From an uncultured Planctomycetia bacterium (lineage in GTDB: Bacteria > Omnitrophota > Gorgyraeia > 2-02-FULL-51-18), in assembly GCA_964612035.1 (NCBI GenBank), contig CAZTBX010000088.1, forward strand, positions 1 through 57,026: a DNA stretch of 57,026 nucleotides, read 5' to 3'. Position 1 is the first letter of the stretch. Every line of letters starts with the position of its first letter. The notes beneath the pieces are model-generated. The model was not told the origin of the DNA. It worked only from the letters and a program-made list of their open reading frames with translations, and ran no database searches. Made by a program: the position numbers and the translations under genes. This document shows positions 1 through 57,026 of the stretch, one piece after another.

Positions 1-13
1 GTGGGGAACCCCT

Positions 14-58
14 CGCCAAAAAAGCAATAGGCCAAAGGCTCTCAGCGCTTTTTTGGCG
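14..58. repeat. Perfect 12-bp inverted repeat (cgccaaaaaagc / gcttttttggcg) with a 21-nt loop; hairpin of unknown role at the window edge
   Basis: Arms 14-25 and 47-58 are exact reverse complements, read directly from the sequence. Confidence 0.6.
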
Positions 59-198
59 TCTCCCCATACCCTTTAGAGAAAACTTCATGAGCTTGCTCGA
101 AAAAGTGCAAATCGCAAAGGAGAGAATGGGTGAGAGGCTTGGATTAAATTACAGTAGCCACCCGCTGGCTCTGCTTCAAGGACACTAGCCAATGGTTA

Positions 199-355
199 AA
201 GGGCGACCCCTTTTTTTGTGACGAGCCGCTATGCGCCGTCCAGGCCGCATTAGACACTTTCCTTCCTAACCTATACCGCAGGTGTCGGGGGAGTAGGTCC
301 AAAGCCCTGCTATAAAAGGCGCGACGGCTCGGAGCAAAAACAAGGGGTCGCCCTG
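199..355. other. ~155-nt structured noncoding element (sRNA-like or MITE-like long inverted repeat) upstream of nth
   Basis: Three collinear complementary segments: 201-210 gggcgacccc with 344-353 ggggtcgccc, 222-228 cgagccg with 325-331 cggctcg, and 233-237 gcgcc with 318-322 ggcgc. Both arms read agggcgaccccttNtttt in opposite orientation. No credible CDS covers the region. Confidence 0.4.
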
Positions 356-423
356 CAACCCACATGTGGTAGAGACTCGTTCGCTATCCAGGTCCCGCCG
401 GCTTTATGTTAAAATAAATCAAT

Positions 424-1095
424 ATGAGGAAGAAAAATCTTATTCTAGAAAATCTCGATGAGGTCCTGAAGGCTATCGACAAGGCGTCCAAGGAGTGGGT
501 GCAGCCTGTGGTGGGCACTTTCGCGTCGGGCAAGAATTCGCATTTCAAGATACTTATTTCCACGCTGATCAGCCTGCGCACCAAGGACAAGGTCACCAAA
601 GAGGCGAGTCACAGGCTTTTTGCGCTGGCCGAAACGCCCGCCGATATGCTGAAGCTCTCTATCCGGCAGATAGAGAAGGCCATCTATCCGGCGGGGTTCT
701 ATCACACGAAGGCCAAAAACATCCTGCATGTCTGTGACGATCTTCTCGAGCGGTTCGACGGACGAGTACCGGACGATCTTGAGGGCCTGCTTTCCCTGCG
801 CGGGGTGGGGAGAAAAACCGCCAATTTGGTGGTGACTGTGGGTTACAACAAACCAGGCATCTGCGTGGACACGCATGTGCACCGCATCTCCAACCGATGG
901 GGTCTGGTCAAAACCCGCACCCCCGACGAAACAGAGAGGGAATTGAGGAGGCTTTTGCCTCAGCGCTATTGGATCCATTTCAACGATTTTCTGGTGGTTT
1001 ACGGCCAGAACCTTTGCGTGCCCATTTCTCCCTTTTGCAGCCGGTGCTCTTTTGCCCATTTTTGCCCCCAAAATGGAGTTGTTAGGTATCGTTAA
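424..1095 (+). CDS. nth: Endonuclease III (DNA glycosylase/AP lyase)
   Basis: 223 aa. Helix-hairpin-helix LRGVGRKTANLVV, catalytic Asp context CVDTHVHRI, and a C-terminal 4Fe-4S loop CVPISPFCSRCSFAHFC (C-x6-C-x2-C-x5-C). Confidence 0.9.
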   Translation: MRKKNLILENLDEVLKAIDKASKEWVQPVVGTFASGKNSHFKILISTLISLRTKDKVTKEASHRLFALAETPADMLKLSIRQIEKAIYPAGFYHTKAKNILHVCDDLLERFDGRVPDDLEGLLSLRGVGRKTANLVVTVGYNKPGICVDTHVHRISNRWGLVKTRTPDETERELRRLLPQRYWIHFNDFLVVYGQNLCVPISPFCSRCSFAHFCPQNGVVRYR

Positions 1096-1118
1096 GAAAA
1101 CTTACTTTTTAATAAGAA

Positions 1119-1147
1119 TTGACTATTTTTGATTTATAGTATATATT
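1119..1147 (+). promoter_or_regulatory. Sigma70-type promoter candidate: TTGACT-17 nt-TATATT
   Basis: -35 ttgact at 1119-1124, a 17-nt AT-rich spacer, and -10 tatatt at 1142-1147, about 30 nt upstream of the ATG at 1178. Confidence 0.5.
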
Positions 1148-1177
1148 TTCCACATACTACAGAGAAGGGCCAAAACC

Positions 1178-1966
1178 ATGAAAAAAGTGCAGTTTTACTC
1201 TCTTGTTTTAACGGTTGCTTTAGGGTGCATGTTCCGGGTAACGAATGCCGACGCGTCTGACCGAGCCAAGGCCCTGTTTGTGCAGGGGAACGCGACATAT
1301 CAATTGCCTGGAAGCGAATCACGCGTTTTGGCTTCGGGAGACACGCTCCCAGAGCGCACCCGTATAGTCACCGGCCCTAATTCATCGGTGGATGTTGCTA
1401 TCGGGGAAACCGTGGGCAGCGCTTTGAAGATCAATGCCAATAGCCGGGTGGGTGTTACCGCCTCTGACACCGTCGATATTCGTGTGGAGCGAGGCAAGGT
1501 AGTCTTGATCGTGAAGGAGCTACCGGCTGCCGGCGGCGTGCATATCGAAACTTCTTTTGCGGCTTCTTCGATGACTTCTATCGGCGGGATAATTGTGAGC
1601 GCTGATGGTGTAGAGGTGCTCGAAGGCATGCCCTTGAAGATGCAAACGAACGACGGACAAACCATAATGGTGGAACCTGGCAACGGGCTTCGCATGTCCA
1701 CCGATGGATCCGTGAGCGAATCGTATCAGGTGCAAAACACCTCCAACTACAGCGATTTCAAAGGACAGATCAGCGATTATCGATCCGGGATACAGTCGGC
1801 TGCGGAAGCGCCTGCCGCAAAAACTGGCAAGACCGAGACTGCGACTGAAAAAAGTGGAAAAGAACAAAAAACTGATGAAGAAAGTCAGGTTGATTTATCG
1901 GACGCCAAGACGGCAGACACGCCCATCAATATTCCCATACCTCCCGACGCAGCCTCAGTTCCGTAA
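1178..1966 (+). CDS. Secreted protein with a FecR-like beta-sandwich region and an acidic/Lys-rich low-complexity tail
   Basis: 262 aa. N-terminal signal peptide MKKVQFYSLVLTVALGCMFRVTNADA. Central pattern (LASGDTLPERTRIVTGPNSSVDVAIGE...VERGKVVLIV) resembles FecR-domain proteins. Function is unknown. Confidence 0.55.
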   Translation: MKKVQFYSLVLTVALGCMFRVTNADASDRAKALFVQGNATYQLPGSESRVLASGDTLPERTRIVTGPNSSVDVAIGETVGSALKINANSRVGVTASDTVDIRVERGKVVLIVKELPAAGGVHIETSFAASSMTSIGGIIVSADGVEVLEGMPLKMQTNDGQTIMVEPGNGLRMSTDGSVSESYQVQNTSNYSDFKGQISDYRSGIQSAAEAPAAKTGKTETATEKSGKEQKTDEESQVDLSDAKTADTPINIPIPPDAASVP

Positions 1967-2013
1967 TTAATTCTAGTCTCAAAAAAGTTCTTGCCTATGA
2001 GATCGCGGACCCA

Positions 2014-4035
2014 GTGAAAGCTTCTGCGGCGTTATTCTTAGATAGGGTTCGCATTATCCCCCTTATTTTTATTTTTTTTGTGACGGCTTTTTATTTTGGC
2101 GGCGCCCAGGGCATGTCTCTTTTTATTTCCCGGGCACTCATTTTGTGCCTGTTCTGCTTGTCTTCTTTTTCACCGTCTTTTTTGAGACTAAGCGCTTCCG
2201 AATGGCAGGTCATCCAAATGCCACTGGCTGGCTTTTTCCTGTTTTTGGTCTACCTGGTATTTCAAGCTTGGGGCGGGCATGCCGTTTTTTTGCATGGAAT
2301 AGGTTCCGTTTATGTCTATGAAACCACCCATTCCGCGATACAGCTTTTTGTTTACCTGATCTTTTTCTTGGTTTGTTTGGATTTTTTTTCTTCCTACAAG
2401 CGAATTCTCTTGGTGGTTCATTTTTTTGCGTTTCAGATCGTGTGCCTCATCTCCTGGGCCTACTACTTGAAGATCAATCATTTGGTCGGGGGGACCCATG
2501 CTCATCCTGACCCGCTACAATTTTTTGCCGGAAATTCGAACAACTTTGGCGGAGTCCTTGCTATGACGACGCCGTTTTTCCTGGGCGTGGTCGCTTACCA
2601 TCAACGGATGATGCGCAAGCCATTTTTGAATGACACCTTGATCGAAATGCTTTTCTATTTGGTTTTGACCGGAATAGTCTCTGCGGCGATCTTCCATTTT
2701 GAGGCAAGGACGGTTTTTATTTTGCAGCTCTTCGTCCTCGCTTGTTTCCTGCTATCCAACTTAAAAGATCGCATGATGGTTCAACTGCTTTTCGCGTGCG
2801 TGATCGTCTTTTTTTTGGTCTTGGGACTGAACAGCGTCAGCTTGCCAGCCAGTTTTCTGAAGGCCTATCAAAACCTGCCAAAAGAGCTAGGCCATCTTTT
2901 CGGCGTCAATTCTTCGGCATTGAGGATCCTATTCCAATACCCTTGGTTTGGGACAGGTTTGGGCACTTTTATCTGGGTGGCGCGAGGTTATCAAACCGTC
3001 AATCCTGAGATGCAGTTCTATACCAACAGCTACAATTCCTATCTGGACCTTCTTTCAGAGACAGGCCTTGTCGGTTTCACGCTTTTCTTTGTTCCGTTCA
3101 TTATTTTTGTGTTGGGCGTTTTTAAATATCCGCTGGATCCCGAGGCAGATGCTGAAAGTCACTCCTTAAGATCTTCATCTTTGCTCGCGATATTCATCGC
3201 TGTTTTGCTGGCGCTGTTCAATGACTATGTGAAGCTTCCGGCCATTGCTCTCCTTTTGACCCTGCACCTGGCTTTGGCGGTCAAGGCGATCGGCTTGGCA
3301 GAACATCCGCTCAAGCGAGTTATAGCCGTATCCGAATTCATCGGGCCACATCGCCGCACGGCGCTCGTATTGATCATACTGGTTTTCACAGCTGTTCTCT
3401 GGCACAGTGATCGCGAGCTGCGTTTTCGGATGCTTCTAAACCAAAGCGGTTCGCTGCTCAGCCACGGACTGAGCCTGGAAGCCGAAAAGCCGAGACTCAC
3501 AGAACTGGAAAAAGCGACGCATCTTATACCGAGCAACGCCGAATCATGGTCGCTTTTAGGGCGCGCCTATGCAGAAAAGGCTGCTATTTCCTCTGACGCG
3601 TACGCCCGACAAACGTTGACCCGTCGATCGATCGCCTCCTATGAGATGTCGACAAAGATCTTGCCGACATGGCCTGACACATGGTTTCATCTTGGAAGAA
3701 CGAAAATCGCCGCTGGGTTTATTGATGAAGGCCTCGAATGCTTGGAAAAAGGGGCAGGCCTGGCCCCACACAATCGCGACGCGCTTCTTTACGTGGTCGC
3801 GGCCTATCTTCAGGTGGCAGATGAAACTGGCTTGGCGGCCAAGAAAGGGTTTTATAAGCAAAGGGCGATCGACCTTATGAAAAAAACATCTCAATTTGAG
3901 AGACCTTTTTCTGCCCAAGATTTTGATTACATCAATAATTATGATTACGTGAACGGAAGGCCCCATACTCTCGACGAGCAAGACAAGAAGCGGATCGAGG
4001 CGATCTTGGCCCCGTCAAAGCGGCTTCTCCCATGA
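2014..4035 (+). CDS. O-antigen ligase/polymerase-like (Wzy_C family) multi-pass membrane protein fused to C-terminal TPR repeats
   Basis: 673 aa with a GTG start and more than 10 hydrophobic segments. Wzy_C-type motif NSYNSYLDLLSETGLVGF. The C-terminal ~200 aa are soluble and TPR-like (AESWSLLGRAYAEK..., PDTWFHLGRTKIAAG...). Confidence 0.75.
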   Translation: MKASAALFLDRVRIIPLIFIFFVTAFYFGGAQGMSLFISRALILCLFCLSSFSPSFLRLSASEWQVIQMPLAGFFLFLVYLVFQAWGGHAVFLHGIGSVYVYETTHSAIQLFVYLIFFLVCLDFFSSYKRILLVVHFFAFQIVCLISWAYYLKINHLVGGTHAHPDPLQFFAGNSNNFGGVLAMTTPFFLGVVAYHQRMMRKPFLNDTLIEMLFYLVLTGIVSAAIFHFEARTVFILQLFVLACFLLSNLKDRMMVQLLFACVIVFFLVLGLNSVSLPASFLKAYQNLPKELGHLFGVNSSALRILFQYPWFGTGLGTFIWVARGYQTVNPEMQFYTNSYNSYLDLLSETGLVGFTLFFVPFIIFVLGVFKYPLDPEADAESHSLRSSSLLAIFIAVLLALFNDYVKLPAIALLLTLHLALAVKAIGLAEHPLKRVIAVSEFIGPHRRTALVLIILVFTAVLWHSDRELRFRMLLNQSGSLLSHGLSLEAEKPRLTELEKATHLIPSNAESWSLLGRAYAEKAAISSDAYARQTLTRRSIASYEMSTKILPTWPDTWFHLGRTKIAAGFIDEGLECLEKGAGLAPHNRDALLYVVAAYLQVADETGLAAKKGFYKQRAIDLMKKTSQFERPFSAQDFDYINNYDYVNGRPHTLDEQDKKRIEAILAPSKRLLP

Positions 4036-4868
4036 ACCTGTTAGAATCCTACGCCATTCGGGTCCGACACAGCCGCTATCTGAAACACGCGCGGTTTTGG
4101 GATCTTGTTCGTCCGCTTTATAATTTTTTCCTCGCTTGTGTGACCCCAAAAGGACTAACGAGGGTTATCAATGGCAGTGATCGGATGTTGATCTCTTCGA
4201 AGTTCAGAGGTGTCAGTGAAAGCTATGAACCCCGTGTTTGGGAGTATTTGATGAGGCATGTTCGCCCCAACGATCGGATCGTGGATGTAGGGGCATTCAT
4301 CGGGTTGTATGCAGTGGCTCTAGGCAAGAGGTTGGGGCCGTCAGGACAAGTGTTCGCTTTTGAGCCCGAAGAGAATAACTATCAGGCTCTATGTGAACAC
4401 GTCCAATTGAATGGGCTAGCGGAAAAAGTCCGTCCGATCCGGGCGGCCGTGAGTTCGAGCTGCGGGCGCATCGCTTTTGTGTCCAAAAGCTGTGAATCTC
4501 ATGTATCCTTGTCCCCGGCGGCCAACGACTCCTTGACTAACATTGAATGCGTGACCCTCGATAGTGTGTTCCCCAAAGAGGCGCTGGATATCATGAAGAT
4601 CGACGTGGAAGGTTATGAAGAGAGTGTTCTAAAAGGCGCCTCCAAACTTTTGTCCGATGTTCAACGTCGACCTCGTCTCCTATGCGTAGAAGTGCATCCT
4701 TTTGCTTGGGCGGAAGCCGGGACGACCAGTGAATCGTTGATCTCTTTACTGGAAGGCGCCGGTTATTCGATCACAGACCTAGAGGGGAATATCGTGAAGA
4801 AGATCGACGCCTACAGCGAGATCTTCGCAAACCTTAAGGATGGCCAGGAGGCCAATGAAAAGATCTGA
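4032..4868 (+). CDS. FkbM-family SAM-dependent methyltransferase
   Basis: 278 aa. VDVGAFIGLYAVAL (SAM motif I), FAFEPEENNY and IMKIDVEGYEESVLKGA are the hallmark FkbM blocks. ATGA overlap with the upstream gene. Confidence 0.85.
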   Translation: MNLLESYAIRVRHSRYLKHARFWDLVRPLYNFFLACVTPKGLTRVINGSDRMLISSKFRGVSESYEPRVWEYLMRHVRPNDRIVDVGAFIGLYAVALGKRLGPSGQVFAFEPEENNYQALCEHVQLNGLAEKVRPIRAAVSSSCGRIAFVSKSCESHVSLSPAANDSLTNIECVTLDSVFPKEALDIMKIDVEGYEESVLKGASKLLSDVQRRPRLLCVEVHPFAWAEAGTTSESLISLLEGAGYSITDLEGNIVKKIDAYSEIFANLKDGQEANEKI

Positions 4869-5559
4869 CAGTAGCTCCAATTTCCTCGTTCTACGAACCA
4901 TCAAGAATTGGATGCTGCCCGCTGGCAAGCGGACGCGCGTGATCCCTTTTGGATTGTACCGAGGGATCCAATTCGACATTGATCTTCGCACACAAGCGCA
5001 ACTTTATTTTGGTCTCTGGGAAGCGGAGACCCATCGTGATCTCAAAAAGATCTCCAAGGGGGTTCGCACGGCCATTGATATTGGCGCCGCTTGGGGAGAG
5101 CAGACGCTTTATTTTTTGTCAAAAACCACCGCAAAAAAGATCTACGCGTTTGAGCCGGCGACCGAGTGTTGCGAAAGCATCCGCAAGAATACGGCGCTGA
5201 ACAAACTGGAGGGTTCGCGCCTCGAGATCATTCAAAAATATGTTGGGCCCAAAAATGATGCCAGGACGGTGACGCTCGACTCCTTGCTGGACCGAATAGA
5301 ATTTCCATGCGTTGTCAAAATGGATATTGATGGGGGCGAAGTGGATGCTTTGAAAGGGGCCGAGAAGCTCATGGAGGCCTCTGGCGTGAGGTGGTTGGTG
5401 GAAACACACACGTTTCGCCTGGAACGTGAGTGCATCGAACTTTTCAAGCGGCACGGCCATCGCACAAAGATCATTGATAACGCCTGGTGGAGAGTCGTTC
5501 TTCCGGAGCAGCGACCGGGAGAAATGAATCGGTGGCTCTTGGCCTTGAAACAGCCTTGA
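4840..5559 (+). CDS. FkbM-family SAM-dependent methyltransferase (tandem paralogue)
   Basis: 239 aa. AIDIGAAWGEQTLYF, YAFEPATECCE and VVKMDIDGGEVDALKGA. Overlaps the preceding FkbM gene by 29 nt; an alternative ATG lies at 4855. Confidence 0.8.
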   Translation: MARRPMKRSDSSSNFLVLRTIKNWMLPAGKRTRVIPFGLYRGIQFDIDLRTQAQLYFGLWEAETHRDLKKISKGVRTAIDIGAAWGEQTLYFLSKTTAKKIYAFEPATECCESIRKNTALNKLEGSRLEIIQKYVGPKNDARTVTLDSLLDRIEFPCVVKMDIDGGEVDALKGAEKLMEASGVRWLVETHTFRLERECIELFKRHGHRTKIIDNAWWRVVLPEQRPGEMNRWLLALKQP

Positions 5560-6656
5560 AGATCCTCGTTCTCGTCACAGACGCCCATGGCGGTAAGGGG
5601 GGTATCGCGAAGTTCAATGTCGATTTTCTTGCCGCGTTGTGCTCAGCGGAAAACGTAAAAGACGTCGTTTGTGTGCCTCGCCTTTTCTTTACGCGCCCCG
5701 CGGCCCTTTCCCCTAAGCTAAAGTATCTTGAACAAGCAGCCAACGGCCTCGCGAGATATCTCCGCGTCATTTTGTTCGATCGAACCCTTGACGTGCACTT
5801 CGACGCGGTATTTTGTGCCCATATTCACTTACTGCCTTTTGCGGTTTTCTTGGCCCGCCGGTGCAAGGCGCCTCTTCATCTGGTCGTGTATGGTTTCGAG
5901 GCGTGGAAACCCAACCGTATTTTTTTACGGTTCTTTTTGCGCGGGCTTGCTAGTTTTATTTCTATCAGCGAGTTTACAAAGCAGAAATTTTATTCCTGGA
6001 GCCAGGTGAGCGCGCCTTCTTTCATTCTTCCATGCTGTGTTGATCTCGAACGGTTTCATCCGGGTCCGAAACCTGAGCGTTTGATGAGGAGATTTGGGCT
6101 GCAAGGAAAAAAGGTGCTTTTAACTCTCGGCAGACTTGCGGCGAGTGAACAATTAAAAGGGCATGACCGGGTGATCTCTGCTTTGCCCGCTCTTTTGAAA
6201 CAAATACCAGACATTGTTTATCTCATTGCCGGAGAAGGGGATGACCGGAAAAATTTGGAGAGACAAGCCATTTTAAAAGGGGTAGAAAAAAGCGTTATTT
6301 TCGCCGGTTTTGTCGAAGAAAGTGACAAGCCTGAGTTTTACCGCCTGGCCGACGCGTATGTGATGCCGAGCCGAGGAGAGGGTTTTGGGATCGTGTTCTT
6401 GGAAGCGCTTGCCTCGGGACTTCCGGTAGTAGGAAGCTCGCTGGATGCCGGCAAGGAGGTTTTGCAAGACGGAAAGCTGGGCATTTTGGTGGACCCGGAC
6501 GATCCGTTCGATATTCAAAGCGGGATACTTCGCGCGCTCCGATCGCCTATTCGTCCTTCGCGAGAAAAGCTGGAACACTTCTCTTATTCGAGCTTCGAAA
6601 GAGCCTGCCACCGTATTTTAAACGAAATTGCTATTTCTCAAAAATCTGGAGGCTAA
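5556..6656 (+). CDS. Glycosyltransferase, GT4 (GT-B) family
   Basis: The ORF is open from 5487, but a TTG at 5556 (TTGA overlap with the upstream stop) gives the typical N-terminus (M)KILVLVTDAHGGKGGI. C-terminal E-x7-E region MPSRGEGFGIVFLEALASGLPVV. Confidence 0.85.
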   Translation: MKILVLVTDAHGGKGGIAKFNVDFLAALCSAENVKDVVCVPRLFFTRPAALSPKLKYLEQAANGLARYLRVILFDRTLDVHFDAVFCAHIHLLPFAVFLARRCKAPLHLVVYGFEAWKPNRIFLRFFLRGLASFISISEFTKQKFYSWSQVSAPSFILPCCVDLERFHPGPKPERLMRRFGLQGKKVLLTLGRLAASEQLKGHDRVISALPALLKQIPDIVYLIAGEGDDRKNLERQAILKGVEKSVIFAGFVEESDKPEFYRLADAYVMPSRGEGFGIVFLEALASGLPVVGSSLDAGKEVLQDGKLGILVDPDDPFDIQSGILRALRSPIRPSREKLEHFSYSSFERACHRILNEIAISQKSGG

Positions 6657-6705
6657 CTATTTTCTAACTCATCTATTTTGAGGTGGTTAGCATTATTTTT
6701 CGTTC

Positions 6706-6744
6706 TTGACAAAAATGTAATTTTAGTTCAAAATTACATAAAAT
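6706..6744 (+). promoter_or_regulatory. Promoter candidate with an embedded perfect palindrome (possible operator) in front of the export/assembly operon
   Basis: The only sizeable intergenic gap in the glycan locus (6657-6796, AT-rich). TTGACA at 6706-6711. Palindrome atgtaatttt-agttc-aaaattacat at 6715-6739. TAAAAT at 6739-6744. Confidence 0.4.
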
Positions 6745-6796
6745 AGCTTGCTAATAATAATTGGAGTACTAAATTCAATCGGAGATATCAAATTTT

Positions 6797-8152
6797 ATGC
6801 CGTTTCCGCACGGTGTTAAGCTTACCGTTGCAGGAATGGCTGGTTTTGTGATGTTCTGCTCATTTTGTCAGCCAGCGTTTTCAGTCAGTCTGGGCGAAAG
6901 GTCCGCTGGCTCAGACCAGTCATTCGTAGCGGGAAGTTCTTTGCGGGGTCTGACGGAAACGATTCATGGAGAGGGGCAGTTGCCGGCTTCAGACGAAGCC
7001 GAAGGGTCTGACTGGGTGTTGGGTAAGCGTCTGGAAATTTTGACGGCTTACGAGGGAAATGTGTTTGCCACACGCACGGATGTAAAGGACGACATTATCA
7101 CTACCTATGCACTCCCTCTTAGCTTATCCCGACGACGAACCAATGATCTCACTCAGCTGTTTTATACGGTCTCGGCGGTGCGTTATGTTGAAAACAGTGA
7201 ATTAAACCGGGTCAATCATAGCATGGGATCGAAGATTTCATATAAAACCGACAAATTCAATTTTATATTGGATGAAAAACTCACTCCTTCCACGGCCATT
7301 GCCGTCGGAGAGAAGACGGAGTTGAAGACCACAGGATCATCGCGGGTGACCACGACGATCAACAGCCTGTATTCGTCCATGTCCTACGCGCTTTCGACGA
7401 AGACGCTGGCGAGTTTTTCTTATGGGAATTATGTCTATTATTTCCCAAGGGCGAAGAACTCAGCCAGTGTTGCCAATTTCAGCACGCAGACGCATTCGTT
7501 TGGGCCGTCGCTCACATATCAGTGGACGCCGAAGACCCGGATATCGACAACCTACCGGAGCCAGGTCATTGATTATTTTGTCGGGACGGGCGCTTTTGAT
7601 TCGGTTACCGGTGAGTGGCTTGTGGGCCTGGAGCGGAAGCTGACCGACAAGACACGACTCACGCTAGAGCTGGGTTTAATGGATCGAAACTATCGGCACA
7701 TACCGACACCCAAAAAGCTCGGGTACAATGCCAAGGGAGCCGTTTCTAGCAAACTGAGCTCTAAACTTTTGTTGACCTTGGCGGCGGCGCGCAACACATT
7801 AGTCGAGAATTTGAACACTGAAACGTCTCCGACACTGATCCAAACGACAGACGATGTGGGGCTTAAGCTGACCTGGATGGCCACCAAGCATCTGAGCGCT
7901 GATCTTGGCCTGAGCGCAGGCCTGATCTCCCGCGAAGGATATATCACGCTGGCGGATCCGGACAATCCGAGCCTGACATTTACGCGCGAGGCGAAAGATG
8001 ACTTCTATCAACTGGAGTGCGCCGGTTATTGGACGCCAAAGTCTTTTGTCACGTTTGCGCTCGCTTATTATTATTTCAATAAGAATTCTTCGTTCAAGAA
8101 TTCTGAATACGACAATCACCGCGCCACTATCTCAATGGAATATCAATTTTGA
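6797..8152 (+). CDS. Predicted outer-membrane beta-barrel protein, first gene of the polysaccharide export module
   Basis: 451 aa. Hydrophobic N-terminal signal-like segment ending FSVSLG. Alternating-polarity strands rich in T/S/Y throughout. The C-terminal ...ISMEYQF ends in an aromatic Phe, typical of BAM substrates. Confidence 0.6.
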   Translation: MPFPHGVKLTVAGMAGFVMFCSFCQPAFSVSLGERSAGSDQSFVAGSSLRGLTETIHGEGQLPASDEAEGSDWVLGKRLEILTAYEGNVFATRTDVKDDIITTYALPLSLSRRRTNDLTQLFYTVSAVRYVENSELNRVNHSMGSKISYKTDKFNFILDEKLTPSTAIAVGEKTELKTTGSSRVTTTINSLYSSMSYALSTKTLASFSYGNYVYYFPRAKNSASVANFSTQTHSFGPSLTYQWTPKTRISTTYRSQVIDYFVGTGAFDSVTGEWLVGLERKLTDKTRLTLELGLMDRNYRHIPTPKKLGYNAKGAVSSKLSSKLLLTLAAARNTLVENLNTETSPTLIQTTDDVGLKLTWMATKHLSADLGLSAGLISREGYITLADPDNPSLTFTREAKDDFYQLECAGYWTPKSFVTFALAYYYFNKNSSFKNSEYDNHRATISMEYQF

Positions 8153-8805
8153 AAAAAGCTTTTTGGATAAAATTATATATCGGCATGCTTCTGTTCGCCT
8201 ATCCGTGTGTCGCGGAGGAAAGCGAAACGGCCACTGATCCGGGCGGAGAGGTTGCCGCGGAGACTCTTGGCGTCTCGTCCGAAGAGAGCCCCGGAGCCAT
8301 CCGTCCAGGAGATCGTCTGAACATTCAGATCTATCGAGAAAAAGACATGTCGGGGATCTTCACGGTCGACGCGTCCGGAAATATCAACTATTATTTTTTG
8401 GGCGAGATACACGTGGAAGGATGGACGCTCGGCCGTCTCAATAGCTATCTCACGGAAGCGCTGGGCAAGGACCTGCTGTATAATCCCCAGATCCAAGTTG
8501 CTTTTGAAGTGAGTCTTGAAAAGAAAGACGTGATTTTAAGCAAAAGCTTTGTTTCGATATTGGGACAAGTGAACCGTCCGGCCAATTACCCTCACGTGCC
8601 CGGCATGACTTTGGTCCGCCTTTTGTCTGAAGCCGGCGGTTTTGCTCCAGCGGCTAACCAAAGCCACGTGACCATCATTCGGCAATCCGAGGGAAAAGAG
8701 CAGCGCGTACTGAAAGTGAATGTCTCGAGAATATTGAGTGGGAAAGAAAAAGACGCACCTATCGAACCCCAAGATGTTGTTGTGGTTCCGGAATCATTTT
8801 TTTAA
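8149..8805 (+). CDS. Polysaccharide export protein (Wza/Poly_export + SLBB family, short form)
   Basis: 218 aa with a TTG start and signal peptide. Poly_export block IRPGDRLNIQIYREKDMSGIFTVDASGNINYYFLGEIHVEGWTL. SLBB-like block ILGQVNRPANYPHVPGMTLVRLLSEAGG. Confidence 0.85.
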   Translation: MKKAFWIKLYIGMLLFAYPCVAEESETATDPGGEVAAETLGVSSEESPGAIRPGDRLNIQIYREKDMSGIFTVDASGNINYYFLGEIHVEGWTLGRLNSYLTEALGKDLLYNPQIQVAFEVSLEKKDVILSKSFVSILGQVNRPANYPHVPGMTLVRLLSEAGGFAPAANQSHVTIIRQSEGKEQRVLKVNVSRILSGKEKDAPIEPQDVVVVPESFF

Positions 8806-8808
8806 CCT

Positions 8809-10563
8809 ATGCCTGAAACTCTCCCGAATACTCAACCTTCTTCTCAGAGCGATTCAAGTGAATTCGCAGAGTACTGGCGTGTCATCATTGGCAACCTCAG
8901 GACTATTTTGTCTATCACGGCGGTGGCGACGCTCTTGTCCACCATTTACTTTTCTACACTCCCTAATCTTTATACAGCCACTGCCCAGATCCTGGTTGAA
9001 CGGGCGCGGCCGGCGCAGCAATCTTCATCGCAGGCAATTTTTATGCCCAACTACCGGAGCGAGGATGATTATTATGGCACTCAAATAGCGATCCTCACGG
9101 GTCGGAAAATACAGGAAAAAGTTGCTGAGAAATTCCCAATAGATCCATCGAAGGAAAAATACCGGACCCGCGCGAGCAGGCTTCGAGCCACCCGCATCAT
9201 CGCGCTCTCAGTTACGTATAAGAATCCGAAAATGGCGGCGGACATTGCCAACCAGTTTGCCGAATTTTTTGTTCAAGAGAATGCCAATGAGGATCTGTAT
9301 ATCACCGAACAGATACTAAAACTCATCCCCGAAAAGATAGATCTGGAGGAAAAGCAACCGGCCGAGGGGACGTCTGAGTTCAGCAAACAGGAATACGTGG
9401 AATCCTTTTCAAGCGTGATGGAAGACCCTGTCGTGCAAAAAATGAGGACAGAGAAGATCGAGCTTGGGGCCAAGCTGAACGAATACTCGCAGAGGTACAA
9501 GCCGATGCATCCAGTGATGGTCGAGCTTAACGAGCGCCTCAAGTACGTGGACAATGAGATCAAGGACAGGACCTCCAAGATCGTCACCAACCTGAGGGCC
9601 GGTCTCTCAGGCAAGATCAAGATCAATAACGTGAGGATCCTTGAAGCGGCTTCGCCGCCGCGCAAACCCTCTGATCCAAAAAGGGCGCGTGGAGTCGCGA
9701 TCATCGCTTTCATGTCGTTGATCTCAAGTATCTGGCTGATCGTTTTCAGGGAGATCCTGAACGAAAAGGTCAGAACTGAAAAAGATCTGTTTCCCATGAT
9801 CAATATCCCTTTCCTCGGCTACCTGCCGGTGGCCCGTGAATTGCTGCGGAATACGAAAAATAGACAGCAATCGATCAAAAACATCTCTTTGGTCGATGTG
9901 ATCACGCGCAACAGTGTTTTGGCGGACTGCGTGGCCGGCCTGCGCACACATATTCTTTTTTCCATGCCCTACGAAAAATCTAAAAGGATCATGTTCACAA
10001 GCTCTATTCCGGAAGAAGGTAAGAGCACCGCTGCAACGCTATTCGCGCTCTCTTTGGTGACGCTCAAGCGGAAAATTCTCTTGATCGACGGTGACCTCCG
10101 GCGGCCCTCTCTACACAGTTATCTTGGTTTAAAAAACGAGAAAGGTCTTGGAGATTTTATTGTTGGAGAATGCACGCTCGAGGAAGCCATCCAGTCGGTT
10201 CCTGGAAGTGACCTCAAGCTTATTACGAGCGGGGGAAAAACAGAAAACGCCGCTGAATTGCTGGCTTCGGAAAGATTTGGGTTATTAATGAACACGGCCT
10301 CGGAAAGCTTTGACCGCATTGTGATCGACGTGCCTCCGTCTTTGTTCATTGCTGATGGCCTTATCATCGCCAAACATGTGCACAGCGGCGTTTTGGTTTG
10401 TGGATCGGGCATGGTGAACCGTAAAACCATCCAAGCCGTAATCGATAAGTTCAATGCGGTCAACCACGCGTTCATCGGACTCGTGATCAACCACGCGGAC
10501 TTTGAAAAGGAAGGGTACCGTTATCAGTACTACAGAAACTATAAAAACTATTATTCAAGATAA
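8809..10563 (+). CDS. Polysaccharide co-polymerase (Wzz domain) fused to a BY-type tyrosine autokinase
   Basis: 584 aa. N-terminal Wzz-like region with TM and coiled coil. Walker A SSIPEEGKST, Walker A' LLIDGDLRRP, Walker B IVIDVPP. C-terminal tyrosine cluster EGYRYQYYRNYKNYYSR. Confidence 0.9.
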   Translation: MPETLPNTQPSSQSDSSEFAEYWRVIIGNLRTILSITAVATLLSTIYFSTLPNLYTATAQILVERARPAQQSSSQAIFMPNYRSEDDYYGTQIAILTGRKIQEKVAEKFPIDPSKEKYRTRASRLRATRIIALSVTYKNPKMAADIANQFAEFFVQENANEDLYITEQILKLIPEKIDLEEKQPAEGTSEFSKQEYVESFSSVMEDPVVQKMRTEKIELGAKLNEYSQRYKPMHPVMVELNERLKYVDNEIKDRTSKIVTNLRAGLSGKIKINNVRILEAASPPRKPSDPKRARGVAIIAFMSLISSIWLIVFREILNEKVRTEKDLFPMINIPFLGYLPVARELLRNTKNRQQSIKNISLVDVITRNSVLADCVAGLRTHILFSMPYEKSKRIMFTSSIPEEGKSTAATLFALSLVTLKRKILLIDGDLRRPSLHSYLGLKNEKGLGDFIVGECTLEEAIQSVPGSDLKLITSGGKTENAAELLASERFGLLMNTASESFDRIVIDVPPSLFIADGLIIAKHVHSGVLVCGSGMVNRKTIQAVIDKFNAVNHAFIGLVINHADFEKEGYRYQYYRNYKNYYSR

Positions 10564-10575
10564 AGAAAAAACATT

Positions 10576-11601
10576 TTGAAGACAGCGCTGATCACAGGCA
10601 TCACAGGGCAAGACGGATCGTATCTAGCCGAGCTACTGCTTTCGAAGGGATACGAGGTTTATGGGATGATACGCCGGTCGAGCTCTATCAACACAAGGCG
10701 ACTAGACGGCATTTACCAAGAGCCACAAGCGGTTGATAAGCGCTTGCATCTTGTCTATGGCGATCTCAACGACGGCAGTTCCATCAATAAGATCATGCGG
10801 GACGCCAAGCCTGAAGAAATTTATAATCTCGCGGCCCAAAGCCATGTCAAAGTCAGCTTCGATATCCCCGAATACACGGCCGAGGTGACGGCGCTTGGCG
10901 TCTTACGCATCTTGGAGGCCATCCGAGAAACCGAAGTGAAGACCAAATTTTACCAGGCCTCTTCCAGCGAGATCTACGGCCGTAGCGAGACGGTTCCGCA
11001 GAACGAAAGCACCCCATTCAAGCCGGTGAGCCCGTACGCGGTGGCCAAGCTGTTTGCATACTGGTCCACCTTCAACTATCGCGAAAGTTACGGCCTTTTC
11101 GCCTGCAACGGGATTTTATTCAATCACGAATCGCCGCGTCGTGGCGAGACCTTTGTCACGCGCAAGATCACCATGGCGGTCGCCCGTATCAAGAAAGGTC
11201 TGCAGAGCGTTCTCTACCTCGGAAACCTCGATGCTAAAAGAGACTGGGGTTACGCGAAAGATTATGTGGAAGCGATGTGGATGATACTTCAGCAAGAAAA
11301 GCCGGATGATTATGTGATCGCCACCAACGAGACGCACACGGTCCGAGAATTTATGGAAGAGGCCTTTCGTTATGCGGGCCTCGACGCCAAAAAATATGTG
11401 CAGATCGATAAACGATATTTCCGGCCCCTTGAGGTGAACGCGCTTCAAGGGGATTACTCCAAAGCAAATAAAAAGCTTGGGTGGAAGCCAAAAACAACAT
11501 TCCGGGACCTTGTGAGGCTCATGGTCGACGCGGATATCCGAGCTCTTGAAAATGAGCGCCACCCAAAATGGTTAATCCAGCCAACAAACCCAAATACCTG
11601 A
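10576..11601 (+). CDS. gmd: GDP-mannose 4,6-dehydratase
   Basis: 341 aa with a TTG start. [34 protein letters not shown], the Y-x3-K context [11 protein letters not shown] and [17 protein letters not shown] are canonical Gmd blocks. Confidence 0.95.
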
Positions 11602-13382
11602 GGATCGTCCGATCCTTTCTGGAACTCACCAAACCTAATCTCGGCCTGGTCGTTGTTTCGACGGTTTTTCTTGCGATCTCATCTATTCTCGAAGGGATCA
11701 GTCTAGGGCTGATCGTCCCGGTTCTGGATATGTTGATCAAACAGGGAGAGTTTTCGCTGGCACTGCAGATCCCTTATCTGCAGGAGGTCCTTCAGTTTAT
11801 TCCACATTTAAAATTTCGCTACGCATTTTTGGTCATTCTAGGCTGTATTCTGTCGACGGTGATCGTCCGAAATTTCCTTGTGTACGCGAGCGAACTTCTG
11901 GCCTCTGAGCTAAGCCGCAAAATGGAGCACGCGCTCCGCGTGAAGATCTTCGATCGGTATCTCAGCTTCAGCAAAATATATTTCGATAAGAACAAGATCG
12001 GCAACATGGCGGATCTCGCCATCAACCAGGTCATATGGGCGTGCGAAATACTTCGAAATCTCAATCACTTGCTTCTTTCTTCGTTTCTGTTGCTCGTTTA
12101 CCTAATGATCATGATGCTGATCTCATGGAAACTCACTTTGATAGCCTTCGCGCTCTTGCCAGGCGTTTACTTTGTCACCCGTATCGTATCGAGAAAAGTG
12201 GTTTTATCGACAGACCAAAAATTTCATATTGATCAAAAAATGAGCGCCTATCTTTACGATACTCTTTCAAACATGACGCTGATCCGCTCCTATAACAATG
12301 AAACGGTTGAAAGTAGTACTTACCATCGCATCAGTGATGACAGCCGGAAAAATTTTCATAGCGTTCTCAAAAAAATTCTATTCGCGCCTCATGTCCAAGA
12401 TGTTATTTTGACGACAACGATCGTGATCCTCATCACTCTTTGCGTCTTTGTTTTTTTTAAAGAGAGGGTTGCCGGCTTAAGCGGTTTCCTAACGTTTTTT
12501 ATCGCCCTACGGAGATTTTCTCTCAATCTAAGCATGCTCGGGAACCACTACATTGATATTTCCAAAGGGGTCGCCCCCATGCGGCGCATCCTGACTATTT
12601 TTGAAGATGATGGGAAGTTCTTCATCCGGTCAGGGCATGAAAAATTCGAGGGTCTGAGGGACAAGATAGAATTTAAAAACGTTTTTTTTGGTTACGAAGG
12701 GATGCATATCTTAAAAGGCATCCATTTGACCATTCCAAAAGGCCGCATGACCGCTTTGGTAGGGGCTACAGGGGCGGGGAAGACTACCTTGGTCAATATG
12801 ATCCCTCGTTTTTACGATGTCACCGAAGGCGCCGTGGAACTGGATGGAGTCAATATCAAGAATTACTCCCTGGCCTCTTTGAGGGCGAAGATAGCGATTG
12901 TCGACCAGGACTCTCATATTTTTAATACGACAATTAAGGAAAATATTTTATATGGATTAAAAGAGAAGATCGCAGAAGAAGAACTATATCAAGTCTCCAA
13001 AAAAGCCTCGTTGCATGAGTTCGTGATGGGCTTACCCGAGCAATACGACACGCTTGTCGGCGATCGAGGCGTCCGGCTGTCGGGCGGTGAAAAACAGCGG
13101 TTGGCTATCGCGAGAGCTCTGCTAAAAAATCCGGAGATCATCATTTTTGACGAGGCAACCAGCTCGCTGGATGTCGAGACCGAACAGTCCATTCAGCAGG
13201 CGATCGAAAACGTCACCGTGGGGCGCACGGTTATTGTCATCGCGCACCGGCTTTCGACGATAAAAAATGCGGGCCAGATAGCCGTCGTGGATCAAGGCCA
13301 GATCATGGAGCAGGGCTCGTTCCGGGAGCTCTTGGACCGCAAAGGGTTCTTTTTCCGGTATTGGCAGCTACAGTACTTTTGA
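11568..13382 (+). CDS. Fused TMD-NBD ABC exporter (MsbA/PglK-like half transporter)
   Basis: 604 aa with a six-TM N-terminal half. Walker [10 protein letters not shown], signature [15 protein letters not shown], Walker [13 protein letters not shown]. Overlaps the gmd 3' end by 34 nt. Confidence 0.9.
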
Positions 13383-13392
13383 ATGGAGTGCG

Positions 13393-14430
13393 ATGCCTGT
13401 TGCGGTCTTGAACTATCATAGCTGGTGTATGGACCTTGATCTTTTGACCAAAGATATCCGGCATTTACGAAAGTGCCGCTGGGAGATCGTGTCGCTGGCA
13501 AAACTTGTCGACCTTCATAAAGGCATTGCGTCTTCTAGCGCAAAATATGTTCATATCACCAACGATGACGTAACCAAAACCAACGAAGCGTTTGCGGCGA
13601 TCCTTGACGAACAGGATTGCCCGGCTACCTTTTTCTTGCCCACGGGACTTGTTCCTGAAAATCGCCTGACATATTATCGTGAATTGGATCACGAGGGATC
13701 GATCGCCATTGAAGACCATTCGCTTTACCATCGGCGCGTTTTCACTGGTTCGAGGCTGATCGAATTTTATCATGAGGCCTCTGTATCCGTGGACCTGGCA
13801 AAACTGATCCGACAATATTCTCATAAGGCCGCACTGGAGAGCGTCCCCGAAGATCAGCCGCTGATGGGACTGGAGCATTTGAATTTAAAAAAGGGCGCGC
13901 CTATTTTGGAATTTGAAAGCGAACTGGCGGCTCCGCGGTTTTGGCCAGATCCACGTGTCAGTGATTTCTGCGTCGAAGCGGCCAAGTCTCTGGATTCTTT
14001 GGACCCGAAAGAGATCGATCTAAGGATCACCCAGCCAATGATCGCGAAGGGTCTTGCCGATGAGGATCGAGGCGTGGTCCGCGTGATGGGCCGGCACGAG
14101 AGCTCGTCGGAGTTTGAAGACAGGGTCAGGCGTTATCTTGAAGAAGGGAAACGGAATTTTGTGAAAATATTCGAGCGAGATCCGGTCGCTTTCTGCTATC
14201 CGTTTTCGGACTATTCAAACACCGTCGACTTGGCCCTTCAACACTTAGGATATCTACTGCAATTTGGTCTTGGATCCTCTTTTTGGAATGAAAAGCGTCA
14301 TTTCGTACCACGGATCCCCATTACCGATCATACGCCCAGACCTTTGAACATGGAGCGTCTCTGTGGACAGGGCCTAGGATCGAGATCGCGAGCCGCGTGG
14401 AAGGCGATTTTTAGAGACGCTCACACATGA
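13393..14430 (+). CDS. Polysaccharide deacetylase (NodB homology / CE4-like) family protein
   Basis: 345 aa. HITNDDV (TFDD-type motif 1) and EDHSLYH (H-S-x-x-H motif 2), with FFLPTG between them. Confidence 0.65.
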   Translation: MPVAVLNYHSWCMDLDLLTKDIRHLRKCRWEIVSLAKLVDLHKGIASSSAKYVHITNDDVTKTNEAFAAILDEQDCPATFFLPTGLVPENRLTYYRELDHEGSIAIEDHSLYHRRVFTGSRLIEFYHEASVSVDLAKLIRQYSHKAALESVPEDQPLMGLEHLNLKKGAPILEFESELAAPRFWPDPRVSDFCVEAAKSLDSLDPKEIDLRITQPMIAKGLADEDRGVVRVMGRHESSSEFEDRVRRYLEEGKRNFVKIFERDPVAFCYPFSDYSNTVDLALQHLGYLLQFGLGSSFWNEKRHFVPRIPITDHTPRPLNMERLCGQGLGSRSRAAWKAIFRDAHT

Positions 14431-15734
14431 AAGTGATGCAAGCCCCTTACACGTTTTATCCTGATCCCGTTGGCGGGACTGAGATCTACGTGGAAAAGCT
14501 CGCACAAAAACTTCTCGAGTTAAACATCGAATCGGTGATAGTCGCCCCTCATGATAAAAGCAGTGATTCTTATGTGCATGGCGGAATGCGCGTTCATCGG
14601 TATCGTGTGAACGAGGTCCACCATCTACACGAACTGTATGGTGAAGGGGACTCCAAGGCCGCAGAGAGGTTTGGGCGGATCCTGGACGATGAAAAACCAT
14701 CCGTGCTCCATCTCCATGCTCGGAGTCGAGGGATTTCTATCCAAGTTGTCCGCGAGGCAAAGAAAAAGAATATTCCGGTTATTTTCACTTATCATACGGC
14801 ATCGGTAACCTGTTCTCGCGGAAGCCTCCTGCAGTGGGGCGAAAAGGTATGCGATGGCAAGCTTGACGTTCAAAAATGCGCGTCATGCGCCCTTCATGGC
14901 TTGGGCTTGCCCCGTTTTGCGGCGATCGCCTTGGCGAGTCTGCCGACCAGTTTCGGCGGTATCGCGCAACAACTCAATTTAAATGGGGGAGCGTGGACCG
15001 CTTTACGAATGCGCGAATTGATCAAGTTTCAGCAGGAAAACATCACCGCTTTCCTTCAGGAGGTCGACCACATTGTCGCGGTCAGCGAGTGGTCGAAACA
15101 ATTGATGATCGAAAATGGTGTGCCTCAGGGGAAAATAACATTTTGCAGGCATGGCATGGATCCTGCCGAAACGGCTACTCTGGTGCCCTACACTTCCCAC
15201 CCGCTAAAAATGGTATTTATGGGCCGATTTCACCCTCTGAAAGGCCTCAGTATTTTGTTGGAGGCGATCCGCGACGATCCTTCTCTCGAAGTGGAGTTGC
15301 ATATTTATGGCATCACCGAAGACTCTGCGAGCGATATCTATGAACATCAATTGAAGGCACGGTTTAGGGCGGATGGGCGCGTTGTGTTCCATGAGGTAGT
15401 GCCGCACCCTGAGGTTCAATCTATCCTTAAAAATTTTCACGTAATGGTGATCCCATCACAGGCCTTGGAAACAGGCCCCATGGTATTGTTGGAGGCATTT
15501 TCTGTCGGATTGCCTGTCATTGCTTCGGATCTCGGCGGGATCGCCGAACTCGCCTCGGATGGAGCGGGCGGAATTCTGGTCAAGCCGAGCTCGAAAAGGG
15601 CATGGCAGTTGGCTATGCGTCAATGCGCAGATGACCCGTCTGTTCTGCACCGTTTAAGAGCGAAAATGCCAGAAGTAAAGAAAATGAGCGTGTTGGCGCA
15701 AGAAACTTTAGAGCTTTATCGACGCTATCAATGA
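14427..15734 (+). CDS. Glycosyltransferase, GT4 family
   Basis: 435 aa. N-terminus FYPDPVGGTEIYVEKLAQKL. C-terminus IPSQALETGPMVLLEAFSVGLPVIASDLGG. ATGA overlap with the upstream gene. Confidence 0.85.
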   Translation: MKVMQAPYTFYPDPVGGTEIYVEKLAQKLLELNIESVIVAPHDKSSDSYVHGGMRVHRYRVNEVHHLHELYGEGDSKAAERFGRILDDEKPSVLHLHARSRGISIQVVREAKKKNIPVIFTYHTASVTCSRGSLLQWGEKVCDGKLDVQKCASCALHGLGLPRFAAIALASLPTSFGGIAQQLNLNGGAWTALRMRELIKFQQENITAFLQEVDHIVAVSEWSKQLMIENGVPQGKITFCRHGMDPAETATLVPYTSHPLKMVFMGRFHPLKGLSILLEAIRDDPSLEVELHIYGITEDSASDIYEHQLKARFRADGRVVFHEVVPHPEVQSILKNFHVMVIPSQALETGPMVLLEAFSVGLPVIASDLGGIAELASDGAGGILVKPSSKRAWQLAMRQCADDPSVLHRLRAKMPEVKKMSVLAQETLELYRRYQ

Positions 15735-16894
15735 ACCGATCCGTTGTCTACGTACAATACACGAATCCGTCGATCTATGCCCCACTCCGGCATAGTTCCA
15801 TGATGTTGGCTGAAAAGGGTTTTCATGTTTATTTTCTTGCGACTGGGGCTTTTCAAGAAGCGGATCAGGCGACGATGCCGCCCCATCGTCATATCTGCGT
15901 TAAAAAAATAAATTTTTGTCCTCCGGGCTGGAGACAAAAAATTCACTACCTTTTTTTTCTTTTATGGGTTTTTTATTGGGTGCTTCGATGGCGCTCCCAA
16001 TGGGTGTATTGCTCGGATCCTTTGTCCTGTCCGATCGGCTATGCCCTCAGTTTTTTGCCGGGGGTCCGTATTATCTACCACGAGCATGATTCCCCGCCGT
16101 TGACGCCCAACGGTTTACTCCAAAGACTGGTTTTGTATGCCAGACGACGTTTGGCCAAAAAAGTGACGGTTAATGTCCTGCCGAATCCAGAGCGTCAGGC
16201 GATGTTTGCCTCTTCACTTGGTCTCGGTCCTGACAAAATAATGCTGGTGATGAATTGTCCACCCAAGGCGGACGTTATTTCAGAACGGAAAGCTGGCGCT
16301 GAGGCAGATTTCTGGATCGCCTATCACGGTAGCCTCGTGCCCTCTAGGCTCCCCACCTCTTTTTTTAAGGCGCTGTCTCTATTACCGGAAGCCATTAAAG
16401 TGAAAGTCATTGGTTACCAAACTACCGGGCACGCGCACTATGGGGAGGCATTGAAAGATCTTTGCTCAAAGCAAGGGATGCTCCAGAGGGTTCGATGGAT
16501 CGGTTTTTTGGAAGAAAGATCCCAAATGCTGGCGGAATGTGTTCAATGCGATATGGGCTTATCGTTGATGCCGAAGCAAAGCGCGGACGTGAACGAGGTC
16601 CATATGGCCGGCGCGTCCAGTAAGACCTTTGAATATCTTGCCTGCGGGTTGCCTGTATTGGTTTCAGATCTGCCTGCATGGAAAAAATTATTTGTCGATC
16701 CCGGTTACGGTTTGGCCTGCGACCCCGAAGACGCGAAGGATATCGCGGAGAAACTGCTTTGGTTTTATGAAAACCGGGACAAGGCGCGCGCGATGGGTGA
16801 AAAAGGGCGTCAACGTATCGCGACCGACTGGAACTATGAACACGAATTTGCTCCGCTGGCCGATCGCATGATGATGGAGTCCGTCAGTCGATGA
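15731..16894 (+). CDS. Glycosyltransferase, GT-B fold (GT4-like)
   Basis: 387 aa. C-terminal block ASSKTFEYLACGLPVLVSDLPAWKKLF. ATGA overlaps at both ends. Confidence 0.75.
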   Translation: MNRSVVYVQYTNPSIYAPLRHSSMMLAEKGFHVYFLATGAFQEADQATMPPHRHICVKKINFCPPGWRQKIHYLFFLLWVFYWVLRWRSQWVYCSDPLSCPIGYALSFLPGVRIIYHEHDSPPLTPNGLLQRLVLYARRRLAKKVTVNVLPNPERQAMFASSLGLGPDKIMLVMNCPPKADVISERKAGAEADFWIAYHGSLVPSRLPTSFFKALSLLPEAIKVKVIGYQTTGHAHYGEALKDLCSKQGMLQRVRWIGFLEERSQMLAECVQCDMGLSLMPKQSADVNEVHMAGASSKTFEYLACGLPVLVSDLPAWKKLFVDPGYGLACDPEDAKDIAEKLLWFYENRDKARAMGEKGRQRIATDWNYEHEFAPLADRMMMESVSR

Positions 16895-18057
16895 AAGGGC
16901 TTCTCGCCATTGAAACCCACCCGATACAATACCATGCGCCCGTATACCAGGCCCTGCAGCGTGATCAGGGTATCCCCACGACAGTTATTTACGGCTCCGA
17001 TTACGGCGTCGCCGGCTACTGGGACGATGAATTTCAAAAGAAATTTGCCTGGGACACGGACCTTTTGGCGGGCTATCAGTCGATCTTCCTTTCAAGGTCC
17101 GGCGGAAAGTCGGGTAAACCTTCAGCCAGGAATTTAAGAAATAAAATTCGGGAAGTAGACCCAAAGACCATTCTATTGACAGGTTACAGCCCTCTCTTCT
17201 ATTCCGAAGTGGTGATCCAGGCCCTTACGCTTCCTTACCCGTTGCTATTTCGCGGAGAGACGACGGACCATGCGCGGGTGCGGTCGTCCGTCAAAATGTG
17301 CGCGAGGGACGCGCTTTTACGTTTTATATACAGCCGCTGCTCCCGCCTTCTATACGTTGGAAAAGAATCTTTGTCGCATTTCAAGCGCCTTGGATGCCCC
17401 GAAACCAAACTCGTTTTTTCTCCTTACTGCGTCAACGCGCAGACATTTCAATGCGATGAAGATGCCCGACGGCGTTTGCGAGACGATCTACGTGGGTCCC
17501 TCGGGTTTTCCGGCGATCAAACCGTACTCCTTTTCTCCGGAAAATTAAGCCGCAGGAAAGGAGCAGATCTGCTTCTGTCAGCCGTTAAGCAGCTTCCTGA
17601 ATTGGTCCGAAAGAATATGGGAGTCATTTATATTGGTAGCGGAAATCTGGATCCGGAACTGAGGCGTTTAGCGGCAGATTCTCCGTCTACGAGAGTTCAT
17701 TTTGCCGGTTTTCAAAATCAAACGAAACTGAGCCCTTATTACCACGCGGCCGATCTATTGGTATTGCCGAGCCTGTATTCTGAAACGTGGGGGTTGGTGG
17801 TGAATGAGGCCCTTCACCATGGCTTGCCGGCGGTCGTTTCAGATGCGGTCGGGTGCGCACCCGATCTGATCGAACCCGGCGTCACCGGGGAAATTTTCCG
17901 ATCGGGGTCGATGACGGATCTGTGTGCGGTTTTGCAACGGGCATTGGCGCTGACCCACAGCGAAGTTGTGCGCACTCGTTGCCGGGAAAAGATCCAAAAC
18001 TACACCGTCGAAAAAGCGGCGGCGGGGCTTGCTTCCGCCCACAAAGCGGTTGGCTAA
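16891..18057 (+). CDS. Glycosyltransferase, GT4 family
   Basis: 388 aa. LLVLPSLYSETWGLVVNEALHHGLPAVVSDAVG (E-x7-E region). Confidence 0.85.
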   Translation: MKGLLAIETHPIQYHAPVYQALQRDQGIPTTVIYGSDYGVAGYWDDEFQKKFAWDTDLLAGYQSIFLSRSGGKSGKPSARNLRNKIREVDPKTILLTGYSPLFYSEVVIQALTLPYPLLFRGETTDHARVRSSVKMCARDALLRFIYSRCSRLLYVGKESLSHFKRLGCPETKLVFSPYCVNAQTFQCDEDARRRLRDDLRGSLGFSGDQTVLLFSGKLSRRKGADLLLSAVKQLPELVRKNMGVIYIGSGNLDPELRRLAADSPSTRVHFAGFQNQTKLSPYYHAADLLVLPSLYSETWGLVVNEALHHGLPAVVSDAVGCAPDLIEPGVTGEIFRSGSMTDLCAVLQRALALTHSEVVRTRCREKIQNYTVEKAAAGLASAHKAVG

Positions 18058-18062
18058 CCCCC

Positions 18063-19094
18063 ATGAAACTGCTGATCGCCAGTGAGTTCAAGTATGGCCA
18101 GATAGGCCGTTCGTTTCAAAAAGGATTTGCAGGCCATGGAGTCGAGATCGACGCATTTGATCTGGCGGAAGAATACCAAAAAACCCCTCTTGCCAAGAAC
18201 AAATATGTCAGCCGGCTCTTTAGGACGGTCTATGCCGAGGCTATGAGCAGACAACTTTGCTTAAGAATGGATCGATTTGATCCGGATATCCTTTTCATCA
18301 CGAAAGGGCAATGGATAAAGCCTTGGGCGCTTGCTGAGTTCCACAAAAAAGGGAAAAAGATCCTCAACTTTTATACGGATGACCCCTTTGAGATGAAAAA
18401 TTCTTCCCAATGGGTGCACCGAAGTTTCCCCGTGTACGATGTTTTTTTTACTTTCGCGAAGCATCTCATGCCACGATTGATCAAGGCGGGCTGTCGAAAA
18501 GTGGAGTACTTGCCCTTCGCAAGAGACCCCGAGCTGCACGCTCCTTGGCTGAATGCGGAAGATCTGTCCCCGTACACCTGTGATGTTTGTTTTATCGGCA
18601 ATATCGATGAGGTGCGCCTCCATTGGCTTCAGCAGCTAAAGAGAGTGGATCTGAAGATCTGGGGAGGGACCGTCAATTCGCGGCGCTTTCATCTTTCGGG
18701 GCTGGAGAGCAAAATGCAGGCCGTGCCCTTGTACGGGACTTTGTTTTCAAAGGCGATGGCCGCATGCAAAATAGCGCTGAACCTGATGCGCATGCAAAAT
18801 GCCCATAGCCACAACATGAGAACGTACGAAGCCGCGGCCTGCGGGGCATTCGTGCTCAGCGAGAGGACGCCCGAGGTGGTCGAATTATTCAAGGAAGACG
18901 TGGAAGCCGCTTACTTCTCCACGCCTGAGGAGCTGCTTCGCAAGATCGACTATTACCTGAAGCATGCGGAAGAGAGGAAGAGGATCGCCCGGGCGGGCTG
19001 GGAGCGTGTCAAAGATGACACTTACTCCAAAAGGGCTGAACGAGTGCTTGACGTGTGCAGAGGACTGGAAACCTCTGAGGCGGTACGCATTTGA
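18063..19094 (+). CDS. CgeB-family glycosyltransferase-like protein
   Basis: The ORF is open from 17853, but the ATG at 18063 lies just after the upstream stop (MKLLIASEFKYGQ...). C-terminal block HNMRTYEAAACGAFVLSERTPEVVELFKEDVEAAYFSTPEELLRKIDYYL resembles CgeB-type Glyco_trans_1_2 proteins. Confidence 0.7.
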   Translation: MKLLIASEFKYGQIGRSFQKGFAGHGVEIDAFDLAEEYQKTPLAKNKYVSRLFRTVYAEAMSRQLCLRMDRFDPDILFITKGQWIKPWALAEFHKKGKKILNFYTDDPFEMKNSSQWVHRSFPVYDVFFTFAKHLMPRLIKAGCRKVEYLPFARDPELHAPWLNAEDLSPYTCDVCFIGNIDEVRLHWLQQLKRVDLKIWGGTVNSRRFHLSGLESKMQAVPLYGTLFSKAMAACKIALNLMRMQNAHSHNMRTYEAAACGAFVLSERTPEVVELFKEDVEAAYFSTPEELLRKIDYYLKHAEERKRIARAGWERVKDDTYSKRAERVLDVCRGLETSEAVRI

Positions 19095-20260
19095 AAATAG
19101 CGATCGTGGTGCACGGGCGTTTTTTTTCCTTCGATTTTGCCAGAGAGATGGTCCGCCAAGGCCATGAAGTTGCTTTGTACACGAATTACCCAAAAAAAAT
19201 AGCCGAGAATTTCGGCATTCCAAAAAAAAATACGCGCAGTTACTTAGGGTGGGGTGTCCTCTCGCGTTTTTTTCAAAAATTAGAGAAAAACATCGGGTGG
19301 AGATGGCTTGAGCCTTATCACCACAGAGGGTTCGGAAAGGCCGTGCTGCGGGACCTAAGAAAAGAGCGTTGGGACGTGATCATGGTGTTTAGCGGGGTTT
19401 ATGAAGAGATCGGAAGGCACGCATGGCCGGAACACACTGTCCGTTTACTGGTTCGGGCTTCTTCGCATATTCGCACCCAGGCGAAACTATTGGAGGAAGA
19501 ATCACGGCGGGCCGGCGTTGATATTGAAGGTCCGAGTCCATGGATGATCGCACGCGAGGAGAGGGAATACGCTCTCGCCGATCTTGTAGTGGTGTTGTCT
19601 GAATTTTCGAAAAGGTCTTTTGTGGAACAGGGATTTGACGCGAAAAAGATTCGGGTGCTCAATTTAGGCGCGCAGCTCGCCCGTTTTCGTCCACGTCCGG
19701 AGTGTGCCGAAGCTCGCCGGACAAGGATATTGTCGGGCCAGCCGCTGCGGGTATTGATGGTGGGCACATTTTCTTTTCGAAAAGGGGCGTTGGACTACTT
19801 ATCCATCGCTCGCGCGCTTGGCTCAAAATTCCATTTCCGGTTTGTGGGCAAAGTTGACCGAAATCTTGGAGCGCGTATTCGAGAGAATCCAACGTCTTTA
19901 GAGTTTATCCCGAAGCAGCCAGAGTTTCAGCTGCCCTCGTTTTACGAATGGGCAGATATTTTTATATTTCCAACGATCGAAGACGGTTTCCCCGCGGTTC
20001 TGTCGCAAGCGCAGGCATCCGGACTTCCTCTGCTGGCGACGGAAAACTGCTCCTCTCGGGACATCCTGCGGGAAGGCGAGTCCGGGTGGGTGCTGCCCAT
20101 TAGAGACGCGGCGGCGTTCATCGATCGCCTTCGGTGGTGTGATTCCCATCGGGGAGATCTGGCGAAGATGGCGCAATGGATCTATGAAACCCATCAGTCC
20201 AAAGATTGGGCGGATGCGGCCCGTGATTTCACCAATATGTATGAGGCATTCAAAGAATGA
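19091..20260 (+). CDS. Glycosyltransferase, GT4 family
   Basis: 389 aa with a TTG start (TTGA overlap). FIFPTIEDGFPAVLSQAQASGLPLLATENC. Carries T8, A8 and A9 tracts in its first 140 nt. Confidence 0.8.
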   Translation: MKIAIVVHGRFFSFDFAREMVRQGHEVALYTNYPKKIAENFGIPKKNTRSYLGWGVLSRFFQKLEKNIGWRWLEPYHHRGFGKAVLRDLRKERWDVIMVFSGVYEEIGRHAWPEHTVRLLVRASSHIRTQAKLLEEESRRAGVDIEGPSPWMIAREEREYALADLVVVLSEFSKRSFVEQGFDAKKIRVLNLGAQLARFRPRPECAEARRTRILSGQPLRVLMVGTFSFRKGALDYLSIARALGSKFHFRFVGKVDRNLGARIRENPTSLEFIPKQPEFQLPSFYEWADIFIFPTIEDGFPAVLSQAQASGLPLLATENCSSRDILREGESGWVLPIRDAAAFIDRLRWCDSHRGDLAKMAQWIYETHQSKDWADAARDFTNMYEAFKE

Positions 20261-21732
20261 TAGGCCATTCCAACAGCGCGGCCAAACAGGCGGCCGAACT
20301 TCGCAGATCCAGGATCCGGACCGCGACGGTGCTGCTCGTCGGCGTCGCGCTTTTTTGCCTCTTTATTTTTGGCACGTATTTTTATGAGTACGACGATTTT
20401 TCATCGAGAGAAATACTCGGCGTGCTCATCGTGGTCACTGGTTTCATCCCATCGCTCGAATATCTCTGGCGGTTGCGTAATCACAAAACGAGTGAGGCCA
20501 TTCCATTTGTGCCGATCCTCGGCATTGTCTACATCGTTTACTATGGCATACCGGCGTTGTCCGATAAGAACATCGAAGTTGTGGCCCCGGATGAGGCGAT
20601 CCTTAAGGCGCTGTGGCTGGCCCTTATCGGATGGTGTGCGCTTTTGTACTCTTTTTATGCGATTGGCCTGAAATTTTCGATGCTACGCCCGTTGAGGATG
20701 GAATGGAGCCCTGAACGCGCTAAAATCGCTAGTTTTTGGCTGCTAGTCGTCGGTTCTCTAAGTTCCGGTTTTTTCGCGAATAGGTTCATTCCGGCGGAAC
20801 TTCAGCAGATATTCAGTTTTATCTCGTTTTTTAAGGAATTGGGTCTTGGGATCCTGATCATCTTGTCTCTGAGAAATCTATTGAACTCGTTCTGGAATAT
20901 CATGATCTGGTTCATCCTGGTGCCGGTCTTTCTTCTGCTCCAGATCCAAACGGGAAGCGTTGCCCCATTGGTTTTAAGCGCGCTGTATATTTTTATGTTG
21001 TTTTGGGCCTGCCGTTCGCGCTTGCCGTGGGGGCTGGTTCTAGTAGTGATTGTCTTTTCGATCCTTTTAAAAGGCGTTTTGAAGGATTATCGGTTGGAGT
21101 TCTGGAATGAAGATCCGACTGTTATTACCACTTCATCCATTTCGGAAAGGACTTTCTTCATTTTCGATGAGATCAATCGCAAGTTTCAAGAAAAGGGCCT
21201 CGAGGCATTTTATGAATCCTCCGACGTTGTGAGTGACAGACTTTCACTCGTCTCGACTTTTGCTCATGTGGTCTGGTTGACACCAGAGCAGATCCCTTAT
21301 TGGGGAGGGGCGACTTATGCCGCGCTGCCGTCGATTTTTGTGCCACGGATCCTCTGGCCGGACAAGCCTCAAAAAGATCTAGGGCAGGCCTTTGGTCATC
21401 GGTACGAGATCCTTCATCCGGAGGACGAAATTACCTCCGTCAACTTGCCCCAATTGATCGAGTTCTATATCAATTTTGGGGATGCCGGAGTGCTGATCGG
21501 GATGTCGCTCATGGGGATCTTGTACGGTCTGATGTACGCCAAGCTCAACACGCCCAACAGCGGTGACAGTGTTGTCCTGATCTCTGCGGCCATCTTTAGC
21601 CGCCTCACTACTCTTGAATCAGATTTTAGTCTGGCTTTCGGCGGTATCATTCAAACAACGATCATTCTTTACGTGATCCTTCGGTTCATTCGTCTGCCCG
21701 AGAATCGCCAGGCGCAGGGGCGGTTGGCCTGA
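20257..21732 (+). CDS. Multi-pass membrane protein, probable Wzy-type repeat-unit polymerase
   Basis: 491 aa with about 10-12 hydrophobic segments and one large loop (residues ~290-400). Its position inside a block of glycosyltransferases supports the call. I could read no family-specific motif, so the function is inferred. Confidence 0.45.
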   Translation: MIGHSNSAAKQAAELRRSRIRTATVLLVGVALFCLFIFGTYFYEYDDFSSREILGVLIVVTGFIPSLEYLWRLRNHKTSEAIPFVPILGIVYIVYYGIPALSDKNIEVVAPDEAILKALWLALIGWCALLYSFYAIGLKFSMLRPLRMEWSPERAKIASFWLLVVGSLSSGFFANRFIPAELQQIFSFISFFKELGLGILIILSLRNLLNSFWNIMIWFILVPVFLLLQIQTGSVAPLVLSALYIFMLFWACRSRLPWGLVLVVIVFSILLKGVLKDYRLEFWNEDPTVITTSSISERTFFIFDEINRKFQEKGLEAFYESSDVVSDRLSLVSTFAHVVWLTPEQIPYWGGATYAALPSIFVPRILWPDKPQKDLGQAFGHRYEILHPEDEITSVNLPQLIEFYINFGDAGVLIGMSLMGILYGLMYAKLNTPNSGDSVVLISAAIFSRLTTLESDFSLAFGGIIQTTIILYVILRFIRLPENRQAQGRLA

Positions 21733-23576
21733 TGTGCGGTATTGCTGCATTTTTCGCCTACCATAACGCAGCCAAGCCGGTGAGCCGCGAAGAGCTGCGT
21801 GCTGTCCGTGACCATATGCAAAGGCGCGGTCCGGAGGGCGCCGGGGAATGGTTTTCTTCCGATCAACGTGTGGCTCTGGGGCATCGTCGACTAGCCATTA
21901 TCGACTTGTCTGAAGCGGGGTCCCAACCGATGTTCAACGCAAAGGGGACGGTCGCGGTGGTTTTTAATGGAGAAATTTATAATTACAAAACACTACGCGT
22001 GTCCTTGGAAAAAAAAGGGTATCGTTTTCGCAGCAATTCCGACACCGAAGTTCTGCTGTATCTTTACGAGGAAAAAAAAGAGCAAATGGTCCATGATCTG
22101 CGTGGGATGTTCGCTTTCGCTTTGTGGGATGATACAAAAAGAACCTTGTTTTTAGCGAGAGACCCGTATGGGATCAAGCCGTTGTATTACTCCGATGATG
22201 GCCAGTGTTTCCGCGCGGCATCCCAGGTCAAGGCCCTTTTGAGAGGCGCTAATATTTCTAAGGCCAAGGATGCGGCTGGAGCTGTGGGTTTTTTGATGAC
22301 AGGCAGTGTTCCCGAGCCGTACACGCTGTACCAAAGCGTGCGCCAGGTGCCCGCCGGAAGTTTCATGACTGTCGATGCCAAGGGGGTGTCTGACGCAAAA
22401 AAATATTTTTCCGTTTCACAGATTTTTTCTGAATCGGCCAAAAGTGAGGCCGAAAGTGAAAGCCGTGTTCAGTCTTGCGTCACGGAAGCGCTTTTGGATT
22501 CTGTGCGGCATCATCTGGTTTCCGACGTTCCCGTGGGCCTCTTCTTGTCTGGCGGGATCGATTCGGGGGCCTTATTAGGCCTGATCCGAGAGGAGGGTCG
22601 CCGTGACGTTGCCTGCGTCACATTAGGTTTTGATGAATACGCGAAAAGCGCCGAAGATGAGGTTTTTTTGGCGCGTCAAACTGCCGGAAAATACGGCTTT
22701 GAGCATCAAGCGCGCGTGTTGAGTCAGACAGAATTCAAAGAAGACCTGACACGCGTTTTTGATGGGATGGATCAGCCCAGCATCGACGGGATCAACACCT
22801 ACTTCATCAGTAAAGCGGTCAAGGGATTTGGCTTGAAAGTCGCTTTATCGGGACTTGGGGCGGATGAGTTGTTCGGAGGCTACCCCTCATTTCAAACGAT
22901 CCCGAAATGGGCGCATTCTCTTTCTCTCGCGTCCCGTGTCCCGGGTCTTGGCCAAGCGTTTCAGAAAGCCTTTCCAGCGGCCCATTTTTTTTGGCCGTCG
23001 CTGAGCCCCAAATCGGCGGGCGTTTTTCTTTACGGGCGTGATTATCCCGGGGTTTATTTTTTGAAACGAGGCCTTTTCATGCCCTGGGAAATACCTCAAG
23101 TCCTGGACAAAGATTTCGCGAGAGAGGGCGCTCGGAAGCTCAATATGCCGGAGTATTTTTCGCGTGAATTGAAACCGGAGCCGATCGGCGATTTCGCAAA
23201 AGTAGCTACGCTCGAGGCCTGCTATTACATGCGAAATCAGCTGCTGAGAGACGCTGATTGGGCGGGCATGGCCCATTCGGTCGAGATCCGCACGCCTTTT
23301 GTGGACAGCCATTTGCTAAAGAAACTGGCTCCTTTGTTGGGAAATCGCCGCCTTCACGTGAACAAACGATGGCTGGCTCAAAGTCCCTCGATCCCTTTGC
23401 CGGACGCTGTTTTGGCGCATCCAAAGACGGGTTTTACCGTTCCTATTCACCGGTGGCTGGAGAGTGACAAAGGACTCGAGGAATGGCGAAGCGTGCCCTT
23501 GTTGAAGGACAGGTATTGCCCTTGGGCCCGGCGCTGGGCTTATGTTGTCTATTCGCGCATGTCGGATGCCGCATGA
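21732..23576 (+). CDS. asnB: Asparagine synthase-type (glutamine-hydrolysing) amidotransferase, EPS-locus AsnB paralogue
   Basis: 614 aa. N-terminal nucleophile MCGI, Ntn domain HRRLAIIDLS, PP-loop FLSGGIDSGALLGL. Confidence 0.9.
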   Translation: MCGIAAFFAYHNAAKPVSREELRAVRDHMQRRGPEGAGEWFSSDQRVALGHRRLAIIDLSEAGSQPMFNAKGTVAVVFNGEIYNYKTLRVSLEKKGYRFRSNSDTEVLLYLYEEKKEQMVHDLRGMFAFALWDDTKRTLFLARDPYGIKPLYYSDDGQCFRAASQVKALLRGANISKAKDAAGAVGFLMTGSVPEPYTLYQSVRQVPAGSFMTVDAKGVSDAKKYFSVSQIFSESAKSEAESESRVQSCVTEALLDSVRHHLVSDVPVGLFLSGGIDSGALLGLIREEGRRDVACVTLGFDEYAKSAEDEVFLARQTAGKYGFEHQARVLSQTEFKEDLTRVFDGMDQPSIDGINTYFISKAVKGFGLKVALSGLGADELFGGYPSFQTIPKWAHSLSLASRVPGLGQAFQKAFPAAHFFWPSLSPKSAGVFLYGRDYPGVYFLKRGLFMPWEIPQVLDKDFAREGARKLNMPEYFSRELKPEPIGDFAKVATLEACYYMRNQLLRDADWAGMAHSVEIRTPFVDSHLLKKLAPLLGNRRLHVNKRWLAQSPSIPLPDAVLAHPKTGFTVPIHRWLESDKGLEEWRSVPLLKDRYCPWARRWAYVVYSRMSDAA

Positions 23577-24754
23577 AGATCCTTCACATCATTCCATCGT
23601 ATCTACCGGCGGTACGGTACGGCGGTCCCATGCAGTCCGTGCACGCCTTATGCAAAAGCCTTGTGCGGCTAGGTCATGAGGTTGATGTCCTTACAAGCAG
23701 CCGGGATGGTCATGCGCGTACGAGCGCTGAGCCTGGCCATCCGACGCGTATGGACGGAGTGAACGTCTGGTATTTCAATACCGATTTTTTTAGGCGCTTG
23801 TATCATTGTCCGGGAATGGGTCACTTCCTCGATGAGCGTATGACACGATATGATCTGGTGCACAGCCACTCCGTTTTCTTATGGCCCACGTGGGCGGGGG
23901 AGTCCGCCGCGCGTCGGCATCATGTCCCTTACGTGATATCTCCTCGTGGCATGCTCGTTCAGGAACTCATTCGAAAAAAGAATAGTTGGTTGAAAATGGC
24001 CTGGATCCAATGGATCGAAAAGGGGAATTTAGAAGCGGCCAGCGCCATTCACGCGACCAGCGAGCTTGAAGCCAAGCAGATCCTTGAGTTTGGACTGAAA
24101 CTGAAGGAAATTTTCGTCGTCCCCAATGGGATCGACCCTATTCCTGACGCAAAGCCGGGTTCGCAGCCGGAAACTCTCCGCGCATTGGAACAATGGACGG
24201 GCAAGCGGCCGTTCATTCTCTTTTTGGGCCGCATCAATTGGAAAAAAGGACTCGACCATCTGATCCTTTCATTGGAGCATGCCCCCGAGGCGCTCCTGGC
24301 GATCGTTGGAAATGACGAAGATGGCTATCAGAAAAAATTACAAAAAATATGTGACGATCACGCGTGGGGCGATCGGGTGCGTTTTTTTGGTCCGATCTAC
24401 GATGCGAGCAAATACGAATTGTACAAAAAGGCGGCCTGCTTCGCGCTCCCCTCTCAATCGGAAAATTTCGGTAACGCGGTGCTGGAAGCGCTGGCAGTGG
24501 GTTGCCCGGTTGTCGTCACGCCCGGAGTCGGTTTGGCGCAAGATGTGAGCGATGCTGGGGCGGGCTGCGTGGTGAGCGGTGAACCGGCGGAACTCGGGAG
24601 CGCGATCAACCGTATCTTGTTGGATGACTCCCTTCGCGGCCGCATGGGCGAGGCCGGAAAGCGGCTGTCCGAAAAATTTACCTGGGAAGTCGTGTCAAAA
24701 AAAATGGCCGATAAGTATCAGACCATTAAAAGGGAATTTCGTGATGATCGATGA
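23573..24754 (+). CDS. Glycosyltransferase, GT4 family
   Basis: The ATG at 23573 (ATGA overlap) gives MKILHIIPSYLPAVRYGGP. C-terminus LPSQSENFGNAVLEALAVGCPVVVTPGVG. The upstream extension to 23483 overlaps asnB and is rejected. Confidence 0.85.
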   Translation: MKILHIIPSYLPAVRYGGPMQSVHALCKSLVRLGHEVDVLTSSRDGHARTSAEPGHPTRMDGVNVWYFNTDFFRRLYHCPGMGHFLDERMTRYDLVHSHSVFLWPTWAGESAARRHHVPYVISPRGMLVQELIRKKNSWLKMAWIQWIEKGNLEAASAIHATSELEAKQILEFGLKLKEIFVVPNGIDPIPDAKPGSQPETLRALEQWTGKRPFILFLGRINWKKGLDHLILSLEHAPEALLAIVGNDEDGYQKKLQKICDDHAWGDRVRFFGPIYDASKYELYKKAACFALPSQSENFGNAVLEALAVGCPVVVTPGVGLAQDVSDAGAGCVVSGEPAELGSAINRILLDDSLRGRMGEAGKRLSEKFTWEVVSKKMADKYQTIKREFRDDR

Positions 24755-25532
24755 CATCACCGTCCTGATCCTGACTTTGAACGAAGCTCCCAATATCGCT
24801 AGGACTTTGGAGGCGCTTCGCTGGGCCAAGGACATCGTTGTGGTGGATAGCTTTAGCGCCGATGAGACGCCGCAGATCGCCCGGTCGTTTTCCAATGTCC
24901 GTTTTTTTCAAAATGCTTTTAAGGATCACGCGGCCCAATGGAACTTTGCATTGCACGAGACCCAAGTGAAAACGGAGTGGGTGCTGGCTTTGGATGCGGA
25001 CTACTGGGTGCCAGCCGATTTTGTCGAAGAGCTTAGGCGTCTAGCCCCGCCAATCGACGTGGTGGGTTACCAGGCGCGGTTCAAATATCAGATACTTGGC
25101 CGGCGCTTGAGGCAAAGTCTGTACCCGGATGTCGTGGTCCTTTTTCGTCGCAAAAGCGCCTCTTACCGTCAAGATGGGCACACTCAAAGAGTGCAATTGC
25201 ATGGAAGGGTCGAGAAGCTTAATCCTTTTATCGTGCACGATGACAGAAAAAAATTTGTGCACTGGCGGATGTCCCAGGAAAAATACATAAAGCTAGAGGT
25301 GCAAAAAATTTTAGACACTGAATTTAGGGATTTGAGTTTGCAAGATAGGATTCGAAAGACGCGTTTACTTGGCCCGCCAGCGGTCCTGATCTATTGCTTA
25401 TTGTTCAAAGGATTGCTCTTCGACGGTTGGCCGGGCGTTTATTATTCGTTTCAGCGATTATTTGCCGAATCACTGCTTTCTTTGCGACTATTCGAACAGG
25501 CATTCAAACATCGTAACGTTAATGAGAAATGA
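24744..25532 (+). CDS. Glycosyltransferase family 2
   Basis: The ATG at 24744 gives MIDDITVLILTLNEAPNIARTLEALRWAKDIVVVDSFSADET, with a downstream LDADY (DxD-like) motif. Confidence 0.8.
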   Translation: MIDDITVLILTLNEAPNIARTLEALRWAKDIVVVDSFSADETPQIARSFSNVRFFQNAFKDHAAQWNFALHETQVKTEWVLALDADYWVPADFVEELRRLAPPIDVVGYQARFKYQILGRRLRQSLYPDVVVLFRRKSASYRQDGHTQRVQLHGRVEKLNPFIVHDDRKKFVHWRMSQEKYIKLEVQKILDTEFRDLSLQDRIRKTRLLGPPAVLIYCLLFKGLLFDGWPGVYYSFQRLFAESLLSLRLFEQAFKHRNVNEK

Positions 25533-25547
25533 AACGGTAGGTATCTT

Positions 25548-27290
25548 TTGAATATTCTTGGGATCAATGCCTATCACGGAGATGCCGCGGCCTGTATTTT
25601 GAAAGACGGCCGTCTGGTCGCGGCCGCGGAGGAAGAACGTTTCTTGCGCGTGAAACACTGGGCTGGTTTTCCTGAGAATGCCGTACGGTATTGCCTGAAA
25701 ACTGCTGGGGTGGACCCGAAAGACTTGCAGCATGTCGCGGTAAACCGGGACCCGTCAGCGCATATTTTTCAAAAGATGTTCTTTGCTCTTGCGCGCCAGC
25801 CGAGTTTCCGGGTGATGCGGGACCGATTCGTGAACAGTCGAAAGATCACGGATATCCGATCGGTTGTTTCCAGGGTTCTGGACGCTGACTACACAGGCGT
25901 TATCCATCGTGTGGAGCATCATCGCGCGCATTTAGCGAGCGCTTTCATGATCTCACCGTATGAGGAGGCTGCGGTTGTTTCAGTCGATGGATTCGGTGAT
26001 TTTGTCAGTTCGATGTGGGGAGTTGGCAAAGGAGGGAACATCCAGGTCATCGATGAAGTGCTTTTTCCGCATTCGCTCGGGCTTTTTTATCTGGCTCTTA
26101 CACAGTTCCTGGGTTTTACGAGATACGGGGATGAATACAAGGTCATGGGGCTTTCCGCTTACGGGCGGCCAACTGAGATGGAAAAGATGCGCCAGATCGT
26201 ATTGCTGAGAAAAAATGGAAAGTTCGAATTGAATTTAGATTATTTTTTACATCACGCCGAAGGGGTTTCCATGGTCTGGGAGGGCGGAGAGCCGGTGATC
26301 GGAAGGGCTTATTCGGACCAGATGATAGCGCTCCTCGGCGCTCCTCGGCAGCCGGAAGGCGAGGTGCTTGAGCAACACAAAAATATCGCCGCTTCCATGC
26401 AAGCGATGTATGAAGAAGCTTTTTTTCATATTCTTCGTCACGTTCACCGACAAACAGAAAAAAAAACGCTTTGTCTGGCCGGCGGCTGCGCTATGAACAG
26501 CGTTGCTAACGGGAAGATCTACACCCACACACCTTTTAATCGTCTCTATGTGCAGTGTGCGGCTGGAGACGCGGGCGGCGCCATTGGGGCCGCTTTTTAC
26601 GTATGGAACCGGATCTTGAAAAAACCACGTAGTTTTATGATGGATCACGCTTATTGGGGGCCGGAATTCACCCAAACAGATATCAAGGGCGTCTTAGACA
26701 AATGCGCCTCGGAAATATCCGGCCAGGGTTGTGAAGTGACGCTGATCACCGATGAGGCAGAGCGATGCCAGGTCGCCGCGCAGGCTATCGCGGATGGAAA
26801 AGTAGTGGGCTGGTTCCAGGGGCGCATGGAATGGGGCCCGCGGGCTTTAGGAAATCGAAGCATCGTTTGTGACCCGCGCCGCAGAGACATGAAAGATATT
26901 TTGAACCTAAAGATCAAAAGACGGGAATCTTTCCGGCCGTTCGCACCGTCTATCCTGCGGGAAGCAGTCTCCGAATGGTTTGAGATCGACGACGACGTGC
27001 CATTTATGCTGCAGGTATATCCTATACGCGAGTCGAAACGATCGCTGGTCCCGGCCGTCACACACGTGAACGGCTCAGGCCGGCTGCAAACAGTGACGAG
27101 TTCCCAAAACCCGCTTTATTATCGCTTGATCTCTGCTTTTCATTCGATCACGGGCGTCCCGATGGTGTTGAACACGTCTTTCAATGAAAATGAGCCGATC
27201 GTATGCCGCCCCGAAGAGGCGCTCGATTGCTTTCTGAGAACGCAAATGGAAGTTTTGGTTTTGGGGCCTTACAGGATCCAAAGGTCTTGA
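25548..27290 (+). CDS. Carbamoyltransferase (NodU/CmcH family)
   Basis: 580 aa with a TTG start. ILGINAYHGDAAACILKDGRLVAAAEEERFLRVKHWAGFP, HHRAHLASAF, and the C-terminal domain VTHVNGSGRLQTV...MVLNTSFNENEPIVC. Confidence 0.9.
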   Translation: MNILGINAYHGDAAACILKDGRLVAAAEEERFLRVKHWAGFPENAVRYCLKTAGVDPKDLQHVAVNRDPSAHIFQKMFFALARQPSFRVMRDRFVNSRKITDIRSVVSRVLDADYTGVIHRVEHHRAHLASAFMISPYEEAAVVSVDGFGDFVSSMWGVGKGGNIQVIDEVLFPHSLGLFYLALTQFLGFTRYGDEYKVMGLSAYGRPTEMEKMRQIVLLRKNGKFELNLDYFLHHAEGVSMVWEGGEPVIGRAYSDQMIALLGAPRQPEGEVLEQHKNIAASMQAMYEEAFFHILRHVHRQTEKKTLCLAGGCAMNSVANGKIYTHTPFNRLYVQCAAGDAGGAIGAAFYVWNRILKKPRSFMMDHAYWGPEFTQTDIKGVLDKCASEISGQGCEVTLITDEAERCQVAAQAIADGKVVGWFQGRMEWGPRALGNRSIVCDPRRRDMKDILNLKIKRRESFRPFAPSILREAVSEWFEIDDDVPFMLQVYPIRESKRSLVPAVTHVNGSGRLQTVTSSQNPLYYRLISAFHSITGVPMVLNTSFNENEPIVCRPEEALDCFLRTQMEVLVLGPYRIQRS

Positions 27291-27303
27291 GGTAGTTGAT
27301 CCA

Positions 27304-28350
27304 ATGGCACAGCAGACTAAAAAGGAGGGGCGTATGTATTGGAACAATCGGAAAGTGCTTGTGACTGGCGGGGCTTCGTTTATCGGATCACATTTGGTCG
27401 ATCTTTTGGTGGAGGCTGGAGCCAGGGTGAGGGTCGCTGACGATCTCACCAGCGGGAAACTTCAAAACATAGAGAAATACACAAAAAGCGGTGCCGTCGA
27501 GTTCATGCGTATGGATCTTCTGGAATCCGCAAATTGCCGCAAAGCGGTCGAGGGGATGCAGACGGTGTTTCATCTGGCCGCGATCCACGGCGGGCGCGGT
27601 TACGTGGATTTGCATCAGGCGCTTTGTGCTCAAAACCTTGCGATGGACGGGATGGTATTTAAAGCAGCCTACGAAGCGAAAGTTGAAAAAGTTGTTTTTG
27701 CCTCATCGGGATGCGCTTATCCAAATCACCTCCAGACAGATCCAAATGAAATTCTCTATCTTACCGAGGATATGGTCGGGCCTCCCTATGACGCGGACAA
27801 CATGTACGGCTGGGCAAAACTGATGAGCGAGATGACGTTGCGTGCTTATCACAAGGATTTTGGGATGAAGGCCGCTTCGCTCAGATTTTTTACGGTGTAC
27901 GGGGAACGCGGTCACGAGAACCATGCGGTGATCGCGATGATCGCGAAGGCCTTTGTGAAGATGGATCCTTATCCGGTTTGGGGAACTGGCGAACAGATCA
28001 GAAACTGGACCCATGTGAAGGACATCGTTCGGGGCATGATCTTGGCCGGCGAGAAAATTGATGATGGGACCGCCATCAATTTAGGGACCATGGAGCGCAC
28101 AAAAGTCATCGATTGTGCAAAAGAAGTTCTGCGTTACACTAAGCACCAGGCGCGCATTCTTTTGCAGCCTGATATGCCCGTAGGGCCCTTGAACAGGGTA
28201 GCCGAAAACTCACTTGCCAAAAAACTTCTGGGGTGGGAGCCCGAGGTGAAATTCATGGATGGTTTACGCGCCACCACTGACTGGTATTTCAAGACCAAGA
28301 ACCGGGGGCAAGTTGAGAAGATCCTTGAGCGCATGCTGACCGAAAGATAG
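27304..28350 (+). CDS. NAD-dependent nucleotide-sugar epimerase/dehydratase (extended SDR)
   Basis: 348 aa. Rossmann motif VLVTGGASFIGSHLV. Catalytic Y-x3-K YGWAKLMSE. Substrate is not determinable from the sequence. Confidence 0.85.
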   Translation: MAQQTKKEGRMYWNNRKVLVTGGASFIGSHLVDLLVEAGARVRVADDLTSGKLQNIEKYTKSGAVEFMRMDLLESANCRKAVEGMQTVFHLAAIHGGRGYVDLHQALCAQNLAMDGMVFKAAYEAKVEKVVFASSGCAYPNHLQTDPNEILYLTEDMVGPPYDADNMYGWAKLMSEMTLRAYHKDFGMKAASLRFFTVYGERGHENHAVIAMIAKAFVKMDPYPVWGTGEQIRNWTHVKDIVRGMILAGEKIDDGTAINLGTMERTKVIDCAKEVLRYTKHQARILLQPDMPVGPLNRVAENSLAKKLLGWEPEVKFMDGLRATTDWYFKTKNRGQVEKILERMLTER

Positions 28351-28359
28351 ACTTCATCC

Positions 28360-29604
28360 GTGAAAGTCCTTCTTGTCAACCAAGGGTTCTATCCTGATGT
28401 CGTGTCAACGGCGCAGCATTTGACTGATCTTGCGCAAGATCTTGCCGCAGCTGGCCATGAAGTGACAGTCATCACTGGAAATCATGGCTATGATGACTCC
28501 ACGGTTGTTTATCCGCGGTTTGACGTCTTGGGATCAGTGAAAATTCACCGTGTCTCATACACATCGCTTGGAAAAAAATCAAAAGTAGCGCGGGCGGTCG
28601 ATTTTGCAACATTCCATTTGGCGCTCCTCCTCAAGCTGTTTACTATTCCTAGACAGGATGTTGTGGTGGGCCTGACATCGCCTCCCCTGGTGGCCTTGCC
28701 CTGCCTTTTTTTCCGTGTGCTGAAAGGTGGATGTTTCGTGTACTGGGTCATGGACATGAATCCGGACGAGGCGATCGCTGCGGGATGGCTGAAGGAATGT
28801 TCTCTCATTGGTCGTTTGCTGTCGGCGCTGTCCGGATGGTCATTCCGAAAAAGCGATCAGGTTGTGGCTTTGGACCGCTTCATGAAAATGCGGATCGAGC
28901 GCCGTTATAAAGTTGAGTCCGAGCGGATCCGTGTACTGCCGCCTTGGGCGCATGATGACGCGTTGAAGTCTATTCCAAACGATCAAAACACATTCAGGCA
29001 TTCTAGGGGTATGAGCGATAAATTCGTCGTGATGTATTCAGGCAATCACAGCCCATGCCATCCACTGGACACTGTTTTGGGCGCGGCAAGGGCATTGAAG
29101 GACGATCCAGCCGTCTTATTTTATTTTATCGGAGGCGGGAGCCTCGTGCCATGTGTCACCGCGTTTAAAAAAGAGCATTCTATTGCAAACATCGTCCAAT
29201 TGCCTTATCAGCCGATGGGGGCACTTTCAGAGTCTTTATCTGCTGGTGACTTGCATGTGGTGGTGATGGGCGGACCCTTTGTCGGCATCGTGCATCCTTG
29301 CAAGGTTTACGGTATCCTATCTGTGGGTCGGCCATTTGTTTTTATCGGCCCCGAGGAGGGGCACATGGCTGATGTGGTTCGCGAATCGAATTTAGGTTAC
29401 CATGTTCGTCCATACGATGTGAAGGCGTTGCTTCAGGTCATTGATAAAGTGCGCCGACTGGGGAACGAGGAGAAAGCTGAGATCCAAAAGCAGAGCCTAG
29501 CGTTTCAAAAGCGTTTTTCGCGCCGGCATCTTTCCCCGCAACTTATTCGGGTTCTTGAAGAAACGCATGCTAAAAATGGCACGGACGGACGAAATATTTG
29601 TTAA
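28360..29604 (+). CDS. Glycosyltransferase, GT4 family (WcaI-like)
   Basis: 414 aa with a GTG start. MKVLLVNQGFYPDVVSTAQHLTDLAQDLAAAGHEVTVITG resembles WcaI-type N-termini. Confidence 0.8.
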   Translation: MKVLLVNQGFYPDVVSTAQHLTDLAQDLAAAGHEVTVITGNHGYDDSTVVYPRFDVLGSVKIHRVSYTSLGKKSKVARAVDFATFHLALLLKLFTIPRQDVVVGLTSPPLVALPCLFFRVLKGGCFVYWVMDMNPDEAIAAGWLKECSLIGRLLSALSGWSFRKSDQVVALDRFMKMRIERRYKVESERIRVLPPWAHDDALKSIPNDQNTFRHSRGMSDKFVVMYSGNHSPCHPLDTVLGAARALKDDPAVLFYFIGGGSLVPCVTAFKKEHSIANIVQLPYQPMGALSESLSAGDLHVVVMGGPFVGIVHPCKVYGILSVGRPFVFIGPEEGHMADVVRESNLGYHVRPYDVKALLQVIDKVRRLGNEEKAEIQKQSLAFQKRFSRRHLSPQLIRVLEETHAKNGTDGRNIC

Positions 29605-29628
29605 ACTTTAACCATCGGGAGACCTTCA

Positions 29629-30795
29629 TTGGACAAAGTTCTTTTTGAAGCCATTATCTTTTTAGCTGCTTCTACGGCGGCCGGCCTTCTTTCTTTTGTC
29701 CTTACCTTTTCGTTCACCCGGTTAGGGCACCGATATCAACTCCTAGATTATCCCACTGAAAGAAAAGCGCATTTGAGGCCTGTGCCCTTCTTGGGAGGTG
29801 TGGCCGTTTTTGTCTCTTTTTGGGCTCTCGTGTACGCAACGATCGGAGGGGTTCTCTTTTTTAAGATCCAGCTCTATTTGTCGGAAGGGATCGACCTGTG
29901 GCGGCACACACTTATGCTCGTGCCAAAAATCACCGTCATCTTTTTTGGCGGTCTTATCATCCTGTTGGTGGGTTTGTTCGATGACAAGTATGCCTGGAGC
30001 CCTCTGAAGAAGCTCGGTGGTCAGATGTTGGCGGCACTCATCTTGATGAGTTTCGGTCTTACGATCAATCTTTTTCAAGGGCTCGGCGTTTTAGGTTTCT
30101 TGATCACCTTCATCTGGATCCTTCTCATGATGAACGCCTTTAATTTCATTGATTCGCTTGATGGCCATTGCACGGGTATCGCCATTATTTCAGCCATGAC
30201 TTTTCTTTGTATTTCACAGATCATTCATCAATCCGTGATAAGTCTTTTTTTGGCGGTCTTCGTGGGGGCTCTTCTTGGTTTTCTTCCGCATAACTTTAAA
30301 CCCGCAAAAATTTTTTTAGGAGATAACGGGAGCCTTTTTATTGGCTACATGATGGCGGCGTTCACTCTTCTTTGTAGTTACCAGACGCCCCAGACCACCT
30401 ACGCGACGCTGTTCATTCCGGTGCTCGTTTTCGGAGTCCCTATTTATGACACGGTTTCTGTCGTCGTGGTGCGCCTGTTGCGCGGTGTTGTCCCCTGGCA
30501 AGGGGACCGTAACCATTTTGCGCACCGCCTCGTGAAGATCGGGATGTCTGACCGAGCAGCGGTGATTTTTTCGTACTTTATCTCGTGGACCACGGGCTTG
30601 CTTGCCATTCTCATGACGCAGGTGCGTGGGTTTGGGGCCGCGCTGATAGGTGTCATTTTTGTATCCATCCTTGCGGTGGTCGCGTTTCTCGAATTTTACG
30701 CGGCGAAGACCATTCGTCTCACCGAAATGTTGGCGGCGAGGAAAAAACGTCGCAAGTCCGACGTTCAGGAATACCGCGAACTGCACGGGGGCTAA
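29629..30795 (+). CDS. Polyprenyl-phosphate N-acetylhexosamine-1-phosphate transferase (WecA/MraY superfamily), initiating enzyme
   Basis: 388 aa with a TTG start and more than 10 TM segments. Motifs LFDDKYAWSP, NAFNFIDSLDG and LGDNGSLFIGY. Confidence 0.9.
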   Translation: MDKVLFEAIIFLAASTAAGLLSFVLTFSFTRLGHRYQLLDYPTERKAHLRPVPFLGGVAVFVSFWALVYATIGGVLFFKIQLYLSEGIDLWRHTLMLVPKITVIFFGGLIILLVGLFDDKYAWSPLKKLGGQMLAALILMSFGLTINLFQGLGVLGFLITFIWILLMMNAFNFIDSLDGHCTGIAIISAMTFLCISQIIHQSVISLFLAVFVGALLGFLPHNFKPAKIFLGDNGSLFIGYMMAAFTLLCSYQTPQTTYATLFIPVLVFGVPIYDTVSVVVVRLLRGVVPWQGDRNHFAHRLVKIGMSDRAAVIFSYFISWTTGLLAILMTQVRGFGAALIGVIFVSILAVVAFLEFYAAKTIRLTEMLAARKKRRKSDVQEYRELHGG

Positions 30796-30797
30796 GC

Positions 30798-31139
30798 ATG
30801 GAATCCAATCAGAGGCCGTGGGGTCATTACGATATCCTTTTAAAGGAGGCTTCCTGCCAGGTGAAGCGCATCGAGGTGCTGCCGGATCTGCGTTTTAGCC
30901 TGCAAAAACATGCGCGCCGCTCCGAGCGCTGGATCGTTCTCTCGGGCACGGGCATTGCCACCGTGGGGAAAAAAGAGACGACCGTTTCTCAAGGTTCTTA
31001 TGTGGAAGTGCCTCTCGGAGAGCTTCACCGCATGCACAATACCGGCCGTGAGCCGCTTGTTTTTATCGAAGTGCAAATCGGCGATTATCTCGAGGAAGAC
31101 GACATCGTGCGGGTGGAGGATGATTTTAACCGCCGATGA
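30798..31139 (+). CDS. Small stand-alone cupin (mannose-6-phosphate isomerase type II C-terminal-domain-like)
   Basis: 113 aa from the ATG at 30798. RPWGHYDIL...RIEVLPDLRFSLQKHARRSERWIVLSG...EVPLGELHRMHNTG. The upstream extension to 30585 overlaps the WecA-like gene and is rejected. Confidence 0.7.
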   Translation: MESNQRPWGHYDILLKEASCQVKRIEVLPDLRFSLQKHARRSERWIVLSGTGIATVGKKETTVSQGSYVEVPLGELHRMHNTGREPLVFIEVQIGDYLEEDDIVRVEDDFNRR

Positions 31140-31933
31140 TGTTCAGCGTTCCTGCATGTTCTAGACAGAGGTTTCTTGTCTTCGTTCTGGCCGCAGCACT
31201 GGTTCTCGGCGGCTGCGCTCGTAGCACGCCCCGTCCGCTGGTGTCTTCGGGCCCCATGGCGCCGCACGCGGTGCCCGCTACGGGCTTTTACCACGTTACC
31301 GAGCGCGGGCAGACGCTTTACCGCATCGCAAAAATGTACGGGACCGATGCGCACGAGCTCATGCGCGTGAACCACATCGCGAACCCGAGCCGACTGGAGA
31401 TCGGGCAGAGGCTTTTCATTCCGAGGCCTCAGCAGGCGCCGTTTGTTCCTTCGGTCAGGCGCGAACCCGTGACACGGGCCGATGCGCGGCGCCTCATCGA
31501 CACGCTCGGCCAAAGCTATCCTTGGCGCACCATCACGCTGCATCACAGCGGCACGGTGAGAGGCAGTGCCCTGCATTTTCATCGTGACCATCTGCGCCGC
31601 CGTATGGGGGGACTCTTCTATCACTTCGTCGTCGGGAACGGATCGTATACGCCGGACGGCGCCATCGAAGTCGGCTGGAGATGGAAAAAACAGGTCAAGG
31701 CCAATCGACCTTATGACATTCAGATCTGTATTGTCGGTGACTTCAATCGCCAGGAAATGACGGAGGCGCAGTTCAATTCCGTGTGCCATGTTTTGGCGGC
31801 CTTGCAGGAGAAATTCGGGATAGACCTCGATTCCATACGTCGCCATGAAGACATCAAAAACAAGCACACGGAGTGCCCGGGCCGTAACTTTCCGTATCAT
31901 CGTATTCTCCAGCGTTTGGGCGAGCGCCGCTAG
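31136..31933 (+). CDS. LysM-domain N-acetylmuramoyl-L-alanine amidase (Amidase_2/PGRP fold) lipoprotein
   Basis: 265 aa. Lipobox LVLGGC. LysM YHVTERGQTLYRIAKMYGTDAHELMRVNHIANPSRLEIGQRLFIP. Amidase_2 blocks ITLHHSGT and HEDIKNKHTECPGRNFP. Confidence 0.8.
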   Translation: MMFSVPACSRQRFLVFVLAAALVLGGCARSTPRPLVSSGPMAPHAVPATGFYHVTERGQTLYRIAKMYGTDAHELMRVNHIANPSRLEIGQRLFIPRPQQAPFVPSVRREPVTRADARRLIDTLGQSYPWRTITLHHSGTVRGSALHFHRDHLRRRMGGLFYHFVVGNGSYTPDGAIEVGWRWKKQVKANRPYDIQICIVGDFNRQEMTEAQFNSVCHVLAALQEKFGIDLDSIRRHEDIKNKHTECPGRNFPYHRILQRLGERR

Positions 31934-33000
31934 TGAACCCTAAGATCGTGGATGCCAAGGACGCCACCGGCCTGGAAAAAGCGGCTGGTATCCTCGCGGC
32001 CGGTGGTGTCGTGGCGTTTCCTACAGAAACCGTGTACGGTCTCGGCGCAGACGTGTTCAACCCCAGGGCGGTAGCACGCATTTTCGAGATCAAAAAAAGG
32101 CCGGCCTTCGATCCTCTGATCGTGCACGTGGCCGATCCGGGTGACACGAAAAAGCTGTGGAAAGACATCCCGCCTCTTGCCGAGAAATTGATGCGCGGTT
32201 TTTGGCCCGGACCGCTTACCCTCGTTCTTTCCAAGCAGGTTGAGGTGCCTGACATCGTGACGGCCGGGCTTTCCACTGTCGGCGTCCGCATGCCCAGGCA
32301 TCCGGCGGCTCTTGGACTCATCCGCCGCTTCGGAAAGCCAGTGGCCGCGCCCAGCGCGAATATTTTTGGCCGCACAAGTCCCACCTCTGCCGAGGCTGTC
32401 GCCGAACAGCTCGCCGATGCGCCGGACCTCATTTTGGACGGGGGACGGACGGAGGTGGGTGTCGAATCCACGGTGCTGAAGATCGAAGGGGACCGCTGTG
32501 TGCTTCTGAGGCCAGGTGGCGTGACCGTCGAAGAACTCTCACAATGGGTGCGGGTGGAAGCGCCCGCGTCTTCGGGAGAAGCGGCACCCGAATCTCCCGG
32601 CCGCATGAAAAGCCACTATGCGCCCGAGACGCCTTTTTATTTGATGGGTGTCGCGCCCGGTGAATTCGTGAAAACACTGACGCGCGTCAAAGACCGTTGC
32701 CTTTCGGAGGGCCGCGCCTGGCCGCGCATTGGATGCCTGCTGTTCCAAAAACATCCGGCTGACGGCGTTTTTGCCGAGCAAAGCGTCCTCAGTGCCAGAG
32801 GCGACCTCCGGGAAGCTGCCTCGACGCTGTTTGACGCCATGCGCAAACTTGATAAAATGAAGCTGGACCTCATTATCGCTGAGGACATCCCCGAGAGCGG
32901 GCTTGGGCTGGCCATCATGGATAGGCTCCGCAAAGCAGCTTCCGGACGTAAAGCAACGATGGAGATCTTCGAACATGGAGCTCATGAGCAAAAAAAATAA
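31933..33000 (+). CDS. tsaC: L-threonylcarbamoyladenylate synthase (Sua5/YwlC type, with C-terminal Sua5 domain)
   Basis: 355 aa with a GTG start. VVAFPTETVYGLGADVFN, KKRPAFDPLIVHV and VAAPSANIFGRTSPT. Confidence 0.9.
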   Translation: MNPKIVDAKDATGLEKAAGILAAGGVVAFPTETVYGLGADVFNPRAVARIFEIKKRPAFDPLIVHVADPGDTKKLWKDIPPLAEKLMRGFWPGPLTLVLSKQVEVPDIVTAGLSTVGVRMPRHPAALGLIRRFGKPVAAPSANIFGRTSPTSAEAVAEQLADAPDLILDGGRTEVGVESTVLKIEGDRCVLLRPGGVTVEELSQWVRVEAPASSGEAAPESPGRMKSHYAPETPFYLMGVAPGEFVKTLTRVKDRCLSEGRAWPRIGCLLFQKHPADGVFAEQSVLSARGDLREAASTLFDAMRKLDKMKLDLIIAEDIPESGLGLAIMDRLRKAASGRKATMEIFEHGAHEQKK

Positions 33001-33892
33001 CACTGTTTGGGAAACGCGTCTGCCGCTGCCGCTTCTGAACCGCGGAAAGGTACGCGACATTTACGCCGTGGGGGACGACAAGCTTTTGATCGTGACCACG
33101 GATCGTTTGAGCGCGTTCGATGTGGTGTTGCCGTCGCCGATCCCGGACAAAGGAAAGGTGCTGAACCAGATCTCGCTTTTCTGGTTCAAGAAATTCAAGA
33201 ACATAGTCCCGAACCACATCCTCGGTGACGACGTGCGGCGCATGGGGCTCGAAAAGGCCCTCGTGAAAGAGCACGGAAAAGAGCTTGAGGGCCGCTCGGT
33301 GCTCGTGCGGCGCACGCAGCCGCTTCCCGTGGAATGTGTGGTGCGCGGATTTTTGTCCGGTTCCGGATGGAAGGATTATTTGAAAAGCGGAAAAGTCTGC
33401 GGTCACTCGCTTCCAGCGGGACTTCGCCAGTCCGAAGAGCTGAGCGAGCCGATATTCACGCCGGCGACGAAGGCGACTGTCGGACATGACATGAACATCG
33501 ATTTCACGCAGACCGTGGAACTCGTGGGTGAGGGCGTCGCGCGGCAGATCCAGGATCTTTCCATCGCTATCTATAAGGAAGGTGTGCGTTTTGCGAAAAC
33601 CAAGGGCATCCTGATCGCGGACACCAAGTTCGAGTTCGGGCTTCTGGAGGGTAAGCTGATCCTCATCGATGAAGTGCTGACTCCGGACAGTTCGCGGTTC
33701 TGGCCGAAGAAAACCTACGAAGTGGGGCGTGATCAGCCGAGCCTCGACAAACAGATCGTGCGCAATCATCTCTTGCAGTCGGGATGGAAGCAGACCCCAC
33801 CGGGGCCGGTGCTCCCCGACGAAGTGATGCGGAAGACCTCGGCGGCTTACAAGGACGTTTACAAACGACTCACCGGCAAGACGCTCGGTTGA
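32975..33892 (+). CDS. purC: Phosphoribosylaminoimidazole-succinocarboxamide synthase
   Basis: 305 aa from the ATG at 32975. LLNRGKVRDIYAVGDDKLLIVTTDRLSAFD and ILIADTKFEFG. The upstream extension to 32903 overlaps tsaC. Confidence 0.95.
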   Translation: MELMSKKNNTVWETRLPLPLLNRGKVRDIYAVGDDKLLIVTTDRLSAFDVVLPSPIPDKGKVLNQISLFWFKKFKNIVPNHILGDDVRRMGLEKALVKEHGKELEGRSVLVRRTQPLPVECVVRGFLSGSGWKDYLKSGKVCGHSLPAGLRQSEELSEPIFTPATKATVGHDMNIDFTQTVELVGEGVARQIQDLSIAIYKEGVRFAKTKGILIADTKFEFGLLEGKLILIDEVLTPDSSRFWPKKTYEVGRDQPSLDKQIVRNHLLQSGWKQTPPGPVLPDEVMRKTSAAYKDVYKRLTGKTLG

Positions 33893-34365
33893 GGAAGATC
33901 TTTGCGGCGATTTTGCCGGCATTTTTCATCGCTGTTGGCGCGGGCGCGCTGTATGCCGCCGAGACCTGCGTGGTCGAGAGCGTGGACTTGAAAGACTCCG
34001 AGGGTAATTGGAGGCGAGTGTCTCAGCCTGACACGGTGATTCCTTTCGAGGAAAAAGAGGCCGCGGTCTCTTTCTTCAATAACGGCCGTGTCCCGCCCGG
34101 CGAATATGTCAATTTCAGGGTGGGGCTTCTCTGCACGGCCGCCGAGGCTTCCGCCTCGCTAGAGAAGCATCACGCCCGCGTGTTCCGCGTGACGGGGAAA
34201 AGTGATTGGTCCGCGCTCGAGATACGCAAGGGCTCGTTCGTGAGGATAGAATTTTTGTTCGACAATTCGGAGGAGGGTCCGATCAAAAAGGTGAAGCGCA
34301 TTCAAATTTTAGCCGACGAGGAAACACGACGGGTGGAAAATGCTGATCTTGTCCTGGCCCCTTAA
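33889..34365 (+). CDS. Small secreted protein of unknown function
   Basis: 158 aa from the TTG at 33889 (TTGA overlap with the purC stop). N-terminal signal RKIFAAILPAFFIAVGAGALYAAE. No recognisable catalytic motif. Confidence 0.45.
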   Translation: MRKIFAAILPAFFIAVGAGALYAAETCVVESVDLKDSEGNWRRVSQPDTVIPFEEKEAAVSFFNNGRVPPGEYVNFRVGLLCTAAEASASLEKHHARVFRVTGKSDWSALEIRKGSFVRIEFLFDNSEEGPIKKVKRIQILADEETRRVENADLVLAP

Positions 34366-34395
34366 CTCTTTTTAAAAAAAGGACTCGCAAAAAAT

Positions 34396-34968
34396 ATGGT
34401 CTTAACCCCCTCAATGATGAAACCCCTCGGCATGCAGGCACCTGATTTTTCATTACCGGATGTCGTGTCGAAAAAAAAGATCTCGCTCGCTGCGTTCTCG
34501 GGGAAAAAGGCGCTTCTCGTCATGTTCATCTGCCGGCACTGTCCGTATGTGCAGCACGTGAAAGAGGAATTGGCGCGTCTCGGGCGCGATCACGAGGCAA
34601 AAGGCCTCGGCATCGTCGCCATCAGCTCGAACGACGCCGACAATTATCCGGACGACAAGCCCGAAAGCCTGAAGGCCATGGCCAAAGAACTCTCGTTCAA
34701 TTTCCCGTTCTGCTATGACGAAACACAGCAGACGGCACTCGATTATGGGGCTGCCTGCACGCCGGATTTTTTCCTCTTCGACTCAAAGCAAAGACTTTTT
34801 TATCGCGGCCAGCTAGACGACAGCCGGCCCGGTAACGGCATTCCCGTCACCGGCAAAGACCTGCGTGAAGCCATTGGCTTGGCACTGGCCGGCAAAGAGC
34901 CTCCCAAAAAACAAAAACCGAGTATTGGTTGCAACATCAAATGGAAACCCGGCAAAGGACCCGTGTGA
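34396..34968 (+). CDS. Thioredoxin-fold redoxin (AhpC/TSA-like thiol-disulfide oxidoreductase)
   Basis: 190 aa. C-x2-C context FICRHCPYVQHV, with PDFFLFD and YRGQLDDSRP blocks typical of this redoxin family. Confidence 0.8.
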   Translation: MVLTPSMMKPLGMQAPDFSLPDVVSKKKISLAAFSGKKALLVMFICRHCPYVQHVKEELARLGRDHEAKGLGIVAISSNDADNYPDDKPESLKAMAKELSFNFPFCYDETQQTALDYGAACTPDFFLFDSKQRLFYRGQLDDSRPGNGIPVTGKDLREAIGLALAGKEPPKKQKPSIGCNIKWKPGKGPV

Positions 34969-36005
34969 CCTCGCAGTGTGAACTTATTCAAAAGTTGGTA
35001 TGCCCTCGCACCCACTCCTCTTTGAAGGTTAACGAGGGTATTTTGGTCTCTGATTCGGGAGCAAAATACTTCATGGCGGACGATACGCCGGTGATGTTAT
35101 TAGACGATATTGAACAGAGTATGGGCCTAGTAGAAAACTCACTCAGAAGAGTTCGAGGGGAGAATGGGGACGTTCGCGCGCCTGAGCTTTATTTAGAATC
35201 CCTTGGGCTGGCCGAAGAGGAAAAGCAGGGGATCGTTGATCTGTACAGATCGGGGAATTGCAAGATCGACCCCGTTGTGTCATTTCTTGTGGGCGCGACC
35301 AATGGCATTGGATACAAACATTTAGTTGGTAAATTATGCGAGTACCCAATTCCAGAATTGCCGCTGCCTCCTTCGAATGGGGCTTCTTTTTTAGATATAG
35401 GCTGTAATTGGGGAAGATGGTGTATCTCCGCCAAACGGTTAGGCTACGCGCCTATCGGGATCGACCCTTCCCTGGGTGCGATCATGGCCGCCAAGAGAGT
35501 CGCTAAGCAATTAGAGTTACCCCTGGAGTATGTCGTTGGCGATGCACGGCACTTGCCATTCAAGGAAAATAGTTTTGATGTCGTGTTTTCTTACAGTGTG
35601 TTGCAACATTTTAGCACCCAAGATGCCGTGAGAGTGATGTCTGAAATAGGCAGGGTTTTAAAACCCAATGGCCATTCTGTGATCCAAATGCCCAATAAAT
35701 GGGGAGCGCGTTGTTTGCAGCATCAGATCAGAAGGGGTTTTAGGGAGGCCAAGGATTTTGAAGTCAGGTATTGGAGTATCGGGGATTTAAGGGAGGAGTT
35801 CGTAAAGGCAATTGGAAAGACAAGTGTGTTTGTTGATTGTTTTTTGGGATTAGGATTGCAAAAGTCTGATATTGCCTTGATGCCAGCCTATAAAAGACCA
35901 TTGATCCATTTTTCAGAATTACTCAAACGAATGAGCAAGAAGCTCTCCTTTTTAATTGATGTGGCTGACAGTGTATTCGTCGAATCTTGGAAACCTGCGA
36001 AATGA
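34929..36005 (+). CDS. Class I SAM-dependent methyltransferase with an N-terminal Trm112-like zinc-ribbon segment
   Basis: 358 aa (alternative ATG at 34941). LIQKLVCPRTHSSLKV...TPVMLLDD is Trm112-like. SAM motif I FLDIGCNWGRW. Motif FDVVFSYSVLQHF. Confidence 0.8.
   Translation: MQHQMETRQRTRVTSQCELIQKLVCPRTHSSLKVNEGILVSDSGAKYFMADDTPVMLLDDIEQSMGLVENSLRRVRGENGDVRAPELYLESLGLAEEEKQGIVDLYRSGNCKIDPVVSFLVGATNGIGYKHLVGKLCEYPIPELPLPPSNGASFLDIGCNWGRWCISAKRLGYAPIGIDPSLGAIMAAKRVAKQLELPLEYVVGDARHLPFKENSFDVVFSYSVLQHFSTQDAVRVMSEIGRVLKPNGHSVIQMPNKWGARCLQHQIRRGFREAKDFEVRYWSIGDLREEFVKAIGKTSVFVDCFLGLGLQKSDIALMPAYKRPLIHFSELLKRMSKKLSFLIDVADSVFVESWKPAK
34936..34960 (+). repeat. Junction repeat, copy 1 (native redoxin 3' end)
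   Basis: atcaaatggaaacccggcaaaggac. Near-identical strings occur at 38787-38810 and 40377-40400. Confidence 0.85.
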
Positions 36006-36853
36006 ATATTTTTAAAAAAATCGAACACCACGTAGAGGTCTCAGGTTTCTGGGAAGCCGTCTTAATGTTTTTGAAGCGTTTTCCATTTATTCGTCACTCG
36101 GTAACGTTTGCCAACCTTGTTGTGCGTAAACGCACTCATCACAACACCAATAATTCTCTTTTTCCTGATGTCGATGTTCGTCGGGTTCTTTTAGACGTTA
36201 AAAAAAACGCACTCTATCTAGGCATGGATCTTTCGGGTGAGCTAGTTGAAGAAATTCAAAGATTTGCCGAAGAATCCGAATGCGTGGTCGTCGCTGGAGG
36301 AAAACGGCACTCTTATCGATACAAAGAACGCATCAATACGGAACGTCTTATCGGATATCGATTGCCATTGGCGCGTTATGCTGATTTAGCCGCTTGTCCA
36401 GCTATCCGAAGGATTCAAGAAGACCCCAAGCTCCTTGAAATTTCCACTCGTTATCTTCTTGGAGATCCGCATCGAGTCAATGCAATAATGTGGTGGAGCT
36501 TTCCGATAGAGGCAACCGACGAGGAAAGATTGGCTGCCAACCAAACGGTTCGTTTTCATTACGATCTGGAAAGTTTCCGTTTTATTTATTTTAATTTTTA
36601 TCTGACGGATGTTGATCTAGATTCTGGCCCGCATGTTATTGTGCTGGGCAGTCATCGTAAAAAAAAGTTGTCTCATTTTTTCTCATCCGTCAATAGAAGC
36701 GATGAAGATATTCAGCGTTTTTATGGCAGATCAAAAATTATTGAAATCACTGGAAAATCTGGAATGGGATTTGTTGAAGATTCATACTGTTATCATAAAG
36801 CGTGTATTCCTCTAAAAAAATCTCGTTTGATGTTGCAAATCCGGGTTACTTAA
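35987..36853 (+). CDS. Probable Fe(II)/2-oxoglutarate dioxygenase (PhyH-like)
   Basis: 288 aa (alternative ATG at 36002). H-x-D in VRFHYDLE, GPHVIVLGSHRKK, a distal His in SYCYHKA and Arg in RLMLQIR fit the PhyH facial-triad layout. Assignment rests on motifs only. Confidence 0.55.
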   Translation: METCEMNIFKKIEHHVEVSGFWEAVLMFLKRFPFIRHSVTFANLVVRKRTHHNTNNSLFPDVDVRRVLLDVKKNALYLGMDLSGELVEEIQRFAEESECVVVAGGKRHSYRYKERINTERLIGYRLPLARYADLAACPAIRRIQEDPKLLEISTRYLLGDPHRVNAIMWWSFPIEATDEERLAANQTVRFHYDLESFRFIYFNFYLTDVDLDSGPHVIVLGSHRKKKLSHFFSSVNRSDEDIQRFYGRSKIIEITGKSGMGFVEDSYCYHKACIPLKKSRLMLQIRVT

Positions 36854-37831
36854 ATGGAAAGCCGATCCTTAGGGAAAACAGGTCTTCGGTCGTCTGTCAT
36901 TGGCTTCGGGTGCGCGCCAATAGCTTCACGAGCGGGCACCGCCTCTTCCCAGCGAGCGCTGGAATTAGCATTGAATAGAGGGGTCACTTTTTTTGATACG
37001 GCAGATTTCTATGGTCAGGGAGATAGTGAGAGACTTTTGGGAAAGACGCTGTCTAGATACCGCCGAGATGACATGATCATCGCAACGAAAGCCGGGATGA
37101 AGTATTCGGAGCGGCTGAAAACGTTTTTCTTTTTAAAACCTCTAGTCCGCCCGCTTGTAAGACGTTTTCGACCCGTCCGGCAGGTTGTTACCAATGCTTT
37201 TAATTCACAAGTCACAACCGGGCATTTCAGTGAAGATCATCTTTCGCGGGCAGTGGAAGGGAGTCTTAAGCGGCTGCGAACCGAATGTGTTGATTTTTTC
37301 TTACTTCATAGCCCTTCCATGAAAGACTTGCAGGGGGGCTATGTTTTCGAGATGCTTGAACGTCTGAGGCGCGCGGGTAAAATTAAATATTACGGCATCT
37401 CATCGGATGTCCGGACGGCTCTTGAAGCCTTAAAAATTGGGGGCGAAGGGTTTGCTTGCCTGGAAGTGCCTATCAATTTTTATGCTTCGGAAGCGCTGAG
37501 CAAGCTTGTTCCGATGGCGAGCGCTCAAGGTGTTGCGTTGATAGCGCGGGAGCCTTTTGCGAATGGCCGGATCTTCTCCCCATCCCCGGTTAATTTCTCA
37601 TTTGTAAATAATTGTGGTTTAACCATTGCGCAAGCAGCTATTCGTTTTTTACTGTCAATCGCGGGTATTTCCGTTGTCCTTCCGAGCATGGTGAATATTC
37701 GGCACATCGAAGAAAATATACAAGCGCTTTCCGGCCTGGAATTGCCGGCAGATGCACGCTCCAAAATTTTTGAATTGATGAAAGAAAATTCTAAAACAAG
37801 CTCGTATTCTGATCCCCGAAAGGATTTATAA
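36854..37831 (+). CDS. Aldo/keto reductase
   Basis: 325 aa. LGKTGLRSSVIGFGC, GVTFFDTADFYGQGDSERLLGK and VDFFLLHSP are classic AKR blocks. Confidence 0.9.
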   Translation: MESRSLGKTGLRSSVIGFGCAPIASRAGTASSQRALELALNRGVTFFDTADFYGQGDSERLLGKTLSRYRRDDMIIATKAGMKYSERLKTFFFLKPLVRPLVRRFRPVRQVVTNAFNSQVTTGHFSEDHLSRAVEGSLKRLRTECVDFFLLHSPSMKDLQGGYVFEMLERLRRAGKIKYYGISSDVRTALEALKIGGEGFACLEVPINFYASEALSKLVPMASAQGVALIAREPFANGRIFSPSPVNFSFVNNCGLTIAQAAIRFLLSIAGISVVLPSMVNIRHIEENIQALSGLELPADARSKIFELMKENSKTSSYSDPRKDL

Positions 37832-37932
37832 TGGTAACGGTGGAACACATCCAAGAAAACGCGACGGTGATCTCAGCGCGGGACCTGGACCCTGCTGAGA
37901 TGTTCCGCCATGGCTCAGATGGACGCTCATGA
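37831..37932 (+). CDS. Candidate 33-codon micro-ORF filling the gap between the AKR and FkbM genes
   Basis: MVTVEHIQENATVISARDLDPAEMFRHGSDGRS. Its ATG shares one base with the AKR stop (TAATG), and its TGA overlaps the FkbM ATG (ATGA). There is no other support. Confidence 0.25.
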   Translation: MVTVEHIQENATVISARDLDPAEMFRHGSDGRS

Positions 37933-38777
37933 GAAAATTTTTCCAACTTATTCCGCTTGAAAATCAGTTACTCGTTTCATTCCGGCGCTTGTTGCGTCAT
38001 ACCGGTTTCTTGAATTTTATTGGCCGCAGGCTGTCACGGGATAGATCGACAGTGTCGGAAGCGAAGGCCAAAGACCCGCTTGGCCCAACTCATCTGGTAT
38101 GCCTGTCCCAAGAACTATCGTTGACGATGCATGGTTTTGACTCCTCCCAACTGCGTCTGAAAATAAGCCAGGATCGACACATATTGGAAGCAATCTACGC
38201 TTCCTTGATGGAAGGGGACGTGTTCTGGGACATCGGCGCAAACATCGGGGTTTATACGGTCGTCATGGCGCTTGCCTCGGCCGGGAAGAACGTCTCGGTG
38301 GTGGCGTTCGAGCCGGAGGCTGCATCCTACAACGTGCTGCGGCGGAACCTCGACCTGAACCGTATAACGCGCGCGAAGGCCGTTCCGCTCGCTTTGGGCG
38401 AACTGAAGGAAGATAAGACGCTTTATTTCTCGAAGGACCCCGCTGCCGGTACTCATTCTTTACTTACCGCACGGCGGCACCAAATGGGGGATTCGCAGAC
38501 GATCCGGGTCGAGAGAGGGGACTCTTTAATCGAAAAATCAGGTTTGCCGCCACCCAACGTCATTAAAATCGACACGGAAGGTACCGAATATGAAGTCTTC
38601 GAGGGGCTGGGGGATGCTTTGAGCTTGCCCTCATGCCACACCGTTGTTTGCGAGGTACATTTTTCGATGCTGGATTCCCGCACACCACAAAAAATCGTGA
38701 ATTTTCTCAAGGCCCGGGGATTCAAAACAAGGAGATGGCTCGACTTGTCCCATGTCTACCTAAGTAAAAAATCTTGA
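37929..38777 (+). CDS. FkbM-family SAM-dependent methyltransferase (third copy in the window)
   Basis: 282 aa. FWDIGANIGVYTVVMA, VAFEPEAASYNVLRRNL and VIKIDTEGTEYEVFEGL. Confidence 0.85.
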   Translation: MRKFFQLIPLENQLLVSFRRLLRHTGFLNFIGRRLSRDRSTVSEAKAKDPLGPTHLVCLSQELSLTMHGFDSSQLRLKISQDRHILEAIYASLMEGDVFWDIGANIGVYTVVMALASAGKNVSVVAFEPEAASYNVLRRNLDLNRITRAKAVPLALGELKEDKTLYFSKDPAAGTHSLLTARRHQMGDSQTIRVERGDSLIEKSGLPPPNVIKIDTEGTEYEVFEGLGDALSLPSCHTVVCEVHFSMLDSRTPQKIVNFLKARGFKTRRWLDLSHVYLSKKS

Positions 38778-38786
38778 GTAAAAATT

Positions 38787-38810
38787 ATCAATGGAAACCC
38801 AGCAAAGGAC
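38787..38810 (+). repeat. Junction repeat, copy 2, fused to the miaB 5' fragment
   Basis: atcaatggaaacccagcaaaggac. Matches 34936-34960 apart from a 1-nt deletion and one substitution. Confidence 0.8.
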
Positions 38811-39081
38811 GCGCTTGAAAAAAGTCTTTTTACAAACTTTTGGCTGTCAAATGAATGAAAGAGACAGCGAAGCTGTGCTCGGCCTGCTCATCGAGAAAGG
38901 TTTTGAGCCCGTGTCCTCGCCCGAAGAAAGCGACCTGCTTCTCTACAACACCTGCAGTGTGCGCAACCACGCCGAGCAGAAAGTGTTCGGGCGTATGGGG
39001 CATTTCAAGCATCTCAAAGCCGCCAGGCCCGGGCACGGAGCCTCTATTTCCGATCCTCTTCGTGTTTCTATTATGTATTGA
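38791..39081 (+). pseudogene. miaB: Truncated 5' fragment of a diverged miaB allele
   Basis: The ORF encodes ...FLQTFGCQMNERDSEAVLGLLIEKGFEPVSSPEESDLLLYNTCSVRNHAEQKVFGRMGHFKHLKAARPG, matching intact MiaB (42004..) residues ~16-80 with two substitutions. Homology ends near 39038, before the radical-SAM domain. Confidence 0.85.
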
Positions 39082-39153
39082 AATCAACGAATAGATAAAT
39101 TTCGTTTCATAATTGAAACAGAAATAGGCCGCTTTGCTATTGTGATAATTTAA

Positions 39154-39182
39154 TTGACTACTTTATTTTATCCTGATATATC
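39154..39182 (+). promoter_or_regulatory. Sigma70-type promoter candidate TTGACT-17 nt-TATATC immediately upstream of the ATPase gene
   Basis: -35 at 39154-39159 and -10 at 39177-39182, within an AT-rich tract (39046-39188). The annotated ATG at 39189 lies only 6 nt after the -10, which implies a leaderless or very short-leader mRNA or a downstream start. Confidence 0.45.
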
Positions 39183-39188
39183 AATGTT

Positions 39189-40349
39189 ATGATTCATAGA
39201 CGATTAGAGCTTCCAACGCGGCCCAAAGAGAGTTTTTTTCTGTGGGGTCCTCGCCAGAGCGGAAAAAGCATGCTTCTCAAATCCGTCTATTCCGACGCGA
39301 TTTGGTATGACCTTTTGAAAACGGATCTGTATGTCCGCTTGATCGAAAAACCGAGCCTTCTTCGAGAAGAACTTCTACACGCCCAGTCCGAGAAAAGGGG
39401 CAGCCTTATTATTATCGACGAAATCCAGAAAATCCCTGTTTTGCTGGATGAAGTGCATTGGCTCATCGAGAATACAGGTTTTGTATTCGGCTTATGCGGT
39501 TCAAGCGCCAGAAAGGTCCGAAAAGGCCACGCCAATCTCTTGGGGGGTAGGGCTGTCCGGCACGAGCTCTTCGGGTTTGTCTCCAAAGAACTCGGGGGCG
39601 AATTCGACCTCGTGCGCATGATCAATCATGGGTATCTTCCCAGGCACTATTTAAGCCAGTCTTATGAAAAACTTGTCCGTTCCTACGTGAATGACTATTT
39701 GAAGGAGGAAATTGCAGCGGAGGCGCTTGTGAGGAATCTACCGGCATTTTCGCATTTCCTAAGTGCCGCCGCGCTCTCCGACACGGAGCTTGTCAATTAT
39801 TCCACGATCGCCAGGGAATGCGGCGTTTCATCGCCTGCCGTCAAAGGGTACTTTCAAATTCTCATTGATACTCTACTGGCCCGGTTTCTTGAAGCTTACC
39901 GTAAGCGTCCCAAGCGTCGGGTGATCGGTACGCCAAAGTTTTATTTTTCGGATGTGGGGGTTGTCAATTATCTAGCCAAACGGGGGAAGATCGTGCCCGG
40001 CTCGGAACTTTTCGGAAAAGCCTTTGAGAACTGGGTGTTTCATGAACTCTCGGCTCACCGCGCCTACAGCGGCCTGGATTATGATTTGAGCTACTGGCGG
40101 CTTACCACCGGCATCGAGGTGGATTTTATCATGGGGGACATGGAAATCGCGATCGAAGCGAAAGCAAGCCCTAAAATCACTTCCGACCACCTTCGAAACT
40201 TGCGTGAAATCATAAAGGATCACCCCAAACTAAAAAGAAGGATCGCCGTGTCTCTTGAAGAGCGCCCAAGAAAAACAGAAGATGGCATTGAGATTTTACC
40301 GTATTCCATGTTTGTGGAAAATCTTTGGTCAGACGCGTGGATGCGATAA
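39189..40349 (+). CDS. AAA-family ATPase fused to a PD-(D/E)xK nuclease-like C-terminal domain (AAA_14 + DUF4143 architecture)
   Basis: 386 aa. Walker A GPRQSGKS, Walker B LIIIDEIQ. The C-terminal GIEVDFIMGDMEIAIEAKAS gives the D...E-x-K signature. Confidence 0.85.
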   Translation: MIHRRLELPTRPKESFFLWGPRQSGKSMLLKSVYSDAIWYDLLKTDLYVRLIEKPSLLREELLHAQSEKRGSLIIIDEIQKIPVLLDEVHWLIENTGFVFGLCGSSARKVRKGHANLLGGRAVRHELFGFVSKELGGEFDLVRMINHGYLPRHYLSQSYEKLVRSYVNDYLKEEIAAEALVRNLPAFSHFLSAAALSDTELVNYSTIARECGVSSPAVKGYFQILIDTLLARFLEAYRKRPKRRVIGTPKFYFSDVGVVNYLAKRGKIVPGSELFGKAFENWVFHELSAHRAYSGLDYDLSYWRLTTGIEVDFIMGDMEIAIEAKASPKITSDHLRNLREIIKDHPKLKRRIAVSLEERPRKTEDGIEILPYSMFVENLWSDAWMR

Positions 40350-40355
40350 AAGGAG

Positions 40356-40403
40356 AAACCGAGCATCGGCTGCAATATCAAATGGAAACCGGGTAAAGGA
40401 TAG
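40356..40403 (+). pseudogene. Orphan 3'-terminal fragment of a diverged redoxin allele (junction repeat copy 3 at 40377-40400)
   Basis: Reads KPSIGCNIKWKPGKG-stop, identical in protein to residues of the native redoxin end (34915-34959). All six nucleotide differences are third-position and synonymous. Confidence 0.75.
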
Positions 40404-40409
40404 GCTCTG

Positions 40410-41150
40410 ATGGCACTGCGCGAAGATTTTGAAGGTTTTGGGCTCTGGCTGTTCCGTTGGCGCAGTTACCTGCCTATCCTGACGATAGTGCTGGTGCTCA
40501 TGGCGCTGCGCCATTTCCATTATCCGGCCGGCATGCATTGGTTGGACGAGATCTGGGAATTCCTTTGCTTCGGCATTTCTCTGACGGGGCTTGGCGTGCG
40601 GGTGCTCACCGTAGGCTCCGCGCCGAAAGGGACCTCGGGCCGTAACGTGAGAAGCCAGGTCGCGGACAGTCTGAACGAATCGGGCATGTACTCGATCATG
40701 CGCCACCCTTTGTATTTCGGCAATTTCTTGAGCGGTCTGGGGGTGGCGCTGTTTCCGCGGTCGTGGTGGATGGGCTTCTTGTATCTGCTGGTCTTTTGGT
40801 TGTACTACGAGCGTATCATGTTCGCGGAAGAGGAATTCCTTCGCCGAAAATTCGGGGAGGCCTATTTGGCCTGGGCGGAACACACACCGGCCTTTTTCCC
40901 GAATTTTACTCAATGGACGCCGCCGCAACTTTCTTTTTCGATCCGCTGGTCCATCAAAAGAGAATACGCGAGCGTATTTCTTTTGATCGTCGTTTTCACG
41001 CTCATGGAAGTGGCCGGAGACGCCTTTGCCACGCATCGACTGATCTTTGACGGGATCTGGGTGGCCATCTTCGCGACCTCGGCGGTGAGTTACGCCTTGA
41101 TCCGATTCCTGAGCAAGAAGACCTCTCTCTTGTCCGTCAAGGGCCGCTAG
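40410..41150 (+). CDS. Isoprenylcysteine carboxyl methyltransferase (ICMT/PEMT-like) family membrane methyltransferase
   Basis: 246 aa with several TM segments. LNESGMYSIMRHPLYFGNFL and EEEFLRRKFGEAYLAW match the ICMT-family C-terminal signature. Confidence 0.75.
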   Translation: MALREDFEGFGLWLFRWRSYLPILTIVLVLMALRHFHYPAGMHWLDEIWEFLCFGISLTGLGVRVLTVGSAPKGTSGRNVRSQVADSLNESGMYSIMRHPLYFGNFLSGLGVALFPRSWWMGFLYLLVFWLYYERIMFAEEEFLRRKFGEAYLAWAEHTPAFFPNFTQWTPPQLSFSIRWSIKREYASVFLLIVVFTLMEVAGDAFATHRLIFDGIWVAIFATSAVSYALIRFLSKKTSLLSVKGR

Positions 41151-41189
41151 CGGAAGGTTTACAAATGGCGTTATCGGAGATAAATTAAG

Positions 41190-41999
41190 ATGAGCTTATC
41201 GCCCATCAGACGGATGCTGAACAAAGTGCCAGAGGTCACCCTATACTTCTGGATCATCAAGGTCCTGTGTACCACGGTCGGTGAGACGGCGGCTGACTAT
41301 CTGATCGAACATTTTTTCGGACTGACGGGAACGACACTGATCATGGGCGGACTGCTCGTTGTCATTTTGTTCTTTCAGTTCAAGTGGAAAAAGTACTCCC
41401 CATCCATCTATTGGCTCGCGGTCGTTCTCCTCAGCATCGTCGGTACCTTGATCACGGATAACCTGACAGACCACCTCAGAGTTCCTCTGGAGACGACCAC
41501 TCTTGCATTCTCCAGCGCGCTTGTCCTGACCTTCGCGGTGTGGTACGCGGTTGAGAAGACGCTGTCCGTTCATGCCATTGTCACGACTCGCCGCGAGGCG
41601 TTCTACTGGCTGGCTATCCTTTTCACGTTCGCATTGGGCACCGCTGCGGGTGACCTCACTGCGGAAAAGTTCGGTCTGGGGTATTTGACGTCGTTGTTCA
41701 TATTCGCCGGCCTCATTGCGATCGTGACGATCGTGCATTATGCGATGAAGGGGATCTTGGCTGCGGAACAGAAGCGTCAGTCGAGAAACGCGGTATTGGT
41801 TTTCTGGCTGGTCTATATTTTGACTCGGCCGCTGGGCGCATCTATCGGAGACTACCTTTCGCAGGCCCGCGCTGACGGGGGTTTGGGCTTGGGGACGACC
41901 GTGACAAGCGTGATCTTTCTCGTCACGATCTTAGTGCTGGTCGTCTATCTTACGCTTACGAAAAAGGACGAGATCCCTCCCGAAACCGCGAGGTTTTAA
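41190..41999 (+). CDS. Multi-pass membrane protein of unknown function (COG4705-like)
   Basis: 269 aa. N-terminal NKVPEVTLYFWIIKVLCTTVGETAADYL and a second GTAAGDL repeat resemble the uncharacterised membrane-anchored protein family. Eight hydrophobic segments. Confidence 0.65.
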   Translation: MSLSPIRRMLNKVPEVTLYFWIIKVLCTTVGETAADYLIEHFFGLTGTTLIMGGLLVVILFFQFKWKKYSPSIYWLAVVLLSIVGTLITDNLTDHLRVPLETTTLAFSSALVLTFAVWYAVEKTLSVHAIVTTRREAFYWLAILFTFALGTAAGDLTAEKFGLGYLTSLFIFAGLIAIVTIVHYAMKGILAAEQKRQSRNAVLVFWLVYILTRPLGASIGDYLSQARADGGLGLGTTVTSVIFLVTILVLVVYLTLTKKDEIPPETARF

Positions 42000-42003
42000 G
42001 ATA

Positions 42004-43353
42004 ATGCAATCATCGATCGGTCAAGGTATCGCAAAGAAAAAGCTGTTCCTCCAGACTTTCGGGTGCCAGATGAACGAGCGTGACAGCGAAGCCGTGCTCG
42101 GCCTGCTCATCGAGAAAGGTTTTGAGTCAGTGTCTTCGCCCGAAGAAAGCGACCTGCTTCTTTACAACACCTGCAGTGTGCGCGACCACGCCGAGCAGAA
42201 GGTATTTGGACGCATGGGCCATTTCAAGCATCTCAAGGCCGCCAGACCCGGCATGGTCATCGGCATCATCGGCTGTATGGCTCAGGAGCACGGCAAGGAT
42301 TTTTTCAGGCGTAATCCCGAGATCGACCTTGTGTGCGGTCCGGGGAATCTGAGCCAGATCCCCGACCTTGTCGAAGAGATCCGGCAAAAACGTTCGCCAC
42401 GATTGGCTGTGGATAGGCTGAACGAGGAGTACGGTCTCGACGGCATCCGCTACCGCTCGGGCGGCCTGAAAGCGCTGGTCACCATCATGACGGGCTGTGA
42501 TCACCGCTGCACCTATTGCATTGTCCCGTACACGCGCGGGGACGAACGTTCGCGGCCCTCGCAAAGCGTTCTCGAAGAAATGAAAGACCTCGAGAGCCGC
42601 GGTTTCAAGGACGTGATGCTGCTCGGGCAGAACGTGAACTCGTATGGAAAAGGCCTCGAGGAAAATATCGATTTTGCAGGACTGCTGGAAAAGATCCAAG
42701 ATCAGGCGCCGGGCATTTCGAGGCTTCGCTTCATCACCAGTCACCCCAAGGATGCTCACGCACGCCTTTTCAAGGCCATGAAGTCGCTACCCATGGTGTG
42801 CGGGCACCTGCATTTGCCGGTGCAGTCGGGCTCAAACCGCGTCCTGAAGCGCATGAAGCGCGAACACACGCGTGAATGGTACCTCGAGCAGATCGCGGAA
42901 TACAGGAGGCTTGTGCCCGACGGCTCGCTCACCACCGATTTCATTGTCGGTTTTCCCGGTGAAACCCAGACGGATTTCGAGGACACGCTGGACCTGGCGC
43001 GTCGTGCAGAGTTTGATAGCGCTTTCACCTTTATTTATTCGCCGAGACCTGGTACGCCCGCACTGCGTCTTGAGGACGACGTCCCGCAGAACGAAAAAGA
43101 GCGCCGGCATCAGACGCTTTTAGAACTGCAAAAGGCCATGAGCCTCCGCAAGAATCAGGAGCTTATCGGGCGCACGATGGAAGTGCTGTTCGAGGGACGC
43201 ACGAAACGCGGCGACAACCGCTACGCCGGCAGAACGCGCGAGTATAAGCGTGTCGTGGTCTCTTCGAATGAAGACCTCGTCGGGCGCTTCCGCAGTGCCC
43301 GGATCGCGGGGGCGGCTGATGAAACCCTGCTGGGGGAGCTCGTCGGCCCGTGA
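42004..43353 (+). CDS. miaB: tRNA-i6A37 methylthiotransferase
   Basis: 449 aa. UPF0004 N-domain FLQTFGCQMNERDSE, radical-SAM CDHRCTYCIVP, C-terminal TRAM domain. Confidence 0.95.
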   Translation: MQSSIGQGIAKKKLFLQTFGCQMNERDSEAVLGLLIEKGFESVSSPEESDLLLYNTCSVRDHAEQKVFGRMGHFKHLKAARPGMVIGIIGCMAQEHGKDFFRRNPEIDLVCGPGNLSQIPDLVEEIRQKRSPRLAVDRLNEEYGLDGIRYRSGGLKALVTIMTGCDHRCTYCIVPYTRGDERSRPSQSVLEEMKDLESRGFKDVMLLGQNVNSYGKGLEENIDFAGLLEKIQDQAPGISRLRFITSHPKDAHARLFKAMKSLPMVCGHLHLPVQSGSNRVLKRMKREHTREWYLEQIAEYRRLVPDGSLTTDFIVGFPGETQTDFEDTLDLARRAEFDSAFTFIYSPRPGTPALRLEDDVPQNEKERRHQTLLELQKAMSLRKNQELIGRTMEVLFEGRTKRGDNRYAGRTREYKRVVVSSNEDLVGRFRSARIAGAADETLLGELVGP

Positions 43354-44105
43354 GAGTCCGGTGGCCGTTCTTTGTCCTGCTTTTTCTTTTCTCGTTAGCT
43401 GGCACGGCCGAGGCTTTGTCCGGCCGCATGGAAACGAAGCGCGAGCGTCTACAAAAAGAAAAAGGCGCCCGCCTCGCCGCGCCGAAGCGCTCCGGAACTG
43501 ACATACAGAAGATCTATGAGGCCTACCTGAAAGAAAATTTTTCGGAAGCCGAGACGCTGTGTGCCCGCGCCCTGGAAAAGGGGAAAAGCGGCGTCGAAAC
43601 GGATGAAGTGCGCTATCTTCGGGCGCTGTGCCTCCTAAAAATGCGTCGAAGCGATGAGGCCCGGCGTATCCTGGGTTCTATCACCGCATCCGCGTCGCCG
43701 CTCAGGACGCAGGCGGCGCTGTCGTTCGCCGATTCGTTCGCCGTGGACGGCGACGGAAAACGCGCCGATACGGAATACCGGCGCTTTCTCTCGGAATACG
43801 GCGATACCGACATGGCTGCTTACGCGCGTTCGCGTCTGGCGCCGTCCGGGGCCGGAAGCGTCGCGGAAGGCGGCTTTTTCAGCGTTCAGGTTGGTTCTTT
43901 CTCCAATGAGGGCAACGCGCGCTCGCTGGTCGGAAAACTTTTGGACACGCGATACGACGCCTATCTTGAGAACGGCCGCGCCGACAGTCTTTACCGCGTG
44001 CGCGTGGGCCGCCTGCGATCCATGGAAGATGCCAGAGCGCTTGAGACGCGCCTGAAGAAAGACGGTTATCCGACAAAATTTGTGTCCGAAGCGGCAGTTT
44101 CCTAA
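43350..44105 (+). CDS. Secreted TPR + SPOR-domain (peptidoglycan-binding) protein
   Basis: 251 aa with a GTG start (GTGA overlap) and signal peptide. SPOR block FFSVQVGSFSNEGNARSLVGKLLDTRYDAYLENGRADSLYRVRVGRLRSMEDARALETRLKKDGY. Confidence 0.8.
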   Translation: MRVRWPFFVLLFLFSLAGTAEALSGRMETKRERLQKEKGARLAAPKRSGTDIQKIYEAYLKENFSEAETLCARALEKGKSGVETDEVRYLRALCLLKMRRSDEARRILGSITASASPLRTQAALSFADSFAVDGDGKRADTEYRRFLSEYGDTDMAAYARSRLAPSGAGSVAEGGFFSVQVGSFSNEGNARSLVGKLLDTRYDAYLENGRADSLYRVRVGRLRSMEDARALETRLKKDGYPTKFVSEAAVS

Positions 44106-45084
44106 AATAAGCCCCCATTTCATCGCCATCGCCGGCCCCACCGGCTCTGGCAAAAGCGAGGTCGCCTTTTGTCTCGCCAAAAAACTGAACGGCGAGATCA
44201 TCTCCTGCGATTCCATGCAGGTGTACCGTGGCATGAACATTCTCACCCAAGCAAGTCCCAAGGACGGTCCTATCCCGGTGCGTCTGGTGTCTTTTTTGAG
44301 TCCTGGCAAAGAGTATGACGCGGCCGCGTACAGCCGGGACGCGTTCAAATGCCTACAGGCCGTGCTCAAGCGCGGCAAAACGCCCATCATTGTCGGAGGC
44401 ACAGGTCTTTACTTGCGTGCGCTGTTGGACGGTCTTTTTCAGGCACAAGAGGGCGGTCCCCTGAAGGACGAGCGCTTCAGAAAGAAAATGCTGCAGGTGC
44501 ACGAAGAACACGGGGACGGTTTTCTTCATCAAAAACTGTCTCGGGTCGACGAAGCCGCCGCAAAAAGCATTCATCCCAACGATATCCGTCGCATTGTCCG
44601 CGCGCTCGAGGTGCATCACCTGACCGGGCGGCCATTCTCTTCTGAAAAAAAGAATAGAAAGGGGATACGCGACCAGTTTTTTCATAGAGTTTATTTTTTG
44701 GATCTCGGGCGGCAAGAGCTTTACGAGCGCGTGAACCGGCGGGTGGAACGTATGATCGAGGGTGGCTTGGTGAAAGAAGTGCGTTCGCTACTTGGGAAGA
44801 ACATCGGCCAGACCGCTTCCATGGCGCTCGGTTTCAGGGAGATCCGCGCGTATCTGCGCGGGGAGACGACGCTGGACAGCGCCGTCGAGAACCTCCGGCA
44901 GAACACACGGCGCTACGCCAAGCGCCAATGGTCCTGGTTCAGGCGGGAGAAAGATGTCGTGTTCATTCCCGTGGAGGCCGGTGAATCCGCCTCGCACATC
45001 GCACAAAGGATACTGAACGACTGGAAGCTATGGGGTCAGACCCCTGAGATAGCGGGGTCTGACCCCAAAATGGATAAACCATGA
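44080..45084 (+). CDS. miaA: tRNA dimethylallyltransferase
   Basis: 334 aa. P-loop IAIAGPTGSGKS, SCDSMQVYRGMNILT and IVGGTGLYLRALLDG. Confidence 0.9.
   Translation: MCPKRQFPKISPHFIAIAGPTGSGKSEVAFCLAKKLNGEIISCDSMQVYRGMNILTQASPKDGPIPVRLVSFLSPGKEYDAAAYSRDAFKCLQAVLKRGKTPIIVGGTGLYLRALLDGLFQAQEGGPLKDERFRKKMLQVHEEHGDGFLHQKLSRVDEAAAKSIHPNDIRRIVRALEVHHLTGRPFSSEKKNRKGIRDQFFHRVYFLDLGRQELYERVNRRVERMIEGGLVKEVRSLLGKNIGQTASMALGFREIRAYLRGETTLDSAVENLRQNTRRYAKRQWSWFRREKDVVFIPVEAGESASHIAQRILNDWKLWGQTPEIAGSDPKMDKP
45032..45066. repeat. Perfect 13-bp GC-rich inverted repeat inside the last codons of miaA
   Basis: ggggtcagacccc (45032-45044), 9-nt loop, ggggtctgacccc (45054-45066). Lies 15 nt upstream of the hflX ATG. 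Confidence 0.7.
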
Positions 45085-46310
45085 GAGAGAAAGCGCTGCT
45101 TGTGATGGTGAACGAAACCCAGGAGGCCGCAACCGAGCTTGAGGCACTCTCACTCTCAGCCGGGCTTTTGGTGGCCGGCACGCTCGTTTTCAAACGGCAA
45201 GAGCCGGACCGGCGGCTTCTGATCGGCGAGGGGCAGGCAAAGCGCATTCAGGAGGCGGCGAAAAAACTGAGAGCCGACGTCGTCGTGTTCGACGCGAACC
45301 TCACGAGCGCTCAGCAGAGAAATCTCGAAGAGGTTGTGGAGACAAAGACTATAGACCGCGTGCAGCTCATCCTCGACATATTTGCCGCACGCGCCCGTTC
45401 GATGGAAGGCAAACTGCAGGTGGAACTGGCGCAGCTCCAGTACCTGCTGCCGCGGCTTTCGGGAGAGGGGATACACCTTTCACGCCTCGGCGGCGGCGTG
45501 GGGACGCGCGGTCCGGGTGAACAAAAACTCGAAATGGACAAGCGCCGCATCCGTGAGCGCATCGCCCGGCTCTCGCAGACCCTCGAACGGCTAAAAGACC
45601 GCCGTGCCTCCGCGATCGAAAAAAAGAAGGCCAACGACCTTCCGATCGTCGCCCTCGTGGGCTACACCAATGCCGGCAAGTCGAGCCTGTTCAACCGTCT
45701 CACCGAGTCGCGCGCGCTCGTGAAAGACCAGCTTTTTTCGACACTGGATACGACGACGCGGGCGTTCACGCTTCCCAACCGGCAGAAGGTGCTGCTCGTG
45801 GACACCGTCGGGTTTGTGCGGCGTCTGCCGCATGATCTCGTCGAGTCCTTTAAGGCCACGCTCGAGGAGGCCTTGCACGCCGACGTGCTTCTGCATGTGA
45901 TCGACGCTTCACGCGCGGATGTCGTGTCTCAAAAAGAGGCGGTGGAAGGCGTGCTCCGGGAGCTTGGGGCCGTGGGAAAAGAGACTTATCTCTTGTACAA
46001 CAAATGCGACACCCTGGATGTCCGCGTGCGCAGCCTGATCGCGACAGCGGATGCGAAAACTTTTTTCGTTTCGGCCAAAAACGGCGAGGGGCTTGCCCAG
46101 CTCGAGGGGGCTCTGGGGGCGCATTTTGACGAAGGACGTCGCAGGACAAATTTTTTCGTTCCGCACGGAAAAGAGCGAATTTTAGACCTCGTTTATGGCA
46201 AAGGCCAGGTGCTGGGGAGGCGGGACACCGAGACAGGGACGCACCTGGAAGTCAGCATCTCCGAAAAGAACGAACACATTGTGAGAAGCCGCCTCACTGA
46301 AGACGGCTAA
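45081..46310 (+). CDS. hflX: GTPase HflX
   Basis: 409 aa. HflX N-domain LTSAQQRNLEEVVETKTIDRVQLILDIFA. G1 GYTNAGKSSLFNRLT, G3 DTVGF, G4 NKCD. Confidence 0.95.
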   Translation: MREKALLVMVNETQEAATELEALSLSAGLLVAGTLVFKRQEPDRRLLIGEGQAKRIQEAAKKLRADVVVFDANLTSAQQRNLEEVVETKTIDRVQLILDIFAARARSMEGKLQVELAQLQYLLPRLSGEGIHLSRLGGGVGTRGPGEQKLEMDKRRIRERIARLSQTLERLKDRRASAIEKKKANDLPIVALVGYTNAGKSSLFNRLTESRALVKDQLFSTLDTTTRAFTLPNRQKVLLVDTVGFVRRLPHDLVESFKATLEEALHADVLLHVIDASRADVVSQKEAVEGVLRELGAVGKETYLLYNKCDTLDVRVRSLIATADAKTFFVSAKNGEGLAQLEGALGAHFDEGRRRTNFFVPHGKERILDLVYGKGQVLGRRDTETGTHLEVSISEKNEHIVRSRLTEDG

Positions 46311-46312
46311 GC

Positions 46313-46340
46313 TTGACAGGGCAAGGCTTTGTGCTAAACT
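46313..46340 (+). promoter_or_regulatory. Vegetative-type promoter TTGACA-16 nt-(TGc)TAAACT of the hrcA-grpE-dnaK-dnaJ operon
   Basis: -35 at 46313-46318, extended -10 tgctaaact at 46332-46340, directly abutting the CIRCE element. Confidence 0.6.
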
Positions 46341-46344
46341 GATT

Positions 46345-46371
46345 TTAGCACTCTAACGACCTGAGTGCTAA
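46345..46371. promoter_or_regulatory. CIRCE operator (HrcA binding site)
   Basis: ttagcactc-taacgacct-gagtgctaa is an exact match to the consensus TTAGCACTC-N9-GAGTGCTAA. Confidence 0.92.
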
Positions 46372-46397
46372 AGTAACGGGAGATAGCGGGAGGGCTG

Positions 46398-47207
46398 ATG
46401 AACGACTCGAACGTGAGGAACGACAGGATATTTGATATCATCGTGCGTTCTTATATCGAAACCGCGGAACCCGTGGGTTCGCGGACGCTTTCGAGAAAGT
46501 TCAATCTACGCCTTTCGCCGGCCTCGATCCGGAATGTCATGGCGGATCTGGAAGACCAAGGTCTTTTGAAACAGCCGCACACCTCCGCCGGCCGTGTGCC
46601 GACGGACAAAGGCTACCGTTATTGGGTGGACTCGCTGATGGAAGTCGAGGAACTGACGCCGTCGGAAAAGTCGTGGGCGGCCGAGGAGCTTGAGCGCGTG
46701 CGCACCGTGAGGGACCTTGTGGAAAAGGCCTCGCATATTATCAGCCAGTTCACACACAACGCGGCGCTGATGTACGTGAAGAACCTGAAACGCGTGTCTT
46801 TTTTGAACCACCTGCTCGAGGACCTGATCGAGAAGCGCACGCTGGGTGATTTCCTGGAAGAGGACGCGGAGCTTTTCATCGACGGCATCTCGCGCATGTT
46901 CGACCAGCCCGAGTTCAACGATCTCGAGAAAATGCGCCCGCTGCTGCAGGCATTCGACCAGAAAGGTAATTTTCTGCAGATGCTGCTGAAGGATCTGGAT
47001 GCGGAAGGCGTGCACGTGCACATCGGGAGCGAAAATGCCATCGACGAGCTGGAAAACGTGAGCGTCGTCGTCAAAGACTATTATTACGAGGACCAGCCCA
47101 TCGGAGGCATCGCGGTGGTGGGGCCCACGCGTATGCGCTACCAGAAAGTCGTTTCGGTGGTGGAGTTTGTCGCGGACGCGGTGACGGACGCCGTGAAGCG
47201 GTTTTAA
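46398..47207 (+). CDS. hrcA: Heat-inducible transcription repressor HrcA (short, 269 aa)
   Basis: IVRSYIETAEPVGSRTLSRKF...SPASIRNVMADLEDQGLLKQPHTSAGRVPTDKGYRYWVD, and C-terminal IGGIAVVGPTRMRY. Confidence 0.9.
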   Translation: MNDSNVRNDRIFDIIVRSYIETAEPVGSRTLSRKFNLRLSPASIRNVMADLEDQGLLKQPHTSAGRVPTDKGYRYWVDSLMEVEELTPSEKSWAAEELERVRTVRDLVEKASHIISQFTHNAALMYVKNLKRVSFLNHLLEDLIEKRTLGDFLEEDAELFIDGISRMFDQPEFNDLEKMRPLLQAFDQKGNFLQMLLKDLDAEGVHVHIGSENAIDELENVSVVVKDYYYEDQPIGGIAVVGPTRMRYQKVVSVVEFVADAVTDAVKRF

Positions 47208-47214
47208 AAAGATC

Positions 47215-47730
47215 ATGAACATGAAAGAAGAAAAAAAACAGGAACCCGGCCCGCAGGACATGCCGCCCGCTGCCGAACAGGATGCCGAGGCGAAAGCCAA
47301 GGGTTACTGGGAGCAGATCCTGCGCATGAAGGCCGATCTTGAGAACACGAAAAAAAGGCTGGAGCGCGACAAGACCGACGCCATACGGTTCGCGAACGAA
47401 AAACTTTTGATCGAACTGCTTCCGATCGTGGACAATCTCGATCGGGCGCTGGCCAGTTTTTCGGAAGGCCATGACGCTGAGCGCGTGAAACAGGGGCTGA
47501 AACTCGTTCAGGACCAGCTTCACCGTGTGCTCGAGACGCACGGCGTGCAGCAGGTGCTTAGCCTCGGAATGCCGTTCAATCCGGACCTGCATGAGGCCGT
47601 CGGCGTCGAAGAGGCGTCCAAAGACACCCAAGAAGGCACTGTTGTGGATGAGATCCAAAGAGGATACTTGTTGAATGGACGCCTCATGCGTCCGAGCCGG
47701 GTGAAGATCGCCCGGCCAAAAAACGTTTAA
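47215..47730 (+). CDS. grpE: Nucleotide exchange factor GrpE
   Basis: 171 aa. [40 protein letters not shown] and [18 protein letters not shown]. Confidence 0.92.
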
Positions 47731-47746
47731 GGGAGGTTCAAAGAAA

Positions 47747-49654
47747 ATGGCATCTGAAAAAGTAATAGGCATCGATCTCGGGACCACCAATTCCTGCGTC
47801 GCCGTCATGGAAGGCGGCGAACCGGTGGTCATCCCCAATTCGGAAGGGAGCCGCACCACCCCTTCCGTCGTCGCCTTCACGAAAAGCGGCGAGCGTCTTG
47901 TGGGCCAGGCCGCCAAAAGGCAGGCGATCACAAACCCCGAGAACACCGTTTTTTCCATCAAGCGTTTCATGGGGAGAAAACACTCCGAAGTGCTGAGCGA
48001 GGAAAAACTGGTGCCGTACAAGATCGTCGAAGGTCCGAACGGCGAGGTGCGTGTCCATATCATGGGCAAGGACTACACGCCGCAGGAAATATCGGCGGTC
48101 ATTCTGCAAAAGATGAAGCAGACCGCCGAGGACTATCTCGGACACAAGGTCACGAAGGCCGTGGTCACGGTCCCGGCGTACTTCAACGATTCTCAGCGTC
48201 AGGCGACCAAAGATGCGGGCAGGATCGCGGGATTGGACGTGCTTCGCATCATCAACGAGCCGACGGCTGCGGCGCTGGCCTACGGTCTCGACAAGAAAAA
48301 GAACGAAAAGATATCCGTGTATGACCTCGGCGGCGGCACTTTCGACGTCTCCATCCTCGAGATCGGGGACGGCGTGTTCGAGGTCCGTTCCACCAACGGC
48401 GATACGCACCTGGGCGGCGACGACTTCGACCAGCGCGTCATGGACTGGCTCGCGGACGAGTTCAAAAAGTCCGAAGGCATCGACTTGAGGAAAGACAGGA
48501 TGGCCCTCCAGCGCCTGAAAGAGGCCGCGGAAAAAGCCAAATGCGAACTCTCTTCAAATTTACAGACCGAGATCAATCTGCCTTTCATCACGGCCGACGC
48601 CAATGGCCCCAAACATTTGACGACGACGCTCACGCGTGCCAAGCTCGAACAGCTCGTGGACGATCTTGTCCAGAGGACGATCCCACCGTGTAAAAAGGCG
48701 CTGGAAGACGCGAAATTGAAGGCCGAGGACATCGATGAAGTCGTGCTCGTCGGCGGTCAGACGCGCATGCCCAAAGCGCAGGAAGTCGTGAAGCAGCTTT
48801 TCAAAAAAGAACCGCACAAGGGCGTGAACCCAGATGAGGTCGTTGCCATCGGTGCGGCCATCCAGGGTGGCGTGCTTGTCGGCGACGTCAAAGACGTACT
48901 GCTTTTGGACGTGACGCCGCTTTCGCTCGGCATCGAGACACTCGGAGGCGTGAACACGAGACTCATCGAGCGCAACACGACGATCCCGACAAAAAAAAGC
49001 CAGACGTTCTCGACGGCGGCCGACAATCAGACCGCGGTGTCTATCCACGTGCTGCAGGGCGAGCGCGAGATGGCCAAAGATAATCGCACGCTGGGGCGCT
49101 TTGACCTCATCGGCATTCCACCGGCCCCACGAGGCATGCCGCAGGTCGAAGTCACGTTTGATATCGACGCCAATGGCATCGTGCACGTGTCGGCCAAGGA
49201 TCTCGGCACCGGCAAAGAGCAGAAGATCCGCATTGAAAGCTCGAGCAGTCTCAGCAAAGACGAGGTTGAGCGCATGACGCGTGACGCGCAGGCTCACGCC
49301 TCGGAAGACAAGCAGAAAAAAGAAGTGGTGGAGGCCCATAACCGGCTGGACTCGCTCATTTATCAGACCGAGAAGTCACTGAAAGATCTTGGCGATAAAG
49401 TGCCGGCTGAAGAGAAAAAGAAAGTTGAGGAGGCTATCGTTGGCGCCAAAGGCGCTCTTTCCAGTGAGGATGTCCAGAGACTGCGCGGCGCCGAAGAGGA
49501 GCTGACGCGCGCCTCGCACAAGATCGCTGAACAACTGTATCAGCATCAGACGGCAGGCGCCGGCCCAAAGAAGACGGACGGCGACGGATCCCAGGCCGGC
49601 GGCAAGAAAGAGGATGTTGTCGATGCGGAGTACAAGGTCGAGGATGATAAATAG
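47747..49654 (+). CDS. dnaK: Molecular chaperone DnaK (Hsp70)
   Basis: 635 aa. [26 protein letters not shown] and [10 protein letters not shown]. Confidence 0.98.
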
Positions 49655-49663
49655 AGATCTGTA

Positions 49664-49791
49664 GCGAAAAGCGCAAAACGAAAAGCGAAAAACTGTGGAG
49701 CCACTGCGTGGCCTGTATAAAAGTCGCCTGCCTGCCGGCAGGCAGGCGTAGCGACTCAATAGTTTTTCGCTTTTCACTTTTCGTTTTTCGC
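49664..49791. repeat. Compound inverted-repeat element in the dnaK-dnaJ spacer
   Basis: Two 31-nt A/G-rich and T/C-rich arms (49664-49694 and 49761-49791) are complementary at 27 of 31 positions. They enclose the perfect palindrome cgcctgcctgcc/ggcaggcaggcg (49725-49748). Confidence 0.75.
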
Positions 49792-49808
49792 CGTAATCCA
49801 TAATCCGA

Positions 49809-50852
49809 ATGCCTCAATCCAAAAAAGATTATTTTTCTATTCTGGAAGTGTCGCGCTCGGCGTCTGCGGAAGACATCAAGAAGGCTTACCGCAAATGCGC
49901 CCTGAACCATCATCCGGATCGGAACCCCGGGGACAAAAAAGCCGAGGAGCGCTTCCGCGAAGCGACAGAGGCCTATCAGGTGCTGTCGGACCCCCAAAAA
50001 CGGCAGATCTACGAACAACACGGCCATGAAGGCCTGAGCTCCCAAGGCCAGGGATTTCATGCGGGCGGTTTCGGGGACATCTTTGAAAACATCTTCGAGG
50101 ATTTTTTCGGTGGTGGCGGTGGGCGCTCCAGGCAGCGTGCCCATCGCGGCAGCGACCTCCAATATGATCTCGAGGTCAGTTTCAACGAGGCGGCATTCGG
50201 CCTCGAGAGGCCCATCGAGATCGAACGCGAAGAAGCCTGCGGCCAGTGCAAAGGCGAAGGAGCCAAGCCCGGTACTTCGCGCACGACTTGTCCGGGTTGT
50301 CACGGCAGCGGACAAGTGCTCGCTTCGAGCGGATTTTTCAGTATTTCGCGGCCCTGTAACCGCTGCCGTGGTAAGGGAAGTTTTGTCGAGCATCCCTGCG
50401 ACGCTTGCCGTGGCGCAGGCCGCGTGAACGCGAAGCGAAACATCCAGGCGAAGATCCCCGCCGGCATCGACAGCGGCATGAGACTGCGTCTCGCCGGCGA
50501 AGGCGAAGCGGGTTTGAACGGCGGACCGCGCGGCGATCTTTATATCGATGTTTACGTGAAGCCGCATGAATTTTTCACGCGCGACGGAGAGAATATTCTC
50601 TGCCGGGTGCCGGTGAATTTCGCGTTGGCGGCGCTCGGGGGAGAGATCGAAGTGCCCACGCTCACGGGCACGGCGCCGCTGAAGATCCCGCCGGGGACTC
50701 AGAGCGGCAAGGTGTTCAAGCTGAGAGGCAAAGGCCTCGCTTCGGTGCGCGGGCACGGGCACGGCGATGAGGAGGTCACGATCGTCGTCGAGACGCCCAC
50801 GCATTTATCAGAAAAGCAGAGAGAGCTGCTCCGGCAGTTCTTTTCCAAATAA
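49809..50852 (+). CDS. dnaJ: Co-chaperone DnaJ (type I)
   Basis: 347 aa. J-domain with HPDRNP. Four zinc-finger repeats: [24 protein letters not shown] and CDACRGAG. Confidence 0.95.
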
Positions 50853-50854
50853 CC

Positions 50855-51103
50855 ATGCCGACCTACGAATATCTCTGCAAAAAATGCAAAAAGCGCTTTG
50901 AGCGCCTGCAGTCCATCACCGCGGGTCCGCTCAGAAAATGCGTGCACTGCGGCGGCCGGGTTCAGCGCCTGATCGGCGCCGGTGCCGGCCTTATTTTCAA
51001 GGGCAGCGGTTTTTATAGCACCGACTACAAAAAAAGTCCGGCGAAGGAGACAAAGCCCTCTCCAAAACCTGAAAATAAAGAGAAAAAAAGTCCCGACAAA
51101 TGA
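50855..51103 (+). CDS. FmdB-family zinc-ribbon protein
   Basis: 82 aa. MPTYEYLCKKCKKRFE...CVHCGG (CxxC...CxxC) followed by a Lys/Pro-rich tail. Confidence 0.8.
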   Translation: MPTYEYLCKKCKKRFERLQSITAGPLRKCVHCGGRVQRLIGAGAGLIFKGSGFYSTDYKKSPAKETKPSPKPENKEKKSPDK

Positions 51104-51492
51104 CGCTTCACCGGCAAGCGGCCATCGCCTGGGCGTGGGCGGGTCTTTATGCGGCACTGATCTTTTATGTATCGTCGCTTTCGCGTCCTTTGCCGGTCTC
51201 TGTCGGAAAATATTTTCAGGATTGGATGCTGCATGGTGTAGAATATGCCCTTTTCGGGATCCTTTTGGCGCGGGCGCTGGGGATGAGTTTCGAAAATTGG
51301 CGGCCGGCCGTCGTGGTCGCGCTGGCGTTCGTGCTTGGGACGCTTTACGGGATCTCCGACGAGTGGCATCAGAGCTTTGTCCCCGAGCGGGAGTCCTGCG
51401 CGAAGGACGCGCTGGTCGACGCGGCCGCCGCGTTTTGCGGCGCCTGCCTATGGGTTTGGGATAAAAAACGAGGAAACAAGACCATTGCCTGA
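51100..51492 (+). CDS. VanZ-family membrane protein
   Basis: 130 aa with four TM segments. Motif SDEWHQSFVPERESCAKDALVDAAAAFCG. ATGA overlap with the upstream gene. Confidence 0.75.
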   Translation: MTLHRQAAIAWAWAGLYAALIFYVSSLSRPLPVSVGKYFQDWMLHGVEYALFGILLARALGMSFENWRPAVVVALAFVLGTLYGISDEWHQSFVPERESCAKDALVDAAAAFCGACLWVWDKKRGNKTIA

Positions 51493-52738
51493 GATCCGTC
51501 CTTTCCGTGCCTGGCGCTACAATCCCGCGCGCGTCCGCGATTTTTCCAGAGTGCTGGCCCCTCCTTATGACGTGATCTCCCCGGCCGAGCAAAAAAGGCT
51601 TTATGCCAGGAGCCCGCACAACGTCATCCGCATCGAACTCGGCATGAAAAAGCCTTCGGACGGCGCCGGTGACAATGCTTATGTGCGCGCGCGCCGTTTT
51701 CTCGAGGCTTGGAAAGAAGAGGGAGTGCTCATCCGTGATGACCGCCCGGCTCTTTACGTGTATGTGCAGGATTATCCGGAGGGGCACGGTCAAAAAAGAC
51801 GATTTGGTTTTTTTGCGTCCATGCGGCTCGATGAAAAGGCCGTGAAAAAGCATGAAAAGACGCTGGCCGGTCCGAAAAAGGACAGACTGCGCCTATTAAA
51901 GGAAGTGCGCACCAATACGAGCCCGATCTTCGGTCTTTTTGAGGACGCGGGGAAGGCCCATGCGCTGCTTAAAACATCCGCCCGGGGTCGTCCCGTACTC
52001 GACGTGACGCTGGACGCGGTACGACACCGCATCTATGTCCAGAACGACACGAAGATCGTGCAGGAGCTATGCCGCTGCCTGCGGTCGAAGCCGATGTACA
52101 TCGCCGACGGCCATCACCGCTTCGAGGTCGCCTGCCAGTTCCATCGATGGGCCCGGCAAAAACATTCCGCCGGCGACAGCGCGTATGTCCTGGCGTACCT
52201 GGCGGATTGCCGCCACAACCCGTTCACCATTTTCCCGACTCACCGGCTGCTGCGTCTTCCAAAAGGCAAGCGTGTGCTCGATCGCCTGCGTTCGCGCGGG
52301 GTGCTGCGCCGCGCATCGGGACTCGGGACCGTGCTGCGCCGTCTCGCCAAGCCCAGAGACGAGTCCGGGGATAAAAAATATTCTTTCGGCGTTTTCACGA
52401 AAAAGAACGGTTTTTTTATTTTCGAACTCGGGCAGGCGTCTACGCGTTTCAAGTCCGGGGATGAGATCGGCCGTCTCGACGTATCCGTACTGCACGAGCG
52501 CGTGTTCGGGCCGTGCTTCGGACTGCGCACGGCGGACAAGGCCGGCGTCGATTTCACACGCAGTGCCGAGGAAGCCTGCCGCAAGGTGCGCGCGGGGTTT
52601 TATGATGCCGCGTTTTTTCTGAGGCCGACCTCTCTCGGCGAGATGATCCACGCCTCGAAAAAGGGGCTTCGTATGCCGCAGAAGTCGACTTATTTTTACC
52701 CGAAGCTTCTCACCGGCCTAGCACTGCACAGCCTATGA
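51485..52738 (+). CDS. DUF1015-family protein (conserved, function unknown)
   Basis: 417 aa from the in-frame TTG at 51485, giving (M)PEIRPFRAWRYNPARVRDFSRVLAPPYDVIS, with later YIADGHHRFE. The extension to 51335 overlaps vanZ and is rejected. Confidence 0.8.
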   Translation: MPEIRPFRAWRYNPARVRDFSRVLAPPYDVISPAEQKRLYARSPHNVIRIELGMKKPSDGAGDNAYVRARRFLEAWKEEGVLIRDDRPALYVYVQDYPEGHGQKRRFGFFASMRLDEKAVKKHEKTLAGPKKDRLRLLKEVRTNTSPIFGLFEDAGKAHALLKTSARGRPVLDVTLDAVRHRIYVQNDTKIVQELCRCLRSKPMYIADGHHRFEVACQFHRWARQKHSAGDSAYVLAYLADCRHNPFTIFPTHRLLRLPKGKRVLDRLRSRGVLRRASGLGTVLRRLAKPRDESGDKKYSFGVFTKKNGFFIFELGQASTRFKSGDEIGRLDVSVLHERVFGPCFGLRTADKAGVDFTRSAEEACRKVRAGFYDAAFFLRPTSLGEMIHASKKGLRMPQKSTYFYPKLLTGLALHSL

Positions 52739-53439
52739 TCAAACCCAGGGCCCTCACCTCGCTTTCGCTCTTTTTCCCGTGCTACAACGAGGCGGACAAC
52801 GTCGGCACCATGATCGAGCAGGCCGTCCAGGTGGGGGAGTCCTACGGCGTGGATTACGAGATCGTGGTCGTGGATGACGGCAGTCGCGACAATTCCGCGG
52901 AACTCGTGCGCCAGTGGTCGAAAAAAAATCCGTGCGTGCGTCTGGTCCAGCACCCGCAGAACCGGGGCTATGGCGCCGCCCTCGCGACCGGGTTTGCCAA
53001 CGTGACGAAGGACCTCATTTTTCTCACCGACGGCGACAACCAGTTCCATCTCGCGGACATCGACAAGCTTTTTTCGAAGATCGACAGCTGCGACATCGTG
53101 ACGGGTTACCGTATCGCGCGCAAAGACAAGGCGCATCGGCGCCTGAACGGTTTTCTCTGGACACGCCTGAACCGCCTGCTTTTCCGCCTGCCGGTGAGGG
53201 ACGTCGACTGCGCGTTCAAGCTTTTCAGGCGCAAGACGATCGAGGGTCTGAAGTTCGAGTCGGAGCATCTCCTCATCCACGCCGAGATCCTCGCCCGGGC
53301 CAAGAAAAGGGGCGCGCGTATCCAGGAGATCGGCGTCACGCATTACCCGCGTCTAGCCGGGCAGGCGACAGCCACCAAGCTCAGCTCTATCCTGAAGACG
53401 TTCTCGGAGCTGGGTCGGCTTTACTGGCGGCTGCGCTAA
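52735..53439 (+). CDS. Glycosyltransferase family 2 (polyprenyl-phosphate sugar synthase-like)
   Basis: 234 aa. LSLFFPCYNEADNVGTMIE, VVVDDGSRDNS and FLTDGDNQF. Confidence 0.85.
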   Translation: MIKPRALTSLSLFFPCYNEADNVGTMIEQAVQVGESYGVDYEIVVVDDGSRDNSAELVRQWSKKNPCVRLVQHPQNRGYGAALATGFANVTKDLIFLTDGDNQFHLADIDKLFSKIDSCDIVTGYRIARKDKAHRRLNGFLWTRLNRLLFRLPVRDVDCAFKLFRRKTIEGLKFESEHLLIHAEILARAKKRGARIQEIGVTHYPRLAGQATATKLSSILKTFSELGRLYWRLR

Positions 53440-53468
53440 TGGACTATTGGGGATAGCCATGCTAAAAT
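53440..53468 (+). promoter_or_regulatory. Promoter candidate TGGACT-17 nt-TAAAAT with an extended -10 TG, upstream of accD
   Basis: tggact at 53440-53445 and tgctaaaat at 53460-53468. Confidence 0.4.
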
Positions 53469-53497
53469 TAAGAAGTTTGAACATAAGAGGATAATTC

Positions 53498-54352
53498 TTG
53501 ACTCCATTCAGCGAAAAAACCCGCGCCAACGTCACCGCCATGCGTCTTCCGAGAAAAAAAGGCATGCCGGAAGGGCTGTGGACTAAATGCGAAGGCTGCG
53601 GGGAGACCATCTACAATAAGACGCTCGAAGAAGACCTGAAGATCTGTCCCAAATGCGACCACCATTTCACGCTCTCCGCCCACGAACGCATCGCCCAGCT
53701 CATCGACGAGGGCACTTTCAGGGAAATGGATAAGGATCTATGTTCGGGTGACCCGATCAAGTTCCGTGGCCCGAAGTCCTATGTCAGCAAGCTCAAAGAG
53801 GACCAGAATGCCACCGGCCTCAAGGACGCCGTCATCACCGGCGAAGGGCTTCTCGGCGAGCGGAAGATCGCGTTTGGCGTCACCGATTCGCGTTTCATCA
53901 TGGGTTCGATGGGCTCGGCCGTCGGCGAAAAACTCACGCGCCTTATCGAGCAGGCGACGGACAAAAAACTGCCGCTTATCATCGTGTCGGGTTCTGGTGG
54001 CGGCGCGCGCATGTACGAAGGTCTTTTGTCGCTGATGCAGATGGCCAAGACCTCGCAGGCGCTGGCTAGACACCATGAAGCCAGACAGCTTTTCATTTCC
54101 GTGCTCACGAATCCCACGATGGCCGGTATCATGGCCAGCTTCGCGTCGCTGGGAGACCTCATCATCGCCGAGCCCAAGGCGCTGATCGGTTTCACGGGCC
54201 CGCGCGTCATCGAGCAGACGATACGCCAGAAACTGCCCGATGGTTTTCAGACTTCCGAATTCCTTCTCGAGCACGGCATGCTCGATAAGATCGTCCATCG
54301 GAAACAGCTCAAGAACGCGCTGCGTCAATTCCTGGAATTCTTCAACCCTTAG
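53498..54352 (+). CDS. accD: Acetyl-CoA carboxylase carboxyltransferase beta subunit
   Basis: 284 aa with a TTG start. Zinc ribbon CEGCGETIY...CPKCDHH. Carboxyltransferase blocks MGSMGSAVGEK and SGGARMYEG. Confidence 0.95.
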   Translation: MTPFSEKTRANVTAMRLPRKKGMPEGLWTKCEGCGETIYNKTLEEDLKICPKCDHHFTLSAHERIAQLIDEGTFREMDKDLCSGDPIKFRGPKSYVSKLKEDQNATGLKDAVITGEGLLGERKIAFGVTDSRFIMGSMGSAVGEKLTRLIEQATDKKLPLIIVSGSGGGARMYEGLLSLMQMAKTSQALARHHEARQLFISVLTNPTMAGIMASFASLGDLIIAEPKALIGFTGPRVIEQTIRQKLPDGFQTSEFLLEHGMLDKIVHRKQLKNALRQFLEFFNP

Positions 54353-54364
54353 AACCCCTCCCGC

Positions 54365-55468
54365 ATGGCACAAGTAAGCTTGGTCAATATCAGCAAAGTG
54401 TATCCTGGCAACATCCAGGCCGTGGCGAGCGTGAGCCTGGCTATCGAGAAACGCGAGTTCATCGTTTTGGTCGGACCTTCGGGCTGCGGCAAGACGACGA
54501 TCCTGCGCATGATCGCGGGTCTCGAGGAAATTTCGAGCGGAAAGATCTACATCGGCGACAAGCTCGTGAACGACGTGCCGCCGAAAGACCGCGACATCGC
54601 GATGGTGTTCCAGAATTACGCGCTTTACCCGCACATGACGGTGTTCCAGAACATGGCGTTCGCGCTGAAGCTGAGGAAATATCCCAAAACGGAGATCCTT
54701 ACACGCGTCAACGACGCGGCCGAGATCCTAGGGATCAAGGACCTGATGGACCGGAAACCCAAAGAGCTATCCGGCGGCCAGCGCCAGCGCGTGGCGCTCG
54801 GGCGCGCCATCGTGCGCAAGCCGCTCGTATTCCTTTTCGATGAGCCGCTGAGCAATCTGGATGCGAAGCTGCGCGTACAGATGAGGACGGAGATCAAGAA
54901 ACTCCACCAGCGCTTGCAGGCGACCATCGTCTATGTCACGCACGACCAGACCGAGGCCCTGACGATGGGCGACCGCGTGGTGGTCGTAAAGGACGGCGTC
55001 ATCCAGCAGGTGGCGGACCCGATCTCGCTGTACGATCACCCGTTGAACAAATTCGTAGCCAGCTTCATCGGCAGTCCGCCGATGAATTTCCTGAAGGGGC
55101 ACATCCTGCGTTCAGACGGAAAGTTTTATTTCCAGAACGGTGTTTTCAAGACGCGCGTGCCGGATACGCTTTCCCAGAAGATCGCGCCGTACGAGAACAA
55201 AGAGCTTACGTTCGGAATACGCGCCGAGGACATCTATGACAAACTTTTCGCCTCCGAGGCCTCGCCGGACAACACCGTCCGCGCGACCTGCGAAGTCGTC
55301 GAGCCCATGGGCGCCGAAGCGTTCTTGTACCTGCGCACGGGCGCAAACACGTTCATCGCCCGCGTCTCCGGCCATGTCCGTCCCGGGGTGAACCAGGACC
55401 TCGACCTAGTGTTCGACATGGGCAAGGCGCACTTTTTCGACAACATCACCGAAAAAGCCATCGCCTGA
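54365..55468 (+). CDS. Carbohydrate-type ABC transporter ATP-binding protein (MalK/UgpC/MsmK family); no permease or binding protein is adjacent
   Basis: 367 aa. Walker A GPSGCGKTT, signature LSGGQRQRVALGRAI, Walker B FLFDEPLSNLD, and a C-terminal TOBE-like regulatory domain. Confidence 0.9.
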   Translation: MAQVSLVNISKVYPGNIQAVASVSLAIEKREFIVLVGPSGCGKTTILRMIAGLEEISSGKIYIGDKLVNDVPPKDRDIAMVFQNYALYPHMTVFQNMAFALKLRKYPKTEILTRVNDAAEILGIKDLMDRKPKELSGGQRQRVALGRAIVRKPLVFLFDEPLSNLDAKLRVQMRTEIKKLHQRLQATIVYVTHDQTEALTMGDRVVVVKDGVIQQVADPISLYDHPLNKFVASFIGSPPMNFLKGHILRSDGKFYFQNGVFKTRVPDTLSQKIAPYENKELTFGIRAEDIYDKLFASEASPDNTVRATCEVVEPMGAEAFLYLRTGANTFIARVSGHVRPGVNQDLDLVFDMGKAHFFDNITEKAIA

Positions 55469-55494
55469 TCCGGCCGGACATACGGCTAGAAACG

Positions 55495-56922
55495 ATGGGG
55501 AGGTTTCCTCTGCCGCCTTTTTTTGTCCCGATATTCGCCTTCATCGCATGGGCTTTTCTCATTTTTTATTATTTTCCCATCCTGCGGCTGGACCTGCATC
55601 TCGCCGACCAGCTGATCGCCCCGCAGCTTTTCATCTCGTACCTGATCCTCATTTTCGCCTGGGCGCTTTCCGGGCCTCTCACGGCGGCCATCCTGACCGC
55701 GCTCAGCGCGCTCATCGTGCTGTACGTGTGTCTTGGGACCAAAGAGGCCTCGCTGTTCATCCAGGTATTCGCCTACGCGGGACTTTTCGCTTTCATGGCG
55801 TTCTTTCTTTACGAACTGCAGAAAAAGCTGAACGACCGCCACATCGTGAAGGAAAAAATGCTCGAGGACATCCACGTCTCGCGGGAGAACATGGCGAAGA
55901 AGAACGAAGTGAAAAAGGCGCTCGAGGGCAAGGTCCAGCGTTTTCTTGGATTGAACCGCCTGTCCGAGACTCTGAAAAGCGCCCAAAGCGTCCAGGAGGC
56001 CGCGCAACAGCTCACGGCCGAGACGCATCGCATGCTGCCGCGCGCCGACGTGTGCGTTCTGTATCTGGTGGACGAATCCAAGCACGAGCTCTCGCTGGTC
56101 GCCTCGAGCCGCCGGGGGAATGACGCCGTGCGTGAAAAGCGCGGGAGCGTTTTTGAACTCTGGGCCGTGAAACGCAACTCGGCTATCATGATCGAAGACT
56201 CCTGGACGGACTTCCGTTTTTCCACCGACCAGCGCGAAAGCTCGGCGCATCTGCGCTCGGTGTGTGCAAGCCCGCTGTTGTCGGAAAACAAAGTGCTCGG
56301 CGTGCTTCGCGCGAGCTCGGCCGACGCGTCCGCGTTCAGTTCCGATGACCTGCGGCTTCTCGACGTGCTGGCGAGCCTCGGAGCCGTCACGCTGCGTAAC
56401 CGCCTGCTTTTTGAACGCATGCATGAACTGGCCGTGCGCGACAGCCTGACGGGGCTTTACCTGAACCGTTATTTTCAGGAACGGCTTGCCGAAGAGATCG
56501 CGCGCGCGGAGCTCGGCCACGGCGTGTTTTCCCTGATCCTGCTCGACGTGGATCATTTCAAGCGCTACAACGACGAATATGGCCACTCGGCCGGCGATCT
56601 CGTCCTGAAGAACATCGCCGGTATTTTCCTGAACCGGCTCGACGAGGCTGACGTGGTGGCTCGCTACGGCGGGGAAGAGCTGATCGCTCTTTTGCCGGGC
56701 AAGAGTCTTGCGCAGGCCATGGGCCTGGCAGAAAACATCCGCTCGGACATCGAGAAAAACAAATTTCTCCTCAGGCGCGTGGAGGGGCATGTCACCTCAT
56801 CTTTCGGGGTCGCGGCCTTCCCCCAAGATGGCCACTCGAAAGAGCAGCTCGTCCGCAGCGTGGACAAGTACCTGTACGAAGCCAAAAAGTCCGGAAGGAA
56901 CCGCGTATGTGGCGCTACTTAG
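55495..56922 (+). CDS. Membrane-anchored GAF-GGDEF diguanylate cyclase
   Basis: 475 aa with four N-terminal TM segments and a GAF-like middle region (VCVLYLVDESKHELSLV...VLGVLRASS). GGDEF domain RDSLTGLYLNRYF...ARYGGEELIALLPG. Confidence 0.9.
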   Translation: MGRFPLPPFFVPIFAFIAWAFLIFYYFPILRLDLHLADQLIAPQLFISYLILIFAWALSGPLTAAILTALSALIVLYVCLGTKEASLFIQVFAYAGLFAFMAFFLYELQKKLNDRHIVKEKMLEDIHVSRENMAKKNEVKKALEGKVQRFLGLNRLSETLKSAQSVQEAAQQLTAETHRMLPRADVCVLYLVDESKHELSLVASSRRGNDAVREKRGSVFELWAVKRNSAIMIEDSWTDFRFSTDQRESSAHLRSVCASPLLSENKVLGVLRASSADASAFSSDDLRLLDVLASLGAVTLRNRLLFERMHELAVRDSLTGLYLNRYFQERLAEEIARAELGHGVFSLILLDVDHFKRYNDEYGHSAGDLVLKNIAGIFLNRLDEADVVARYGGEELIALLPGKSLAQAMGLAENIRSDIEKNKFLLRRVEGHVTSSFGVAAFPQDGHSKEQLVRSVDKYLYEAKKSGRNRVCGAT

Positions 56923-57026
56923 TCCTTAACGGCCTCTGGTTCTCGATCCTTTTCCTCGTGCACTTCTTCGGAAGCGGCAAGAGCCGCACGTTCGTGGGCC
57001 TGCTCATCCCCGTCGTTGCCGCGTTC
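56907..57026 (+). CDS. 5' end of a membrane-protein gene running off the window (partial)
   Basis: The ATG at 56907 overlaps the GGDEF gene end. MWRYLVLNGLWFSILFLVHFFGSGKSRTFVGLLIPVVAAF is hydrophobic and stays open to the last base. Only 40 codons are visible. Confidence 0.35.
   Translation, partial: MWRYLVLNGLWFSILFLVHFFGSGKSRTFVGLLIPVVAAF

Follow-up and report, generated by a model that had tools for sequence, protein, structure and literature searches.

How did partial copies of the end of one housekeeping gene and the beginning of another come to lie, in series, between the two intact genes? The question is raised by a locus in the window, i.e., the whole stretch of DNA that was analysed, a complete metagenome contig of 57,026 nt, where fragments of a redoxin 3' end and of a miaB 5' end are interspersed with other genes. 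The comparison of the copies with each other and with related genomes demonstrates that two allelic versions of one junction are combined in the locus. How the composite formed is answered with graded confidence below.

Gene content and repeat copies

The left core flank is an intact redoxin gene of the AhpC/TSA family (34396-34968, 190 aa; Pfam Redoxin and AhpC-TSA, E ~1e-19), syntenic with that of relatives, and the right one is an intact miaB (42004-43353; Pfam UPF0004, Radical_SAM and TRAM), whose best database relatives are Omnitrophota MiaB proteins at 76% identity. These and all features between them are on the forward strand. Cassette 1, credited with five ORFs in the first-pass annotation, actually comprises four: a SAM-dependent methyltransferase (34941-36005; Pfam Methyltransf_11 and _25; GC3 0.51), a 288-aa, weakly PhyH-like protein (35987-36853; PF05721 at E = 0.013, under the family cut-off) with the lowest GC3 of the region (0.35), an aldo-keto reductase (36854-37831; PF00248, E = 4e-40; GC3 0.46), and an FkbM-family methyltransferase (37929-38777; PF05050, TIGR01444). 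Farther downstream, a 155-nt spacer recognized by its AT-rich composition (39034-39188, 31% GC) precedes the gene of an AAA_14/DUF4143 ATPase, a single-gene candidate defence protein (39189-40349; Pfam; PADLOC PDC-S01, E = 7e-48). A promoter had been assigned to this gene, but none passed the consensus scan of the sequence 5' of it; by eye, only a near-consensus TTGACT-17-TATATC can be seen there. Next to miaB are the genes of a PEMT/ICMT-type, LmtA-like membrane methyltransferase (40410-41150; Pfam; TIGR04571 at 248 bits, under its cut-off; GC3 0.73) and a DUF347 membrane protein (41190-41999; PF03988, E = 7e-58; GC3 0.71), both of native-like composition. Cassette 1 is of lower GC3 (0.35-0.60) than the two genes 5' of miaB (0.71-0.73).

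Three repeat pairs run through this interval (53 nt at 83%, 29 nt at 86%, and 216 nt at 86-87% identity); their similarity, noted at the outset, holds in pairwise alignment, and none of the three is expected by chance. In the first pair, the redoxin 3' end (34907-34959) and its copy (40348-40400) are identical at 44 of 53 nt, which extends the recurrence initially placed at 40356-40403 and agrees with its six synonymous differences: all six in the KPSIGCNIKWKPGKG stretch fall on synonymous third positions, the stop codon follows directly, and the 8 nt upstream of the stretch hold three further differences (one synonymous, plus Q to E). In the second, 34940-34968 and 38790-38818 share 25 of 29 nt without gaps; with a 1-nt deletion allowed, the same pair aligns as 34936-34964 and 38787-38814, so the 24-nt core originally reported at 38787-38810 is present, with that deletion. 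In the third, a miaB 5' fragment (38818-39033) differs from the intact gene (42037-42252) at 30 of 216 positions. Within the window, two matches each were obtained with the 24-nt core and with a degenerate pattern for the miaB start, against zero in 100 shuffles; the third copy escapes both scans solely through its indel.

Reading these copies in the +1 frame clarifies what they are. Those at 34941 and 38791 are both miaB starts (METRQRTRV and METQQRTRL, respectively), the latter running on into KKVFLQTFGC. Hence, the segment termed A1 (34907-34968; defined by the repeats, the alignments, and the ORF 34929-36005) combines the redoxin 3' end with an overlapping X-type miaB start, i.e., a first miaB fossil of 27 nt from 34941 onwards, which now serves as the start of the cassette 1 methyltransferase gene. 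Segment A3 (38787-38818), the second copy of the overlap according to the alignments, retains a 4-5 nt trace of the redoxin end with a 1-nt deletion in the redoxin frame, and is better described as a miaB start region that happens to overlap the redoxin end. The second miaB fossil, B1 (38791-39033; Pfam UPF0004, E = 1e-21), spans 81 codons, and its ORF continues to 39081. Segment A2 (40348-40403), delimited by the alignments and directly adjoining the ATPase stop codon, is what remains of a second, Y-type redoxin allele: its last 17-18 codons and the stop. The sequence itself shows that one synonymous change in A2 produces a TAA in the overlapping miaB frame; therefore, the allele from which A2 derives was not overlapped by miaB. 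Since both redoxin alleles of the window end in KPGKG, as opposed to KPGNEP in relatives, they are close kin of each other.

The interval in related Omnitrophota

The relatives compared were related Omnitrophota contigs with a miaB 72-76% identical to that of the window. The gene order sua5-purC-redoxin-[variable]-miaB-SPOR-miaA is kept in L082/83, L084, L162, L165, and L168-170, the distance between redoxin and miaB ranges from 0.3 to 7 kb, and the genes in this slot differ by lineage: a GIY-YIG gene in L082/83; CDGSH, Y1_Tnp (IS200-like), and nucleotidyltransferase genes in L084; a hypothetical protein and a DUF4143 ATPase in L162, the latter only 23% identical to the window ATPase in the corresponding slot; lipase, methyltransferase, RibD_C, and one more gene in L165; a YhdP-like protein in another lineage; and seven genes in the window. 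The sole gene common to slots is the cassette 1 methyltransferase, with a 67% identical homologue in L165. Fossils of the miaB 5' end like those of the window occur in four relatives (33 nt in L082/83, 33 and 22 nt in L084, ~15 nt in L163). The view expressed in the first-pass annotation, that this junction has received DNA repeatedly, is thereby strengthened, every lineage having different genes in its slot. So is its assumption that redoxin was ancestrally followed by, and overlapped with, miaB: redoxin lies upstream of miaB in the relatives, the window copies read as miaB starts in the +1 frame, and in L082/L083 the stop codon of redoxin and the start of a fossil miaB overlap as ATGA, indicating that direct abutment is the ancestral state.

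In several lineages, the first 10-80 codons of miaB are a repeated site of insertion, and endonuclease genes adjoin miaB in two relatives; both observations could point to some kind of targeted process. No relative above 90% identity with a pure X or a pure Y haplotype was found. The Y arrangement (redoxin-methyltransferase-DUF347-miaB) was found nowhere else, and the best homologue of its methyltransferase is 67% identical and has a different gene context.

A separate peculiarity of the relatives is a repeat of ~130 nt, which opens with the first 11 codons of miaB (MTKKLFLQTFG), continues with a conserved segment reading ...CSET..LS..VFQALAEGLQVAL, and precedes diverse cassettes both upstream of miaB and at other loci (after rlmN, after guaA). 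It has neither a conserved hairpin nor a match to an Rfam family, and it is absent from the window.

Mobility genes were searched for with Pfam, NCBIfam, and PADLOC in all ORFs of 34396-43353 and ten flank ORFs, and no integrase, transposase, or other mobility gene was detected; the absence of integrases and transposases, already pointed out earlier, extends to 10 kb on each side of the region. The region and its flanks also lack tRNA genes, terminal inverted repeats, and Rfam families, and the slots of the relatives contain no integrase or other recombinase except the IS200-like Y1_Tnp in L084. Nothing spoke for an integron or an integrase-less attC cluster, there being no integrase and no repeated site between the window cassettes, and the tyrosine or serine integrase typical of elements of the dusA/icd type is absent from the region and flanks. 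Direct repeats of 29-33 nt, identical at 25 of 29 nt, bound cassette 1; no matching pair delimits either the ATPase unit or the two-gene unit, and the fossil end points differ among relatives.

Origin of the composite junction

The sequence of B1 is informative about the state of the fossils when they were left behind. Compared with the intact miaB, 26 of its codons are changed, 23 of them synonymously; the first-pass annotation was right in calling the divergence mostly synonymous, but the amino-acid differences number three (V/L, P/S, N/D), not two. At dN 0.03 and dS 0.6-0.95, the dN/dS is 0.03-0.09. Neutrality would make 75% of the changed codons non-synonymous, as against 3 of 26 observed (P = 0.0015 if half of the divergence were neutral), and the proposal that the relics stem from functional, diverged alleles is well borne out. 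Moreover, B1 is a mosaic. The first 48 nt of its conserved part have a GC3 of 0.25, resembling cassette 1, and the leading 38 nt match the intact miaB start of L163/L164 at 95% identity; the other 168 nt have a GC3 of 0.75, are 91% identical to the resident miaB, and show a dS of 0.45. A functional allele of low GC was the source of the first 48 nt. For this single locus, as distinct from a population-level sample, recombination in both miaB and redoxin follows from the mosaic structure of B1 and from the fossils being allelic.

On balance, we favor the explanation that the redoxin-miaB interval is a gene-turnover hotspot of this Omnitrophota clade, operating with no element-encoded recombinase and fed by DNA of relatives. 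The hotspot is centered on the miaB 5' end. The X block extends from the upstream genes through redoxin, its stop overlapped by the miaB start, to miaB nucleotide 243; the low-GC four-gene cassette entered the X-type miaB 27 nt into the gene, together with a miaB start and the first ~16 conserved codons of its own. The Y block reaches from 53 nt before the end of the second redoxin allele, by way of the lipid-type methyltransferase and the DUF347 gene, to the intact miaB, with the DUF4143 ATPase cassette placed at the joint between the blocks. The fossils are the displaced ends of alleles that were functional until shortly before each event.

A double homologous crossover normally leaves no fossils. 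Likely, DNA of related genomes was integrated here by housekeeping recombination: homologous pairing within a flanking core gene (miaB, or redoxin together with its upstream genes) anchored one end, and the other was joined illegitimately or via very short homology. This corresponds to homology-facilitated illegitimate recombination, and an equivalent outcome would be expected if a circularised fragment had entered by a single crossover. Where the join without homology fell inside a flanking gene, a shortened duplicate of the end of that gene would stay behind. The original overlap of redoxin and miaB has a further consequence: both genes can survive an insertion intact only if the overlap is duplicated as well.

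Among the alternatives, site-specific integrative elements deserve the closest attention, unlikely as we consider them. Such elements would be directed at the 5' end of miaB or at its overlap with redoxin, carry a replacement gene end, and integrate serially, the recombinase acting in trans or having been lost, in arrays like the SCC composite islands. Phage 21 and e14, which integrate in icd and replace the end of the target gene, offer a model, and the dusA islands another, swapping the 5' end of a tRNA-modification gene and leaving a remnant (PMC4482086). The repeats around cassette 1, with a right end that supplies a new miaB start and recoded first codons, conform to this scheme, as does the GIY-YIG insertion of L082/83, which likewise shows an old start, the insert, and a new start with KKVFLQTFG; the adapter repeat that precedes cassettes at several loci in relatives and opens with the miaB start points the same way. 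Yet neither the region, nor 10 kb on each side, nor the slots of relatives (L084 Y1_Tnp aside) contain an integrase or recombinase, the fossil lengths (15, 22, 27, 33, and 243 nt) and end points scatter, the repeats share no common core, A2 and B1 are not the attL and attR of one element, and the adapter repeat is missing from the window. Just as doubtful, in our estimation, is a broader version in which cassettes lacking promoters would dock and be expressed at the miaB start, a site dedicated to this role in Omnitrophota and in groundwater bacteria that occur with them, the window fossils being young, adapter-free products of the process; if true, this would point to a cassette system similar to integrons and driven by an unknown recombinase or endonuclease.

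Less probable still are homing-type endonucleases that would cut the conserved miaB 5' coding sequence, so that repair from related DNA co-converts the neighbours, sometimes duplicates part of the target, and leaves a copy made immune to cutting by synonymous recoding. A GIY-YIG gene in L082/83 and, in L163, an HNH gene with homing-endonuclease-associated repeats each lie directly upstream of miaB next to a miaB 5' fossil, and the first 48 nt of B1, closely matching the HNH-linked L163 allele, are saturated with synonymous differences. However, the window slot has no endonuclease gene, the GIY-YIG protein of only 86 aa has no DNA-binding domain, and a donor of lower GC explains the recoding equally well.

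An assembly artefact, in which slot versions of co-existing strains were strung serially on one contig, seems very improbable, even though an X block followed by a Y block overlapping it in homologous coordinates resembles false haplotypic duplication and the window is an entire metagenome contig: the B1/spacer and ATPase/A2 joints share no misjoin-prone sequence, the 1.3-kb ATPase cassette separates the blocks, the longest exact matches are short (B1/miaB ~33 nt, A1/A2 ~14 nt), and analogous fossils occur in independent assemblies from other samples. Finally, in-place tandem duplication with decay of the redundant copies and later insertions, although it would yield the order A-B1 ... A2-B, is scarcely credible and is rejected because 23 of the 26 changed codons are synonymous, the 5' part of B1 being moreover foreign in composition and A2 derived from an allele free of the miaB overlap.

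Comparison with known systems

Transfer of genes between conserved core genes with no mobile element involved is familiar from the "minimal mobile elements" of Neisseria. Gene acquisition at hotspots of this kind is mostly inferred statistically, and the window locus preserves a readable fossil record of it. Its allelic, selectively constrained ends suggest that whole junction segments were imported from related species, at least some of them in one-sided events and not by clean double crossovers. The phenomenon thus also occurs in Omnitrophota, a phylum that is represented almost exclusively by metagenomes and in which the miaB 5' end is marked as a recurrent breakpoint. For annotation, this means that neither the 96-codon ORF at 38791-39081 nor the 17-codon redoxin tail at 40350-40403 should be counted as a gene; both are fossils.

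The dusA-specific islands replace the 5' end of a tRNA-modification gene by means of a dedicated integrase and an att core of ~21 bp (PMC4482086). The window locus shares with dusA and icd islands the insertion in the 5' end of such a gene, the new, synonymously diverged end, and the remnant of the old one, but neither a dedicated integrase nor a defined att core was found at it. Another parallel is found at rhs, CDI, and type VI secretion effector-immunity loci, where arrays of displaced gene ends have been ascribed to homology-facilitated illegitimate recombination (PMC5361080). As in these arrays, serial gains are anchored in a conserved gene and the previous end is shifted aside, leaving ordered orphan fragments: miaB fossils of 27 and 243 nt upstream of miaB and a 53-nt redoxin fossil downstream of redoxin. 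In those arrays, however, what is displaced lies downstream of the anchor and consists of variable toxin 3' ends and immunity genes, whereas here it is housekeeping ends upstream of miaB, and unrelated metabolic, envelope-related, and candidate defence genes make up the cargo.

Many hotspots are free of mobile elements, with recombination elevated in the core genes on either side (Oliveira et al. 2017, PMC5635113). The window locus resembles them in its constant core flanks shared with relatives, lineage-specific content, lack of an integrase, transposase, or other mobility gene within the spot, and signs of recombination in the flanks. It differs in belonging to uncultivated Omnitrophota, in having flanking genes that originally overlapped, and in the truncated allelic copies of both flanking genes that remain, because of which at least some of the events must have been one-sided. 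Overall, the locus exemplifies, in clean form, a known type of gene-turnover hotspot and is not a new system.

The interval between redoxin and miaB

The region is a tightly packed run of co-oriented genes (ORF calls with Pfam/NCBIfam assignments). Redoxin (34396-34968) is followed by the four genes of cassette 1, i.e., a methyltransferase (34941-36005), a 288-aa protein with no assigned function (35987-36853), an aldo-keto reductase (36854-37831) and an FkbM methyltransferase (37929-38777). Next come a 96-codon ORF corresponding to a 5' fragment of miaB (38791-39081), a spacer of 155 nt with 31% GC, an AAA_14/DUF4143 ATPase (39189-40349), a PEMT/ICMT-type methyltransferase (40410-41150), a DUF347 protein (41190-41999) and the intact miaB (42004-43353). 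In PADLOC, the ATPase falls to candidate defence family PDC-S01, and a candidate defence ATPase of this type is typical hotspot cargo. Promoter and terminator scans of the region gave chance-level results only. The hotspot harbors no element-encoded recombinase: neither integrase nor transposase was found in the region, as the first-pass annotation had stated, or within 10 kb of it on each side, nor were tRNA genes, terminal inverted repeats or Rfam families, and a plasmid search with the region returned no meaningful matches. Elsewhere in the window, positions 1-30800 hold a polysaccharide-type cluster (glycosyltransferases, carbamoyltransferase, epimerase) with GC3 of 0.52-0.63 vs. 0.65-0.83 in the housekeeping genes downstream (31100-57026); it may be another segment of foreign or rapidly exchanged DNA.

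The three junction similarities noticed at first reading were all recovered by repeat finding and pairwise alignment, and pattern searches gave zero matches in shuffled sequence. The stretch 34907-34959 is repeated at 40348-40400 (53 nt, 83% identity) and 34940-34968 at 38790-38818 (29 nt, 86% identity; extended upstream by one position when a 1-nt deletion is permitted), while the miaB fragment at 38817-39032 matches 42036-42251 of the intact gene (216 nt, 86-87% identity). The copy at 40348 reads KEKPSIGCNIKWKPGKG and then a stop, and all six of its differences from the resident redoxin within KPSIGCNIKWKPGKG are synonymous, as claimed earlier. Between the miaB fragment and the intact gene there are 30 nt differences, affecting 26 codons, 23 of these synonymously; its predominantly synonymous divergence therefore stood, but the count of only two amino acid differences had to be raised to three (V/L, P/S, N/D).

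These changes correspond to a dN of 0.03 and, varying with the method, a dS of 0.6-0.95. Of random substitutions in the fragment, about 75% would be protein-changing. If the fragment had been dead for even half of the divergence, three or fewer non-synonymous changes among 26 would occur with P = 0.0015; simple duplication in place with subsequent decay is thereby excluded. These values support the earlier proposal that the truncated gene ends (fossils) are relics of diverged functional alleles.

Two versions of the junction and a mosaic fragment

In the +1 frame, the sequences at 34941 and 38791 both begin with ATG GAA ACC and read METRQRTRV and METQQRTRL, respectively, the latter continuing directly into KKVFLQTFGCQMNERD. 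One version of the junction (X), as read from these frames, would have the miaB start inside the last 28 nt of redoxin, so that redoxin overlaps miaB (METRQRTRVKKVFLQTFGC); the cassette 1 methyltransferase now reads on from the first X-type miaB start (34941). The other version (Y) appears to consist of redoxin, the methyltransferase, DUF347 and a miaB with another N-terminus (MQSSIGQGIAKKK...). In the fossil at 40348, one change (GGC to GGT), synonymous for redoxin, creates TAA in the overlapping frame, the redoxin stop directly follows KPGKG, and the following gene begins 6 nt further on; hence this fossil is attributed to the Y version. The two Y-block genes, methyltransferase and DUF347, have a native-like composition (GC3 0.71-0.73). 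Since both redoxin alleles end in KPGKG vs. KPGNEP... in relatives, the X and Y sources were close kin. Accordingly, the ATPase cassette separates an X block, which reaches miaB nt 243, from a Y block, which begins at redoxin nt -53, and the two blocks overlap in homologous coordinates.

The Y arrangement (redoxin-methyltransferase-DUF347-miaB) was not found elsewhere via homologues of the PEMT/ICMT methyltransferase, the closest of which (67%) lies in an unrelated context. The contig carrying it (L206) also encodes a 269-aa Radical_SAM+TRAM product without the N-terminal UPF0004 domain (11080-11889), which may be another 5'-truncated miaB-like gene. In a distant bacterium (L086; miaB 47% identical), a PEMT/ICMT homologue (37% identical, 2463-3248) is located directly upstream of miaB (3564-4946), and there is no redoxin; this neighborhood could predate the Omnitrophota clade or be a coincidence.

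The miaB fragment itself is a mosaic. Its first 48 nt (KKVFLQTFGCQMNERD) differ from the resident miaB at 15 positions, with GC3 of 0.25 vs. 0.81, and the following 168 nt also differ at 15 positions (91% identity, dS 0.45), with GC3 equal to that of the resident gene; the crossover lies near codon 25 of miaB. Over 38 nt, the low-GC part shares 95% identity with the intact miaB start of L163, a relative, and it resembles the cassette 1 genes (GC3 0.35-0.60 vs. 0.65-0.83 in core genes). Cassette 1 therefore came together with a miaB start and initial codons of a lineage lower in GC.

The redoxin-miaB slot in relatives

The window MiaB is matched best, at 76% identity, by Omnitrophota proteins; the window thus derives from a genome of this phylum that has no close sequenced relative. 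Exact-protein look-up with the redoxin retrieved no other contig, and its matches in species-representative genomes were distant (at most 72%), one of them partly syntenic (L048). Comparison of synteny in contigs with 72-76% identical miaB revealed a conserved order, sua5-purC-(hypothetical)-redoxin-[variable]-miaB-SPOR-miaA-hflX-hrcA-grpE-dnaK, with slot content varying by lineage: a GIY-YIG gene (L082/83); a CDGSH protein, an IS200-like Y1_Tnp and a nucleotidyltransferase (L084); a hypothetical protein and a DUF4143 ATPase 23% identical to that of the window (L162); a lipase, a methyltransferase, RibD_C and one more gene (L165); or a YhdP-like protein (L168-170). The only slot gene common to the window and these relatives is the methyltransferase (67% identity with L165).

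The L165 homologue (7422-8429) of the cassette 1 methyltransferase (34941-36005) occupies the same slot among different neighbors, preceded by a degenerate half (~7340-7379) and followed by a full copy of the adapter repeat described below. The DUF4143/AAA_14 ATPases of the window (39189-40349) and L162 (6286-7470) likewise share the slot; both genes are preceded by AT-rich DNA of their own, and their stop codons lie right next to the following feature.

An ATGA overlap links the redoxin stop of L082/83 to a fossil miaB start (MSKKVFLQTLG), after which come the GIY-YIG gene and a new start, MKNKKVFLQTFGCQMN. This overlap directly bears out the suggestion that redoxin once abutted miaB, and the arrangement shows that an insertion within the first miaB codons was made good by a new, synonymously different start. 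Adapter-free miaB 5' fossils also occur in L084 (33 and 22 nt) and in L163 (~15 nt), the latter just after an HNH gene with homing-endonuclease-associated repeats. Endonuclease-type genes thus lie immediately upstream of miaB in L082 (3185-3447, 86-aa GIY-YIG; also in L083) and L163 (2424-3167, HNH), each beside a short miaB 5' fossil.

A conserved ~130-nt repeat (adapter), absent from the window, precedes unrelated gene cassettes (L085:4215-4383, 5276-5420; L048:7549-7686, 9689-9749; L165:8439-8553; L161:3823-3910, 5133-5189; L202:3653-3748, 4238-4322, 5083-5199; L205:5180-5327; L199:136-288). The miaB start (MTKKLFLQTFG) makes up its first 33 nt. In the +1 frame, the remainder reads ...CSET..LS..VFQALAEGLQVAL, and the unit often extends 4 nt into the start of the following gene. 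The KKxFLQTFG copies in L085, L048, L161 and L165, always followed by a ~100-nt conserved segment, were considered as miaB fossils that had arisen independently and shared an exact end point, which would have argued for site-specific insertion. This reading was dropped, since the unit, with its ATG ACT AAA AAA..., is likewise present at loci other than miaB, in three copies after rlmN (L202) and one after guaA (L205), each before a different cassette. The adapter is therefore not counted as independent fossil evidence; its 5' part was taken from miaB. A miaB origin for the remainder was ruled out by alignment against shuffles, and the diverged form in a high-GC organism lacks the miaB-like part. 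The adapter matched no known RNA in Rfam, showed no conserved hairpin, was the C-terminus of no full-length protein among 5.8 billion sequences and had no match in plasmids; in viral contigs, its 5' pattern had no match and a second, looser pattern only chance-level ones. One copy contains a 24-nt in-frame insertion (L085:4247-4270) with a REP-like palindrome (GTCCTGAGCGAAGTCGAAGGA). The adapter is the basis of a more novel reading, considered unlikely, in which the miaB start region would act as a docking site for gene cassettes.

Possible routes of insertion

In the favored model, DNA from related genomes would have entered the slot by housekeeping recombination, with homology to a flanking core gene holding one end and an illegitimate join at the other; a circularised fragment integrating by a single crossover would give the same picture. 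The fossils vary in length (15 to 243 nt) and end points, which favors both of these models over site-specific integration, e.g., by elements that bring a substitute gene end, as those at dusA do (PMC4482086), and whose integrase has disappeared or acts in trans; this option is considered unlikely. Break repair driven by endonucleases, as the GIY-YIG and HNH genes adjoining miaB in relatives might suggest, appears somewhat less probable still. An assembly chimera is quite improbable, given joints without common sequence and the ATPase cassette separating the X and Y blocks. In-place duplication, rejected by the substitution pattern, is the least credible of all.

Overall, the observation of the first-pass annotation is confirmed and its interpretation supported. 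Many hotspots devoid of mobile elements and with raised recombination in their flanks have been documented (PMC5635113); the mechanism proposed here fits that finding, and the locus is a new, well-preserved instance of an established type.
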